Positions 1-64,000 of a stretch of 64,000 nucleotides of DNA are shown in pieces. The stretch's first letter is position 1, and every line of letters starts with the position of its first letter. The notes under the pieces were generated by a model. That model ran no database searches. It was not told the DNA's origin and saw only the letters and a list, made by a program, of their open reading frames with translations. The DNA is taken from contig JANHCV010000006.1 of NCBI GenBank assembly GCA_025594325.1, forward strand, positions 496,001 through 560,000, written 5' to 3'. The position numbers and the translations under genes were made by a program. This DNA comes from Blastocladiella emersonii ATCC 22665. Its lineage: Eukaryota; Fungi; Blastocladiomycota.

Positions 1-2
1 TC

Positions 3-1695
3 CAGGCGCGCATCGATGCGGCAAAACCGGCGACACCGTCTTTGCACGACCGCCTCGCCCGCGTGTGTGCGCGCATCGTGTCGCTCGACCTCGTCGTCGC
101 CGAGGCCTCGCTCGACGAAGCCCTTGCGCTACTCACGCAGATCCACGCGTCGTCGGCCGACGCCGTGGTCCGCAACCTGCACGTCGTGGTCGACGCCCTC
201 GTCAACGTCGCCGAGTACCACCCGACGCCCGCCGTACGCGCGACCGTGTGTCGTGGGCAGCTCGGGGCCGTCGATTTCGGCGATTTTTTGGGCGCCGCGG
301 CCGCCGCGATGCGCGGCGAGGCCACCGTCTCCGACAAGGACGGCGGGCTCAAGACGGGAGTCGTCGCGCACCAGGAGATCCCCGTGCTGTGCGCCGAGGT
401 GCTCAAGTCGTGTCTGATCCCCTTCCTCCGGTCCGGCGCGTTCCATTTCGCGCAGACCATCGTCGCGCACGCGATCCAGCGGCTGCTCAAGCTGCACCAC
501 AAGACGTGCCTCGACGCGCTCAACGATTTTGACCGGTCGACGGTGCGCCACCTGCAGGACAGCAAGTACCGCGTCGATGAGCCCATGCTCGTGGCCGAGG
601 CCGACGCAGCCGCCGCCATGTTCCAGCCCGGCGCCGTGTCCTTCTCCGCGTAGGCGTGCTGGTTCTGCCTCCGCCTCGCCGCCCGCTGCGCCGACTCGGC
701 GCTCGTCGCCGTCTTCCGCGCCCTGCACCCGCTGCTCGCGCAGACCCAGCACCACGAGGTCGCCACCGTGCGCTCCCCTTCATCGTCCTACACCTGTGCC
801 TTGTCGTGAGCCCCGCGCTCGACTCGGTCGTGTCCGAGTTCATTCACGCCCTGCAGCACGTGGCCGGCGGCGACCTTGCGATGCAGTCGTTCGCGCTCGC
901 CATCTTCGACGCCAGGAGCGCGCCAAGTTCGCCGAAAAGCGCAGCCGCCGCGCCACGCCGAGTGCATTGGGCGCGCCGAGCCCGCGCCGTACGACCTCGA
1001 GGCGTCGGTCCACCCTGCCGCCCGCGCCGGTCGACCTTGGACCTCGGACAGCTCTTCCTCGACGTGTTCCTCGACGTGTTCCTCGACGTGTACCGCCGCC
1101 TGCGCAACGAGGGCGTCGACTAGGCGCTCGGCGCGTCGCACCTGTTCCAGCAGCAGCAGCAGGTGGGCGGCGGCGGTGCCGACACGGTCCAGGACCCGCG
1201 ACACCTCGCGCTGCAGCACGAGGTCCGCGTGCTCGCCGTCCACCACGCGGCGTCCGTTCACGGCAGCAGCGGGAGCGTTCCGACACCCCCGACGCGGCTC
1301 AGCGCGTACCAGGCGTGGCGTGAGCTCGGGTCCTTTGACCTCCTCGCCGAGCAGCGCACGGGCGCCATCACGGCACACCGAGACGCACCCCGAGTGGAGC
1401 GCCGACCTCGCGCCGACCCGGTTACCCCCACGCCGATCCAGTCACCGCCGCCCCGAGCGTCGGGTACGCTCCTCAGCGACCCCGCCCACGCGCGCAAGCT
1501 CGAGCTCGACGCGCGCGCCCGCGCACGGTCCAGGCCGACGTGTTCCGCGAGCAAAGGCTCAGCTGCGCCTGTGCGACCATCGTCGACCGCCACTGGTTCG
1601 CTGACCTCCTCTTCACGTTCCATGACACGGCGCTGCTCGAGACCCGCACCGCCGAGCCCACCAACGTTGAGGCCATCGTCAACGCGCGCTACTAG
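3..1695 (+). pseudogene. ATM/TEL1-like PIKK fragment (pre-FAT/FAT helical region), with stops and frameshifts, no kinase domain; partial at the window edge
   Basis: Colinear segments resemble human ATM as I recall it: CRGQLGAVDF (~CLGEVGPIDF), ATVALPFIVLHLCL (~QTVLPYLIHDILL), FLDVYRRL (~LLEIYRSI), LALQHE (~LRTYEHE), YQAWRELG and HPEWSADL (~KDWCPEL). In-frame TAG at 651-653 and 1121-1123; several frame switches are needed. Confidence 0.55.
1055..1090 (+). repeat. 12-bp tandem triplication (TTCCTCGACGTG)x3, encoding FLDV x3
   Basis: Three exact copies at 1055, 1067 and 1079. Confidence 0.95.
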
Positions 1696-2131
1696 CGGGT
1701 TGGGACGCGGCGGGATTGCACGCACGCGCGGTCCTCAGCGCGCGAGGAACCGTACGGAGCGCGCTGGTCGCGGCCGCGGTCGCGCTCATTCGAAACTTTT
1801 AATACATTCCGTTACATTGATCATATGTGTGTTTGAGCCGGCGGGGTGCGCGAGGTGACCTCGCCGACGGTGGCCGCGGCCACGGCTGCTGCACGGCTGC
1901 TGCAGCGGCGCGTGTGCGGAAGAGCGCCTGCCACAGCAATCGTGTGGAGCTGGCACGTGACCGGTCCTCGAGTGCAGGTCCCCTGTGATCCAACCAGTGA
2001 TCCAACCGAGACGCGTCTCCCACCCCTCTCCGCTTCCATATCCCGTTTCTCGTCACTCCCCCGTCATACGCCACCACACCATGTAACACGAATGGAATAG
2101 AATCCCACCATCTACCACTTGATGCCTTCCG

Positions 2132-5100
2132 ATGCCGACGCACCGCACCGCCCTCCTCGCGGTCCACGACTGCCTGCACGCCGACTGCCACCTGGCCGCG
2201 GACCCGTTGTCCGCCGCGGCCGCCGAGGCGCACCTGCGCCCGCACGGCTCGGCGCGCTCGCAGCGCCGCCGCCATGACCTCAACGTGTTCCGCCCGCTGC
2301 CCGTGCGCGTCCCGCTCGGCGGCGGCAAGATTCTATCCCCGCTCGCGTCGCGCACCTCGAGCGCCGCGATCGCGGGCAGCCGCCCGTCCGCGCGGATCGG
2401 CGGTCTCGTCGCGAGCAGCGAGTACGCGTGCGGGATCGAGTTCGGCAAGGTGCTGGCGCAGGCGCTGCACCCTACGACGCGGCGCGACCGTGACCCCGAC
2501 TCGGGCCGGTACCGGCAGGGCGGCAACGCGCTGCTGTTCAACTCGTTCGCGGCCATCACGCACGCGCGGCCCGCGCTGTGTCTCGCGCACCTGGTCCCGC
2601 TGCCGCCCAACCCGCCCGTCGCGCCCGCGGGCAAGCTCGATATCGGGCTCGTCCCGCCGCGCGTCGACACGCTCGAGCCCGTGCGCGGCACGCGGTTCGC
2701 GATCCACCTGCTCGCGCGGCGGAACCGCGGGCGGCGCCGGCGCGGCGGGCCCGGGGACGACGATGACGACGACGATTCGCTCGACGCGAGCGGGCGCAGC
2801 CGCACGGGACTCCCCGCGATCGACGGTAACGGCGGGGCCGTGACTGCGCGCGGCGACGGCGGCGAGGGGGACGCGAACCTCGACCTCGACATCGAGTACT
2901 TTCGCCAGCTGCAGCCCATCTCGTCGCGGTCCAGCATGCAGACCGGCGACGCGGGCGCCGCGGGGTACCGGTACACGCCGCCGGCGCCGCCGAAATCCGC
3001 CGGCCCGCGCGCGTCGCTGTCGGCGCGGCCGACCGTCGCGCCCGTCCCCGAGGCGTCGGCCGAGGACTCGGACGCGGCCGATGCGCTGGCGCGGGCTGCC
3101 GCGGAGAAGGGCAAGGGTTCGCGGGGCGGGTCGGCGGGGTCGGGCGGCAGCCGCGACGAGGACGACGGCAAGGACGAGGACCTGGATCTCGACCCGCGGC
3201 TCGCGCTGGGCGAGGAGGAGGATCTGGGGAACGTGCACACGCCGCTCCTCCTAAACCGCGGCGACTCGGCGCACGACGCGGCGGCGGCGGCGGGCGGGCG
3301 CGGCCGCGGCATGTCGTTCCTGAGCGCGTCCGCGAAACGGGCCGCGGACCCGCGCGTCATGGAAATCCTGGACCTGGAGCGCGAGGCGCTCGTGTCGGGG
3401 ATGCTAGACGTGCAGGCGCAGGCGATCAACGCGCCGGGCAGCGCGGCGGGCGGCGCGTCGGTCGAGGACGACGAGTGCCTGTTCACGTTCATGTCGGACC
3501 TAGTGCTCCTCCTCATGGTGCAGCGCGCGCGCGCCACGGGCGCCAAGTCGGTCCAGTACGACGCGCAGGTCGAGGCGGTGCTTGACGACCCCATGACCTA
3601 CTTCCAGAGCATGGCGTGGACCACCGCGCAGTACATTAGCGTGCTGCGCCGCCCGCCGCTGTTCCCGGCCACCACCTTCGTGCAGCTCGTCGGGATCGTC
3701 ACGGGCACCGAGGCCGGCCACCACGAGGACGACGACGACCGCACCAAGCGCAAACGCGTCCGCCTGCTGTTCCGCCGCCACTTGCGCAAGCTCGACGCGC
3801 CGTCCGCGCTGTATTTCCGGTCCATTATCAGCCACCTCGCGCGCACCACGGACCTGCTGGACGTGCTCCCGCACGCGGGCCGGCGTACCCCACAACTCGC
3901 GTACCGCCTGGCCACCGCGCTCGTCCCGATCCTCGTGGAGCCCGGCTGGGTCGACCACGTCCCGCGCACCATGTGGATGGCGCAGGCCCCGACGCAGCTC
4001 GGTGCGCACCGCCCGTGGCAGACGCCCGCGCTGCGCGACCCCGTGGTCCCCGACCCGCCGCCGCCGCTGGGCACTGGGCGCGTCGTGGATACCGACGAGG
4101 GCGGCGCCGTCTCCGAGAGCAACGTGTCGACGCGCCCCGAGACCGCGTCGAGCCAAGAGGACTCGACTGACCGCCGCCGCAGCAGCGTCAACGGCGGTGG
4201 CGCGATCTCGTCGCTATTCTGGCGCGAGCACCTGCGGCGCGACCCGCGGCTGCACCCGGCGCCCGACCGCGAAACGTTCCTGTTCCTCGTCACGGACGGC
4301 ACCGAGCCGCCCGACCGGAGTCTCCTGCGGCTCGCGCCGGACAGCGCCGGGTCGTCGGCGGCCGGGACCGACGCAGGCGGCGGTGGGGATCCGATCGTGG
4401 GCGCGAGCGCCGCGCTGCTCGACGACTCGTTTGCGTCGGCGTCCGAGCTTGGCGACTCGCGCCCGGCCACGGCGCCACGGCAGCCCAGCGCGCTCGTTTT
4501 GGGGGCCTCGGGCGGGGATGTCGCCGGGTCGGACCTATCGGTCAACAGCGCGGCGACCGAGGAGACCGACCCGGATCCCGCAGTAGCGGGAGCGCGCGCG
4601 GGGACCGCCGGCTCGACGTCGTCGTCGCAGCCCGACCGCGACGCGGACGGGATCGCGCTGCCGATGCGCATCCCGTCGCCGCCTGCCAACACGCCGAGCC
4701 GGATCGTCGCGGGCGCGCGGCCGGCGACCGCGGCGCCGCTGCTCATGGCGCGCCACGCGGCGCTGTCTGCAAGCCGTCGCGGCGGCGGTCCAGGAGCGCT
4801 TCCGCGCTCAAACGTGCGGCTCGCGCCGTCCTCAGCATCGTCAACGAGCAGCACCGGCACGCTTCCCTCCTCGGCCCGCGCGCCGCCATCCCCGTCTTCC
4901 TTCCGCCCCCGCGTCCCACACACCGCCAACACTGGCGGCGCGCGCCCACACACCGCGTTCGCGGACATGTCACACCCACCACCCCTCAGCTCCGCGCCGA
5001 GCGCGAGCAACTTCGACTCCGTGACGACGCCCGGCTTCGCCGCAGTCCCCATGCCGCGCGACCTCGTCGACCTCGCCGCGACCACGCTGCAGTGGGTGTT

Positions 5101-5488
5101 CGCGCACGCCGACGTGCTGCTCGAGACGGCGCTGATCCGCGCGGTCCGGCTCGACCGCGATCTGCGCGCGGCTGAGGTCGCTGCAGCGGCGGCGGCGGCG
5201 GCGGCTGCTGCTGCTGCTGCCGCGGCGTCAGCCCCGGCATCGCGCACGACGACGGGGAAGGGCGGTGGGCGGCGCGGGACCCTCGCCGCGGTCCGCGTTG
5301 CGGTCGGCGGCAGCAGCAAGGGCCGGCGCACGAGCCAGGTCAGCCCAACAACCGCCGCGACATCTTCCGCGCCCGCCGCCGCCGGCGGCCTCGCGCGCGA
5401 CGCGGACGAGGCGCGGAACCCGTTCCCGTCGGTCCCCGGGTCCGCGACCGCGGGCGGGGCGTCAGCGCCGCCCAAAGGCCGTCGTTAG
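2132..5488 (+). CDS. 1118-aa protein with a divergent RhoGAP-like helical domain and long low-complexity regions
   Basis: Single long ORF. TAQYISVLRRPPLFP...RHLRKLDAPSALYFRSIISHLAR...LAYRLATALVPILV follows the RhoGAP helix pattern (LLKxFLRELPEPL / LxxLPxxNxxxLxxLxxHL / LAxVFGPxL). Confidence 0.6.
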   Translation: MPTHRTALLAVHDCLHADCHLAADPLSAAAAEAHLRPHGSARSQRRRHDLNVFRPLPVRVPLGGGKILSPLASRTSSAAIAGSRPSARIGGLVASSEYACGIEFGKVLAQALHPTTRRDRDPDSGRYRQGGNALLFNSFAAITHARPALCLAHLVPLPPNPPVAPAGKLDIGLVPPRVDTLEPVRGTRFAIHLLARRNRGRRRRGGPGDDDDDDDSLDASGRSRTGLPAIDGNGGAVTARGDGGEGDANLDLDIEYFRQLQPISSRSSMQTGDAGAAGYRYTPPAPPKSAGPRASLSARPTVAPVPEASAEDSDAADALARAAAEKGKGSRGGSAGSGGSRDEDDGKDEDLDLDPRLALGEEEDLGNVHTPLLLNRGDSAHDAAAAAGGRGRGMSFLSASAKRAADPRVMEILDLEREALVSGMLDVQAQAINAPGSAAGGASVEDDECLFTFMSDLVLLLMVQRARATGAKSVQYDAQVEAVLDDPMTYFQSMAWTTAQYISVLRRPPLFPATTFVQLVGIVTGTEAGHHEDDDDRTKRKRVRLLFRRHLRKLDAPSALYFRSIISHLARTTDLLDVLPHAGRRTPQLAYRLATALVPILVEPGWVDHVPRTMWMAQAPTQLGAHRPWQTPALRDPVVPDPPPPLGTGRVVDTDEGGAVSESNVSTRPETASSQEDSTDRRRSSVNGGGAISSLFWREHLRRDPRLHPAPDRETFLFLVTDGTEPPDRSLLRLAPDSAGSSAAGTDAGGGGDPIVGASAALLDDSFASASELGDSRPATAPRQPSALVLGASGGDVAGSDLSVNSAATEETDPDPAVAGARAGTAGSTSSSQPDRDADGIALPMRIPSPPANTPSRIVAGARPATAAPLLMARHAALSASRRGGGPGALPRSNVRLAPSSASSTSSTGTLPSSARAPPSPSSFRPRVPHTANTGGARPHTAFADMSHPPPLSSAPSASNFDSVTTPGFAAVPMPRDLVDLAATTLQWVFAHADVLLETALIRAVRLDRDLRAAEVAAAAAAAAAAAAAAAASAPASRTTTGKGGGRRGTLAAVRVAVGGSSKGRRTSQVSPTTAATSSAPAAAGGLARDADEARNPFPSVPGSATAGGASAPPKGRR

Positions 5489-5549
5489 TGGTGCTGTGCA
5501 AGTTGTGTGAGTGTATATAATATTGATCTCTCTCTCTCTCCCCCCCAAA

Positions 5550-7655
5550 TCACCAGTAGTTCGTGCCCGTGTCCGCGTGGTGGAGGTGCGTCGCGGACTG
5601 CGGTGACAGCGGGCCGGGCGGCGGCGGCGGGAACATGGGGCCGCCGTGCAGCCCAGTCCCACCGCCGGGGTGGAAGCTGAGCGGGCGCGCGGCAGCAGGA
5701 GCAGCACCGGGGGCGCCGAGCATGGCGGACATGCGGCGCGACGCGTTGACGGGCGCGGCGCCCGGCCGGAGCTGCGAGTGGGGGTGCAGCTGCGGCGCAA
5801 GCGGGTGCTGCCCCGAAATACTCCCGGACGCGCGCGAGAAGGGCGAGTCGGCGAACGTCAGGCTGGTCGGCGGCGCGCTCTGCGGCGGCTGCGCTGGCGA
5901 CGGGATCATCCACGACTGGCGGCGCGGGTTCGCGGATGCCAGGGTTGCGCTCGGGTGCGTCCACATGCGGCCGGCGCCGAGGGCGACGCCGTCCTCGAGC
6001 TCCTCCTGCTCGGCGCGCGAGAGCGGCGGCGCCGCGGCGGCGCCGACGGCGAGGATGGGGACCATCATGGACCGCGGGCGCGGCGCGGCGGCTGCCGCCC
6101 CCGAAACACCAGGCCACCGCCGCTGCGGTCCCACTCCCGAAGTCGGCCGCTGCAGAGGGCGTTGATGGTGGCGGAAATGTAATGGCGTCGTATCGTCAGC
6201 GCCCTCGGACTCGCTCTCGCTCTCCGCGCCACCGAGCTCCTCGTCGCGGACGGCGGGCAGGTCGGCGGACCGCGTGCGCAGCGGGACGGCGAAGGGCGGC
6301 GGCGGGAGCGGGGCGAACGGGTCGAACTTGGCCGCCACGGGGGGTTCCGCCGCGGGCGCAACGTCGTAGTCGAGGACGGTCGCGGCCGAGTACCGCGGGG
6401 CAACGCCGTCGGCGGGGTTGGAGAAGGTGGACGCGGGTCGGCCGGCGGGGTTGGAGAGCGGCGACGCGGGGCGCCCGCCGCCGACGGCCGAGGGCAGGAT
6501 GACGGATGTCCGCGGCCCGACAAACGAGGCCGGACGCACCGACGCGGGCTGCACGCGCACGAGGCCGTTACTGCTGCGGCGCGGGACGACCGGCGCCACC
6601 GCTGCCGCCGCCCCCGCCGGAGGCTCGACGACCATGGCCGCCGAGACGTGGTTGGTGGCCTCCTGTAGCGCGTTAGCGAGCGCCGTGGTCAGAAACGCCA
6701 TCATCTTCCGGCGCGCACGGGGCGAGGCGGAGGTGATGACAAAGTCGCCGTCGTCGTGGTCGACGCGGACCGAGAGCGAGGCGCCCGCGGCCGCGGCGCG
6801 CGCCGAGGCTTTCGTGTACGCGTCAATGTACGCGTCCGAGAGCTGCAGGGCGGTCAGGGCGCGCGCGTTGAGGGCGAGCGGGATCGGGATGGTCGAGGCG
6901 ACGGGGGTCGCGTCGAGCGCGTCGTCCTTGTCCTTGTCCTTGCTCGACTTGCGCGACGATTTCGTGTCCTTGGACTTACTGCGCGACGCAGCGGCGCTCG
7001 ACGACTTGGCGGGCGACGACGACAGCGACGACGGGGACGCGGACCGGGTCGACGCGGACCCCGATCCCATGGCGGCCGAGAGCGGCGGCGATGGCGGGAT
7101 CCCGCCGCCGATGCTGCTCTTGGCCGACTTGCGCGACTTGGACGAGCGCGTCGACGGCGCGGCCGAGTCGGGGCGCGCGGGCGGCGGGAGCGGGACCGGG
7201 ACCTCGGCAATGGGCGCGAGCTCGGGCAGCGACAGCTCGCGCGTCAGCGACGGCGGCGACTGTGAGAGGAACGGGAGGTCGGGCAGGACCGGCGCCTGCG
7301 CCGCGGGCGGCGGCGAAGGCTGGAGCGCAAGCGCGTCGAGGTGCGCGAGCAGCTGCATGGGCGTGTCGGCGACGTCCGACTCGATGTCGAGCAGCGACGT
7401 TGGCTTGGACGACGTGGTCGGCGTGACGGCGCGCGTGACGCTGGTCGGCGACGGCGCGGGCGTCATGACCTGGAACGACGGCAGCGCGGGGCCCGTGGGA
7501 CCCGAGGGCGAGGCGGGAACGGGAGAGGCGGGGCCGCCCAGCGCGGCAAGGTCGGCGGCCGAGTACCCGAGCTGGTCGCGCAGGAACGCGAGCTCCGTCA
7601 CCGACAGCGTCGCGGGGGCGGCCGCGCCCGACGAGGATGGCGGCGTGGTTGCCAT
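5550..7655 (-). CDS. Hypothetical Pro/Ser/Ala-rich, largely disordered protein (~700 aa)
   Basis: Long ORF with typical codon usage. Likely start MATTPPSS at 7655; ends ...TGTNYW*. No recognisable domain. Confidence 0.7.
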   Translation of the reverse strand: MATTPPSSSGAAAPATLSVTELAFLRDQLGYSAADLAALGGPASPVPASPSGPTGPALPSFQVMTPAPSPTSVTRAVTPTTSSKPTSLLDIESDVADTPMQLLAHLDALALQPSPPPAAQAPVLPDLPFLSQSPPSLTRELSLPELAPIAEVPVPLPPPARPDSAAPSTRSSKSRKSAKSSIGGGIPPSPPLSAAMGSGSASTRSASPSSLSSSPAKSSSAAASRSKSKDTKSSRKSSKDKDKDDALDATPVASTIPIPLALNARALTALQLSDAYIDAYTKASARAAAAGASLSVRVDHDDGDFVITSASPRARRKMMAFLTTALANALQEATNHVSAAMVVEPPAGAAAAVAPVVPRRSSNGLVRVQPASVRPASFVGPRTSVILPSAVGGGRPASPLSNPAGRPASTFSNPADGVAPRYSAATVLDYDVAPAAEPPVAAKFDPFAPLPPPPFAVPLRTRSADLPAVRDEELGGAESESESEGADDTTPLHFRHHQRPLQRPTSGVGPQRRWPGVSGAAAAAPRPRSMMVPILAVGAAAAPPLSRAEQEELEDGVALGAGRMWTHPSATLASANPRRQSWMIPSPAQPPQSAPPTSLTFADSPFSRASGSISGQHPLAPQLHPHSQLRPGAAPVNASRRMSAMLGAPGAAPAAARPLSFHPGGGTGLHGGPMFPPPPPGPLSPQSATHLHHADTGTNYW

Positions 7656-8343
7656 GGCGTTGAGCGGGAGAGCGGTGGCGTCTTTCGGTCTAGGTTGGAG
7701 ACGGTGGCAAGAACCGCAGCGGCAAGTGGTGGTGGTGGTCGATGCGTTCAGCGCCCGCTCGTTCGTTCGCGCAGGACAGCAAGGGTGCAAGTGCAAGTGC
7801 AAGAGGGTGTCGATGCGTGGTGTGCGGGCCTCCTCTCTGGCGGCCGCGCTTGGAGGTGCCAGATGGGAGGGAGAGAGAGAGAGGATGAAGGCGCCGAGGG
7901 GCGGGAGGAGGAGACCCAGCCCGCGTGCGCCCAAGGTCGGTCGCCGCCAAAGCCTAAACGTCGAACTCTACGCTTCTCCCGTGCGAATATTTATTCGACC
8001 TGCGGCCCACGTTGGCAGCGCCGTCGCGCTCGCGAGGTCGTGCTCGCATGTGCGCGCGCCGCCCTTTCACGCCATCCACACGTTGCGGTGCCACGCTCGC
8101 CCGCGGAGGTCCCTGAACCGTGGCCATCGCCATCGCGTTCCCACACTCCCCTCTCCTCTCCTCTCCTCCCTCACGATCGCCATGTTGGCGACCACGACGA
8201 CGACCATGGTGGTGGTGGCCCGATAATCGCAAACGCGAGCACGCAGTCGCTGAGATCTATTTCAAGCGCCACTACGCCCACCGCACTTGCACCCGTGCCG
8301 TGCCCGCCTCGTATTTTCAGCGGTCGACCCATCACCTCCACCA

Positions 8344-10092
8344 TCACATGGCGGCCGCGCGCGCCGCGAGACTCGGGAACCACCGCACCGCGTACGTGCG
8401 CACCTCGACCTTACCCTCCCTCGCCGCGGCGATGGCTGCGGTCCCGCGGAACGTGATGCGCCGCCCGTCGTCGTCCTGCGTGATCCCCGCCGGCAGCGCG
8501 TCGGCCTCCTGCACCACCGCCGGTGGCTCCGCATCGTCGCCGTCGTCGCGTGCGTCCTCGGCCGCCGCCTGCGCCGCGCTGAGCACCTCGATCGTGGCGG
8601 CGGTCCCGCACGCAACCTCGACGCGCGCTACTCCCAAAGGCACCGCACGGAGGAGCGCCGCGATACACGCATCCATCTCGCGTCCGCCCGGTCCCGCGAC
8701 GTCGACCTGGAGCCACTTGAGGCGCGGCGACCCGGCGAGAACCGCCGCGAGCGCGGTGGCCGACGCCGGCGTGACTTGGCGCATGTGCACTCCCAAACCC
8801 GTGAGCGGGCCGTGGTCGGCGTGCACGAGGTTGGGCGACGCGGCAAGATCCGCGAGCGTGTTGCCCCACGCGCAGGGCAGGGCGACGGGCGCCGTCGGGT
8901 CGAGTTCCGCCGCGAGCGCCGTTTCCGCGAGATCGATGGCCCCGGCGCCGACGACCGTGAGCCGGTACACGCGCAGCGTGGTCAGGGAGTGCGGGAGGAG
9001 GCGCAGGAACGCCCGCCACGCGGCGCGCGACGCGACCTCGACGCCGAGCAGCGTCAGGTGCTGCAGACGGCGCGGCAACTCCCCGCCGCCGGCCTCGGTC
9101 CACTTCTCAACCGTCGCCGCCGACAGGGCGATCCCGCCGAGCCGCAGCGTCGTGACGGGACACGCCGCGATCGTGTCCCCGAGCGGCGGCGCCGCGTCGA
9201 GCACCGCCTCAATGGCGGGCACCGGCTCGCCCGTGCCCGCGGACCCGGCCTCGCCCCACGCGTGCGCGAGGGAGCCGTGCACCGTCGACTGCACGATCCC
9301 GAGCTCCGTGATCCCCGTCGTCTCCTCGCCCGCGCTGCCCGCCGCGGCGGCGGCGCCCGCGAACAGCGCGATGCCGAAGCTGAGCATCCTTGGGTCCTCG
9401 GCCGTCACCGACACCGCGCGGAGACCGGGCAGCGCGCCCGCGAGCTCGCCGCGCCGTGCCCGGTGGGCGAGATCGGCCAAAACGGCGAGGTCGGCGATCC
9501 GGTGCAGCGCCTCGAAGTTGACGTTGATGGACGCGAGATTCGCCCTTTTTTGGGATACCGGCGCGGTCAACAGCGCCGCGATATGCGCGCCGAGGAACGT
9601 CGTACGCGGTTTCGCGGGATCCGTCCCGCCGCCGCGCGGCGACGCGTACAGGACGAGTTCGCGGAGCGCCGGGCACACCTTTTCCCCGCCACAAACCGCC
9701 GCAACGGCCGACGACGCGCGGTCGACGGCGAGCCGCGTCACGTTCGGCGTGTACTGGAGCACGCGGCGGTGCCGCTCCTCGTCGTCGCCGCCGTCGGCGA
9801 GGGCGAGCAGGTCCAGCTCGCGCACCCAGCCCGCGTAGTCGGCGGACTGCGGGGTCCGTGCGACCCATAGCGTCTGTGTCATGACGTGCAGCGCGGCGAT
9901 CGGGAGCGGAGACGACATGGGCCAGATGGACCGCCACAGGCGCGGCGCGGACAGGGCGAAGGTGCTGTGTGAGCAGTACAGCAGCGCGCGCAGGTCGGGC
10001 AGCGACGTGACGTGGTCGGCGATCAGGCCGAGGACTTCGGGCGGCAGCACGGCGAGGCGGCCGAGTGACTTTGTCGGTGGTGATTGATCCAT
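8344..10092 (-). CDS. F-box protein with LRR-like C-terminal region
   Basis: N-terminal LAVLPPEVLGLIADHVTSLPDLRALLYCSH fits an F-box; LxxLxL repeats follow (VTRLAV, LRELVL, VTTLRL, LQHLTL, LTTLRV, LKWLQV). Confidence 0.75.
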   Translation of the reverse strand: MDQSPPTKSLGRLAVLPPEVLGLIADHVTSLPDLRALLYCSHSTFALSAPRLWRSIWPMSSPLPIAALHVMTQTLWVARTPQSADYAGWVRELDLLALADGGDDEERHRRVLQYTPNVTRLAVDRASSAVAAVCGGEKVCPALRELVLYASPRGGGTDPAKPRTTFLGAHIAALLTAPVSQKRANLASINVNFEALHRIADLAVLADLAHRARRGELAGALPGLRAVSVTAEDPRMLSFGIALFAGAAAAAGSAGEETTGITELGIVQSTVHGSLAHAWGEAGSAGTGEPVPAIEAVLDAAPPLGDTIAACPVTTLRLGGIALSAATVEKWTEAGGGELPRRLQHLTLLGVEVASRAAWRAFLRLLPHSLTTLRVYRLTVVGAGAIDLAETALAAELDPTAPVALPCAWGNTLADLAASPNLVHADHGPLTGLGVHMRQVTPASATALAAVLAGSPRLKWLQVDVAGPGGREMDACIAALLRAVPLGVARVEVACGTAATIEVLSAAQAAAEDARDDGDDAEPPAVVQEADALPAGITQDDDGRRITFRGTAAIAAAREGKVEVRTYAVRWFPSLAARAAAM

Positions 10093-10760
10093 GGGTTTGC
10101 GTTGTGTTGCGCTGACAAGGGGAGAAGGGACGCGCTGCGACGAAGGCGCCTTCGACGGGTGCAGGGCTTTGCCCTGAAATATTGGGTGGCCCCTTCGAAA
10201 GTCTCGGTCTGTGTCACGTGATATATGGAGACTTGTCACTTCTGTCACGTCACGTGAGTGGCTGAACGCGTGGTCGCGCTAACACTTCCTCTCTTGCGGT
10301 TCTGTGCGGAAGGTAAACCCACCACAAATATGCTTATTGTTGCTACTACACGTTATGCAAGTGTCTTTTCATTCACTGACTGCCGTCCGGCTTCAGTCGC
10401 CCCCACATCGCGTCTGCGACCGCACCATGTCTTGCGCGTTCCTGTCTGCAAATGAGAAGCAAAATGGAGCTGCTGTTACTGTGAAATTTAAATCATTCTT
10501 GATTACTTTATTGTCGTGCTGCACGACATGATGCGTAGCAACAATCGCCTGGAGAACGATGGCGTCGCGCGGCGAAGATGGGTCGCGACATATGATCTTC
10601 CACTCGATCACGGAGCTGCTGAGTAGCACGACATATTGTATCTGGTAGTAGCGCGGCAGAAACGTTGCCTTACTTGGCTGACGCAGACTAACCACGCGGC
10701 TAACGTGAACGACGTTCATTACGTTCGTCTTCGCGCGTCGTCCTAGTCCACGATCATGAG

Positions 10761-11169
10761 CTCAACAAGGCGACGCTGATCTTCGGCACAACGGGACAAC
10801 GCTGGTCATCAAAAAAACGAGGCGACGCTGGTCATCAACACAACGAGGCGACGCTGGTGACCAACTCGACAAGGCGGCTCTGGTGACCAACTCGACAAGG
10901 CGGCTCTGATTGTCAACTTAACAAGACGACGCTGAACATCAACTCAACAAGGCCACGCTGATCATCAACGCAACAGGGCGACGCTGATTGCTAGCGCAAC
11001 GATGCGACGCTGGTCATCAACGCAAAGAGGCGACGCTGAACATCAACTTCACGAGGCGACGCTGTTCACGACCCAACAAGGCGACGCTGGTCGCCAGCAC
11101 AACAAGGCAACGCTGATCACCAACTCGCAAGGCGACGCTGGCCATCAACTCGACAAGGCGACGCTGGCA
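10761..11169. repeat. Degenerate 26-bp minisatellite, ~16 units (consensus GGCGACGCTGGTCATCAACTCAACAA), left block
   Basis: Units read directly, e.g. ggcgacgctggtgaccaactcgacaa and ggcgacgctggccatcaactcgacaa. Period mostly 26 bp; no ORF in the track. Confidence 0.92.
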
Positions 11170-11559
11170 TGTCTTGCTTAACGGAGCTCGGACCTAATTA
11201 ATTGCTCATACAACGGGTATCACAGTGCATTGCAGTGAGCGGCCAGCCAGGAAAAAACTCCGCCTTTTCCCCGCCCGTGCGTTCAAGCCACGCGGCTCAT
11301 CTGGGGACCCGCGCGCCGGTCATTCTACGTGCGCAAAGCGGCCCGCACTCGCCTCGAGCGACCCGCTTGAAGTCCGTCGTCCCTCGCCGTCGCCCTCACT
11401 CTCTCCCAGAACCGGTCGAACCTTGACGGGCTCTCATGTAACTCTTAGAAACGACGGTGGAAGTTGCTGCACGTGACCGCGGCCGCCCGATGCGGGTCAG
11501 GGCGGGAAGACCGCGTCAGTCCTCGCCGATCCCGCGCCCCGTCACCGTTTGCGGACCCG

Positions 11560-12160
11560 CTGCTTGGCTACAGGGAGTTCGTCAACCCAGGCGTGCGCGC
11601 AAATCTCAGCTGCCGCGTGCGACCGCACCACGAATTGTCCCGCGCGCTCACGATCCCGTTTGGTGCTCGCGCAGCTCACGATCCCGTTTGGCGCTCGCGC
11701 AGCTCACGATTCCGTTTGGCGCTTGCGCAGCTCACGATGGTGTAGCATTCGATGCCGCGCAGCGACAGGGGAGGGGGGAGGGTCTCCCTCCCCCCGGCTC
11801 TCAAAGAAACACCTGTTTGCCTTCCTGTGAGAAGTGCGGCGAGTCGACTATGAGGTTGCAGACACGGCACGTCGCGGTAGTTCATTCGCGAGCACCTCCC
11901 CACGTTTAAGTTGTCGGACGCTGCCACGGGCGACGCGAATGAGTGAGAGACACGTTCGCCGATGGACGAAGAAGCAACACCTGATTATTGCTGATTTCGT
12001 GCGGTACTGTTGAAGAAACCTGCTCAAGACGACGGTGTGCAACGTGAAGATGTGTTCTGCAAGGCCGAATCCGCCGTCTGACAGCGCGCGCGGTGAGTAA
12101 CACACGGTGTATGATTCCTGCCTCGCGAAGAGTTTTTACAGGCGGCCTGTGACCGGCCAC
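11560..12160 (-). mobile_element. Probable decayed non-LTR (LINE-type) reverse transcriptase fragment
   Basis: Minus-strand pieces in different frames: HRPPVKTL..IIHRVLLT (~YRPISLL..KIxxRVL), GGFGLAEHIFTLHTVV..QQYRTKSAIIRCCFFV (~GFRxGxSxxDHIFTLxxxxEKY..CFxD), RAGGRETLPPPL (~RGVRQGxPLSP), possibly HAWVDEL (~YADD region). Confidence 0.45.
11646..11738. repeat. 28-bp tandem repeat (GCTCACGATCCCGTTTGGCGCTCGCGCA), 3.3 copies
   Basis: Units start at 11646, 11674, 11702 and 11730 (partial). Confidence 0.95.
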
Positions 12161-12171
12161 GGAGTTGCTAG

Positions 12172-12285
12172 TCAATTCGACAAGGCGATGTATAATCAAC
12201 GCAACGAGGCGACGCTGGTCACCAACTCAACACAGCGACGCGGATGATCAACCCAACAAGGCAACGCTGGCTGCCAACAGCAACA
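12172..12285. repeat. Same 26-bp minisatellite, right block (~4 units)
   Basis: ggcgacgctggtcaccaactcaacac, ggcaacgctggctgccaacagcaac and neighbours match the left-block consensus. Confidence 0.85.
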
Positions 12286-12631
12286 CTTCATCGACCTCGC
12301 CATTACGCGCAACCTGAGCTTCAGCGTGCTCATTGGCGCTAAGCGCAGGGTCAGCACTACTTAGTAAGCGTTCGCTTGCATGTCGGGAGGTGGGCGCGTT
12401 GTACGATTTAGTCTGGGAGTGCGAGAGCGTGCACGGCGCGAGGCTGGGCAAGGGTGAAAGGGCAAAGCCCTGCGCCGGTGGCAGCCGAAGGCTGTGTGAC
12501 GGCAAATTGTGAGGTCGGCAGCTGCAGGCGACACGTGCTTAAGCGATCGGCGCGCGTCGGCTTCTCTCGCCGACGACGCCACTCGGCCACTCGCCCTCTC
12601 TCTCTCCCCCACCAAACCGCGCAGACAAACC

Positions 12632-13903
12632 ATGGAGCATCCAACCGACACCAAGTACACGAGCTTCCCTGCACCGCCGCAGACGCCGGTGCCCGCCTCC
12701 GCCTCGGCCGCCGCGGCTCCGGCCGCCCTCCCGCTGCCCGTCCCCGCCCCACCCGCGCCGCCGCGGCGCACCGACCACGTCGCCGACTTTGCAGATGACG
12801 ACGATCCGTACGACGACGACGACCTGCTCGCCGGCCCGTGGTCTCTCGCCACCTCCCGCCCGACACGCCGCCCCTTCTTCTCGCTGCAACCTCGCCCGGT
12901 CCCGACGCTCATCTTCTTCGTCGCCGCGATCCTGTACACGTACCTGGCCGGCGGCCGCGCGCACCTGCCCGACTCCGGCAGCATCCCGCGCCCGGCGCTC
13001 GTCTCGCCCGTGTTCCAAGCGCTCCTCAGCGCGGCCGCGCCCGCCGTGATCGGCGGCCTCAAGCAGGTATGGATCCCGAACCCGAAAGACGACCTGGTCG
13101 CGGGCCCCGCGGGCTGGGCCGGGCACGCGAAACGGTACGGCCTCGTCAGCGCCGCCCTGTACGGCGCCGGGCTCGCGGACCTCGTCGCGCTGCGCGCCGC
13201 CGGGCCGATCCCGGTCGTTGCGGTCTCGGCCGTCCTCCCCGTCCTCGTATTGGGGTTGGTTCGGCGTGTTTCGTCGCGCGCCGTCGCAGGCGCCGCGGGT
13301 GGGCTGACCCCGCGGCTCGCGGCGGGGCTCGCGGCGAGTATGGCGGGCATGGTCCTCCTGGCGCTCGCGCTCGACGAGGAGACGACGCGCGATACGGCGG
13401 CCGTCTCGTTCGGCACGCTGCTCGCGGCGCTCGCCGGCGTCGCGTGCCGCGCGTTCGTGCTCGTCTGGGCCGAAAAGTATTTCGTCGAGAACGAGTCGGA
13501 CCCGTGGGTCCTGGTCCACCACCTCGTCCCCGTCTCGCTCGCGTGCGGCGTCGGGGTCTGGCTCGTCTTCGACCGCACCCTGCCGTGGGGGATGACGGGC
13601 TGGTTCATGCCCGCACTGCGCACCGCGACACTGTCCGGGACGGGCGTGCTCGCGTCCGCGTTCCTCGTCCACCACGTGTCGTCGTTCGCGCTCGCCGTCC
13701 TCGAGCAGATCGTCCACGCCGTCCTCCTCGTCATGTACTGGCAGCTCGAGAACGTCAGTATCATGTGGTACGGCATCGTCGGCGTCGCCGCGTTTGCGGG
13801 CGGGCTCAAGTTCGTCGCGCCCGCCTCCGCCGGGTCGTCGCGGCCGGGGAGCCGGACGGCGTACGCGCAGGCGCCCGCGGCCGAGAGTACCGAGTCGCTG
13901 TGA
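12632..13903 (+). CDS. Drug/metabolite transporter superfamily membrane protein (SLC35/TPT-like)
   Basis: Pro-rich N-terminus followed by ~9-10 hydrophobic helices; GTLLAALAGVACRAFVLVWAEKYF and SSFALAVLEQIVHAVLLV resemble TPT/SLC35 motifs. Confidence 0.65.
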   Translation: MEHPTDTKYTSFPAPPQTPVPASASAAAAPAALPLPVPAPPAPPRRTDHVADFADDDDPYDDDDLLAGPWSLATSRPTRRPFFSLQPRPVPTLIFFVAAILYTYLAGGRAHLPDSGSIPRPALVSPVFQALLSAAAPAVIGGLKQVWIPNPKDDLVAGPAGWAGHAKRYGLVSAALYGAGLADLVALRAAGPIPVVAVSAVLPVLVLGLVRRVSSRAVAGAAGGLTPRLAAGLAASMAGMVLLALALDEETTRDTAAVSFGTLLAALAGVACRAFVLVWAEKYFVENESDPWVLVHHLVPVSLACGVGVWLVFDRTLPWGMTGWFMPALRTATLSGTGVLASAFLVHHVSSFALAVLEQIVHAVLLVMYWQLENVSIMWYGIVGVAAFAGGLKFVAPASAGSSRPGSRTAYAQAPAAESTESL

Positions 13904-13940
13904 TATATACCCCAAATGTGACTTTATTGTATAACTACTA

Positions 13941-16900
13941 CTAGAACTCGTCATCATCCTCGGGCGACCCCGCGCGCGCCGCCGCCCCACTCGCCGCTGG
14001 ACCGCCGCCGCCGCCGCCCCCTTCGTTATCGCTCTCGAACGAGAAGAACGCCGACATATCCGTGGGCGAGCTCGCGACGGCGCCCGCGCCCGCTGATGAC
14101 GAGGACGAAGGGAGCATCCGCGGCGACTGCGCCCCGGCGGCGGCGGACCCGAGACTCGCGAGCTGCGACCAGTTCGGGTTGCCGCCGTTGTTCGCCAGCA
14201 TCGCCAGCGCGGCCGGCGACTGCAGGAACGCCATGAGCGTCTCGCTCGACGGGAGCGAGGCGGCGGCGGCCGCGCCGACCGAGGATGAAGTGGAAGAGGA
14301 GGAGGAGGAGGAGCCCGTGTCGTTGGCGTTGGGCGAGCTGCCGAACATGGCCGCAAGCACGTCCGACGGCGTCAGGAGCGGCTGTTGCTGCGTTGGTTGA
14401 GGCGGGTCGGGCATCCCCGCAACGGCGGCGAGCGGGTCCATGTTGAGCAGCGCGTCGAGGTCGAGCTCGTCAAACTCGTACTGCTGCTGCTGGTGCTGTT
14501 TCGAGGGCGCCGCCGTGATCGCCGCGACCGCCGACGACGCGACGCCGTCGATCGAGTGGCCCAGCGACTCGAGCTCGCCCTGGATCCGCGACGCCGCCGA
14601 GTTGAGCCGCGTCAGCTTCTCGGTCGAGTCGCGCAGCGAGTCGAGGTCCATGCTGCCGCTTCCGCCCAGGGACGCCGCCACCGCCGCCGTGGTATCAGCG
14701 GCACCGCCGAACCCGTCCAGGAACGACGGCAGGCCCGCGGGCGGACTCGCGGGCGCCGGCGGCAGGACGTCATCCGCGACACTCGCGGTGCCCGCCTTCG
14801 CCTTGCCCTTACCCTTAGCCGCCGCCGGCGGCGCGCGCCCCGCCGTCTGCCCGCGCGCGCGCTTCGCGGCCTTAGGCGGCGGCGGCGCCGCAAGGACGGG
14901 CGCCCCGACCGGCTGCTGCGGCGAGACGGGCGGGCTGGGGGTCGGCGTGGCGCCGAGCTCGGAGATACTCGCGAACGGCGCGGGCATGTGCGGCGACGTC
15001 GGCGAGTCGGGGAGCGGAACAATGTTGGCGATGCCCATGCCCGCGGCCGCGGCGTGCGGGTGGTGCAGGCGGTGGTGGTGCGGGTCGGCGTCGTCGGCGT
15101 CCGAGTCGTGTTCCGCGCCGGTGCCGTTGGCGGCGGCGGCGGGGGACGAGGTGGTGGTGGTGGTGCCGGACCCCGAGCCCGAGCTGCTGCTGCTCGGCAG
15201 GTACTCGAGCAGCTTGCGCTTCCGCGCGCGCGAGGGTTCGGGCGAGTGCGTCGCGAAGCCCGCGGCGGCGGCAGCGGCAGCAGCGGCGGCGGCCGCGTTC
15301 TTGCCGAGCTTGTCCTTGCCGCCGCCCGCCCCGGGTCCCGCGCCGGGCCCGGCGCCGCCGTTGTACATGGTGGCGAGGAACCGGAGGATCTTGTCGATGG
15401 TCAGCTGCTGGCGCTGCATCAGGTCCTTGGTCGCGATCAGGTCGCGCCACAGCAGCTGGATGTGCGCCTGCAGCTCCTTTTGCTCGCTCGACAGGACCAT
15501 CTGGTGCTTGCGCACGGCCGTCACCTCGCCGAGGACCGCGGCCACGTCGGCCGACGACGACGAGCCCGCGCCACCGCCGCCGGTGCCGCCCTCGCCAGGG
15601 GTGTCGGCGGAGTTGGTCGCGGCCGAGGCCTTCTTGCGGTGGATGAAGCACAGCAGGTCGCGGCGGTCGCGCAGAAAGTGGTCATTCGAAAACTCCCACC
15701 GGTGGTCGTCGGCGCCGGCGCCCGCGAGCGTGCCCTGCGTGATGTGCGTGACCTTGTAGAAGGCGTACATGTTGAGCTGGCGCACGAACGACGAGAAGTT
15801 GGAGTGCTTGAAGTAGCGCGGCAGCACGGCTTTCGCCAGCTCGTCCTGGTTCTCGACCACAAACGAGTTGCCCGCCGCCGACCAGTGGATCAGGTCATCC
15901 GTGCTCGCGTCGCTCACCATGTCGTACAGCTTGATCAGGAACTGCGACACGTGCTTCGACAGCGTCAGGTTCGACGTCGACGCCGCGGCGGCGGTCGTCG
16001 GGTCGTTGGCGATGGTGACGGGCAGCGCGCGCGTCGCGGCGGAGGCGGACGCGGCGCCCGGGAGCGCGGCGGGCGTCGCGGACGAGGACGAGGCGGCGGC
16101 GAGCGCGACGACGGCGGTCGAGCTCGAGGCGGTGGGCGCAGAGCCTGCGCCGGCGGCAGGGACCAGGTCCTTGGACCCGGACGCGACGAGCGCCGACGAG
16201 GTCGACGCAGCAGCGGCAGCAGCCGCAGCCGCAGCGGCCTTGCTCTTACCCCGCCCGCCCGACTTGGTGGTCGTGGTGGCCGTGGTCGTCGTCGTCGTCG
16301 TGGTCGTCGCAGGCGCAGGCGCGGGTGCCGGCACAATCACCGGCGCCGGCGCGACCGCTGCAGGGACGGGCGGCATCGCGAGCGCGGCCGTCGCGAGCGC
16401 CGCGGCGATCGCCGGGTCCACCACGGGCGCGACCGCCGTGAGGTCGCGCGCCGCACCACCCCCAGCGACAGGTGCCGCGGTGGCGGCGACAGGCATCATG
16501 GCGCCGTGCGTGCCCGCGCCCGTGAGCGCGTACGAGTCGAGCGGCGGCGCGCCGTACATGCCGAGCCCGAGCATCCCGAGCGACGCGTACGGGTTGAGCC
16601 CGCCGGCGCCGCCGACACCGTTTGCGAAGTTGGGCGTGGCTCCCGCGGCAGCGGAGGCGGGGTACCCCGCGGCCATGGCAGCGGCGAGACCCGGGTACTG
16701 CATCGCCGCCGGGTAGCCCATGGCGGCGGCGGCAGCGGCGGCGGCGGCCGGGTGCATGGCGTACGGCGACGCGAGGTGGTGGTGGGTTGTTGAGGCTGGG
16801 GGTGCGGGCAGCGAGGAGGAGCCCGCGGCGCCGTTCATGTTCAGGAGACCCGGGAACGGGTGACCGTTGGCCAGCGTGTACGGCAGCGACGCCGACGCCC

Positions 16901-17051
16901 CCGACGCCGTGCGCAGGAGCGGTGGCGGGTGCTGCAGCGGCGGGCGGACCGGGGCGGCGGCGGTGCCGTTACTCGTGGTGGTAGTGGTGCCCGACGAGGC
17001 GGTCGCCGGCGCCGGCGGCGGCGGATGCTGCGCCGTGGTCGGATTGGACAT
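13941..17051 (-). CDS. HSF1: Heat shock transcription factor
   Basis: HSF DNA-binding domain FLIKLYDMV..LIHWS..GNSFVV..LAKAVLPRYFKHSNFSSFVRQLNMY..WEFSNDHF; HR-A/B coiled coil EVTAVRKHQ..QQLTIDKILRFLATMY; single 1036-aa ORF. Confidence 0.93.
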   Translation of the reverse strand: MSNPTTAQHPPPPAPATASSGTTTTTSNGTAAAPVRPPLQHPPPLLRTASGASASLPYTLANGHPFPGLLNMNGAAGSSSLPAPPASTTHHHLASPYAMHPAAAAAAAAAMGYPAAMQYPGLAAAMAAGYPASAAAGATPNFANGVGGAGGLNPYASLGMLGLGMYGAPPLDSYALTGAGTHGAMMPVAATAAPVAGGGAARDLTAVAPVVDPAIAAALATAALAMPPVPAAVAPAPVIVPAPAPAPATTTTTTTTTATTTTKSGGRGKSKAAAAAAAAAAASTSSALVASGSKDLVPAAGAGSAPTASSSTAVVALAAASSSSATPAALPGAASASAATRALPVTIANDPTTAAAASTSNLTLSKHVSQFLIKLYDMVSDASTDDLIHWSAAGNSFVVENQDELAKAVLPRYFKHSNFSSFVRQLNMYAFYKVTHITQGTLAGAGADDHRWEFSNDHFLRDRRDLLCFIHRKKASAATNSADTPGEGGTGGGGAGSSSSADVAAVLGEVTAVRKHQMVLSSEQKELQAHIQLLWRDLIATKDLMQRQQLTIDKILRFLATMYNGGAGPGAGPGAGGGKDKLGKNAAAAAAAAAAAAGFATHSPEPSRARKRKLLEYLPSSSSSGSGSGTTTTTSSPAAAANGTGAEHDSDADDADPHHHRLHHPHAAAAGMGIANIVPLPDSPTSPHMPAPFASISELGATPTPSPPVSPQQPVGAPVLAAPPPPKAAKRARGQTAGRAPPAAAKGKGKAKAGTASVADDVLPPAPASPPAGLPSFLDGFGGAADTTAAVAASLGGSGSMDLDSLRDSTEKLTRLNSAASRIQGELESLGHSIDGVASSAVAAITAAPSKQHQQQQYEFDELDLDALLNMDPLAAVAGMPDPPQPTQQQPLLTPSDVLAAMFGSSPNANDTGSSSSSSSTSSSVGAAAAASLPSSETLMAFLQSPAALAMLANNGGNPNWSQLASLGSAAAGAQSPRMLPSSSSSAGAGAVASSPTDMSAFFSFESDNEGGGGGGGPAASGAAARAGSPEDDDEF

Positions 17052-17611
17052 GGCGGCGGCGCAGAGTGCAGCGAGTTAGGGTCGGTGGTTGATGCGTCGT
17101 CGTCGTTGGTTGAGGGGGAGGGGGAGAGGAGGGAGGGCGGATGGACCCGAAACGGTGAATCGATGACGGAGCGAAAACGCGGACGGACGGCCGTCGTCGT
17201 CGCGGGCTTCCCGTCGGTCGGTGGCCACGGTGGCAGAACGAGGAAACGTGTGTATGAGACGAGGAAAAATTTCTAGTAGGAAGCAGAGCGATGCCCGCGC
17301 ACAGCCACGGTGGCCGGGCCGGCATACTTGTAGTTGCCGCGGCGGAGGCGCGGTCCGCGGCTCGGCTCGGCGATCGCACCGCCACAAGTAGTGGCTCGAT
17401 GGCCGACCCGCGATCCACATGGACGGGACACGCGCCGCCGCCGTGGGAACGCTGCCGAACGCGACCGAAGCCCGTGTCCGCGACCGTCACAGCTTGTTGC
17501 GCGCGCCTCCCGCGAGCCCCGCGAGCCCGAGGTCGAGCCCCAGCTCCGCTTCCAGCTCGCGCAGCGCCTGTTCGGCCGACCGCACCCCTACATGAGTCCA
17601 GCGCGCGAGGG

Positions 17612-18534
17612 TCAGGTCGACGCGTGAAGCGGTCGTGGCAGGGCGTGAAGCGCCTTACAGATGGTCTGCATCCCGACGCGCTGCGCCGCGCGGATGTTGA
17701 CCGCGAGGTCGTCGAGGAACACACACTCGTGCGCGGCCGCGGCGAACCCGGGCGCCTCGAGCAGCGCGCGGTAGATGGCCGGGTCGGGTTTCCGCAGGCC
17801 CACCACGCTCGACCGCACCACCACGTCGAACTGCGCCATGAGGTGCGCGATGCGCGCCTGCACCGCCGCGGGGGCGCGCGCTGCGAGGTCCGCCGGGACC
17901 GGGAAGTCGTTGGTGATGCAGCACAGCACGTACTGCCCCGAGGCTACGACGCACGGCGGACGTGAGTTCTCCGCTCGTCTCAGCGATGCGGCGATGGATG
18001 GGAAGGGTACCGCGGATCCGCTCAATTGCGGCCACCATGGGCTCGACCGGGACGCTCGACTCGAGCATCATGGACTCGAACAGCGCACGCCCGTCGATCA
18101 TCGCGGCCGCCGCGGCGACGCGCTCCCAGTCCACTTCTTTCGCGGTGGCGTCGGCGGCGCGCTGCTGCCGCGCGTACCACTTGCAGTACACCTGCACATG
18201 CCGCGGCTCGCGCAACCACGCCGTGAACTCGCTCACGAACGCCTCGTACGCGAGCTCGCCGCGCTCGAACCGCTGGAACGGGCCCTGCTCGCCAGCGAAC
18301 CCGCTGTCCCCCTCACGGTGCAAGCGTCAGCTGCTGTGCTTCTCTCACTGAGCGCGCTGCGGAGCCAGCGTACATGCACACGCCAATGTAGTTGGCCGGC
18401 AGCCCGACCCACCGCTCGTACCGCCGGATCGCGTGCACGGGCGACCCGACGCACACGCCGCCCAGGTCGAACACGACCGCGCGGATCTTGCGCCCGGGAT
18501 CGGCGGTAGCTCTCTCGCTCGAAGGAGAGTTCAT
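17612..18534 (-). CDS. HAD-family hydrolase (epoxide hydrolase N-terminal/ACAD10-like phosphatase), spliced
   Basis: Motif I AVVFDLGGV, CITND (motif II), RKPDPAIY (III) and CVFLDDLAVNIRAA (IV), spread over three frames joined by at least two introns. Confidence 0.85.
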
Positions 18535-19411
18535 TCGCTGCGAGTTTCTCTGGTGGGGAGCGCGAGGCGCCCACGCGACGCACACAAGTCCAGAAGCAGA
18601 ACCCCTGCCAGAAGTGAACGCGGCGGCCTGCCATGACGCAAACTAAGCGAAGGAGGTCGACCCACAACCCGCGCTCCAGCCCCGCAAGAAAACTCGTCGC
18701 GGCCCCACCACCCTGTCTTGTTCACCATCCTCTCAAGGCCAATTTGGCTAAGATCATGTGTAGTATCTGTTCTTTTTAGCGTGATAGCTAAAACCCTCGG
18801 CACAGCCGGGGGATTTCTTATCACTTTGATTTTTGTGGCCTCGACCTGATGACGCAATGTCTGACGGTCAAAATGTCCCTCGCACCACAGTACCGCGTTG
18901 TGACGTTTGGCTTTCGAGCCTTGTTTTGCTACTTTGGCCCTACTTCGCGCTGATCTAAAAGCGAAGCCCAAGACTTGTGTCAGGCAGAGACCCGCGTGCT
19001 GTGAGTTGAAGAGATCTTAAACCAGACCCGAAGCACCGGGTGTTCGAAAAGGGCGGACACGACCAACATACGATACAGTCGTTCTCACTGGGAACTGAAC
19101 ACGAGGTCGTTTGCGAGCTCTGAAACACACTCTTTCGCGGCTTCTTTTCGCGTTCCATTCCACGTTCTCGCTGCGCCAGCTTGCCGCCGCAGGCGTCCCG
19201 CCAGCGTCTCGTGCACCCCGCTCGCCCCGCAACGCATCAAGTGAGGTCACGCGATGGCGCTGCGCCACTCACCTACGCCGCCCGCCGTCGCCGCGGCCGC
19301 CGTCGCGGCCAGCGAGAGGGGAAGCACTGAGGAGGAATTGTTGATGCAACGACGTCTTGATGAACAATACACATGAGCTTGCTACGAAACACCTTTGTAA
19401 ATCGTGACTAG

Positions 19412-19869
19412 GCGGTCCTCGCTGCCGCCGCGGCTGCCGACCGACCTGGCCGTTGGCCGCAACCGCGGCAGCCGCAAGTCGTCCAAGGGCTCGGCGCAGC
19501 CGCAGCCGACGCCGGCGCAGGTCGCGAGCGGGCGCGTCCTCGCCGCCGTCAACCACATGTCGTACGCGTCGCAGCCGCGTCCCATGATGACTACGGGTCG
19601 CCACGACTTCTCCGACGCCGCCCTGCCTCGTCTTGGCGAGCGCGGCCGTGATCGTCCCCATCATCAGCGGCCCGTGCACCATGGCGGCTACTCGCAGGAC
19701 CGCGGCGGCTCGTCGGCGTCGTCCTCGTCGTCGCGCTACCACGACCGCCCGCTGTCGCCGCCCTTCCTCGGCCCGCCTCCCCGCTACCAGCGCTCCTCCC
19801 AGCGCGGCAACGAGTACGGGTACGGGTACGACGACGACGAGAGGACCGCGACCGCTACGACTACGACAT
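19412..19869 (+). other. Host-like coding fragment captured inside the Tc1/IS630 element
   Basis: GC-rich ORF with host-type codon usage encoding a Ser/Arg/Pro/Tyr-rich peptide (RSSLPPRLPTDLAVGRNRGSRKSSKG...RYHDRPLSPPFLGPPPRYQ), preceded by a possible intron 3' end (gtgactag, AG at 19410-11). Confidence 0.6.
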
Positions 19870-20327
19870 GTAGTCCTTCATCATCATGTGCTCGGCGTTG
19901 AAGTTGGCGCCGCGCATCTTGAGGGCCTTGAACGAGAAGTTGGCGCGTTTGAGGGCGCGCCACACGGTCTGCTGCGACACGTCCTTGCGGCGCTCAAAGT
20001 TGAGGAGGGCGACGAGCTCGCGCAGCGTGGTCGTGGATCGGATGTGCAGAAAGTCGATAATATACTAGAGCATCCGCTGCGCGAGGCGCGGATCATGGGT
20101 ATGCGGTCTCAGGATCGGCGTATGCACACATCGTCGGGACCAAGCTTGGACTGTCGCGCGTGGCGGCGCGGCCCGAAGGTGTCCTCGCCCAGCACGTCAA
20201 CGAGTCGGCTCCACTCAGAAACGCTGCCCTGCGAGACCTCGAGGCGGTCCGAGACACGGCGGACCGGAAGTCCTTTCACTCTGTGCATGCGAACAGCGGC
20301 GCGCTTGAGGTCTTTGCTGCATGTCAT
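19870..20327 (-). pseudogene. N-terminal half of an IS630/Tc1 transposase (HTH + winged HTH), DDE domain missing
   Basis: MTCSKDLKRAAVRMH..LPVRRVSDRLEVSQGSVSEW, then after a probable ~53-65-bp intron YIIDFL..TTTLRELVALL..VSQQTVWRALKRANFSFK. It ends before the first catalytic Asp. Confidence 0.8.
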
Positions 20328-22194
20328 GGTCGCGGAGAGTTCCACTGGCGCTTACATTCATCAGGGTGATCTCACCGATCTCAGTGCTTCCCCTCTCGCT
20401 GGCCGCGACGGCGGCCGCGGCGACGGCGGGCGGCGTAGGTGAGTGGCGCAGCGCCATCGCGTGACCTCACTTGATGCGTTGCGGGGCGAGCGGGGTGCAC
20501 GAGACGCTGGCGGGACGCCTGCGGCGGCAAGCTGGCGCAGCGAGAACGTGGAATGGAACGCGAAAAGAAGCCGCGAAAGAGTGTGTTTCAGAGCTCGCAA
20601 ACGACCTCGTGTTCAGTTCCCAGTGAAAACGACTGTATGCGTGGTTCGCAGGGCCGGCTCGCTAAACGAGCCTATAGTCTTATGAGGACGCGAGCTCACC
20701 GGCACATGTCCGCTCGGACCGCACGCGTTCACGCTTCTCATCCTCTCTCGCGACCGTCAGCCAGCGCTGAAAAATCGATCAAAAAAGGTGCAAAAAATCT
20801 GCATTCAGGGAGCCGTGCTTTTTAAGGGTTACAATGGCGAAGCGATGGGCCGTGAAACAGCGTTGGCCTCGTGCGTCAACTCTCTGATGTATTGTAGAAG
20901 GGAATCGAGAGATTGTAGCGTTTTTGACCCGATGCAAGCGAGGGTTTCATATCCTGGCAGCAACGCTAGAGCCGGCGGTATGAGTACCACTAGATCATGA
21001 ACTACGTCAACGCTTGTCTCCGCTTCGTTGTTTTGGGCACGCGCGCCGCAGCGAAGGTCGCGCTTAGTCTGAGCGTCAACAACTCCCGCGACCACAATGG
21101 TTGTATGCAAGCGGACGGGTGAGCCTAGGTAGCAACAGCCACTGGCCCAGCAGCAGGCAACAAAGGTTGAGGACCGTCTCGGGCAGCGACGTTCTGCAAC
21201 GCCCATGACCGTGGCCGTGGTCGCGGTCGCGGTCGCGGTCGCGCACAGGAAGGACAATGATCGCGACTGTGACCTGTGTTCGAGGTTGCTATCCTTGGAT
21301 CAGTCATGGTTGCTTACTGGTCACCCCTCTTTTCGGCTTGTCTGCGTATCCAATCCGCCCCGTCTCGAGACCCCCAAGGAGAACAACGCCCTTCTGCACC
21401 CTTTTGATTGAGAGATTCGTTGCTCTTTCCCTCATAAGCGACAGTCCCGACTCGGGAGACAGGGCGCTTCGGACGTGAAAGGTGTTGTAAAATCGCGTGA
21501 CCTGATCACGCGTCGCGCGCGAGACGCGGCTCAAACTGAGGATCGGCTCGTTTTTTTGTACCATAAACGTGATTGGGGTCAAGATCTGCGCGACGAAGGC
21601 TACCGCGGCGTCGCGAGCTGCGCGTGCGGCGTCGACCTTTTTCGCCAAAACCTCGTCATCATTCCCGTGCACCGGTATCGCATGATGATCGTGTTTCCTG
21701 AAGCTCATTGAATAAATTTCACTGAATGTTAAAAGAACGGAAGTGTTGCGTAAAACGTGCCTATCGTGGTAGAGCCGTTTTGAACGGTGGATCTTGTCAC
21801 TCAACAGATTAAGAGTCTCAGTGTTCGAAGCCGGCTGCGGCCCATTGGGCGAACGACTTGCTCCGTCCTTCGCAGACAAACACGCTTCACAGAGGACAAC
21901 TCGCGGTCGGACCTACGGGCCACCGGTGTTGGGAGGGAGTGTTGCGTAAAACGTGCCTATTGTGGTTATGGCGGCTCAAGCCCCGCCACCGCCCGCCACC
22001 GCATCGCGCTTTTGCAGATCGCACTTCGCGTCCGTGTGCCACACCACCACGTGATAAATGAACGCGTCTCCGCTGTCTCGCGCGGTCACATGAGCTCGCC
22101 TGATGCGAAGCGATCAATGAATGCGGTCGGCGGCGACGAAAAATCAGGGGACGGTCACCGCGGCCGCCCGTTTCTAGCCCCGTAAACCACGGCC

Positions 22195-22860
22195 ATGAAG
22201 CTGAATGCACTACCCGTTTCCTTGGACGAGCTCGTGCACCTATGGTTTATCCATGGCTGCAACGACAAGGCGACGTCCGAGGAGCTCAAACGTCGCTATC
22301 TGAGTACGTGGCTCACCACCCGCCACGGAGAAGCTCAAGGAGCGCGGAGACACCACACGGCCGTGAGCCTCGAACTTGTTTTGACAACCACGTCCGCTCC
22401 CTCGCGTAGTTTCGGCGTGTGCTTGTTCGCTGGCGTCGAATCGTACTCGCGCATGATCTTCTACATACACGCCGTCACGCGCAAGACGTCCATGGTCGCG
22501 TACAGCTGCTTCTGGTACGACTTTTTCTTGGACGCCCGCTCGCCCGCGCTCGCGCTGACGCGCCCAACGTGTTCGTAGCGCCGCGATCACGGCGTAAGCA
22601 TGTTCGACCAGGTTCTCGTCGACAGCGGGAGCGAGAGCAACCGGCTCGAGTTCGTGCAGGTCCAGCTTCACAACCACCTTCCTCCAACCCGCGGCATGGG
22701 TCCCGCGGTCCAGCGCGTCGCGTCCACGGCCAACATCCGCGTCGAGTACCCGTGGCGGTACCCAAACCGCAGCGTATCCGAGCTGCGGCTTGGGACCCTC
22801 GACCGCATGGATATCGACGGCCATTTCGACCTCTCGGACCCCATGCACAAGTTCACGCGT
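22195..22860 (+). pseudogene. Integrase-core (rve-like) DDE transposase, intron-containing, frameshifted and internally deleted
   Basis: FGVCLFAGVESYSRMIFYIHA (~GFVIHGGIDGYSRxIxYL), DQVLVDSGSES (second D), ASTANIRVEYPWR (~STHNQRIERLWR, E). Intron GTACGA..GCTGAC..TAG ends at 22578, followed by an apparent 1-bp loss. Confidence 0.75.
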
Positions 22861-23239
22861 GCGCGAGATCAGTCGCCCAACTGCCTGGATTCTGCGTCGA
22901 ATTATGCTCCTACATCCTCACCTTCATCGAGATCACGAAGCAGCTCTCTGAATCGATTGAAATATAGTTGTGCACAACCCTGACCGTCTTGAGAAGAACT
23001 TGGGAGAACTCGATTGGCGTTTCGACCCACAAATCGCTGGGTCGCGAGGAATGAACAATTTGGCCATGGTTGGCACGATGGCCATGGTCATGGCCATCGT
23101 GATCCGTTCCGATCCCGCTCAAAGGACGCCAAAAAAGCGAAGTAGGAACGAAAAGGGATACTTTTTTTTGACGTGGAAACGAAACTAATAGCGAGAATAC
23201 GAGAACATGAGAAAACGAGATGCAGGGGGCGATTTGCAA

Positions 23240-24079
23240 CTAGATCGACCGCAGACTATGTTGAACCCAGCGAGCGGAGTCGATCGCGTGAAGCTTGAAG
23301 CCAGCGGGACCGTCGTACACCGCGCTTCTGCCAGGAACCGGCGCCTTGGCCTCGGCCGGCAGAACCAGGTCAACGGGACGCTCGCGGGCCATGATCTGCG
23401 TGACGACGCACTGGGCCCCAGTGCCGCCGTGCATCTTGACGGAGTCGCAGCACCCGCGGTGCTCGGCGCGAACGCTGGACAGCTTGGCGTTGAACTTGTT
23501 GACGGCTGCGGGGTACGAGGCGACGTGCTCCGCGATGTACGCGAGCTCGTTGAACGCACGCAGCGTACCATGACCACGTAACTCGAGGGACTTGTTGAGC
23601 TGCCGCCGTAGGTGAACAATCAGCGCAGCAACAAAGGTACCATCCGCTTCCGCGAGTTTGGTCAGCGGCGCGAGCTATAGCAAGTGCGACTTGGTGCATA
23701 AGTTCACGAGCGGGCGGGGTCCGCGGATCGGAGGCAAGACGCGCACCGACATGCTCGACCTGCGAGAAGCAAGCGTCCACGGGGTGAAAAACGTCGCGCC
23801 TGGCAACGTGGCCCAGTTGTTGTCGACCTCGCAGCGGCCGCACCAGAGGATGGGTCGATCGAGAGCCATCGAGTCTATGATCTCCTCGGCGCAGCGGACG
23901 CACACGGCGAGCGAGCACGAACCGCACGCGTGAACGTACAGGGTCTTACACGCCGGGTAGGCTAGATTATTGCCCGTGAGCGTCGGCGAACGATCCCATG
24001 CCAGCCGTGAAAGGAAAAAACGTACCACAGCGACTACAGACCGTGCTCTTGACCGCCGCGTCGTCATTGTCACCGTCAA
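23240..24079 (-). CDS. Second, Cys-rich (putative Zn-binding) protein of the IS3EU-like element, probably spliced
   Basis: ACKTLYVHACGSCSLAVCVRC..WCGRC. The TAG at 23675-77 fits the acceptor of an in-frame GTGCGC..TAG intron; the frame is then open to 23240. Confidence 0.5.
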
Positions 24080-25337
24080 AGTCGGTATAGAGTTGAACAG
24101 TCGTCATGGTGAACGACGTCTGCGTCGCATTTGGGCCTCGAAAGCAGGATGAGGTCGGGCTAAGCAGAGCTCTCGCCAGCTGGTTGCAGCAACCGTTCCA
24201 TATTTCGTCGCCGCCGACGCCGACGTTGATCGACGAGCGTCAGCCGAGCTCATGTGACCGCGCGAGACAGTGGAGACGCGTTCATTTATCACGTGTTGGT
24301 GTGGCGCACGGACGCGAAGTGCGATCTGCAAAAGCGCGACGCGGTGGCGGGCGGTGGCGGGGCTTGAGCCGCCATAATCGTGGTAGAGCCGTTTTGAACG
24401 GTGGATCTTGTCACTCAACAGGAAGTGATCTTCGCCGCCGGTCCCGGCGCGAAGCGAGAGCACGAAATGAACGACGCGTCGCACGCGCGTCGCGCCACAC
24501 GGTTTCAGCCGTGCTTTGCGCGTTGTCCGCGTACGCGAAGAGGCATGGAATCGAAAGACCCTCAGGCTTCACGCGTAACCCGTACGACGCGTAAAGCGTA
24601 TCAAGGAAATCATCGGAAAACGGGCGAAACGCTTCAACAAGCGATGGGCCCCATCCGAGAGCTGCGGTAGATTGAGTACGGGTGTATTTCGCAAGTTCGC
24701 TCGGTCTCAGAGACCTGGGCGTCGATCAGGCCAGACAAGCTTTCTCGCATACCATTAAACCGCAACTCGAAGTGCCGAACAAGCGACGTCTCAAGCTGGC
24801 GTCTAGTACGAGGTTAACCTTCAATCCGCGTGCCGAAGGGTGCTTTCCGGGTTGCCTCTAACTCTTCACCAGTGACGCTATGCGCGACGCGGAATCTTCA
24901 CGCGCGAAGGATAGTGGGCGAGCAAGCGACGTCGCGCGTCGCAACGCGCGCAAGTGCGATGTCCGACCTCGCCCGCGCAAGCGCAGCAGCGCGCTCAACC
25001 ATGTCCATTTAAGTGAAGACATAAAGTGATTGCATAAAGTCTGGTTGCTTTACGGGGAGCGATTCATGTGGTCCATAGCTTGCAAGGAGAGCGTGCGCGT
25101 GGTGCGAGCCGAGAGACTGTGGCGTCGCCTGTGCTCAGCAGCACGTGCGTGGCTCAGCGCGCTTGCCCTTCCTGCTTCAGTCCTGCGCACGCGTGCCCAT
25201 GTGGGCCGACGTCTTTGTTGCGCTCACGAGCTGCCCTCGACTGTGGCGTACCCCGACGCCCGCAAAGGAGAGGACAAAGCTGGCCTTCGCCCCCTCCCTC
25301 TCCCGTGTCCGCTCGTCGCCTGGAAGCAGACACAACC

Positions 25338-26698
25338 ATGACCATGTATCGACACCTTGTTCTTGCTCTCGTGACGTTCCTCGCCTCTGGCGTCCATCTC
25401 GCGACCGCGTATGAGTCCACCCTATTGCACGACATCCGTTTCAGGCGCTCCTCGCTCATGAACCGCCGCTGCGCTCGCTAGTGGATACCTTGTCAACGTT
25501 GGGCTGGCGCACATCGAGGACCAGCGGCACAACGCCGGCCGCTGCCTTGACTTCTCAAAGGCCACTGCGAGTACGTCTCTGATCGCCCGCCTTGCCTGGT
25601 GCTGCCGAACAGGCTGCTGATGCTCCACGCTCATGCTATACGGCCAGTCTGCCAAGGCGCAGCTGTGGGCGTGCGTGAACCAGTCGGGCTATGTGAATGA
25701 CCCAGGGTTTGCGGACTCCCCGCACAACCACCAGACTCGCTACGCTGGATATTACGTGGTTGGGACAACTCACTTGATCGCCAACTTGTACGTCATCGAC
25801 CCAGGCGCCCTTGTGTTCAAGTCACTGACAAACTAACGTTCGCAACGACCTGGTTCCGCATGTTAGCATCCAGCACCACCACAACGGCGTTGACTACTGC
25901 CTTGAAGTGGCCGAGGGCAAGGCGTACGCGGGCGCGGAGGTACGCTGGTGGAAGTGGTACGTGGACTCGATCGTCAAACTCGCGCACGCGGCCATCGACT
26001 TCTCGACTAACAAGCCGCTTCTGGCTCGTGTCCCGATCAGCAATGGTACCCCGGCGCAAAAGTGGATCTGGACCAAATCGGTTGAAGGGTACCTGCTCAA
26101 TTCTGCCCTGAACCGACAGCTGTGTCTTGATCCCGAGGGCGGTACGTTAATTCAGTGCTCGTTCGCACACAACCCGCGGACTCTCACGCACAGCCCCTCT
26201 GTAGCTTCCAGCGGCGATCGCAACGGGCAGCGGCTGCAGCTTTGGAACTGCGAGCGCACGAACTGGAAGTCGGCGCAGGAGTTTGCCACGCTTGACCTGG
26301 GCCGCACCAACGGGCTCTTCGACATGCGCCGCGAGTGCCACGCGCAGTCTTCGCCTCGCGAGGTGTGCACCATCAGCTGCAACTACCGCAACAAGTGGAA
26401 GCCGTTCTGGTACGACGGCATCACCTACTCGTGCGGGCACCCGAACGGGCCCAACAGGTCGCCCGTGTGCGTGACCAACATCCACCCAGACCAGGAGCCA
26501 CACGACTGGGAGCCTGAGGGGGAGCCGCTGTGCTCCTGCGAGTGCTCCCCGCGTGGCGGCGGGCCCGATTCGGCCGCCGGCTCTAACCGCACACGTACTC
26601 GCAAGATCGCGCTCACGGGCAGTGCCGGCCTTGCCACCAAGGCGGCGACGAAGGCGGCGGCGACCAAGGCGGCCGCTGCCGCGACCCCGACCCTTTGA
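25338..26698 (+). CDS. Secreted ricin-B (beta-trefoil, QxW) lectin-domain protein with Cys-rich C-terminus, ~5 introns
   Basis: Signal peptide MYRHLVLALVTFLASGVHLATA. Spliced repeats GRCLDF, AQLWAC, YCLEVAEG..EVRWWKCNGTPAQKW, LCLDP..LQLWNC. GTA(C/T)G donors with CTAAC/CTGAC-like branch sites. Confidence 0.75.
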
Positions 26699-27243
26699 TT
26701 TCCCTCGCTCATCGATTTTGACCACTGCTGCCCACCTTCCTCCCCTCGGGTCTGTTCGTGCGCATTGCGGCAAGTGTATACAGTTTTATCCATTCGTATT
26801 GCATCCCTTGTGAGAGAGATAGCTTACTTTGTCGCGAAGGGAAGCAGTTCAGGGCGTCGCTGAGTATCGACTCTGCTCCCAACCGCGCGAGACTCAAAAC
26901 GTTCGTCCCGCGACAAATTTCGAGAGGGCTCGAGCATGATTCGGCGTTCCTTGGAGGTTGTTGCATGGAGTTGCATCAACATTCGTCAATGTATAAGCGA
27001 TCATCGGCGGCGGAGTGGGAATCAAGGGAACTTGGTGGGAATGACGCGGGAGCGCGACATGAACGACGCGTCGTTTGCCGTGGCGTTTCACTCCGCACAC
27101 CAGTTAGACTCGCGACCCTACTCTTTCTCGAGAAAGGTTTATACACAAGAGAGGGGAAATGTATTCGCGCACAGGCTCTACGCGCCAAGGCCCGCGCGCC
27201 GTCTATGAAAACTCTACTGTTACTGTTAGACCGACCAGCCCGT

Positions 27244-30200
27244 CTACCGCACCTCGCGGAGGCGGAGCGCGATGAGCGCGCCGACAGCGACGAGGAGGAC
27301 GACGTGGATCGCGACGAGCACGAGCAAGTCACGGAGGTAGCTTCCGGTCGAGTATCCGAAGATGGACGTGAGGATGAGCGAACCGGACACGTTGACCGAG
27401 ACCCCACCGAAGTTGTCCTGGACAAGGAGCCCCTCGATCTCGTTGACGGCGAGGGCCTCGGTCGCGTACCGGAAGTACGACACGTACTGGAGCCATCGGA
27501 TCGCGTTGGGCATGGCGTTGGCGTTGATGAGGACGCCCGAGAAGAGCGACAGGAACAGCGTGGTGAGTGCGCCGACGAGGTTGGCGAGCGCCACGTCCCA
27601 CATGAGCACGGCGAGCGCCATGCACACGAGCGCCGAGATGCCCGAGAACAGGACCAGCACCGCCATGTACTTGGCGTAGTGCGCGAGCGACAGCTGGAAC
27701 CCGATCATGAAGTAGGCGATCGACCCCATGACGACCGTCGGCACGATGCGCAGCGGGATCAGGTCGAGGAGGAGTTTCGACACGAAATACGCCGACGGCT
27801 TGTAGCTGGCGTTGCCGCGCTCGCGGATGAACAGCAGCCGGTCCTCGGCCATGCCGCCGAGCGCCGACAGCGCGGCGAACGCCGTCAGGGACTCGAGGAA
27901 GAAGACGGACCCGAGCCGGTTCTGCAGCCCGGCAATGGTCGCGGGCGCGTGGAAGTAGACGCCGCCGAGGAACACGCCCAGCACTACCGCCAGCGCGTTG
28001 TGCCCGATCAGCAGCCGCGGGTTGCGCACCAGGCACCGCGCGTTGCGCGCCAGCAGCTGCGTGATCTGCGTCAGGTACGACACCTGATACGTCGCCGTCG
28101 CCGCAGACCCGCGGGATCGATGACGCGACCCGGACAGCGACCCGGATAGCGACGTCGTGGTCTGCGACGAGTGCGAGATGGTGCGCAGCCGCATCCCCTC
28201 GAGCTGCTGCTCGGCGTGCTCGAGCTCGGTGCTGCCCGTCGGCGACATGGGCGGGCCCTCGCGGAACGTGCGCGGTTCCGAGCCGGCGGCGGCGGCGGCG
28301 AGACCGGCGGGACCGGCGGCGGCCTTGGACGACGCGGCGGTGGTCCGCTCGCGCATCTCGATCTTGGTGACAATGGACGACTCGGACGCGTCGCCGCCGG
28401 CGCCGGTCCCCGCGGCCGCGGCCGAGTCCCACGCGGGGACCGACCACACGACCGTCGACTCGGGCGAGTTGGGCAGGTCGTCGTCCTCGTCGTCGCCATG
28501 GCCGCGCGCGGCGGCCGCCTCGGCGAGAATCGAGGCGCGGATCGGGCCGGGCGACTGCGGTTTCAGCTCGAGGTCGACGGCGACGTCGAGCAGGTGGTCG
28601 GCGACATTGTACTGAGCGGGACACGGGAACCCGAGGCGCGCGAAATAGGCGGCGGCGGCGCGGGCGGGTCCGTGGTACAGGACGTTACCGCGGGCGAGGA
28701 GCAGGACCTGGTCGAAGAGCGCGTACACGTCGCTGCGCGGCTGGTGGATGGTGCACACGATGGTCTTGTTCTGCTTGTGGGCGAGCTCGGCGAGCGTCTC
28801 GAGCAGTTTGCGGGTGTTGCTCGAGTCGAGGCCCGAGCTCGGCTCGTCGAGGAGCAGAAGTGCCGGGCGGGTGACGAGCTCGGTGGCGATCGAGACGCGG
28901 CGGCGCTCGCCGCCCGAGATGCCGCGGAAGTAGCCCGACCCGCCGATGCGCGTGTGGCGGATGTGGTGGATGTTGAGGTCGCGCAGGACGCCGTCGATGA
29001 TGTCGCGCTTGTTGTCGTGCGGGAGCGACTCGGGGAGCCGCGTGTTGGCGACGAACCACAGCGACTCCTCGACCGTGAGCCAGGGGAGCAGCACGTCCTC
29101 CTGGTCGACGAACCCGAGCGAGTGCCGCAGGTGCTTGTCGCCCATGGCGATGCGCTCGCCGTCGAGCTCGAACTCGGCGCGCACGGTCCCCGACTTGCGC
29201 TTGTGGGCCAGGATATCGAGCGCAGACGATTTCCCCGCGCCCGACGGACCCAGAATGGCCGTCAGGGTGCCCGCGGGGAAGGTAGCGGAGACGTTGGACA
29301 GGATGCGCTTGTCGCCGACCTCGTAGTGCAGGTTGGCGACCGAGTAGGCCATGCCCGAGGCGGCGGGCGGCACGGGCACGCGCCGGAAGCTGTCGCGCTG
29401 GCGCTTGCCGAGGAACAGGGCAAGGAGGAGGCCGAGGAGCAGGGCGCCGACTACGCTGACGCCCGAGATCTCGCCGACGGACCAGCTGCTCAGGGCCGAC
29501 TACATACTTTTGAGTCAGCGCTCAGCTAGCCGAAGAGACAGCAACCCAAGAAGCGTACCGAACCACCGATGGCGGGCGGCGCGTCCGAGGCGTAGGCGCA
29601 CTCGCCGTTGAGGCAATTGTCCATCTTGAGCCCGTTCGGGAACAGGGCGTCGAGGGCGCCGCCGAGCTTGAAGGTACACGAGTTGCCGCCGGTCCACTCG
29701 CGGACGGTACGTCCGTTGACGACGCGCTCGGAGACCTTGGCAATGGTCGTGGCGTTACCGGCGGGGCTGGCGGGGTCGAGCGGGCACGTCATGACAAACG
29801 GGCCGGGGAGGTCGCGCAGGGCCTGGGTGATATCGAGCGAGTTGCCGCCGCCGCACATGTCGGTGCGGGCGATGCACTTGCACTGGACCGAGGAGCAGGT
29901 CCAGGTATCGACGGGCGGGGTGGCGACGGACCCGTCGGCGGCGAGGACGGCGGGGGCGACCGAGGGCGTGCACTGGCCGACCTGGCACGAGAACTGGAGC
30001 ACCTTCTTGAGCCAGATGGACGCGAGGACCGACTTGGTCTGCAGGTTGCGCGCCATGGACACCTCCATGAGGCCGGGGAACACGCCCTTGACCTCGGGCG
30101 ACGTGATCTCGCACTGCATGTGGTGGCGGCGGAAGACGCGCGGCGTCATGTTGCAGATGCGCGGCTCGCCGTCGCGGCGCTCCTCGGGCGGCACGTTCGC

Positions 30201-30533
30201 CGTCGACGCGCACGCCGCGTCGCGGAGGCACGTGTTGCAGTTGATGCCGGCGAACCCGTCGTCGCACTGGCACTCGGACCGGTCGGGCCGCGGCGCGCGC
30301 AGCTCGGCGGGCACGTTGGTCGAGTTGCACGACGCCAGCCCGCAGTCCTTGCCCGCGAGCCCGTCGGGGCACTTGCAGTTGCCGTTGACGCACTGGCCGA
30401 AGTTGAGGCAGCCCTCGGACGCGCACGTGAAGCACGTCGGGCACACCGGGCACTGCGTCGGCGACGCGCCGGGGAACTGCGGCGCCACGGTGCCCGTCGC
30501 CGTCGACGTTGGCGGGCGTGACGTGCTGCTCAT
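27244..30533 (-). CDS. ADP1: ABCG half-transporter with N-terminal EGF-like Cys-rich ectodomain (ADP1-type)
   Basis: EGF-like CLNFGQCVNGNCKCPDGLAGKDC and CQCDDGFAGINC. After an intron near 29500-29560 come a TM helix, Walker A GPSGAGKS, signature ISGGERRR, Walker B LLLLDEP and an ABC2 membrane domain. The true start is uncertain. Confidence 0.85.
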
Positions 30534-31289
30534 GGTGCTGGCCGCGATCGGGTGGTGGTGGTGGTGGAAGCGGGGTCAGGGACCGCCGAGGTTGAGTGGC
30601 CCCAGTGTGGCGTCGTTCGTCGTCGACTGGGTGATGTCCGCGGTGATGCTCGGCGAGGGGGGGCGGCGTTCGTCGAGTGCCGGCGGCCGATGCGTCGGCC
30701 AGGAGCGACGCGGTGCAGATGGTGGGAGAGCGAATTCACCAAGGGCGGCGGTGCAGATGCATGGAGTTGTGTGAGCTGTGGCGGCGAAGTTGGGGTCGCC
30801 TCGAGAGCAGGCAGGCCGCTCGCTCGCCTGCTCGAACGAGCGGCAGGGTTTGCTCAGTGTGGCGTATCACTCGGCGAACCGCCGGAAAACTCGCAAAACC
30901 AGCTGCAAAACCAGGTCACGCGCGCCCCAGGAGACGCGTCACGCGACCGCGACTGACCGACTCGCGCGCGCTTGCGACGCCGCCGTCGTTGTCGCCATCG
31001 TCGCCGTTTCGCTACCTAACGAGGACGACGAAGTGTCGACGACGACGAGGAGGACGTATTGCAACGCATCAACACCCTGCTCTCCTTCGCGCGCGCCGTG
31101 CTGCACATTCTGTACGCGCCCCCTCCCTGCCCCCGCCACCTTCTCCCTCCTACCTCGGGCGTGCTCGTGGCGCAGCGAGTTGCTACTTTATATCCATCCA
31201 ATCCTGCCCAATCGCGAGGGAGCGCGCAACGCACGGCCGACTAACGCGTCGCCCGCCCCTCTCAGTCTCTAGCAAAAACACAACTCAAC

Positions 31290-32660
31290 ATGGACCGCCA
31301 CTACTCTTCGGGAAGAGGCGGCAGCGGCGGCGGCGGCGGTGGCCGTGGAGGGCATCGCGGTGGGCACTGCGGGGATAGCTACCGCGACGACCGGGGCCGC
31401 AGCAGCGGTGGTAACGGTGGGTATCGCGATGACCGCGGCCGAGATGGAGGGTACCGCGGCGGGAGCAGCAGCGGCGGCGGCGGGCATCGCGACGACCGCG
31501 ACCGGAGCCGCGGCGGCAATGGCCCGCCGCGCAACGACAACCGCGGCGGCCGCGACAGTCGTCCCAGTGGCGGCCGCGGCGGTCACCGCGGCGGGTACGG
31601 CGCCAGCGGCGGGCGCGGCGCATACCAGCACAACCAGTCTCGCGGACCGCATGGCGGCGCCAACACGCACGCGACGCGCAACCACCTGTTCACCGGGGTC
31701 CCGTCGGACGACCCGGCGCACGGGTACCAGGCGTACCCGGAGATCCCGCCGCACGAGTGGTCGGTGCGGTACGTGCGCATGAACGCGGCGACCGAGAACC
31801 TGCGCACCAACAAGGTGCCGCTCGTGATCCCGGAGCTGCGCGTCGCCGACGGCGAGTGGGGCGATGCCCGGCTCGATGCGCCCGGCAGCGTGCCCGATAT
31901 CCCGCATATCGGCTGGCTGCCCGTGTTCCAGCAGAACCCCGGCGCGCCCTGGCATATGGCGGGCGTCGTGCCGACCAACATCCTGCCGCCCGCCGTGTCG
32001 CAGATCAACCTCGAGAAGTCGTGGCCCAAGTGTCTCGACGCGGCTGTCCGGCACGACGTGCCGCAGGTCCACGGCCAGTTCCCGTTCCCGAACCAGCACC
32101 AGCATCAACACCCGCACCCGCACCCGCAGCAGCAGGTTCAGCAGGCCCAGGTCCAGCCGCTGCCCGCCGCCCCCACCCCCGCCCCCACCCCCGCCCCCGT
32201 CCCCGCCCTCGCCGTCGCCGTCGCCGCCGCGCCGGCCCTCGCCCCCATCCCGCCGCCGACCCAGCCGCTCTCGCCCCTGCACGACCAGCTGCATCACCAC
32301 CTCCAACCTTCCGCAGCCGCGGCGGCGGCCGCGACCCCCGAACTCGCCAACGCGATCGCGCTCGTCGCCGCGGCCATGGGCGTCGCGCTGCCGGCCCCGA
32401 CCGCCATGCCGTACGCGGACGCGTACGGGCTGCAGCGCGACAAGGCGCCGATGCCGCAGAACCGGCCGTCGTCGGCGAACGGCGGGGTCGCGGTCACGAC
32501 GCAGGTGCTCGCGGGTGCGTCGCCCGTCGTAAACCCGCGCAAGCGCGAGGCCGAGGACGGTGGCGACGCGGCGAGCGCGGGTGCGTCGCCCAAGAAGGCG
32601 CGAACACGGTTCGAGGATGTGGCCAAGTCGGTGCCGCTGCCGCAGCGGGGCAAGTGGTGA
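31290..32660 (+). CDS. Hypothetical RGG/RD-rich protein with Q/H-rich region and C-terminal NLS-like motif
   Basis: 456-aa ORF: RGG and YRDDRGR repeats, a ~130-aa Trp/Pro-containing middle, HQHQHPHPHPQQQ, and PRKRE..PKKAR. Confidence 0.75.
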   Translation: MDRHYSSGRGGSGGGGGGRGGHRGGHCGDSYRDDRGRSSGGNGGYRDDRGRDGGYRGGSSSGGGGHRDDRDRSRGGNGPPRNDNRGGRDSRPSGGRGGHRGGYGASGGRGAYQHNQSRGPHGGANTHATRNHLFTGVPSDDPAHGYQAYPEIPPHEWSVRYVRMNAATENLRTNKVPLVIPELRVADGEWGDARLDAPGSVPDIPHIGWLPVFQQNPGAPWHMAGVVPTNILPPAVSQINLEKSWPKCLDAAVRHDVPQVHGQFPFPNQHQHQHPHPHPQQQVQQAQVQPLPAAPTPAPTPAPVPALAVAVAAAPALAPIPPPTQPLSPLHDQLHHHLQPSAAAAAAATPELANAIALVAAAMGVALPAPTAMPYADAYGLQRDKAPMPQNRPSSANGGVAVTTQVLAGASPVVNPRKREAEDGGDAASAGASPKKARTRFEDVAKSVPLPQRGKW

Positions 32661-32762
32661 GACGGTGGTGTGTGAAGCAGATGATGAGCGATGCAGAATG
32701 CATTTGTGAACAACGAATCAATGAGCAACAACAACAACAAACTAGGTCGTAAGAAAGAGAGC

Positions 32763-34523
32763 TCAGTACGAGCGGCCGAACAGCGTGTACTTCTTGGCGT
32801 GGCGGCCGCACCCGGCAAAGCACTTGGTGCCCTCCTTGATGTCGCGCGGCTGCTTGAAGGGGATGCAGAGCGACTTGGCGCCCATGGAGGGGGCCTTCTC
32901 GTCGACGGCGTCGGCGCCCTCGGCGGCCGCGACCTGGGGGCGGGCCGAACGGTCCTTGATCGCGTCCTCGCACTCGGGCTCAAGGCACCAGGGCGCCATG
33001 ACGATGTTCTTGGCGTCGAGCAGGGACACGAACCCCTCGCCCTCGTTCCACTCCTCGATGACCTTGAGGTGCGCGTCGCGCTCGGCGGTGGCCTTGGCGA
33101 GCATGTCGGCCTGGATCGTGTCGAGCATGTCGCGGATCGACGACGTCAGGTCGGCCTTGGCGAGCGGGGCCTTGGCGCCCGTGTCGCGGCGGACCGAGAG
33201 GACCTGGTCCTTGGCCATGTCCTTGGGCCCGACCTCGAGGCGGATGGGCACGCCGCGCATCTCCCAGTGGTTGAACTTGTAGCCGGGCGAGTAGTTGTCG
33301 CGCAGGTCGGCCTTGACGCGGATGCCGGCGGCCTTGAGGGTGGCGGCGACCTCGTTGAGGTAGGCGGTGATGGCGGCGCGCTGCTCGGGGGTGGTCTTGA
33401 CGGTGATGCCGCAGGGGACCAGGACGACCTGGACCTGGGCGACGCGGGGCGGGAGGACGAGGCCCTTGTTGTCGCCGTGGACCATGACCATGACGCCGAT
33501 GGTGCGGGTGGTCAGGCCCCACGAGTTCTGCCAGACGTGCTGCTTGGCCGAGTTCTCGTCGGTCACGACAATGTCGAACATCTTGGCGAAATTCTGGCCG
33601 AGGCAGTGCGACGTGGCGCCCTGGATGGCGCGGCCCGTGACGGGGACAAAGGCCTCGACCGTGGTGGTGTAGTCGCCGCCGGCAAACTTCTCCTTCTCCG
33701 ACTTCTGGCCGGGGACCACGGGCACGGCGAGCAGCTCCTCGTAGACGCGGCGGTAGTACTCGAGGATCTCGAGCACCTCGGCGCCGGCCTCCTCCTTGGT
33801 GAGGAAGGCCGTGTGGCCCTCCTGCCACAGGAACTCGCGGGTGCGCAGGAACGGCTGCGGGTGCTTGAACTCCCAGCGGACCACGTTGCACCACTGGTTG
33901 AGGCGCAGGGGCAGGTCGCGGTGCGACTGGATCCACTTGGCGTACGCCGGGTACATGACCGTCTCCGAGGTCGGGCGGATCGCAATGGGCTCGGCGAGGT
34001 CCGACTGGCCGGCCTTGGTGACCCAGGCCACCTCGGGGGCGAACCCCTCGACGTGGTCCTTTTCGCGCTCGAGCGCCTTGCCCGAGACGAACATGGGGAA
34101 GTAGCAGTTCTCGACGCCCGACTCCTGGATGAGCCCGTCGAAGAAGCCCTGGATCTGCTGCCAGATGCCGTACGCCCACGGGCGCAGAATGTAGCACCCG
34201 GACACGTCGTAGTAGTCGAGCATCTCGGACCGCGTCAGCACCTGCGCGTACCACTTGGGCGTGTCCTCCTCCTTCTTGGCCTCGATGCCGATCTGCACCG
34301 CCTTGGACTCGTCCGACTCGGCGGCGGCCGCCTTGCCGGCGGGGGCCTTCTTGGCCTTGGGCTCCTGCGCGGGCTTGGCCGCCTTGGGCTGCTTCTCCTT
34401 CTTCTCCTTCTTGCCTACATTCCGAGGTGATCAGCGCGAGCTCGCGGGTGCGCGGCAGCGGGGGCAGCTCGGACCCTTGGCGGGACTGTTCTGGTTCTGG
34501 GGCTTGGCCTCGTTGGCGGACAT
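32763..34523 (-). CDS. Cytosolic prolyl-tRNA synthetase (eukaryote/archaeal type), one 5' intron
   Basis: [92 protein letters not shown] intron joins the MSANEAK exon. Confidence 0.96.
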
Positions 34524-35185
34524 GGCGGCGGCGGCGGCGGTCGTTGCAAGGGGTGGTGCGGCGAGAGGATCTGTCACGGACGTCGCGGGCGAAGAGGAGG
34601 CGGGTGGCGATGGCGACGGGGACGGCACGGTCGCGAAGGGGCGCCGGCTATTTGCCTGTGCGATCGGCGACCCGATGGGAGTGACGCGCGCGGCCCATGA
34701 CGCCTCCATCGCACTCCCGAGGCCATGACTCGCCCGGCTACCGGCCATCGACGCACGGCCGCGACTTGGTGCAAGCTGCGCGCGCGTGGACAGTGACGCG
34801 GACCGTGTGGGCGCAGTCACCGCGGGGCCGCGGGGGAGCAGCGGGGTGGCCGAGGAGGGCCGCGCGGACGCGATCGGCGGCCGGCCCGCGCGCGAGAGGC
34901 GCAGGAGAGGGTGCATGGTGCGACGCCGTCAAGCGGGGTGGAAATGCGGCGAGTGGCGAGCAAGCTGGCCGAATCCAGTCGGCGGTGAGGGCGGGGTGAG
35001 GTGCAAGGGCGGCCGAGGTGCCAGCGCCATCAGCCGCACTAACCTGCAGCCGCCACGCGCGCGCGAGGCGAGACGAACGCGTCGCTCACTTCGCCGCCGC
35101 CGCCCCATCGCTCTCCCCCCGCCACCTCAAACGACGATACACGAAATCGCATGCACGCGCGCTGAACCAGACGCGACTGGCCGTA

Positions 35186-38100
35186 ATGGGCAGCTTCATC
35201 CACCCGTCCGCCGTGCCCGGCCTGGCGCCGCTGAGCACCGGCGACGACTACGACGACGACTGGGTCATGCCGCCACCCCAGCCCCCGCGGCAGTACCCGG
35301 AACTGCGCATCCGCGATGGCGCCGTTACGCCGCAGCACCAGCTCGCCGAGCCGCCATTGCCGCGCTCGCCCAGCCTGCACCCGGCCCACCCGGCCCGCGC
35401 GATCCCGAGCCCGCGCCGCGCCCAGCAACCGCCACCGCCACCACAAACGCGCGCGAGTAACCTCGACCCAGTGCTACAGCTTGCCGCCGACCTCGCCGCG
35501 CGGTTCCGATCCCTGCGCCTCGACGAGGACGCGCTGCTCGAGCTCACCGCGACCGCGGGCGCGACCACCGAGCTCGCGGCGCGGATCAAGCAGCTTGACG
35601 CGCTCGCGACGCAGGTCCGTGAGGCCCGCGATGCCGTTGCCCTGCGGATCAAGCGCATGAGCACTATCCCGTCGCTGTCCGTGTCCCTCGCGTTTGCGGC
35701 GACGGGGCGGCTCCCGTCGCCGCCCAACAACGACGCGGGCGTCGCGGTCGCGGCGTCGCACCCGACGCGGCAGGCGGCGGCGAGGCTCGATGCGCTCGAG
35801 CAGAGTGTCGCTGTCGAGCTCGCCATGTACTCGCAGTTTCTCGACGGTACGCTCATTCCCCATTCATCGCGATACCATGGCTCACTTGACCAGCGCGTAG
35901 AGGACATGCAGGCCATCCTCGACGAAGCCCTCGTCGAAGACCCCGCGCCCGAGGACCCCGCCACCACCGAGCTGCTCGACGACCACGACCACGACCCGCT
36001 CGAGCACGCCGCCCACGGGAGCGACATCTTCTACCCGGCCTCGGTCACCACCGACCTCGACACGGGCGCCGTGCTCGTCGGCCGCTCGTCCTCGCCCGAA
36101 AACCTCGAAACCTCGCCCATCGCGTGGCGCCCGCTCCCCGAAATCCAGCGTGTCCTCGACGACCGCGGCCTCGGCGCCGCTTCGTGCCTGCGCGCCCGCG
36201 GCCAGCTCGTCGCCGTCGGCACCTTCCGCGGCATGGTCGCCGTGTTTGGGGTGCAGTTCGAGCTCAAGTGTATCCTGTCGGTCGCGCCCAAGGCCAACGA
36301 GCCTATGTCCGCTGTCACCGCCGTCGACCTCGCCGAGTCGGGCCTGTTCGTCGCGTCGGGCCACGACGACGGCAGCGTGTGTCTCTGGAACCTCGCCAAG
36401 GCCAGCCTCGTCAAGAAGATCGCACCGCTGCCCGATCCGCCGCGCGACGCGCCGGTTCCGCCGCCGGGTGGCAAGGGGGCCAAGTACGGCCACCACGCGG
36501 GCAACCGCATCGTGCACCTGTGCTTTGTCGGCAAGTCGAATCGGCGCGTGATTTCCGTCGATGAGCTGGTACGGTCCCTCGCCCGCACCTCACCTCCGTC
36601 ACCCGCGCTAACACCCGTGCGAGTCTAGGGAGTCGCATTCTACCACGTCGTCTCTCTCCAACTCTTCAACTCCGTCGACACGCGGCGCTTCTTTGGCAGC
36701 TACGAGAACCGACTCAACCGGTCCAAGCTGACCACCGTGTTCGCGCTTGCGTCGTACGACCGGTTCGTCGCCCTCGTCACGCCCTTCAAGCTCGTAATCC
36801 TCGACACCCGCCCCGTGCGCACAGTCTACCGCGCCCTGCGTATGAACACGGGCGCCCCCGAGCTCGGCCGCGCCGCCAGCGTGACCGGCTGCCTCACGAT
36901 CGTCGGCAACACGCTCGTCGCGACGTGGACCAACTGGGTCCGCGTCCTGCGGCTCTCGGTGGTTGAGGATCGGTTGACGTACCGCACCGAGCACGAGGGC
37001 ATGCTCCCGCACCCGGTCCTCGTCGTCCGCCCGCTCGACGCGCGGTACCTCGCGTTCCTGACCGACGCCAAGCAGATCGATTTCTTTTCGCTCGACCGCC
37101 GCGCCGTCGTCGAGGCCACCGACGCGCCGCACCTCGTCGGGCTCGACGACCGGCTCGACGTGACGCACAACCTGGGCGACCGCGGCGAGCTCAACTACGC
37201 GCCCGCGCTCGAGGCGTGGCAGGGCGCGCTGCTGACGGTCGGCGACCAGGGCGTCACTTCTGGCACTCTTGTCCCCGCGACCGAGCGGCTCATGGCCATG
37301 GCGCTCGCGGGCGACTGCGCAGCGACCACGCACTTCGCGCTCGACCTCGTCCACGGTGCGGGCAACAGCTACGTGCACGCGCTCGCCAGCGTCCCGACGC
37401 CGCCCACGCTCACGGACCTGGTGTGCGGCGCCGCGCTGCAGTGCCTGCGGAGTACCGGCGACCCCGACACCGCGGTCCCGCAGCTCATGCAGCTCCTCGC
37501 CGTTATCCCCGCGTGCGAGCCGTACCTGTACGCGCAGTTCTACGACGCGGCACGCGACGCTGGGCTCCAGCCTGTCTTCTTCGCGCACCTTTTGGGACTG
37601 ATCCGCGGGCGCGACGCGGCGTCGCTCGCGCCGCACGTCGTGGATGACCTGCTCCGGTTCCTGCGTGACACCGGGCGTACCGACGAGTACGCGGCGGTCC
37701 TCCGGCTCGTCCCGCCGCAACTCGTCGACCTCGACGCCGCGTTCCGCGCGTGCGAGGAGCTCGAGCTCACGGCGCCGCTGCTCCACCTGTACGCCGTCAT
37801 GGGCCAGCTCGCGGCGGGACTCGACGCGGTCGCCGTCAAGGACGCGCTCGCGTTTGTCCGCGACGCCCTCGGGCCCGCGGGCGCCGGCGTCCATGGGCCA
37901 TCGGATCGCAGCGCCATGGTCGCGTGGGTCCTTGACCACCTCCCCGCGCTGCTCACGCTCGAGGACACGCCGGCCGAGATCGTCGTCGACGCGGTCGACC
38001 GTACGCTGCTCCACCTCCGCGACCGCGCCGCGCTCGTCGACCGGCTCCGCGACATCCGCGACGCGGCGCGCGATTTGGGGGCTGAGGGCCAGCAGCAGCA

Positions 38101-39932
38101 CGCGCTCGTCGCGTTCGCGTGCGTCCTCCTCGCGGCCGCCGCGAAACGGTTCCCCAACGAGGCCGCGCTGTCGTCCGCCGAGATGCACGCGCTCCTGTCG
38201 CTGATCGTGACGACGTACACCCACGAGGACGAGGACGAGGGTGCGGTGTCTGTGGCGGGGTTGTGGCCGCCCGTCGCACTCACGCAGTCCGCCGTCGCGC
38301 ATCTCGTCGACTCCCTGACCCTGTCGCCCGACCAGACCGCCGCGCTCGAGGCCACGTGCGAGGACCTCGGCTGGTGGGCCGTGTGCGAGCACATGGCGCG
38401 CGCGGCGGTCCCACGCGATACCGCGCGCCTCGTCGAGTGCGCGGTCCGCGACCCCGCGCGGAAACCTGCTGACCGGTTCGCCGCGCTGCACGCCGTCCTC
38501 GCTCCGCTCGCTGCGTCCGCGCTCGCTTCCCCTCCGCCGGGCGAGGACGGCGAGGAGCGCTGGGATCCCGCGACCACGACGGCCGTCACCCAGCGGTTCC
38601 TCGCGGCGCTCGCCCCGCTGTGCGCCATCGACCCGTTCGAGACCGCGCGCCTCGTCGTCGCTCGCGCCCCGCACCTGTACGCCGCCGCGCACGACGCGCT
38701 CGCGGGGACGCCCTTGCAGCCCGCGTTCCGCATGGCGCTCGCCGAGACGGCCTCGGGCGTGCCGGTCCCGCCCGCGCTCCTGCGGCAGTGTCTCGAGGAC
38801 CTCGCGGCGGCGCCCGCGGGTGCCGATGATGGCGATAGCGAGCCCGCGACGTTCCGGTTCGTGTCGCGGCACTTCCGCCAGGCGCCGCGCGACGACTGGC
38901 CCGCGTGGCTCGCCGTCTGCCAGACGCACCGCCGCGTGTGCGCCGCGAGCGTGCTTCTCGAAGCGCTCGGGCGTACCGACGAAGCGCTTGACGTGCTCTT
39001 GGGGGGCTCGACCGACGCGCAGCACCCCGACCACCTCGCCATGGCCGTCGCCCTGTGCCGGTGCGCCGCGTCCGAACCCTTGTGGGTCCGCCTCGTCGGC
39101 GCGCTCCTCGCTACCGGTCACGGCAACGACGCGGCGCTCCGCGAAGCCCTCCTCGCGATGCGCGCGATCCCATCGGTCCTCGCGCGCCTCGTCCGCGACC
39201 ACTCGGGTCCCGTCCCGCGCGCGCTCCTCGCCGGCCTCGCCACCGCTGTCCGCGCGCACCACGCCCACGCCGATTTCACGGCGGCCCTCGCGCGCGTCGC
39301 GCGTAGCGAGCGGCGGGATCTCGCGGCTACCGTGTTGGCGGATACGCGACGCGGGTTCGCCGTCGCGTTTCCCGCGGCCGCGTGTGCCGCGTGCGGCGCC
39401 GCTATCGATACGGGTGGTCCGCTCCACGCGTGGCCGTGCGCGCACGCCGCCCACGCCGCGTGCTCGGCGCAGGTCGGCGGCGGCGCCGCTGCCCGGTGTC
39501 CCGTGTGCCACCCGGCGCGCGTCGCGGGCGCGCACACGCGCGAGGTGATGGGGAAGAGTCCGGCTGGCGGGAGGGGGAAGCGGCGCGCGGTCGCGGCGCT
39601 CGTCACGGGCTCTGCGGGGGCGGGGATGGGCGGTGGGATGCTGTTGTCGCCGATCATCGGGTCCCCGAGGCCCATGACGCCCGTCACGCCGGGGATGCGG
39701 ACGCCGGGGACGCCGGCTGTGGCCATGTCGGCAGCAGCGGCGGCCGCAGGCGGAGCGGTGGGGGTGGAGAGGAGGGACGAGGGCGCGCCGCAGTTTGTGC
39801 GGCCGCGGCGCAACGACTGGGTACGCTTTCCGGCCACGGCCATCGACCACGACAACACTCACCCGCCATTCCGTGTAGCACGCGATGCTCTCGACCATGA
39901 TCCAGCGACACGAGGACGACGACGACGACTAG
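35186..39932 (+). CDS. VPS8: CORVET subunit Vps8 (WD40 beta-propeller, helical solenoid, C-terminal RING), two introns
   Basis: LVAVGTFRGMVAVF, VTAVDL..FVASGHDDGSVCLWNL, RING-like CAAC..WPCAHAAHAAC..CPVC. Introns at ~36569-36628 and ~39821-39878. Confidence 0.8.
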
Positions 39933-39983
39933 CGGGCTCGCTCGCAATCAGCAATAAATATATGTACACCCCCTCGTCCGCTC

Positions 39984-41464
39984 TCACGCCCCAATCTTCT
40001 TCTTCTTCGCATGCTGCGCCCGCTGCGCTTGCTGCTGCCGCTGCCGCAGGTACGCCGCGTACTCGTCCATCTCGCGCCGCGTCAGCCGGTCCGCGCCCAT
40101 GTCGACGCGCGTCTCGCGTGGGATCCGCAGGCCCGTGTCCGCGAGAACGACTACAACACGATTGCGATGTCAGTCCTACTCAACACCCACCTCGCGCACC
40201 GTTCAACGTACCCTTGAGCCGCATCGGCGGCACGACCCCGCCCAGCGCCTGCTCCGCGAGCGCGTCGAACCCAGGCTGTTCCTGTTCCGCGACCTGCGCG
40301 CTGAGCGCGGCCCCGTCGGCCGACCACGCGGGGATCGGGCGCCGCTGGTCACTGTCGCCGTCGCCGTACCCGTCGCGGTCCCCGAACAGGCCGACGCCGC
40401 GCTCGAGCGTCGCGGGCGAGTACAGCGACATGTGCGGCGCCGTCACGCCCGTGCGCGAAGGGGTGTACAGGAGCGCCTTGACGCCGCCACCGCCGTTGCT
40501 GCTGGTGCTGCTCGGCGGATCGCCGATCCCGCGGTGCGGCGTGCGCCGCGCCGAGGCGGGGGTTACGGACTTGCTGGTGGCGGCGGCCGCGGGGTTGAGC
40601 TTGCTCGGCGTGAAGGTGGATGACGAGGTCGGTGCGGGGAGCTTGGACTACACGTGCGAGTCAGTAGCCGTACGATCAACGGCTGAAAGAGAGCGTACCG
40701 CAGCCGGCGGTTGAGGCTCGGATTCAGACTCGCGCTCGAGCGTCGCCTCAAACTCCTGCAACAGCTGCAGGTCGTGGTCGAACCGCGCCTTGGCCGCGGC
40801 CGCGTCAAAGTCGGGCTCGGGGTCCGAGTCGGGCGTGTCGTCCTCTACAGGCTGAGCAGTCGGCTTGGCCTGCTGCGGTGCAGCTGATCGGACCTGCTAC
40901 ATGCACGACGAATCCGTCAGTTGCCGCGAAATCGACAGCGACAGTCGCGCGTACCTTGGACGGCGGTGCCATGACCTTACTCGCCGCGGCAGCGACCGCG
41001 CTCCCCTTGACCGGCTCGGACCCCGCGCCCGGTGCGCGGCTTCGCGCTGCAGTCGACGACGAGCCCGCGGGCTTAGACGGCGTCGGCGCGACGTGGTGGT
41101 GCGCGTCGGCGTGGCTCGCGGGCAGCTGGCGCAGCCGCTTGAGCGCAAAAGCGGTCGCCGTCGTATTAGTGGTCGGGCGAGGAAGCGGCGCTGGATCGTC
41201 GGCGGTGGACCGCGGGCGCTTGAGCGGGGCAGCAGACGCGGCGACCGACGACTGTGGGACGGTGAAGCGCGACTCGATGGACGTGACGGTCGCAGCGACG
41301 TGGCCGTTGGCGGGCTGCGTGGCGGCGCTACCGTTGCCGTTGCCGTTGATGCGGGCTACACGGAAATTCGGCGAGCGTTAGGGTGGTTCGACCAATCGCG
41401 AAGAAACCCGTACTCGTTGGTGCAAGTCGCGATCCCGCGAGACCCAGCCGCGGCTGCGGCTTGA

Positions 41465-41498
<34 letters not shown>

Positions 41499-44400
41499 GA
41501 CAACCTTGGGCGCAGCCACCTCGCGCGCGGGCGCGGTACTCGGTCCAGGGGCGGAAGCGCTCGCCGCCGCGGCCTTGGCGGTGGACGCGCCAGCGGCCGA
41601 GCTGGACTGGAGCTTGCGCTTCGCTTCGAGCTCGTGGATCCGCTCAGCGACTCGCCGCTGTCGGGCCTCGAGGTCGCTCTCGATCGTGCGGGCGGGAGCG
41701 GGCGCAGGTGCGGAAGCGGTACGGGAAGCGCCGGGACGTGAGGTGGCCGAAGACTCGGCCGCGGGCGCAGCAAGTTTCGCCGCGTTAGGCGCGGGCTTCT
41801 CGGCCGCCGCCACGGGCTCGTCGCGGACGCGCTTGCTCGGCTTGAGCCCCGCAAAAGTCGGCGGAGCGCCGGCCGCGGCGGACGCGGTCGCGAGCGTGGC
41901 CGGTGCGGGGCGCGGCCTGCTCGCCGCCTGGTTCGCGGGCTCGTCGGCCGCGGCGTTGCCCTTCCGCAGCAGCCCGCCGAGCCCGAGCGACGACGAGATC
42001 GTGCGAGCAGCGAGCGACGAGACAAACGACCGCACACCCGACGCGTTCGCCGGCGGCGCCGCGGCTGCAGCGGCAGCGGCAGCGGGCGCGGGCTCCTTGG
42101 CGGGCTCGCTTTTCGCGCGCTCGATCCGTGGCCGTTTCGGCGCGGTGGGCTCGGTGCTCGCGGGCCGCGACGGTGGCTGGGGCTGCAGCTGCAGCTGCTG
42201 GCGCTTGCTGATGGGCGAGCTGTCGGCGGACCCGGCCTCGGACGCCGAGTGCGCGCGCTTGAGCGTGGCGGGCTTGCCCGTCGCGTCGCGCGGGAGCTTG
42301 GACGGGGACTGCTGCTGCAGGAGCGACTTGGACTCGAGCGCGCTGAGCGCTGGGTTGCCCGCCGGGCGCTGGCGCGGCGAGGCTGCAACGGCCGTGGTTG
42401 GCGGACGTGCGGGCGACTGCGGGATCCCGGACCGTGCGGGTGCCGACGGCGCGGGTACAGGTGCGGGCGCCGGCGTGGCGGTACTGGAGCTGGCTGGGAA
42501 CGCGCCGAGCGTCTTGCGCAGGCTCGCCGCGGCAAACGGCGCGGGCGAGTTGACGGCCGTGCCCGGAACACTCGGCCGGACCGGGGCCGGCCGAGCTGCG
42601 CCGCTGGCAGCAGCAGTGCTCGAAGCTCCGACGCGTCGGCTGGCCTCGAGCGCGCGGCGCACCGAAGCCGCCGTCGAGGGGAACTGGCCGGGCGGCAGCG
42701 CGAGCGCCTCGCTGACGATGCGGCGGGTCTCGGATTGCCCGCCGCCGAGGCTGCTGAGACCTGCGCCGAGCGTGGGCGGGCGGGTGAAGGGGCGGAAGGT
42801 GCCGAGGCTGCTGCCGGGGAGGCGAAGCGTCGCGGTGGCCGACGATGACGAGGAAGACGACATGGAGGACAGGAGGGTGCCGGTCAGGGACGAGTCGGCG
42901 CTCGGGGCGGGGGTCGGCGCAGGCGCAAACGAAGGAGCCGCCGCGGGCGCGACTGCAGGTTCGGCCTCGCGCCCAGGTGCGGGCGTGTGCGAAACGGGCC
43001 GTGCCTCGGCGACGGTAGCGGAAGTGGGAGCGGGCGTCGGGTGGTGCGACAGCATCGAGACCGCGGACGCGCGCGAGATGACCGCCGAGAGGTCCATGCA
43101 CCGGTCGTCATCGTCGTCGACAGCTGCATCGTCGGGAACAGCCTTCGGGCGCTGTATGATCGAGACGGCCGACTCGCGAGCGAGGATGGCCGAGAGATCC
43201 CAGCACTTGTCGTCGTCCTCGTCACCGTCGTCTCGACGCGAAGCCGCATCGAGCCCGGCAGAAAAGTTGGACGAGACTGAGCACGGCGACGACTTACCGT
43301 GGCACGCATCGGCCGAGGCGAGCGAGCGCGAGCGCGACCGGCGGCGTGAGCGGAGCGACGGCGACGACGGGGGCATGACAGTCGCCTCGTTGACGTCCAA
43401 GAACGACAGCTCGTGCTTGCCACCGTCGGCGAGACTCAGCGTCTTGGCCGCGCCGAAGCTCAGGGTCCGCGACGCACGCGGCGTCTCCTCGTCCTCCTCG
43501 CTTGAGGGTGCGGCGGCAGCCGGGGTCGACGAGACCGGCGGGGCCGAGAACGCGCTGCTGCGGCGCGACTTGGGCGTCTCATCCATGCCCGCGACGTCGG
43601 CGGGTTCCGGCGAGGCTGGCGCGGAGGCCGGGCGCGGGCGGGTCGACGGTGACGCGGGCAGCGACGGGATCGGCGTCTTTTCGCCGGTCAGGAGCTCGGA
43701 AGCCGGCTCGGCTGACTGCTGCGGCGATAGCGGACGCGGCGGCGAAGCAGCGGCCACAGCCTCGGGTTCGGATTCGGCGAACGCCAGTGCAGGCACGGGC
43801 TCGGCCTCGTCCATGACGATGTCGACTGACGTATCGTCGGGCTCCTGCACCGGTCCGGCCTGCACCGGTTCGGCCAGGCTCGGCGCCGGGAGCTCCTCGG
43901 GCGCCGGTTGCTGCACCGATTCCCGCTCGCGCGCAAGCACCAGTGGTTCGGGAACAGCCGCGGGTTTCGCAGGGGCGGGCGCGACCTGCTTCGGCTCAGC
44001 GAGCGCCTGGATCCGCGCGGCGACCAGGCCGCCAGCGATGGGCGGGGCAGGTGGCGGGGGCACGGCCGCGGCAGATGGCGGCGCGAGACGCGACGGGGTC
44101 GGGATCCCGGTACGCGGCCCGCGGAGCCGCGAGACGGGGGCGCCCGTGACGGGCGACGACGGCACGTTCGCGTCGAGGGCGATGGTGCGGTTGGCAGCGG
44201 CGGCGCGACGTGGGGTCGGCGGGAGGAGCGACGAGGCAGTGGGTGGCGGGGGTGCCGGTCGCGAGGCGGACGGCGGCGGGATCCGCTGCTGCTGCTGGCG
44301 CTGCGGCGGGGGCGACATCGGCGGGGCGGCGAGGGCGGGTTTGGGCGAGGGAACGGGTTCGAGTGCAGGAACGGGTTCGGGTTGAGGTGCAATTGAAGTG

Positions 44401-47175
44401 GGCTCGGGCTCAGGTCCGGCGGCGAGGCCTGCAACCGAGTGCTGCGGCGGCGAGACGGGAACCCCAGGAGCAACCGGTGAAGCCGGGCGTGGCGACGGGA
44501 TCGGGATCGGGATCGGGGACCCGCGCGCGGCGACAGCGTCAGTCGCGGCGCCAGGCACGGCAGCAACCGAGACCGCCGACTGGCGCCCGCTCGCGCGCGT
44601 CGCGGTTGCCGTAGCCGCTGGCGACTCGGCTGCCGCGGCAACAGCGTCCGTGAGCGGCGAGGCGCCGGCCGACTCGCGCTGGACGTGTCGGCGGCGTGGA
44701 GAATCGGCCGCGGCCGTCGCGGCTGGTCGAGCGGGCGCGGGAGGGGCGGTAACCGACACCGAAGGCTCAGCGACGGCCACGGGCGAAACTGGAGCGCTCT
44801 CGGGCTCTGCCTCCGATACAGACGGCGGCGGCAGCGGGGATGCGGGAGCGGGCGATGCCGCGGCCGTAACGGGCTCCGGAGCCGGTGAGACTCGCGGAAC
44901 GACGCGCTGGACAGCGACCGTCGCGGGCGCATCGGGCACCACAACGACGGTCGCGGGCGCGCGGCGCTTGGCCTTGCGCTGCGGCTTGTCCTCGGGCGTC
45001 GCCATGGGCGGCCGCGCGCCGCGGCCCTCGACGTTAGGCGCGCGCGGCGCGCTCTCGCGGCAATCGGGGATCGGGTCGTGCTCGGCAACGGCAGCGGAGG
45101 CAGCGGGCGAGGACGACGGGATGGCGGCCGGGGTCTCGGGCGCGGCCGCATTGACCTCGCCGAACGCCGACTCCTGGTCGGGCGCAGGGATGGCGATCTG
45201 CGACGCGGGCGCGGGCGTGTCGGGCACCTCGACGAGGATAGCGGGTGCGCGAAGCGCGGGGAACCACATCTTGGGCTGCTGCTGCGGCGGGCCCATCAAG
45301 GTGATGGGCGTGCGGATAGGCTGCTGGCCGGGGACAGAGGCGATGACGGGCGGCTCGGGCTCGAGTTCGAGCGCAGCGGCAGCGACCGGGGCGGGCGGCT
45401 CGAAGATCGCCGACTCGGGCGTCTCGACCTCGACAACGACGAGCGCTCGCGGCACGGGCGAGCGGCCCTCGACGGCCGCCGCAGTATCAACTACGAGTTC
45501 CACGGCCGCAGCCGCCGGGGCCGCCGGCAGCGACTGACGGGCATCGACCACGTCCTGCTGCTCGGGCGAAACGTCGGTGCGCGGGCTTGCGCCGGCGTCC
45601 TCGCGCGCATCAGCCTGCGACGCGTCCGCCGCCATCGCGTCCGCGGGCGACACGGGGAACGGGTCGGGGTAGGCGAAGATCGCGTCGAGGGTCTCGGACA
45701 GCGTCTGCGCGTGGGCCGGCGGCGCGGGTGCTGGCGAAGAGGCGGCGGCCGCCGTCGGCGCGGGACTGAAGCCTGCGCGCGCGCGCGGTGCCGCGGACAC
45801 GTCGGACGTGCGGGTACGGGTCCACCGACGCTTGCCGACGTGCGAGGAAGCGGGCGTCGATGGCGCAGACGACTTTCGCGGCGACGACGCGATGTGCTCG
45901 TCCTACATCATTCCACACGCGAGTTAGCACACGATCACCAAGATCACAGCACGATCTCAAGCGCACCTCAACGGATTCCGACTCAACATCCCGCATCACC
46001 GCCTTGAGGAACGCGGGCGGCGACGGCACGCCGGGTGTCTCGGCCATGGCGCTGTCGACGATGACGGCCGCGGCCGCGGCAGCTGCGGCTTCGGGCGCCG
46101 CCGGTGGCGCGGGAGCGTGGCGGTTCCACGCGATGGGCGATCCGCCGAGCGCGAAGCGGGCGAGCTCGAGGCCGAACTGGGCGGGCGCGGAGGCGCGGCG
46201 GAACGCGGCCGAGTCGAGGGCGACGGGCGAGAAGCGCACGGGTGCGCGGGAGTCGCGGTACGCGGGCGGCGCGGGGGTCTCGACGACCGGAGCGGCAGGT
46301 GGAGCTGCGGAGTGGTGGGGCGCAGCGGAGGGATCGGCGGCCTCGCGAAAGTCGACGACGTCGGCGGCAGGCGGAGCAGCGGCGACAGGATCGGCGGCCT
46401 CATGATGGGTGACGGCAGTCTCGGCCTCGCCGTGGTACGCTGCCTCGGCAGTATCCGCGGCCGCAACGAACGGCTCCACGTGCTGCTCGACGTCGACCTC
46501 ACGGTGCGGCGTCGCAGCGACAAACGCCGGCACCGCGCCCGCGAGCGCGACCGCCGAGAGCGCGGCGGTGAGCGACGCCGTGACGTCCGCAGCCGCTGCT
46601 GCAGGCGATGGCGCGATACCGACGGGATCAGGCTCGGTCGCAGCAGCCGCGACGGTGAACGCGGGCGGTGCCGGCGGCGCGAGCGACGCGGCGAGACGTG
46701 CAGCGCGCGAGTTGGTGACGATGGGGGTCATGAAGTAGGGCGAGTCGATGAAGTAGGACGGCGAGTTGAAGGCGAAGGCCGATGCGACGGGGGATGCAGG
46801 GATAGGGGCAGGGGCGGGGGCAGGCGCGACGGGCGCTGCCGCGGTCAGGGGCTCCGACGAGGCCACGGCCGGCGAGTCGGTCGCGTCAGGCACGAGGGCC
46901 GCGGGCGGCGAGTCGGGCTGGATCGCGATTGGCGATGCCGGGTCGCTCGAGGCGACGTGGGAGTGCAGCTCGCGCTCAGCGACCTCCTCCTCGTCGTGCA
47001 CGTCGGCGAGCACGGCCTCGTCCTCATTGTGTTCCACGCGCGCAGCGGCGACCGTCGGCGGCTCATAGCGCTCGTGCTCGGGGAACTCGGCGTCGATCTG
47101 GCCGACGAGCGCCGCGCACCGTGCCTCGATGAGGGCGAGGGCGCGGCAGTCGGCGTCGGTGAGCAGGCCGTCCAT
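39984..47175 (-). CDS. INCENP/Sli15-like chromosomal passenger protein, very large, multi-exon
   Basis: The C-terminus after splicing reads RRPIPAWS..ALSAQVAEQ..GVVPPMRLKVV..DMGADRLTRREMDEYAAYL, an IN-box pattern (IPxWA..DRLTxxExxxY). Short N-terminal helix; Pro/Ala/Ser-rich middle; open exons 47175-~45967 and ~45772-~41440. Confidence 0.7.
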
Positions 47176-47498
47176 GTTGCGCTGACAGAGTGGCTCTCGA
47201 TGGGTTCCGTTGCGTTGCGGTGAGTTACGTGTGCGCGAGGGTGATGTGTGTGCGGTTCATTCGAGGTTGAAAGGGCAAAGGGAGAGGGGAGATGCGTGCG
47301 AGAAGTCGGAGAGGGGACGCCGGCGCGGCTCGGCACACGTGTGGGATCTGCCTTGCTGGTCCCGACGCGACGCTGGACGCGCGCATGCCGAGGCCGCTGA
47401 GGTCGCCGATGGCCACGAATTCAAGGAAAATGACGGTGATATACAATATGCGACAGCACAAGAGAAGAGGGAGGGAGAAGAGGAGGGAGGGACAACAA

Positions 47499-49397
47499 TC
47501 ACTGCGACGCCGTGGCCGCGGCCGCTGAACTCGAACCCGCGGCCGATGCGTCGCGCGCGCCGGTCGGCACGACAGATGCTGCCTTGCCTGCGGCGGTCGC
47601 TGCTGATGGTGGCGAAGCCGATGCCGAGGAAGACCCGGCGAGCATCCCGATCGGCGTGTCGTCGTCGCCGCCGCCGACCACGGGCGCCGGCGCCGCGGCC
47701 TCGCGCAGTCTGCGCTGCTCCTCCTCCTCGGCGAGCGCGCGGACGCGTGCCTCCTCGTCGGCAATGGACTGCCGGATGGCCTCCATGACCATGATATCCT
47801 CAAGGTCCGCGTTGAGTGCGCGCATGTAGACGCGCTCCATCTGGCGGCGGGACATGGGCTGCCCGCCGCTTGGGGGAGCGGCGCCGACGAGGGACAGGAG
47901 GGCGGCGGTGGCGGTGCTGGGGCGGCGTTCCGGGTCGCTGCTCGAGGTAGCAGGTGCGGCTTGTTGTTGGTCGTACAGCATGCGGCGGATGCGCGCGGCG
48001 GCCGCGTCCTGGTGCTCGCGCAGCATCGACAGCTGGTGCTCCTGCTGCAGGTGGCGGACGTACGCGGGCCGGATGTCGTCCGACGACACGGGGTCGGCGG
48101 GGACAGGCGCGGGCGCGGACTCGGGGTCGTCGAGCAGAACAGCGGGCTCCGTGGCCGTGGTCACGCTCGGGACGGGCGGCACCACAACCTCCGCGGCCAC
48201 GGCCTCCTCAGCTAACAGCGCGTCGGGCAGCATGCTGGTGGACTGGGACCGCGTGGGCCGGGTGTGCGTGGTGGCGGTGATGGTGAGCCCGGACGCGTTG
48301 CTGCCGTGGTGGTGGTAGTGCTGGCTGTTGTTGTGGCTGCGCGGCGACAGGGACAGCTCAGGCGTGCGCCCCGCGGCTCCCGCACTGGCGGCGTCGGACT
48401 CGGACGCGCGGCGGTCCGTGGCGGGGATCGCGACGGGCACTGCCGCCGCGGTTGTCGGCCACGGCTCGACCTGCCCACCGCCAGACGCAGGCGGCGTGGT
48501 AGGCAGCGGGACAGGCGCGGGCGCGGCGGACCCCGCGGTCGCGTTCTGAATCGCGCGCGCGGGCGGGGTGTAGACGACGGCGAACCCGGGCATGGCGCAG
48601 TACGGGCAGTCGGCGGGGTGGGTCGCGTCGGGCCGCTTGATCTGGACAAAGCACTCGGAGCAGATGGGCTGGTCGCAGCATTTGGCGACGTTGACGTTGC
48701 CCGGGTAGAAGAGGAAGCAGATGGCGCACTCGACGGCGCCGCCGACGCGCGCCATCCACGCCTTGACCTTGGCGTCCTCGGACTTGGTCTCGGGGACGTC
48801 CCCCGCCGTTGGTGGCGGCGACGCGACGAGCGGCGCGTTATCCTCCTCGAGCTCGGCGGCGGCGACGCGCGCGGCGAGCTGCTGGATCTCGTCCTCGTCG
48901 ACGTCCTCGAGCCCCGTGTAGAAGGGCGCGAGCCGGCGCGTGCGCACGAGGTCGCGCACCAGGTACGGGTCGTAGTGGTGCGTCGCCTGGTACAGCTCGT
49001 TCATGGGCGTGATGTGCCCGCCGTCGACAATCTCGGCCTTGTCGATGGGCGGCGGCGGCGGCGGGGGTGGTGGCGATGGTGGGGCCGCTGCCGCCGCGGC
49101 TGCAGCTGCACGGCGCGATGAGCGGCGCGAGCCGTCGGCGTTGCGCGAGCTGCTGCCCGACGACGACGACGGTGGTTGCTGGTGATGATGATGATGGTGG
49201 CGGTCATGGTGGCGGCGCGACGATGACGGCGATGCCGCAGCAGCAGCGTCGAGGCTCGAGCTGGACCCGGACCCCTGCTGGTTCCGGCGCGACGACGAGC
49301 GCGACGCGAGCGTCGACGGCGCCGACCCGGGATACCGGCGGTCGTCGCTCGTGCCGCCGCCGGCGTTGCGCGACGACGACGAGTGGCTGTTTCCCAT
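47499..49397 (-). CDS. SIP5: Sip5-like RING-type protein with N-myristoylation-type start and UIM-like motif
   Basis: MGNSHSS; [29 protein letters not shown]; [30 protein letters not shown]; [15 protein letters not shown]. Confidence 0.85.
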
Positions 49398-50023
49398 GGC
49401 ACGTAGTGTTGGTGTTGGAGGTATCGATGGAGGGGAGAGAGAGGGAGGGATGCGGGTCGGGCCGATCGAGGTTCGGTCGGTGATGTAGGCAGGCCGTTCC
49501 GAGTGGCGGCGGCAGCGGCGGCGGATGCACAGGCACCGACGACTTAGTCACCGTCACCTGGGCCGCAAACTTGGACGCGTCGGATGACGATGCGCGGCGA
49601 GCGACCAAAGATAGTCGGGCGCGTGCGCGGGCGGGAGCGGGAGCGGGAGCGGGAGCGCTGGCCAGCCGAAACGGGGACGGAGCCGGCAGCGGCGGACGGG
49701 CGGATGGGCAATGGACTCAAGCGTGCAAGTCCAGTTGCACCGAGTCGTGTGAGCGAGGATGATGCGTAGAGTCGTCTCTGGTCGGTCGCAGAGGAAGATG
49801 ACGACGACGACGTCGAGAAGGCAGACGAGGCCCCGGAACGGAACGGCAGCAGCGCGCACCGGAACGGGAAGGCGAAGCGGCGCCAAGAGCGGCGCGCGCC
49901 TCAAGCACGGCGCACCTGGCCTCACCTGACCGAGACGCGCGACGCGTTTTCCTTCGCGAAACCCGCCAAGTTGTCTACTGCACAAGGATATGTATAGACG
50001 CCTCCGTAGTCGTAAAAAATCAT

Positions 50024-51718
50024 TTACAAGTGCGACCCGCGGTGCAAGTTCTGGGAATCCTTGTCCGTGAGCTTGTGCCACCCGCCGAGCGCGAGCGACG
50101 CGGGCATGCGCGGGCGGCGCCGCTGCTGCGCCGTCGCCATCCCCGCCGCCACCGAGTGCGCGGACTGGACGAGCCCCCCAAACGACAGCGGCGGCGCGAC
50201 GGCGGCACCCGCCCACGCGGCCGCTGCCGCGGAACTTGCCGCCGCCGTGGACCGCGTTGGGGACACGATCAGCTTGCCGACGGTTGTCCGCGCCGACGCG
50301 ATGGCCGGCGGGCTGCGCGCTCCGACAGCGGGCGCCGAGCTGGGCCGGACCGTGTTCGTCACGTCGGGGACGGCGGCCGACGATGGCGCCGAGACAGCCG
50401 GGACGCGCAGCGCGGTACGCTCGAGCCCGCTTCCACGCATGCCGGTGCCCGCGGTGGCCGCGGCACCGCCGAGCTGCGCCGTGAGGGCGGGCTCGTGGTA
50501 GTTGAAGAAGCACGCGGGGCAAAACCGCGGCAGGACTTTTGCGGGCTCGCCGTGCACGGACCACGACGGCGCGCCAAACCGGGCGGCGCTCTGCATCGGC
50601 GCGGGCTGCCGCGGCATACGCATGTCGGTCGCGCCGCGGAACAGGCGCAGGACGTGCACCCAGTGCACGACCATGGGCGACAGGTCGACGTGCAGGATGC
50701 GCGCGTGCGGGGCAAACGACTCGCGGATCGCCACCGAGAAGGCCGACTCGGGCGTCTGCAGCACGTGCGGGCCGTGCATCAGGCGCGGGCCCGTTGTCGC
50801 CGATGTGGGTGCTGCCGGCGACTCGCGGGACCCACGCCGCGCGATCTTGGGCCGCTCCCCGGCAAAGAACTGCTGCTGCGTCTCCGTCGGCGGCGACCCG
50901 GGCGGCGACGGCGGCGAGCGGCCGAGCACGTGCACCTCGTCGTGCGACGGCGAGTACGGGCCCGTCTCGATGTAGTCGACGAGCCGATGGCGGTACATGG
51001 CGGCTTCATCATCGTCACCCCCGGGAACGTGCCCACCCTCGCGCCCGACCGTCATGCGCAGACACCACCACACGCTGGTCTGGACGACATCGACGGCGAC
51101 GACGGCCGCGGGCTGCTCGCGCGGCGCCACGGTGCACGTGCACTGGCACACGGTCGCGGGGACCTGCGAGGAAACGGGCGCGGGCGAGACGGGGCTCGGG
51201 GACGTGGCCGGCGAGATGGCCGCCGCGGCGGTCGCGGGAACGAGAACCGCGAGCTTGCGCGCAGGCGCAACCGCCGCGACGTGCAGCGGGACCGTAGCGA
51301 GGACCGCGTCGCCGCCGGCGCCCGCGGCGGCGCCGGACCCGAGCGTCGACACGCTGAGCCGCGCCTCGACGCGCGCGTGCAGGAGCCACTGCGCGAGGAA
51401 CGCGTGGACGGCCGTGTTCACGTCGTGCGACGCGCCGCGGAGGGCGAGGACCTGGGACACGGGCAGGCGCGACAGGACCGCGCGCAGCGCCGCGGGCGGG
51501 AGCGAGCCGAGCACGGTGCGCGCGCGCGGACGCGTCATCATGGTGGTGGGTGGGAAGTCGGTAGTAGAGGGCATGCTGCTAGCGAGGTGCCGGCGCGAGG
51601 ATACCGTGGTGAATGGCATGGCCAGGGACGGGAGCAGCAGCGGCGCGTTAGCCGAGGTCATGGTCGGGGCGGAGGCGGGCCGGAACGCGGGCGCGGTGGG
51701 AACGGTGGCGAGAACCAT
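50024..51718 (-). CDS. Putative F-box-like protein
   Basis: LGSLPPAALRAVLSRLPVSQVLALRGASHDVNTAV fits an F-box; the rest is unrecognised and the start is uncertain. Confidence 0.55.
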   Translation of the reverse strand: MVLATVPTAPAFRPASAPTMTSANAPLLLPSLAMPFTTVSSRRHLASSMPSTTDFPPTTMMTRPRARTVLGSLPPAALRAVLSRLPVSQVLALRGASHDVNTAVHAFLAQWLLHARVEARLSVSTLGSGAAAGAGGDAVLATVPLHVAAVAPARKLAVLVPATAAAAISPATSPSPVSPAPVSSQVPATVCQCTCTVAPREQPAAVVAVDVVQTSVWWCLRMTVGREGGHVPGGDDDEAAMYRHRLVDYIETGPYSPSHDEVHVLGRSPPSPPGSPPTETQQQFFAGERPKIARRGSRESPAAPTSATTGPRLMHGPHVLQTPESAFSVAIRESFAPHARILHVDLSPMVVHWVHVLRLFRGATDMRMPRQPAPMQSAARFGAPSWSVHGEPAKVLPRFCPACFFNYHEPALTAQLGGAAATAGTGMRGSGLERTALRVPAVSAPSSAAVPDVTNTVRPSSAPAVGARSPPAIASARTTVGKLIVSPTRSTAAASSAAAAAWAGAAVAPPLSFGGLVQSAHSVAAGMATAQQRRRPRMPASLALGGWHKLTDKDSQNLHRGSHL

Positions 51719-53360
51719 GGTTGTGTGGCGGAGGTGGAGATGAGAGATTCGAGGGGCACGGAGAGCAGGGCGAGGGCCACGATCGGGGGATGGTGCAGAC
51801 TCGGTCGGGGCGCGGACACGATCGTGCGCGACGCGTCGCGTGCGTGGGGGTGAGAAGAGGTCGGAGTGCGTGGGAGCGCGGTGGGGCAGAGCTGGCCAAG
51901 TATAGCCAGGCAGGTCGAGGGTAAGGGGACAGACGCGAGGGCGAGGGGAGAGAGGGGGGCAAAGGGGGTTTTATGTGCGCGGGCTGCATGAACGGGAACG
52001 CGTACCTCGGACAGGGTGGGCGGTCGAGCGAATCGCGATGTGGTGCGGCGCGAGACGGTGAGGCGGGCGGACGAGCGATGACGGATGTGTGATCGAGCGC
52101 TTGATGGTGACACGCGGGCCGGGCGCCGGGGCAGGTGGGGGACGCGCGGGACAAGGCGCACGACGCGTCGAATCGGACGAGATGTGACTGACCGTCACTC
52201 TCACGGAGCTGACTGCTGACTGGGCGGCGAGCGAACGGAACGGCGGCGCGGGCGCGGAGAGAGCGCGAGAGTGTCTACCAGAAGCCGACGAACGGAGCGA
52301 GAAGGGAGACGAGACGAGGTCTCGAGGTCTCGGGGGCTGCAAGAGCAACGGCAGCGCTTCGACAATGCGCTCTGACTGACCAAGCAGCGTGCGTGCGTGC
52401 GTGCGTAGAGTTTGACTGCGACGACGCTAACTGTGACGGACGGCGGCACACCGCGGTGGTGTTGATGAAGGGGTGCGCGGTGACAGGGAGGCAAGTGTGG
52501 AATGTCTACGCCGTGGAGAGACAACGGCGGCGGTGGGCAACAGGTCACGGTGGTCGAGGGCGCAAGGACCGTGTGACGCAGGCGAGAGGCGAGATGAGCG
52601 AGGGTGGTCGGACGAGCTGGGAGAGAGCGAACGATCCGAACCTCGATCACGGCAGCGGGGCCGGTCGGCCGCGGTCGAGAACGAGCATGGCCGCGCCCGA
52701 TTACGGGCCATTCTCAAGTCGGGGGCGGGCGGCGGACGCACGATGACGTGGCTCTGCAAGCGCGGCCACGGCCCGTGGCGAGCCAGTGCTTCAGGACCGG
52801 CTGGGCTTTGCCAAGCCTTGCTCCCCTCGAAATCGGGTGCTTGAACTCTAATTCAAAGACCCGAATTTAGGCCGCAAATTCTGGGCACGAGTCGCCGAGT
52901 TGTGAGGCCTGATCTGCTCCGGGTGACCGCGAAGATCACGGCCGCTCGAGCTCCATGGCCGCGGCCACGGCCATGGTCGCGGCCCCCGTCCCTTCCGCGG
53001 TGGCCACCGTTTCCGGCGGCTCGCCAGCATGTCCACGATGGACAGCGTTGCCTCCCACGCACTCAGGATGACGATGGCCATCGGACCAAACTGCCGTTGC
53101 ACCTGGTCAGAGTCGACTCGCCCCGCATCCGCGGTGACGCGCCGTGACGGAGCCTGACTCACGCTCGCGTCACCGCGGCTGATCCCGCGCGGCTGACAGG
53201 CGTGGCAGGCGAGCCTACCCGCACGTGATCCTTCGGGCCGGCCCTCCCACCCACGTCCCACGGCGTCCGTCCCTGCCCACGTTTCGTCCCGCGCGGCTCG
53301 ATCGACCCCTTTCCCGTCCTTCACACACGCACTACTTGCAACGTAACTACCGGCACTACC

Positions 53361-55654
53361 ATGGCCGCTGCATTCGGCTGGGACACGGGCGCCATCTTCT
53401 CGACGGCGAGCGGGCCGGGCGGCGACACGGCCGACGGGGCGCGCGAGGAGTCGTTCCTGGCGTTCCAGGACAAGTTCTTTGATTTCATCCAGAGCTTCAA
53501 TATCCAGAACACGTTCATATACCGGTACGGCTGTCCTCGTTGGTCAACGGACACCACAGAGAGCTGACCGACCCTCCCCCCTTCAGCGAGCAGCTGCACC
53601 AGAACCTGATGATGCGCAAGCACTTTCTCGAGGTGCACCTGGACCACCTGTACGCGCTTTACCCGGACGTGGCCGACCGGCTGAAAAAGTCGCCCGCCGA
53701 GATGCTGCCGCTGTTCGAGACGGCCGCTGCGCGGTCGGCCAAGAAGATCCTGTTCGCGAACACGGCCGTCGACGATGCCAAGGTGCCCGCGATCCAGGTC
53801 ACGCTGCTGTCGTCGGACTCGATCACGCCGATCCGCGACCTGAGCGCCAACATCGTGGGCCGCCTGGTGCGCGTCACGGGCATCGTGATCGGCGCCTCGA
53901 CGCTGTCGGCCAAGGCCACGACCGTGCACCTCATGTGCAAGTCGTGCCGGTACGTCAAGGTGCTCCCCGTCACCTCCGGGTTCTCGGGGATCCAGCTGCC
54001 GCGCGTGTGCGACGGGCCCGCGAACCCGGGCGTGCCCAAGGACTGCCCCGTGGACCCGTTCACCATCGTCCACGACAAGTGCTCGTTCGTCGACCAGCAG
54101 TCCATCAAGCTGCAGGAGGCCCCCGACATTGTGCCCGTCGGCGAGCTGCCGCGGCACATCGTGCTGAGCGCGGACCGCGCGCTCGTCAACCGCGTGATGC
54201 CGGGCACCCGCGTCACGCTGACGGGCATCTACGCGGTCGTGCAGCACCGCGACGGCAAGGCGCGCGAGCGCGCGCGCGGCGCCGTCGCCCTGCGCACCGC
54301 CTACATCCGCACCGTCGGGCTCGAGGTGCACCAGGACCAGTCGAACCGCGCGGCTGCCGTCTTCTCGCCCGAGGAGGAGGAGGAGTTTGCCGCCATTGCG
54401 CGCCGCCCCGACCTCTACAACGAGTTTGCCGGGTCCATCGCCCCCTCTATTTTCGGCCACGCCGACGTCAAGAAGGCCGTGGCGTGCCTGCTGTTCGGCG
54501 GGAGCCGCAAGCGGCTCGCCGACGGGATGCGCCTGCGCGGCGACATCAACGTGCTGCTGCTGGGCGACCCCGGTGTCGCGAAGTCGCAGCTGCTCAAGTT
54601 CGTCGAGCGCGTCGCGCCGATCGCCGTGTACACGTCGGGCAAGGGGTCGAGTGCCGCGGGTCTGACGGCGTCCGTGATCCGCGACCCGGGCTCGCGCGAG
54701 TTCTACCTCGAGGGCGGCGCCATGGTGCTGGCGGATGGCGGCGTCGTGTGCATCGACGAGTTCGACAAGATGCGCGACGAGGACCGGGTCGCGATCCACG
54801 AGGCCATGGAGCAGCAGACGATTTCGATCGCCAAGGCCGGGATCACCACCATGCTCAACTCGCGCACCTCGGTCCTGGCCGCCGCCAACCCCGTGTTCGG
54901 GCGGTACGACGACCTCAAGACGGCGGGCGAGAACATTGACTTCCAGTCGACGATCCTGTCGCGGTTCGACATGATCTTCATCCTCAAGGACGCGCACGAC
55001 GAGGCGTCGGACCAGCGGATCGCGCGGCACGTTATGGGGATCCACAAGAACCAGAACCAGCAGCAGAACGGCTCCGGCGCGCAGGGCGGCGACGACGGAA
55101 GCCGCGTCGACTTTGACATGACGACCATGCGCCGGTACATTCTGTACGCGCGGTCGCGGTGCGCGCCGCGGCTGTCCGAGGAGGCCGCCGAGAAGCTGTC
55201 GTCGTATTTCGTGCGGATCCGCAGCGAGGTGCGCGACCTCGAGCAGAAGACGGGCTCGCGCGCCGCGGTGCCCATCACGGTGCGCCAGCTCGAGGCCGTG
55301 GTGCGCATCTCCGAGTCGCTCGCCAAGATCGCCCTTTCGCCGACGGTCCGCGAGGACCACGTCGATGAGGCCGTCCGGCTGTTCCAGCTGTCGACGATGC
55401 ACGCCGTCGAGTCCGGGCACGTCGTCGACGACATGGCCGTCGACTCGCTGCGCGCCGAGATCCGCCAGGTCGAGGACGAGGTGATCCACCGCCTGCCCAT
55501 CGGGTCGCAGACGTCCGTCGCCTCGCTCGTCGCCGAGTACACGTCCCGCGGACTCGCCGAGGCCGCCGTCAACCGCGCGGTCCGGATATTGGTCGACCGC
55601 GGCACGCTCCAGTTCCGCCACCAGCGCAAGGTCGTGTTCCGGTCTGGCGCTTAA
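53361..55654 (+). CDS. MCM5: Replicative helicase subunit Mcm5, one intron (~53525-53586)
   Basis: N-terminus GWDTGAIF; Zn motif CKSC..C..C; GDPGVAKSQLLKFV, IDEFDKM, SRFD, ITVRQLEAVVRISESLAK. Confidence 0.95.
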
Positions 55655-55703
55655 TTGTGGGATGTCTTGCAATGGAATGGTATTTGATTGTACAAAACTA
55701 GAG

Positions 55704-56606
55704 CTAGGGTTGCGCGAGCAGCAACGCCGGCAGCCCGGACGTGGCCACGACGACGGCGAGCCCCGAGTACGGCGTGCGCAGCACCACGAAATCCCACGTC
55801 GCCAGGTTAATCACGAGCGTCAGCGCGACCACGACCGCCTGGAACGCCTGCACCGCGACGTAGCTCGCGGGCGACCACAGCGGCTCGAGCCGCGCACGGT
55901 CGTCGTTTCTCGGCGCTATCCGCACCCCGTCCGCTTTCGTCGGCGGCGGACTCGGCTCAAACAGTCCCACGGGGACATCCCGCGCCGCCCCGCGCTTCGC
56001 GAGCTTGTACGCGGCGTACGACGACAGCGCCATGGCCGCGAGCGCGACGGGGAGCAGCGCGGTAGCGAGCGTCGCGACGAGCACGCCCCAGGCCCCCGGC
56101 GTCAGCCCGCACGTCAGCGCGGGGCCGGTGCCGCCCGGGATCACAGGCGAGTCGATGGGCGAGAACACGGCGGCCGCGATGACCGCCGTCGGGACGGCCG
56201 CGTACACCAGCAAAAGTACGGCGCGCGCCGCCGGGTGCTGCAGGGTGCGCGGGACGGGCAGCGGGTGGTCGGTCGCGAGGCGGAACGCGGCGAGGGAGGC
56301 GTCGAGGAGGGCCGCGAACAGGACCAGGGTCAGGGGCACCTGGATGAAGCCCTGCGCGAGGCACGCGGCGGGCGGCAGGCCGCCGGTGGAAGCGGATAGC
56401 TGGATGGCCAGACCGAACCCGAACGTCAGCGCGAGGTACGCCGCGAGGAGGGCTTGGAGAGGGACGATGCCGAGGGCTGACCGGTACGCGACGGCGAGCG
56501 GGGACAGCTGCACGCCCCGGAGGCGGCGCAGGAGCGGCGTCACGAGGACGCACGCCAGCGAGATGGCTAGCAGCACATCCGAGATGATGATGCCGGCTAT
56601 CGGCAT
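55704..56606 (-). CDS. 7-TM GPCR-like protein (cAMP-receptor/Git3-like)
   Basis: Seven hydrophobic segments; ACLAQGFI at the start of TM3 and a second Cys in the loop before TM5 (LTCGL). Confidence 0.55.
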   Translation of the reverse strand: MPIAGIIISDVLLAISLACVLVTPLLRRLRGVQLSPLAVAYRSALGIVPLQALLAAYLALTFGFGLAIQLSASTGGLPPAACLAQGFIQVPLTLVLFAALLDASLAAFRLATDHPLPVPRTLQHPAARAVLLLVYAAVPTAVIAAAVFSPIDSPVIPGGTGPALTCGLTPGAWGVLVATLATALLPVALAAMALSSYAAYKLAKRGAARDVPVGLFEPSPPPTKADGVRIAPRNDDRARLEPLWSPASYVAVQAFQAVVVALTLVINLATWDFVVLRTPYSGLAVVVATSGLPALLLAQP

Positions 56607-56961
56607 GGCGAGGGGCGGTCTAGTGGGGGTCTATCGAGGCCAGCTCGGTGTAGTCGTTGATGCGTGGGGCGGCGGAGAGAAGGGGCCGGCCGCGAGTGCG
56701 GCAAGTGCGTGCTGCGAGGAATGCCGAGTCCTCTCTAGTTTGTGCTTGTTTTCTAGCAGAGCAAGCGACATCGTCTAGGTCGGCGGGTCCCCCGAGCGTA
56801 GTGGCTTGGCTTCGCTGCGGGCGGCGTGTGGCGTCGGCGAGACGAGTGATCGGCGCTGACAGCCGTGACGTTTCCGTCGCCGTGTTGAACGCCCAACCTC
56901 CTCCTACCCCCCCCCCCCTCGCAGCGCGGCGACGACGTAGCACACCCCACTAGTCACTGCA

Positions 56962-57615
56962 ATGGACACACACACCCTGACGACCCTCGCGTCCGACGCG
57001 GCGCACGCGCTTTCCTCCTTCGCGACCGAGAACGCCGTGGCGCTGAGCACCGTGACCGCGCTCGCCGTCGGCGCGACGGTCCTCGTCCGAACCCTGACCG
57101 CGCACGAGGCGCGCAAGGCGCGCGTCAAGTACATGCGGTACCTGCTGCGCGGGTTCCACGCGCGCATCAAGATGGCGGCCATGGACGCGGCCAAGCTGGA
57201 GCAGGGCGAGATTGTTCCCGTGCTCGCCGAGGCTGCGCTCGCGCCGGCTACGATGGCGGGGAAGGATGCCGAGAAGCTGGTCCGCCGGCTCCGGTTCGTC
57301 GAGGAGACGGTGCAGCGGCAGCTCGAGGCGCTCGACAACATCAAGCCGAACGCGATGCTGATCGAGTTCACGGTGCGGTACCCGCTGCCGGCCGAGGCGA
57401 CCGAAATCCCCGAAAACGACGACCGGTTGCCGCACGACGTGCTGTTCGACGCGATCCTCGCCCTGTTCACCGAAAAGGAGCGCGCGGGGCTCGCCGCCCA
57501 CTTTGACGAGGTCAAGGCCGCACGCAAGGCTGTCGTCACGGACCTGCTCGGCGCCATGGAGCGTATCGACGAGGCCGTCGACCAGGTCAAGGCCCGCGTC
57601 GTGCCCGAGGAGTAA
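56962..57615 (+). CDS. BAG-domain Hsp70 co-chaperone with N-terminal membrane anchor
   Basis: TM AVALSTVTALAVGATVLV; BAG-like RFVEETVQRQLEALDNI...RKAVVTDLLGAMERID. Confidence 0.7.
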   Translation: MDTHTLTTLASDAAHALSSFATENAVALSTVTALAVGATVLVRTLTAHEARKARVKYMRYLLRGFHARIKMAAMDAAKLEQGEIVPVLAEAALAPATMAGKDAEKLVRRLRFVEETVQRQLEALDNIKPNAMLIEFTVRYPLPAEATEIPENDDRLPHDVLFDAILALFTEKERAGLAAHFDEVKAARKAVVTDLLGAMERIDEAVDQVKARVVPEE

Positions 57616-57808
57616 GCCCCTCCCCCGCAACCTGTAATATAGACTCTCGACTAGCGCACACACACGACGTGGGATTGAATGATGAAGGAGCAGAGCCGTC
57701 TATGATGAGAGAGTGGGATATCTAAGGAGTGACAATGATTGATGATGATGATGAAGCTGCTGACGCGGAGGAGTAGTCAAGTAGTACACCACTAGTAGCG
57801 CGTGTTGT

Positions 57809-59638
57809 TTACATGGACGCAACAACCGCAACCGGCACCGCCGCGACCATCGCGGGACTCGCCTCGCGGCTCTCGCTGAGACTCCGGACAAGCTGGACGG
57901 CCTCGGGCGACTTGGCGAGCGAGTTGACGGGCCGGGACGCCGCGGCCACGGCCTCCTCACCCACAACCGCGACCCCGTTCTCGCCCAGCACGGCGGCCGC
58001 CGCCGCACACTTGGCGCCGAGCTTGCCCTGGTGGCGGCGCAGCGCGTCCTGCCGCGCAAACTGCTCGCCGCAGCAGCACACGTACGGCTTCTCGCCCGTG
58101 TGCACGCGCGCGTGCCGCACGCAGTCGGCCTTGCGCCGGAACGTCTTGTCGCACTGCGTGCACGCGTACTGCTTCGGGCCCGTCGTCGACACGAGCGCGT
58201 CCGGGTCGTCGTTGCCCGCCGGGGTCGGGTACGGCGCGGCAACGGCCTTGGCGGACGAGGACGGATTCCGGCGACGCGTCGTCGTCGACTTGCCGCCGGG
58301 ACCCGAAGAACCCGGCGCGCGCGGCGCGATCGGCATGGTCGGCGTAGTCGGCGTCGGCGGGAGCGCCAGCGCGGCGCACGCGGCAGCCGACGCGGCAATC
58401 GCCTGGAACCGGAACGACGACGTGGTCGGGTCGGGCGAGGTGTTGCCGCTGGCGCCGATGGCCGGCGACGGGAGGCTCAGGGCCACGTTCGCGGCGGCGG
58501 TCGCGGCCAGGTTGAGCGGGGCCGGGACGTGGTGGTGATGCGGGATGGGGGCGGGCTGGTGGTGGTAGTTCTGAGACTCGGCCTCGACGGCGGCCGCGCG
58601 ACGCGCGGTGCCCGGAGTCGGGATCGGCGTCACGGGCGGCGACGGCGGGGACTCGAACTCGCCCGCCGCGGCCGAGTATGGGTACGTGTACGTCTGCTGC
58701 TCATGCTGGCGCTTGTACATGGCCCAAAAGGCCTCGTCGGGCGACTGCTGCTGCTGCTCCTGCGACGCCGTGGTGCTCGCCGAGGCCGTGGTCGGGAGCA
58801 TGGCCTGGAGGTGCTGGGCGATCGGATCCACGGCGACCGAGTGCTGCGCGAACTCGTTGCCGTTGCACGGCGCGAGGAACGAGGCCATGTACACGTCGCC
58901 GCCGGCGGGCGCGGGCATCGGCGCGAGCGCCTGCATGTGGAGGGCCTGGCGCACGGCGTCGGCGTCGACGGGCGCGGGCAGGAACCGCGTGGCGGGCGAT
59001 GTGGGCGCCGAGGGCACCGGCGTGTCCATGGCGAACAGGCCGAGGTCGAGCGGCGACGAGAGCGGCGAGCACGTCACCGTCACGGCGGCAGAGGCGGCAG
59101 AGGTGGAGGAGGGGTTGAGCACGGCCGAAGTCGCGGCCATGTAGTCGAACCACGCGTCAATGTCGACCTCGGACGTCGACATGGGCAGCGTGCTGGCGAG
59201 CGATGAGGCCGCGTCAGCAGCGGTCGCGGGGTCCATGGTGGCGGCGGCGGCGGCGGCCGAGAAGTCGAACGTGTCGAGGTCGAGGTCGAAGATGCTGTCG
59301 ACGGGCGACGACGGGGACAGCGTCATGAGGGCCGGGTCGAGCGTGAGGGGCACGGTCGACGACGACGACGACGACGACGCGGCGGACTCGTACGAGGAGG
59401 TGGAGAAGGTCTGAACGAGGGAGCGCCGTCGCTGGTTAATACACGCTGATCGAATCCCTGATATCATCATCATTTCATGCCTGCTCCAGGTGGGCCAGGT
59501 GGGCCCACGAACGTGTGCTCGGCCGCAGCAGCCGAGGGAGCAGCGCGGCCACGCTGGCCACCACCACGCGGGCCCGGAATCCTTCTGGAGCGCTCGACGC
59601 AGGAGAGGAGAGCGTACCATGATGCTGGCAAAGTCCAT
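57809..59638 (-). CDS. C2H2 zinc-finger transcription factor (two C-terminal fingers), probable 207-bp intron 59411-59617
   Basis: YACTQCDKTFRRKADCVRHARVHTGEKPYVCCCGEQFARQDALRRH. Exon 1 MDFASIM|GTACGC joins TTCAG|TFST in frame. Confidence 0.85.
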   Translation of the reverse strand: MDFASIMVRSPLLRRALQKDSGPAWWWPAWPRCSLGCCGRAHVRGPTWPTWSRHEMMMISGIRSACINQRRRSLVQTFSTSSYESAASSSSSSSTVPLTLDPALMTLSPSSPVDSIFDLDLDTFDFSAAAAAATMDPATAADAASSLASTLPMSTSEVDIDAWFDYMAATSAVLNPSSTSAASAAVTVTCSPLSSPLDLGLFAMDTPVPSAPTSPATRFLPAPVDADAVRQALHMQALAPMPAPAGGDVYMASFLAPCNGNEFAQHSVAVDPIAQHLQAMLPTTASASTTASQEQQQQSPDEAFWAMYKRQHEQQTYTYPYSAAAGEFESPPSPPVTPIPTPGTARRAAAVEAESQNYHHQPAPIPHHHHVPAPLNLAATAAANVALSLPSPAIGASGNTSPDPTTSSFRFQAIAASAAACAALALPPTPTTPTMPIAPRAPGSSGPGGKSTTTRRRNPSSSAKAVAAPYPTPAGNDDPDALVSTTGPKQYACTQCDKTFRRKADCVRHARVHTGEKPYVCCCGEQFARQDALRRHQGKLGAKCAAAAAVLGENGVAVVGEEAVAAASRPVNSLAKSPEAVQLVRSLSESREASPAMVAAVPVAVVASM

Positions 59639-62111
59639 GTTGACGTGTGAAGGTGTTGAAGAACGGGTGGAGGAGGAGTGAGCGAGGGTGACTGTGGAAG
59701 AGCGCGCGGAGAGCGAGTCAGTCGAGGTCCGAGGACACCTTGTTGGAGGCCTGCTGCTGCTGCTGCTGCTGCCTCGCAATCGAGCATGCGGGTGTGCGAG
59801 TGCGAGCGAGCGGGATGATGCCCGCGGCCTGCCGGTGCGGCTGCGGGTGGGAACAAAGACGCGTCGAGGCTTGCCGACCGACCCCTGCCACGTCAAAGCA
59901 CGCGCGACCGCGACTCGACGCGGGGCAGGGCAATGTGACCGGGGTTCCCACGGCTGCCGACCACGACCGCGAACCGTGAACCACGGACCGCGTCGCCCAA
60001 GATAGCGCGCGCACGCACGCGTGGGATCGCGGCTGCGAACAGCGGCAGGTGGGAGGCGCGCCGATCGGGTCGACGCGGCGAGCGTGGGAACCGCGGTGGA
60101 GCTTGCGCACCTTGCCGCAAGCACGGAGGCAGGCGTGGCACAGCACGCGCGTGGGCCCCAGAACCATCGGCGCGCTCGCTCGCTCGCTCGGTTTACGAGG
60201 CAGGCAGGCCCGACTTGCACACGCGGACGCACGGACACAGGTGATGATGCGTACAAGTTGTTGATGGTTTAGAGGACGGGGTGGGCAGACAGGAGAAGGA
60301 GGTCTGCTGCGGATCTATGGGTCTAAGGAGGGTACTGAGGATGAGGGACGATTTTCAGGTGAGGGGGGAGCGAGGACTTTAAGACGTCGCCCGGGGCCCG
60401 CGTGGCCGACCCCGACTGCCCGCTGCGGCTCCGACCACGTTCAGGTCTACCTTGACCCGAGCGGGGGTGGCTAGGCCCATATCGAGTGGCCCCAGGCTCT
60501 TGCCCAGGGTGTTGCGCGTCTGAAACACTTCAATTTCCGACCATGAATGCGGTGCGCCCTTGTTCTCGCTGGTTTGCACTGACCTCCACGCGCGCCTTCA
60601 GCACTTAAGTTTTAGAAGGCCGCCTTACGCGGATGCGAGGCGGCCGGGAGAACTTCTTGTCCCCACCTCCCGGACCTATTATGCCCAGGCAAACCTGGCC
60701 GTGCTGCCAACGGCGCGACGCGTCTCACCCCGCGAGACAAGGCGCGTCCTGAGCTCCGACTTCCGCTCCCCACAGCACTTCCTTGTCAATGAAACCGTCG
60801 CCGTGTTCGGCCGTGGTGGTGACGTCGGTAGTCGCTGGCACGCGTCACGCGTGGAGAGCGCTGAGGGACTTAATTTTATCGGTGAAACATGGCGCGGCCG
60901 CCACGTTTTCTCGCGCGGCGCCGCCGCTGCTCGCTTTCGCTCGAGCTTCTCGCGATGTGGCGCAGCACCTTCACCCCGCGTCCGCGACCCGCGATTAATG
61001 AAGCCCGACAGCAGCTCCGCAGCGGGAGCCGGATCAGGGAAGTCGGCCCCGGTTCAGCTCAACTCAAGTATTACGCTCTCAACTTCCTCGGGCTTGACTG
61101 TTACACCCTCTCTGCACGTTCTCGTCGCGTCGCGGGCTGGTGTGAGCACCGCGTCGCACGATTGCTGGCCGCCATCGTCGTCATCGCGGCCATCGAACTC
61201 GCGCGCGCTCGCGTGTCAGCTGCGGCCGAGTACAGTCTCACCCTCGACAACAAGGGCAGCGATGGATGTCGCAGAGCGACGTGCGGTCCAGTGCTCGCGC
61301 GCCCGCGTTTCAGCCCAGCTCCCTTGTCCTCTCGCACCGCGACGCGGCTCCGCTGCTTGCTCCCTGGACGTGATGAGGAGCACCAGTTTCCTCCTCCGCC
61401 GCCGCCATCCTGGATTCCTCCGCTGGCTTGAGGTGCTGGTCGGGGGAGCCATGGGTGAGCGGGACCGCGACGTCGATCAGGCAAGCCATCACGCTCTCGA
61501 TCACGACGTCGCACGGCCTCTTGCTCCTCGCTCTTCTCGTCCCCGTCCCCGTCCTCGACCGAGAGAATCCTTGCCGCTCACGGCCCATCAACCTCGTTGA
61601 AGGTCCGGCAGCAGCGACGACGTCATCCGCGCTGAACTGACGCGACCCTTGTTCACGCTTACGCCACAGCGTCTGAGGTTCACCTGATCAGGTTTTGACG
61701 CGTCGCGCCGCGCACCCGTCTCCGTCTCTCTTCTCCGCTCCGCTCTCCGCCAATGAAGCGATGGTGCATCGCGTGCCACCAATCAGGACTTGTCAAAGGA
61801 GATCTGATGACCCCGGGCCCGCGTGGGCCCACTAGCGACCACGCTCGCTCACGCGCGACCTCTACGCTCGCGTATCAGGATCAGGTCCGGGATCACGAGG
61901 GGGGCGGAGCGTAACCCTCGCGGGCCCATTGTTCTAGTGGTTCCGCGTTGCCGAGCCGGGGCTCCTCCCCCGCTCGCTCGGCCGCCATGAATGAAAACGC
62001 CCCGCTGAACCGGGGCCACGAATCAAGTCGTCGACACAAAACTGCGAGTGTATGAGAAAGAGTATGTACAGAACCTCGCCACCACCGGCGCCCGAACCGC
62101 GCCCACCGACC

Positions 62112-64000
62112 TCACCGCAACGTGATGAGACTCATCATCTCGGCGTCCTCCTGCGCGCACTGCGCCGCGTACTCCTTACGCTTCGCGCGCACCTCGTCGG
62201 GGAAGTGGGTCTTGAGGAGCCGCGTCATGGCGAGGTCCTCGCCACGCACCAGCATCTCGTCGGCGTTATTGTGCGTGATCCCCGTGTCGGCGCGGCACAG
62301 CGGGCAGTGCAGCGTGGCCTTGGTCGCGGCGCGCGGGTACCGCATCAGGAACACGCGCGCGGGGAGGCTGAGGGCTGTGGGCGGGACGGTCTCGGGGAGC
62401 TCGCGCGGGGTCGGGACCGCGGCCATCATGGTCAGGTGGTGCGCGCACGGGTAGCACATGGCGTGCGAGCACGTCGGGAGGCGGACCGGCGGGTACATGA
62501 GCCCGAAACAGACCGGGCACGCGTACGTGTCGAGCAGCGGCGTGATGTTCTCGAGCGTCAGGTTCAGCTCGCCGAGGAGCACGCGCGTGAAGGCGTGCCC
62601 GCGCGACTGCAGGAACTGCTGCCCGGCGTCGAGCCGCTGCCACGCGTCGCGCGACGGCAGCAGCGTCTTCTTGTCGTGCTTCTTGAGGATCTTGCGCACC
62701 GCCGTGTCGTTGAGCTGCACGAACCGCGACAGACCCAGCATGTTCGTGTTCATCCGCATGAAGTGCGTGAACACGGGCAGACTGCGCTTGTCCTTGAACC
62801 CCGCCGACGGGCCGCGGTGCAGCCACCGGATCACGTTCCACACGGGCGGCTTCTTCTGCGGCGCGGGCGGCGCGACAGTGCCGGGGACCGCGGCGGCGGC
62901 AGCGGGCGACGCGGGCGACTCGGCGCCGAGCTTCGGGATGGCGTGCACCGAGAGGTTATCGTACTGGAACCCGGGCGTCGCGAGCGCCTGGGCGACGGCG
63001 GCCTGGAACCGGACCATGATATCCGTCACCTCCTCGAGCGACCGTGGCTTCTGCGTCACCGTCAGGAACATGTCGGACTCGAGGTACGCCTTGATGATGC
63101 CGCGCCAGATCTTGTGGTCGCGGCACTCGACGCGCGTCAGGTCGCCGACGAGCCGCACCAGCTCGTTGAGGTCGTCGTGGAAGTGCCGCGCAATGTGGTG
63201 CTGCTGGAAGTCCGACACGCTCGTCAGTGCCGTCGACAGGTACGAGAAGAAATCGGCGTCTGACGGCAGCGGCACCGTGCACGTCCCGTCGGGACCCACC
63301 CGGCAGTCCTTGGACGCCAGCAGCGGCTCGCACAGCGCGCGCGTCGAGTCGTCGACTACGATCACCAGCTGCGAGCCGAACGCCTGGCTCGCCGACGGCG
63401 ACGGCGACGGCGACGGGGTGGGGGTATCGGCCGCGGGAGCGGCGGCGGACGACGGAGCCGCCGCCGTTGCGGTGGTGCTCGGCGACGTGGACGTCACGGA
63501 CGGCGCCGACGCGGTCGAGGCGGTCGCGGCGCGGTCCGAGCCCTCCTCGTCGGACGAAATCGCCGAATCGTGCTCGGCGTCAGCGCCCGCCGCTGCCGCC
63601 GCGCCTGGTGACGTGTTGCGCGTCGCCGAGATGACGTAGGACACCTTGCTCAGGCTGACGGTCGAGACGCGGCGGTGCAGGCCGGGCGCGGGCGGGGCGA
63701 GGCGCGACGGGACGGCAGCGGACGCCGTGGGGGTGCCGAGATCGGCCATCGAGGTCGACTCGTAGGTGATGATGGGCGTGAGAACCGGCGCCGCCGGGGC
63801 GGTCTCCTCGTGCGATGGCGCAATCACGGTGTGGGTCGACGACGACGTCGACGCGTGCGAGCCGCGGCGGCGGGCGGCGGCCGAGTCGGCTGCGGCGGCG
63901 TCGGACTCGGAGACGGTGCCCTCGTCGTCGGTGGCCGTCGAGGCGACGAACGAGGAAATGCTCGAAGCGCGCGACGCGCGGCGGCGGTGCGCGGTGCGGT
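62112..64000 (-). CDS. SPX-RING E3 ubiquitin ligase (NLA/Pqr1-type), 5' end outside the window
   Basis: SPX C-terminal motif RFVQLNDTAVRKILKKHDK; RING CPVC..LPTCSHAMCYPC..CPLC; the frame stays open to the window edge. Confidence 0.85.
   Translation of the reverse strand, partial: RTAHRRRASRASSISSFVASTATDDEGTVSESDAAAADSAAARRRGSHASTSSSTHTVIAPSHEETAPAAPVLTPIITYESTSMADLGTPTASAAVPSRLAPPAPGLHRRVSTVSLSKVSYVISATRNTSPGAAAAAGADAEHDSAISSDEEGSDRAATASTASAPSVTSTSPSTTATAAAPSSAAAPAADTPTPSPSPSPSASQAFGSQLVIVVDDSTRALCEPLLASKDCRVGPDGTCTVPLPSDADFFSYLSTALTSVSDFQQHHIARHFHDDLNELVRLVGDLTRVECRDHKIWRGIIKAYLESDMFLTVTQKPRSLEEVTDIMVRFQAAVAQALATPGFQYDNLSVHAIPKLGAESPASPAAAAAVPGTVAPPAPQKKPPVWNVIRWLHRGPSAGFKDKRSLPVFTHFMRMNTNMLGLSRFVQLNDTAVRKILKKHDKKTLLPSRDAWQRLDAGQQFLQSRGHAFTRVLLGELNLTLENITPLLDTYACPVCFGLMYPPVRLPTCSHAMCYPCAHHLTMMAAVPTPRELPETVPPTALSLPARVFLMRYPRAATKATLHCPLCRADTGITHNNADEMLVRGEDLAMTRLLKTHFPDEVRAKRKEYAAQCAQEDAEMMSLITLR

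Follow-up and report, generated by a model that had tools for sequence, protein, structure and literature searches.

The 64,000-nt stretch of Blastocladiella emersonii ATCC 22665 DNA analysed here, called the window below, lies on contig C18 of a 32.65-Mb assembly in 21 contigs and contains an inverted-repeat element whose interior raises a question of origin. Has a Tc1/IS630-type transposon exchanged its catalytic domain for captured host DNA, as a sequence-only reading of the window had proposed, or is the element an ordinary deletion product of its family? Genuine transduplication of a host gene would make it a Pack-type Tc1/IS630 element from an early-diverging fungal group, the Blastocladiomycota. 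The account that fits the evidence best is that the element probably arose by internal deletion from a cut-and-paste transposon of the IS630/Tc1 (DDE_3) type, is now dead, and carries an orphan passenger segment.

The element is 1,560 bp long (19076-20635), starts with CAGT, ends with ACTG, and stands between TA dinucleotides; the window as a whole has 69% G+C. A repeat finder returns arms of 259 nt each at 19073-19331 and 20380-20638, which include a palindromic ATA/TAT flank. After trimming of this flank, the true terminal inverted repeats (TIRs) are 256 nt each, at 19076-19331 on the plus strand and 20380-20635 on the minus strand, and match at 255 of 256 positions. The sole mismatch is at 19084, where the left arm has C and the opposite arm and every other end of the family have T. 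The 256-bp TIRs with one mismatch that had been described are thus confirmed. Of the reported TA duplication, the dinucleotides themselves stand, at 19074-19075 and 20636-20637, and TA adjoins all six ends of the family in the genome; the duplication is presumed from these flanking dinucleotides, as no empty site for the element was found in its own genome, where its flanks are single-copy apart from one repeat. That repeat, at 18689-18943 in the left flank, is 86% identical to a stretch on contig C1.

From left to right, the interior begins with an AT-richer spacer (19332-19403), which is shared with a sister copy on contig C5 (5 differences in 68 nt) and could represent an intron end of the passenger or, alternatively, a 3' untranslated region belonging to the element. 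It is followed by a coding-like block in the plus orientation, of which part C (19404-19581, GC3 0.95) is shared with the C5 copy and part D (19582-19860, same frame and phase, GC3 0.84) is unique in the genome. The rest is a transposase remnant on the minus strand, and a 5' leader (20328-20379), also shared with the C5 copy, lies between its start codon and the right TIR. The TA flank, the TIRs and the N-terminal bipartite helix-turn-helix (HTH) place the element in the Tc1/mariner/IS630 group, and the DDE/DDD catalytic domain (Pfam DDE_3) is missing from the window copy, as expected of a non-autonomous member. The element is therefore confirmed as a real non-autonomous Tc1/IS630-type transposon without a catalytic domain.

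The transposase remnant consists of exon 1 (20130-20327) with the start codon and the first HTH, a spliceosomal intron of 65 nt with GT..AG borders (20065-20129), and exon 2 (19864-20064) with the second HTH, ending in ...NAEHMMMKDYMS and a stop codon at 19861-19863. It is annotated by NCBI as a spliced gene of 133 amino acids, H9P43_005480 (KAI9178818.1, a 'hypothetical protein' of Blastocladiella emersonii ATCC 22665), the one protein returned by a word search with exon 1. This protein is identical to the joined translations of both exons and connects ...GPDD to YIID..., which confirms the intron previously read from the sequence. The HTH-only entry should be read as a transposase remnant, not as a host gene. 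Pfam recognises HTH_23 in exon 1 above the cut-off (E 3.4e-6), and HTH_33 and HTH_Tnp_Tc3_2 in exon 2, both below the cut-off. Over 46 residues, the remnant is 54% identical to the HTH_33 region of a DDE_3 transposase of the same genome, and the window element matches residues 29-74 of this relative and nothing beyond. Homology ends at about residue 80, fading at ...NAEHMMMKDY, some 10-15 residues short of the DDE_3 domain and the first catalytic aspartate of the relative, and in this comparison no DDE domain is left in the window copy. The earlier description of a transposase cut off just before the DDE domain was correct. A single-sequence AlphaFold2 model of the 133-aa product reached a pLDDT of 41 and is unusable. 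The frame is intact, and all five exon-1 substitutions between the window and C5 copies alter the protein (93% protein identity against about 97.5% DNA identity). The suggestion that the HTH-only product might compete for TIR binding is not supported, as this genome holds no autonomous element for it to inhibit. A candidate motif for such binding, CGTTCTC[A/G]CTG, occurs twice in the left arm, at 19080-19090 and 19163-19173.

The coding-like block is about 460 bp long, has 73% G+C, and runs antisense to the transposase remnant. Its plus frame, taken from 19404, has G+C fractions of 0.67, 0.63 and 0.88 at the three codon positions and contains no stop codon against 3.0 expected (P 0.037), whereas the minus frame with the same high third position contains five. 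Among 20,000 shuffles, none reaches the codon periodicity of the whole block, 7 reach that of part C alone and 38 that of part D alone. Moreover, the segments 19404-19580 and 19581-19868 keep one reading phase over 465 nt, which is most simply explained if parts C and D were one contiguous piece and D was lost from the C5 copy. The block thus looks like a single contiguous fragment of coding sequence, and the claim of about 460 bp of coding sequence antisense to the transposase is borne out by the periodicity and the stop-free plus frame. The frame has no start codon, is rich in Ser, Arg, Pro and Gly, appears low-complexity and disordered, and looks undecayed, with no stops and its periodicity intact. 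The description of the block as host-like holds for codon usage, its GC3 of 0.88 lying within the range of host open reading frames in the window (0.86-0.97). It does not extend to origin, since exon 2 of the transposase also has a GC3 of 0.91 and the codon bias of the block is therefore no indication of a host source. The supposed intron end is a dinucleotide only, an AG at 19410-19411 that follows 70 nt of AT-richer sequence.

Two side observations concern the same interior. Long meaningless open frames are common in this genome, for example 19591-20439 on the plus strand, which is open for 283 codons and shows no periodicity. An internal inverted match between 19552-19579 and 19847-19874 (22 of 28 positions) sits at both deletion junctions. 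A fold-back origin based on this match was considered and rejected, as a match of this kind arises in about 17% of Markov-simulated interiors and is not significant.

The search for a donor of the block returned nothing. A DNA search of its own genome recovered the element and, on C5, the 182 shared nucleotides (19400-19581), but nothing else. A six-frame protein search of the 32.65-Mb genome gave nothing beyond low-complexity noise (E at or above 0.05), and the candidate at C5:261001-261285 (E 0.05) was dismissed as low-complexity sequence with stops. The frame has no match in Pfam, in the ESM Atlas or in the word search, and a full HMMER pass over 1.84 billion protein representatives found nothing at E <= 0.001. 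The protein-level blank is weak as evidence, the block being rich in Ser, Arg, Pro and Gly. More weight falls on the negative DNA search, as the assembly is near-complete and the block looks undecayed. The donor gene that the sequence-only reading expected is absent from both genome searches, and the same reading had named a cargo without donor locus, being also the normal interior of the autonomous element, as the outcome that would count against it; the first half of this outcome is what was found. As for copies with the same cargo, one exists, and it holds the first 178 nt of the block only, part D being single-copy.

The family to which the element belongs is very small. Searching the genome with the whole element, and with its terminal 30-mer at a tolerance of 3 mismatches, yields only six TIR ends: two in the window copy, two in the C5 copy, and solo ends on C17 and C16 that are truncated at 229 and 183 nt. 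No autonomous partner was found by the 30-mer end search or by searches with the HTH and DDE fragments, and the six ends are the entire census. In their own genome, the HTH and DDE fragments match only a family of 35-67% identity. This distant IS630/Tc1 family on C17, C20 and C5 shows 48-52% identity in the second HTH and 35% in the first, and in one of its copies a frame of 328 codons encodes both HTH_33 and DDE_3 (E 2.3e-20). It was rejected as the autonomous partner, as it forms a repeat unit of 5.46 kb or more whose ends are arrays of an 11-bp motif and not 256-nt TIRs. Metagenome contigs, scanned both by protein and by TIR pattern, yielded no relatives of the element.

The sister copy (1,308 bp, C5:589106-590417) is the key evidence on what the family once contained. 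It shares with the window copy the stretches 19076-19581 and about 20055-20635, over which the two differ at 41 of some 1,086 aligned sites (3.8%; 26 transitions and 15 transversions). In part C (19404-19581) there are 5 differences in 178 nt, and all five change the protein. Between the shared stretches, the C5 copy has a 221-bp middle that is absent from the window copy. By blastx against the distant relative, this middle corresponds to DDE_3 residues 128-168 (...FWEIIYDHLV, E 2e-3) and 232-253 (LPAYLPNLNPIENTFGIFKRSL, E 1e-6, including LNPIEN), with the two pieces in parental order and with no closer relative in the genome than the C17/C20/C5 family. The family therefore once possessed a DDE domain, of which these fragments remain. 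In the C5 copy, the DDE-domain fragment ...LNPIENTFGIFKRSL (...FKRSL) directly adjoins sequence that matches 19581, a position inside the cargo proposed by the earlier reading. The first 250 bp of the interior (19332-19581) are thus common to both copies, next to the same TIR and with the same junctions. Since this segment lies beside both the TIR and a DDE fragment in the C5 copy, it probably sat beside a DDE-bearing transposase, and the picture of a catalytic domain swapped for the cargo is not supported. A transposase C-terminus hidden in the minus strand of part C was tried and rejected, as the frame after ...FKRSL stops after 10 codons and the high-GC3 minus frame has the five stops given above.

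The near-identity of the TIRs had been taken as a sign of recent movement or, alternatively, of recent homogenisation. At six positions of a 258-column arm alignment (30, 32, 34, 117, 205 and 208), both window arms have one base and both C5 arms have the other, whereas only two changes between the copies are confined to a single arm; the C17 solo end has an intermediate combination at these sites. TIRs are not regenerated on insertion, and independent decay cannot give six paired against two single-arm changes. The arms of one element thus appear to be homogenised, in at least three conversion tracts. It follows that the near-identity of the arms does not date the insertion; the homogenisation alternative is favoured and recent movement is not. 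The divergence of 3.8% between the copies is the better clock, and it argues against very recent activity. Identical TIRs are, unlike LTRs, unfit for dating insertions of DNA transposons, and the concerted evolution of two 256-nt arms is a modestly interesting part of this case.

How did the block come to lie where the DDE domain is missing? The simplest history, read from the two copies, probably begins with a DDE-bearing parent that already had 19332-19581 beside its left TIR; one internal deletion would suffice to explain the window copy, against at least three for the C5 copy. An opposite order of events would place the window-type element first and make the C5 copy a later mosaic that arose by template switching with an autonomous copy, so that the cargo could postdate the loss of the DDE domain. 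The number of junctions is about equal in the two histories, and a further point against a passenger-bearing parent is that typical Tc1/IS630 elements carry a transposase only. The latter order of events is also part of the unlikely case of true Pack-type transduplication. In that case, synthesis during gap repair after excision would have jumped to a host gene at another locus and taken up about 460 bp, including part of an intron, where the DDE region had been; the donor would since have disappeared or be absent from the assembly, and the C5 copy would be a later template-switch chimera between this element and a DDE-bearing copy. Such a capture would agree with a GC3 within the host range, with a single open frame that lacks a start codon and is closely preceded by AT-richer sequence with a terminal AG, with the absence of the DDE region exactly at the place of the block, and with the precedent of Pack-Mariner elements in rice (PMC8903248). 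Against it stand the blank DNA and protein searches of the 21-contig assembly and of the 1.84 billion representatives, the more so as the donor of so fresh-looking a block should still be recognisable. In addition, a copy that retains DDE pieces has the initial 178 nt of the block and the spacer junction in common with the window element, which itself retains 133 codons of transposase. The captured host DNA of the earlier reading therefore has neither a donor in the genome nor a relative among the proteins searched. A broader formulation, which is rather doubtful but slightly less so than capture alone, takes the block 19404-19860 either as a transduplicated host fragment whose donor is lost or as the remnant of a native convergent accessory gene, and in either case would have the arms co-evolve by intra-element gene conversion.

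Two further explanations concern the nature and the route of the block, and both are improbable. The block may not be derived from coding sequence at all but may be GC-rich filler, its periodicity coming from degenerate triplet repeats (runs of GCC/GCG, TCG and TACGGG) and its open frame being a by-product of 73% G+C. Short triplet runs do occur in it, the genome is full of meaningless open frames such as the 283-codon one described above, no protein homologue was found, and the probability of zero stops is only 0.037. Against this stand the single phase that is kept for 465 nt although the two segments differ in history, the rarity of shuffles that reach the observed periodicity (none of 20,000 for the whole block, 7 and 38 for its parts), and the fact that most of the block is no recognisable repeat. 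Equally hard to credit is a horizontal transfer of a family that already carried a fragment captured in a previous host. A tiny family of six ends with neither an autonomous copy nor a donor in the genome would be expected of such an arrival, but codon usage in the block and in the transposase exons is biased as in this extremely GC-rich host, nothing similar appears in the metagenome contigs or protein collections searched, and the two copies have diverged by 3.8% in place.

Under the preferred reading of an internal-deletion derivative, a convergent, coding-like passenger, part D included, would have lain in the parent with the left TIR on one side and the 3' end of the intron-bearing transposase gene on the other; it may have been the element's own accessory gene or have been acquired at an older date. 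This interior is a reconstruction, as the assembly holds no full-length copy. A single internal deletion, probably by interrupted gap repair after excision, would have removed everything from just past the second HTH to the inner end of the passenger in the window copy, leaving the spliced 133-aa HTH-only frame, which a fortuitous stop now terminates. In the C5 copy, no fewer than three different deletions would have taken place, one at the microhomology TAYAWYATCG at the start of exon 2, and the 256-nt arms would have been kept alike by arm-to-arm gene conversion and not by recent transposition. What the assembly still contains of the family is two copies with different deletions and two solo ends, and no source of transposase. 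Lacking both the catalytic domain and such a source in the genome, the window element cannot move now.

The relevance of the locus beyond annotation is small. It teaches caution, as open frames and host-like codon bias come cheaply in a genome of 69% G+C and a claim of gene capture needs a donor. Discovery of a donor or a full-length parent in further Blastocladiella strains would make the locus one of the rare documented examples of passenger DNA carried by a Tc1/IS630 element of a fungus.

Among known systems, the Pack-TYPE elements are those to which the window element had been assigned. They are defined as non-autonomous class II elements with fragments captured from coding genes and are recognised by their gene matches, and Pack-Mariner elements have been documented in rice (PMC8903248); Pack-CACTA is a further example (PMC6379663). 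The window element resembles them in being a non-autonomous class II element with TIRs, a TA flank and a coding-like fragment that is not transposase. In contrast, its internal DNA has no match to a host coding gene in the genome and protein searches, it retains part of the transposase gene, and part of its block is shared with a copy that bears DDE fragments, with only two copies in all.

The truncated product invites comparison with the KP repressor of the P element, a truncated transposase that acts as an inhibitor. Like KP, the window element is an internally deleted copy that encodes the N-terminal DNA-binding part of a transposase, whereas its frame shows no sign of selection and has no autonomous element to inhibit. 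Within the same genome, the C17/C20/C5 family of IS630/Tc1 (DDE_3) type resembles it in having an intron-bearing transposase, the identity of 48-52% in the second HTH, and sequence beyond the transposase gene. It differs in its ends, arrays of the 11-bp motif in place of 256-nt TIRs, and has no DNA or protein similarity to the block 19404-19860; it is unlikely to mobilise the window element.

The remaining class comprises non-autonomous Tc1/mariner/IS630 elements that arise by abortive gap repair or microhomology-mediated deletion, and a miniaturised Tc1/mariner element of Aedes is an example of such internally deleted, non-autonomous forms (PMC3814204). The window element departs from this class in its long TIRs of 256 nt, in its complete spliced HTH-only frame, in the roughly 460 bp of interior that cannot be assigned to the transposase gene, and in having no surviving parent. 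It agrees with the class in its TA target, CAGT termini, intact TIRs, loss of the DDE region and retention of the terminal parts of the parent, and the breakpoints differ between the sister copies, one falling at a short microhomology. With no defining gene match, a transposase part retained, and part of its block shared with a copy that keeps DDE fragments, the element is filed here as an ordinary internal-deletion derivative.

The two arms of the element's 256-nt TIRs (window 19076–19331 and 20380–20635) and those of its differently deleted sister copy on contig C5 (L003, C5:589106-590417) undergo concerted evolution. Between the window copy and L003, six sites in the TIRs are changed alike in both arms, and changes confined to a single arm number only two. 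The genome also contains two solo TIR ends that belong to this family, one cut at 229 nt (L008, C17:1542583-1542811) and the other cut at 183 nt (L009, C16:742137-742319), and each adjoins TA on its outer side and unrelated DNA on its inner side. In the TIR comparison, the haplotype of the C17 solo end is intermediate between the window copy and L003.

The annotated gene H9P43_005480 (KAI9178818.1; 133 aa; window 19861–20327, minus strand), a "hypothetical protein" in the NCBI gene model, is this element's own HTH-only remnant and not a host gene. An inverted match of 22/28 between window 19552–19579 and 19847–19874, with the 10-mer ACATGTCGTA common to both sides, coincides exactly with the breakpoints of the C5 copy (19581) and of the window copy (~19868); by itself the match is not significant (p~0.17). 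The surroundings of the element are a repeat-rich stretch, and the repeat in its left flank (window 18689–18943) has an 86% identical copy at C1:4822307-4822560.

A second IS630/Tc1 family, distantly related and with other termini, encodes HTH_33 and DDE_3 inside a repeat unit that is 5.46 kb long or longer; at the start of this unit, an 11-bp motif (GACTAAACCTC-like) is repeated in arrays. The unit is present on C17 (L036:4471-9929) and C20 (L037:3488-8951) with 98.9% identity between two chromosomes; further loci of the family are L038 and L039, and its deletions differ from copy to copy.

Within the left arm of the window element, the 11-nt direct repeat CGTTCTC[A/G]CTG occurs at 19080–19090 and 19163–19173, with a spacing of 83 nt, and the arrangement is mirrored in the right arm. 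The pair in each arm may represent candidate transposase binding sites in an IR/DR-like organization.

Follow-up and report, generated by a model that had tools for sequence, protein, structure and literature searches.

The question raised by this locus is whether two 63-bp direct repeats set 133 bp apart in the genome of Blastocladiella emersonii constitute an LTR retroelement of the TRIM type, and by what means such an element would be primed when no TGG-type primer-binding site (PBS) follows its left repeat. The window analyzed here is the whole 64-kb stretch of DNA containing the locus, and all positions refer to it. In the reading that best explains our results, to which we assign a probability of roughly 80%, the locus is a miniature, noncoding Ty1/copia-type LTR retroelement that was primed by a fragment of tRNA-Lys(CUU) and mobilized in trans.

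Anatomy of the 259-bp element

Direct reading of the window bore out the description given in the initial annotation: the 63-bp TGTTG..CAACA repeats, the 133-bp interior, the purine tract, and the GGAAG target site duplication (TSD) all lie where they had been placed. From left to right, the layout is GGAAG, a 63-bp repeat, a 133-bp interior ending in GGGAGGGAG, a second 63-bp repeat, and GGAAG. The retroelement totals 259 bp when a transposon nested in its 3' repeat is left out; with that transposon and both TSD copies, the locus occupies C18:517739-520425. The individual features are as follows:

21739 to 21743, plus strand: left TSD, GGAAG, identical to 24421 to 24425 (direct reading)
21744 to 21806, plus strand: 5' LTR, 63 bp, TGTTG..CAACA, 100% identical to the rejoined 3' LTR
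21807 to 21820, plus strand: predicted PBS, 14 nt, adjoining the LTR; complement of nt 27 to 40 of the host tRNA-Lys(CUU)
21807 to 21939, plus strand: interior, 133 bp, noncoding, unique in the genome at E ≤ 10
21931 to 21939, plus strand: polypurine tract GGGAGGGAG, adjoining the 3' LTR (direct reading)
21940 to 21966, plus strand: first 27 nt of the 3' LTR, of which the last 8 (21959 to 21966, ATTGTGGT) are one TSD copy of the nested element
21967 to 24376, unstranded: nested 2,410-bp element, separate from the retroelement, with terminal inverted repeats of ∼178 bp and an 8-bp TSD
24377 to 24420, plus strand: last 44 nt of the 3' LTR, 100% identical to 21763 to 21807, of which the first 8 (ATCGTGGT) are the second TSD copy of the nested element
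24421 to 24425, plus strand: right TSD, GGAAG (direct reading)

The two parts of the 3' LTR (27 and 44 nt), minus the 8 bp duplicated by the nested insertion, rejoin to 63 nt, and with that insertion set aside the LTR pair is identical at 63 of 63 positions. The sole difference between the LTRs, a C>T change at a CpG, lies within the left-hand TSD of the nested element (ATTGTGGT versus ATCGTGGT). The 5' LTR holds ATCGTGGT once (21763 to 21770) and therefore acts as the empty site of the nested insertion. The interior resembles no copia protein, retains no gag or pol remnant, and holds no reading frame exceeding the 133 nt of the piece. Neither a promoter nor an R region nor a termination signal was identified in the 63-bp LTR, which offers little room for them. 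The junctions of 21739 to 24425 (left flank to 5' LTR, interior to 3' LTR to nested element, and the right junction) are spanned without any difference by short-read contigs that come from three sequencing runs on the source sample, so the element is not an assembly artifact.

An internal tRNA-Lys match shared with copia elements

Noncanonical priming, either by an internal tRNA fragment or by self-priming, had been suggested for this locus, together with a comparison of the leader with host tRNAs. That comparison identified positions 21807 to 21820 as a perfect 14-nt complement of nt 27 to 40 of the host tRNA-Lys(CUU), the gene for which was located by pattern search and ARAGORN. The complementary region is internal, in the anticodon stem-loop, and not at the 3' end of the tRNA. 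The energy of the PBS/tRNA duplex is −25 kcal/mol, compared to −12.9 kcal/mol for the best LTR pairing. Genome-wide, with at most one mismatch, the tRNA-like 15-mer occurs only in tRNA-Lys genes, in the 259-bp element, and at one duplicated LTR/PBS junction on contig C15; the reversed pattern, used as a control, gave 0 matches. Likewise, ACA followed by 12 nt of the PBS is confined to the same three places (0 matches for the control). By its complementarity, the sequence following the 5' LTR is a predicted PBS for an internal region of tRNA-Lys. The tRNA-fragment half of the earlier suggestion is thereby borne out, and the self-priming half is weighed below.

At the C15 junction, an LTR of 171 bp (TGTTGCG..TTCAACA) is followed by the identical PBS, and a solo relative of this LTR on contig C6 is flanked on both sides by ATGGG. 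The C6 solo ruled out a 55-bp LTR preceded by a polypurine tract at C15: the LTR there is 171 bp long and contains the purine word. The C15 locus was also rejected as an autonomous partner: neither reverse transcriptase (RT) nor integrase is encoded within 30 kb of it, it lacks a 3' LTR, and it lies close to host-like genes.

An autonomous element sharing the termini and polypurine tract had been proposed as a check on the retroelement reading. None carrying this PBS was found in the 32.6-Mb B. emersonii assembly. The genome contains ∼25 copia RT matches, among them family A at C18:392846, family B at C5:1102958 and C8:125361, and family C at C5:1053202. In the three copia families with a readable 3' LTR, the tips are AGTT..AACT and TGCTG..AGCA, not TGTTG..CAACA. 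The copia gag family PF14223 had no match in the genome. Partners sharing the tips, the PBS, and the polypurine tract do exist, in metagenome contigs only. A metagenome scan for CAACA followed by the PBS retrieved 10 contigs, 6 of which encode Ty1/copia gag, protease, integrase, and RVT_2 domains downstream of the PBS. The boundary between the polypurine tract and the LTR in the metagenome copia elements reads GGGGAG/TGTTG, and the motif GGGAG/TGTTG is common to the 259-bp element and the autonomous copia elements L086 and L090. A helper family would carry GGGAG/TGTTG at the start of the LTR and CAACA/GATTAAGAG at its end. In one metagenome copia, at most 119 nt separate the pol stop codon from the PBS, which gives an LTR of 95 bp. 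The 14-nt tRNA-Lys match is kept across copia elements with just 30 to 38% protein identity.

By analogy with copia and Ty5, the element would have moved through an RNA intermediate, with a cleaved tRNA as primer and proteins supplied in trans. An RNA copy would have been reverse transcribed by the proteins of an autonomous copia element, with a 5' piece of tRNA-Lys(CUU), cut after nt 40 and paired with the 14-nt PBS, serving as primer for the minus strand and the GGGAGGGAG tract as the priming site for the plus strand. Integrase would then have joined the TGTTG..CAACA ends to the chromosome, producing the GGAAG duplication, and a 2.4-kb inverted-repeat DNA transposon would later have inserted into the 3' LTR. 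The element is inert today, given that its 3' LTR has been interrupted and the assembly retains no coding element with its PBS.

Copies of the element and competing explanations

Copies of the 63-bp LTR elsewhere in the assembly, on contigs C19, C20, and C2, comprise two complete solo LTRs and a truncated third. The solos on C19 and C20 are flanked by perfect 5-bp TSDs of their own (GAACG/GAACG and GCGTG/GCGTG, respectively), indicating that the 63-bp unit was integrated by integrase several times. The proposed search for copies with different TSDs therefore succeeded for the solo LTRs but not for the complete 259-mer, of which there is just one: the 133-bp interior has no other match genome-wide at E ≤ 10, and no further copies were found in the reads. 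A single copy with the same flanks at orthologous loci had been named as a sign of local duplication. The complete element is indeed single copy, but the dispersed solos rule a local duplication out.

The TRIM-type reading of a tiny noncoding LTR retroelement, already proposed in the initial annotation, is supported. The element combines TG..CA direct repeats, small size, a noncoding interior, a tRNA-complementary PBS, a polypurine tract, and a 5-bp TSD with solo LTRs in other TSDs and with junctions common to autonomous Ty1/copia elements. Two further properties of TRIMs were not observed here, namely, dispersed complete copies (there is one) and an autonomous partner within the 32.6-Mb assembly.

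In the strongest competing account, a full-length copia with 63-bp LTRs inserted and was then reduced by in situ deletion of nearly all its interior, and no TRIM family ever propagated. We consider this a serious possibility, albeit the less probable one. It would fit the one complete copy and its unique interior, and the solo LTRs at three other sites could equally derive from full-length copies. The autonomous relative with a 95-bp LTR supports it as well, in that short LTRs alone do not imply a miniature. Against it, the interior lacks any gag or pol trace or likeness to any copia compared, and the absence of a full-length relative in 32.6 Mb requires that all parents were lost while the shortest derivative stayed intact. 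Between the two, transposition as a miniature is slightly favored over shrinkage in place.

Rather doubtful, in our estimation, is an extension of the miniature reading in which the 63-bp LTR family is an orphan lineage that kept moving without a PBS-sharing helper, cross-mobilized by copia elements with other tips. The 63-bp LTR would then be a working minimal LTR with promoter, R region, and termination signal. If true, no smaller LTR retroelement would be known from fungi, and the element would offer a natural test of how little cis-acting sequence copia-type reverse transcription needs when a tRNA-Lys half serves as primer.

The repeats might also owe nothing to an LTR element: they could have arisen by local duplication, or a MITE-like unit of 63 bp whose 5-bp tips are inverted could have inserted twice, at sites 133 bp apart. 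The unit is found alone elsewhere with its own TSD, and the 3' unit lies between GGGAG (the 5 bp preceding the 3' LTR) and GGAAG, which are alike at 4 of 5 positions; we read this likeness as chance between two purine-rich words. However, the 5' unit taken singly is bordered by unlike words (GGAAG versus GATTA), and a perfect TSD is seen around the two units together. What separates them opens with the 14-nt tRNA complement and closes on a purine tract, both placed exactly as in autonomous copia elements, and C15 carries the identical PBS after a different LTR. This explanation is close to refuted.

Self-priming of the Tf1 kind, in which the 5' end of the transcript folds onto the leader in place of a tRNA, would suit the missing TGG-type PBS but is highly improbable. 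The ∼11-nt complementarity between the 5' transcript end of the LTR and the PBS that characterizes the Tf1 type was not found. The longest complement between LTR and leader is 5 nt, which is chance level (reached by 1,295 of 2,000 shuffles), whereas the tRNA-Lys match is conserved among the divergent copia elements. Least probable of all is that the tRNA-like 15-mer belongs to a tRNA-Lys-derived SINE or tRNA pseudogene on the minus strand, which does resemble the anticodon arm of tRNA-Lys(CUU) there and has a B-box-like GTTCGAAGCC nearby (21823 to 21832, plus strand): ARAGORN finds no tRNA in the 64-kb window, Rfam finds no tRNA or SINE family in 21500 to 22200 even at E ≤ 10, the tRNA similarity ends after 14 nt, and neither the strand nor the side on which the B-box-like word lies is the right one.

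Known relatives, significance, and the nested transposon

The novelty first claimed for a near-minimal LTR retroelement in a fungus was overstated. TRIMs are routinely annotated in fungal genomes, and the 259-bp element is not a size record, as CcaRetroS9, a TRIM from Cajanus cajan, measures 233 bp with 52-bp LTRs (PMC4717578). FRetro129/SMART from grasses is 292 bp long, with 85-bp LTRs and a 122-bp interior (PMC3281118). The 63-bp LTRs are shorter than the 100 to 250 bp of classic TRIMs yet above the published minimum of 52 bp. Like plant TRIMs and SMART, the B. emersonii element has short identical TG..CA repeats, a PBS, a polypurine tract, a 5-bp TSD, a noncoding interior of ∼120 to 130 bp, and solo LTRs; as with SMART, its likeness to the candidate helper is limited to short cis-motifs and does not extend to the LTR body. 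It differs from plant TRIMs in having one complete copy instead of tens to thousands, in a PBS matching internal tRNA-Lys(CUU) instead of, as is usual, the 3' end of tRNA-iMet, in its early-diverging fungal host, and in the absence of a helper from its own genome.

A PBS of this type was also known, having been reported for the fungal Ty1/copia clade FunCo1 by Donnart et al. in 2017 (PMC5445492), and the PBS word published for that clade matches 21808 to 21818 exactly. FunCo1 comprises full-length coding elements of Pezizomycotina defined by RT/RNase H phylogeny, whereas the present element is noncoding, belongs to Blastocladiomycota, and is likened to FunCo1 by its PBS. Half-tRNA priming is described for Drosophila copia and yeast Ty5 in a passage of PMC5371799 (with Ke et al. 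1999 as cited there), and a preprint (10.1101/2025.04.25.647736) reports that Ty5 combines TGTTG/CAACA tips with a half-tRNA PBS.

The B. emersonii element resembles Drosophila copia and Ty5 in its TGTTG..CAACA tips and in a PBS that pairs with the anticodon stem-loop region, which points to an internally cut tRNA primer. Primer pairing ends at nt 39 in Drosophila copia and at nt 40 here. Goodwin and Poulter reportedly described tRNA-fragment primers in Candida in 2000. Drosophila copia and Ty5 are autonomous, use initiator tRNA-Met, and have been tested experimentally, whereas the present element matches tRNA-Lys(CUU).

The element is accordingly a tidy small member of an already known kind, with a style of internal-tRNA priming already described for fungal copia. 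What appeared to be an LTR element without a primer site can be explained in ordinary terms, by priming from an internal region of tRNA-Lys as in FunCo1 copia elements. This PBS type, known from Pezizomycotina, now has an example in a flagellated fungus of an early-diverging lineage and recurs in copia elements with only 30 to 38% protein identity, a spread suggesting that the choice of primer is old. Although the locus represents one dead copy and no active system, its small size (63-bp LTRs in a natural element of 259 bp) is informative on the minimum sequence that an LTR requires.

As for the surroundings, the nested element contains no Pfam domain, and open reading frames in it and in the flanks matched no Pfam family at E ≤ 0.1. 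In a scripted check, no frame ran through the joined flanks. Paralogues of the left flank were limited to a weak 75-bp match, and no empty paralogous site was found. Four read runs, all from one sample that is probably the source of the assembly, contained no allele lacking either insertion and no corresponding joints. The nested piece is a discrete mobile element: it has a read depth of 2 to 8x, and at least two further copies, at 96% identity, end at identical bases.

Structure of the element and its nested insert

The initial annotation described a TRIM composed of 63-bp TGTTG..CAACA repeats, a 133-bp interior, a purine tract, and a GGAAG target site duplication (TSD), all of which were confirmed at the following window positions.

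Features of the 259-bp element
21739-21743, left TSD, GGAAG, read directly
21744-21806, 5' LTR, 63-bp unit TGTTG..CAACA
21807-21939, interior, 133 bp, its 3' end being the purine run GGGAGGGAG
21940-21966, 3' LTR, first 27 nt of the 63-bp unit
21967-24376, insert, 2,410 bp
24377-24420, 3' LTR, last 44 nt of the 63-bp unit
24421-24425, right TSD, GGAAG

The two pieces of the 3' LTR overlap by 8 bp, representing the target duplicated by the insert (ATTGTGGT and ATCGTGGT), and the second unit was therefore also originally 63 bp long. Since ATCGTGGT is present once in the uninterrupted 5' LTR, that unit serves as an empty site for the insert. The LTRs differ solely by a CpG transition within one of the two copies of the 8-bp duplication. 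Short-read contigs from three runs of the source sample span all junctions of the element with zero differences.

The insert ends in inverted repeats of ∼178 bp (89 to 91% complementary). At least two further copies (C15:2376269-2378644 and C20:295582-298000; at least three in the genome overall) share 96% identity and end at the same bases. The insert is thus a separate, later transposon, which justifies leaving it out of the element. As none of its open reading frames (ORFs) has a Pfam family, it is probably nonautonomous. Read depth over the insert is 2 to 8 times that of its flanks.

To the left, a 134-amino-acid ORF (21304-21708, minus strand) starts ∼35 bp from the element, placing the insertion directly upstream of that ORF. 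Neither this ORF nor the neighboring frame (24426-24725, minus strand) has a Pfam family.

Primer-binding site and host tRNA-Lys(CUU)

As initially annotated, no TGG-type primer-binding site (PBS) follows the 5' LTR. Because the reverse complement of 21807-21821 resembles the anticodon arm of a lysine tRNA, this 15-mer was searched genome-wide. At ≤1 mismatch, it matched only the element, tRNA-Lys(CUU) genes in a 6.8-kb tandem unit on contig C14, and one site on contig C15, found in two copies owing to an inverted segmental duplication; the reversed 15-mer, used as a control pattern in the same genome, gave zero matches. Positions 21807-21820 are a perfect 14-nt complement of nucleotides 27 to 40 of the host tRNA, comprising the complete anticodon loop together with the 5' strand of its stem and two bases from the 3' strand. 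The word at 21808-21818 is the PBS reported by Donnart et al. for the fungal copia clade FunCo1 (PMC5445492), and Ty5-like elements combine TGTTG/CAACA tips with a half-tRNA PBS (preprint 10.1101/2025.04.25.647736).

The earlier proposal of noncanonical priming, by self-priming or an internal tRNA fragment, therefore survives in its second form, and what appeared noncanonical is resolved as a PBS of a known fungal copia type. Self-priming was rejected, as complementarity between LTR and leader reaches at most 5 nt, a value equaled or exceeded in 1,295 of 2,000 shuffles. A tRNA gene or SINE was likewise rejected: ARAGORN found no tRNA gene in the window, and Rfam gave no tRNA or SINE family in 21500-22200, even at E ≤ 10.

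C14 (∼1797-18417) carries a tandemly repeated tRNA gene unit with a period of 6,803 bp, in which tRNA-Lys(CTT), Gly(GCC), Val(AAC), and Glu(CTC) genes keep one arrangement throughout.

LTR copies and copia relatives

Across the host assembly (32.65 Mb, 21 contigs), the 63-bp unit occurs at three further sites: a 63-bp copy on C19 (91 to 93% identical, GAACG on both sides), a 63-bp copy on C20 (89% identical, GCGTG on both sides, first base C), and a 5'-truncated piece on C2. Similarity ends sharply at CAACA in all copies. The three full insertions each carry a different perfect 5-bp duplication, which is an integrase footprint, and the copies standing alone resemble solo LTRs. Copies with other 5-bp TSDs, anticipated for a TRIM, thus exist for the 63-bp unit and not for the 133-bp interior, which is found nowhere else in the genome at E ≤ 10.

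At the C15 site, TCAACA, followed by the same PBS, closes a 171-bp LTR starting TGTTGCG, the same start as that of the 63-bp LTR; a solo 171-bp LTR on C6 (∼80% identical) has ATGGG on both sides. Apart from their tips and the word GATCTTG(TC), the two LTR types have little in common. The C15 copy is a relic lacking a 3' LTR; within 30 kb of it there is neither reverse transcriptase nor integrase, and host-like genes lie close by. A second genome-wide pattern, in which ACA precedes 12 nt of the PBS (≤1 mismatch), matched only the element and the C15 pair. As both patterns hit nothing else outside tRNA genes, no coding element in the assembly carries this primer site. Three host copia families whose 3' LTRs were delimited by copy comparison have other tips (AGTT..AACT and TGCTG..AGCA). 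In two host copia families, the LTR, likewise delimited by copy comparison, starts with AGTTCAAG after a GGGGGAG tract and ends in CTTCAACT, giving AG..CT tips versus the usual TG..CA.

The arms of the C15 duplication (1826369-1834411 and 1843827-1851872), 8 kb long and 99.8% identical, are separated by 9.4 kb and contain the relic as well as host-like genes (a TRAPP component, a weak trypsin match). From ∼170 bp past the relic PBS (L024:5550-5925), a ∼103-bp GC-rich unit is repeated in ∼3.6 tandem copies, 80 to 86% alike.

One scan retrieved ten metagenome contigs with CAACA plus the 14-nt PBS, six of which encode Ty1/copia proteins within a few hundred bases after it. L086, L089, L090, and L094 encode copia-type gag, Pol beta-barrel, gag-pre-integrase, integrase, SH3-like, and RVT_2 domains, while L092 and L093 encode gag and protease. 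These elements share 30 to 38% protein identity among themselves (24 to 34% with host copias), so the primer site is conserved over deep divergence. TGTTG directly follows ATGGGGAG in L086, GCGGGGAG in L090, and AGGGGAGG in L089; these plus-strand signals match that of the element, where TGTTG follows GGGAGGGAG. In L086, the interval between the pol stop codon and the PBS is only 119 nt, leaving a 95-bp LTR; short LTRs therefore also occur in coding members.

L086 (4,533 bp; 1,426-amino-acid frame) is circularly permuted, its end overlapping its start, and could represent a collapsed LTR, a tandem copy, or a one-LTR circle. L092 carries a second, inverted 14-nt PBS word at 517-530, ∼500 bp upstream of its copia element, where ARAGORN found no tRNA gene.

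Proposed mobilization and origin of the 259-bp form

The TRIM-type reading is supported by the cis-anatomy, the PBS complementary to a host tRNA, the repeated integrase-type insertions with 5-bp TSDs, and cis-signals identical with those of coding copia elements. We infer that a helper's Gag would package an RNA copy of the element, that a tRNA-Lys(CUU) fragment ending at nucleotide 40 would prime the minus strand and the purine tract the plus strand, and that integrase would make the 5-bp duplication.

Alternatively, a full-length copy may have inserted and later lost its interior in place. The 133-bp interior holds no coding remnant and no parent survives; the complete 259-bp form has one copy only, and we lean no more than slightly toward the 259-bp form itself having transposed. 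The element is now dead, given its split 3' LTR and the lack of a matching helper.

It is a very small further example of a known element type in an understudied fungal phylum; the published Blastocladiella emersonii genome paper contains no transposon analysis (PMC9730499). Fungal repeat annotations routinely include TRIMs as a class. As for size, FRetro129 measures 292 bp and has LTRs of 85 bp (PMC3281118), and the smallest TRIM of a plant survey measures 233 bp and has LTRs of 52 bp (PMC4717578).
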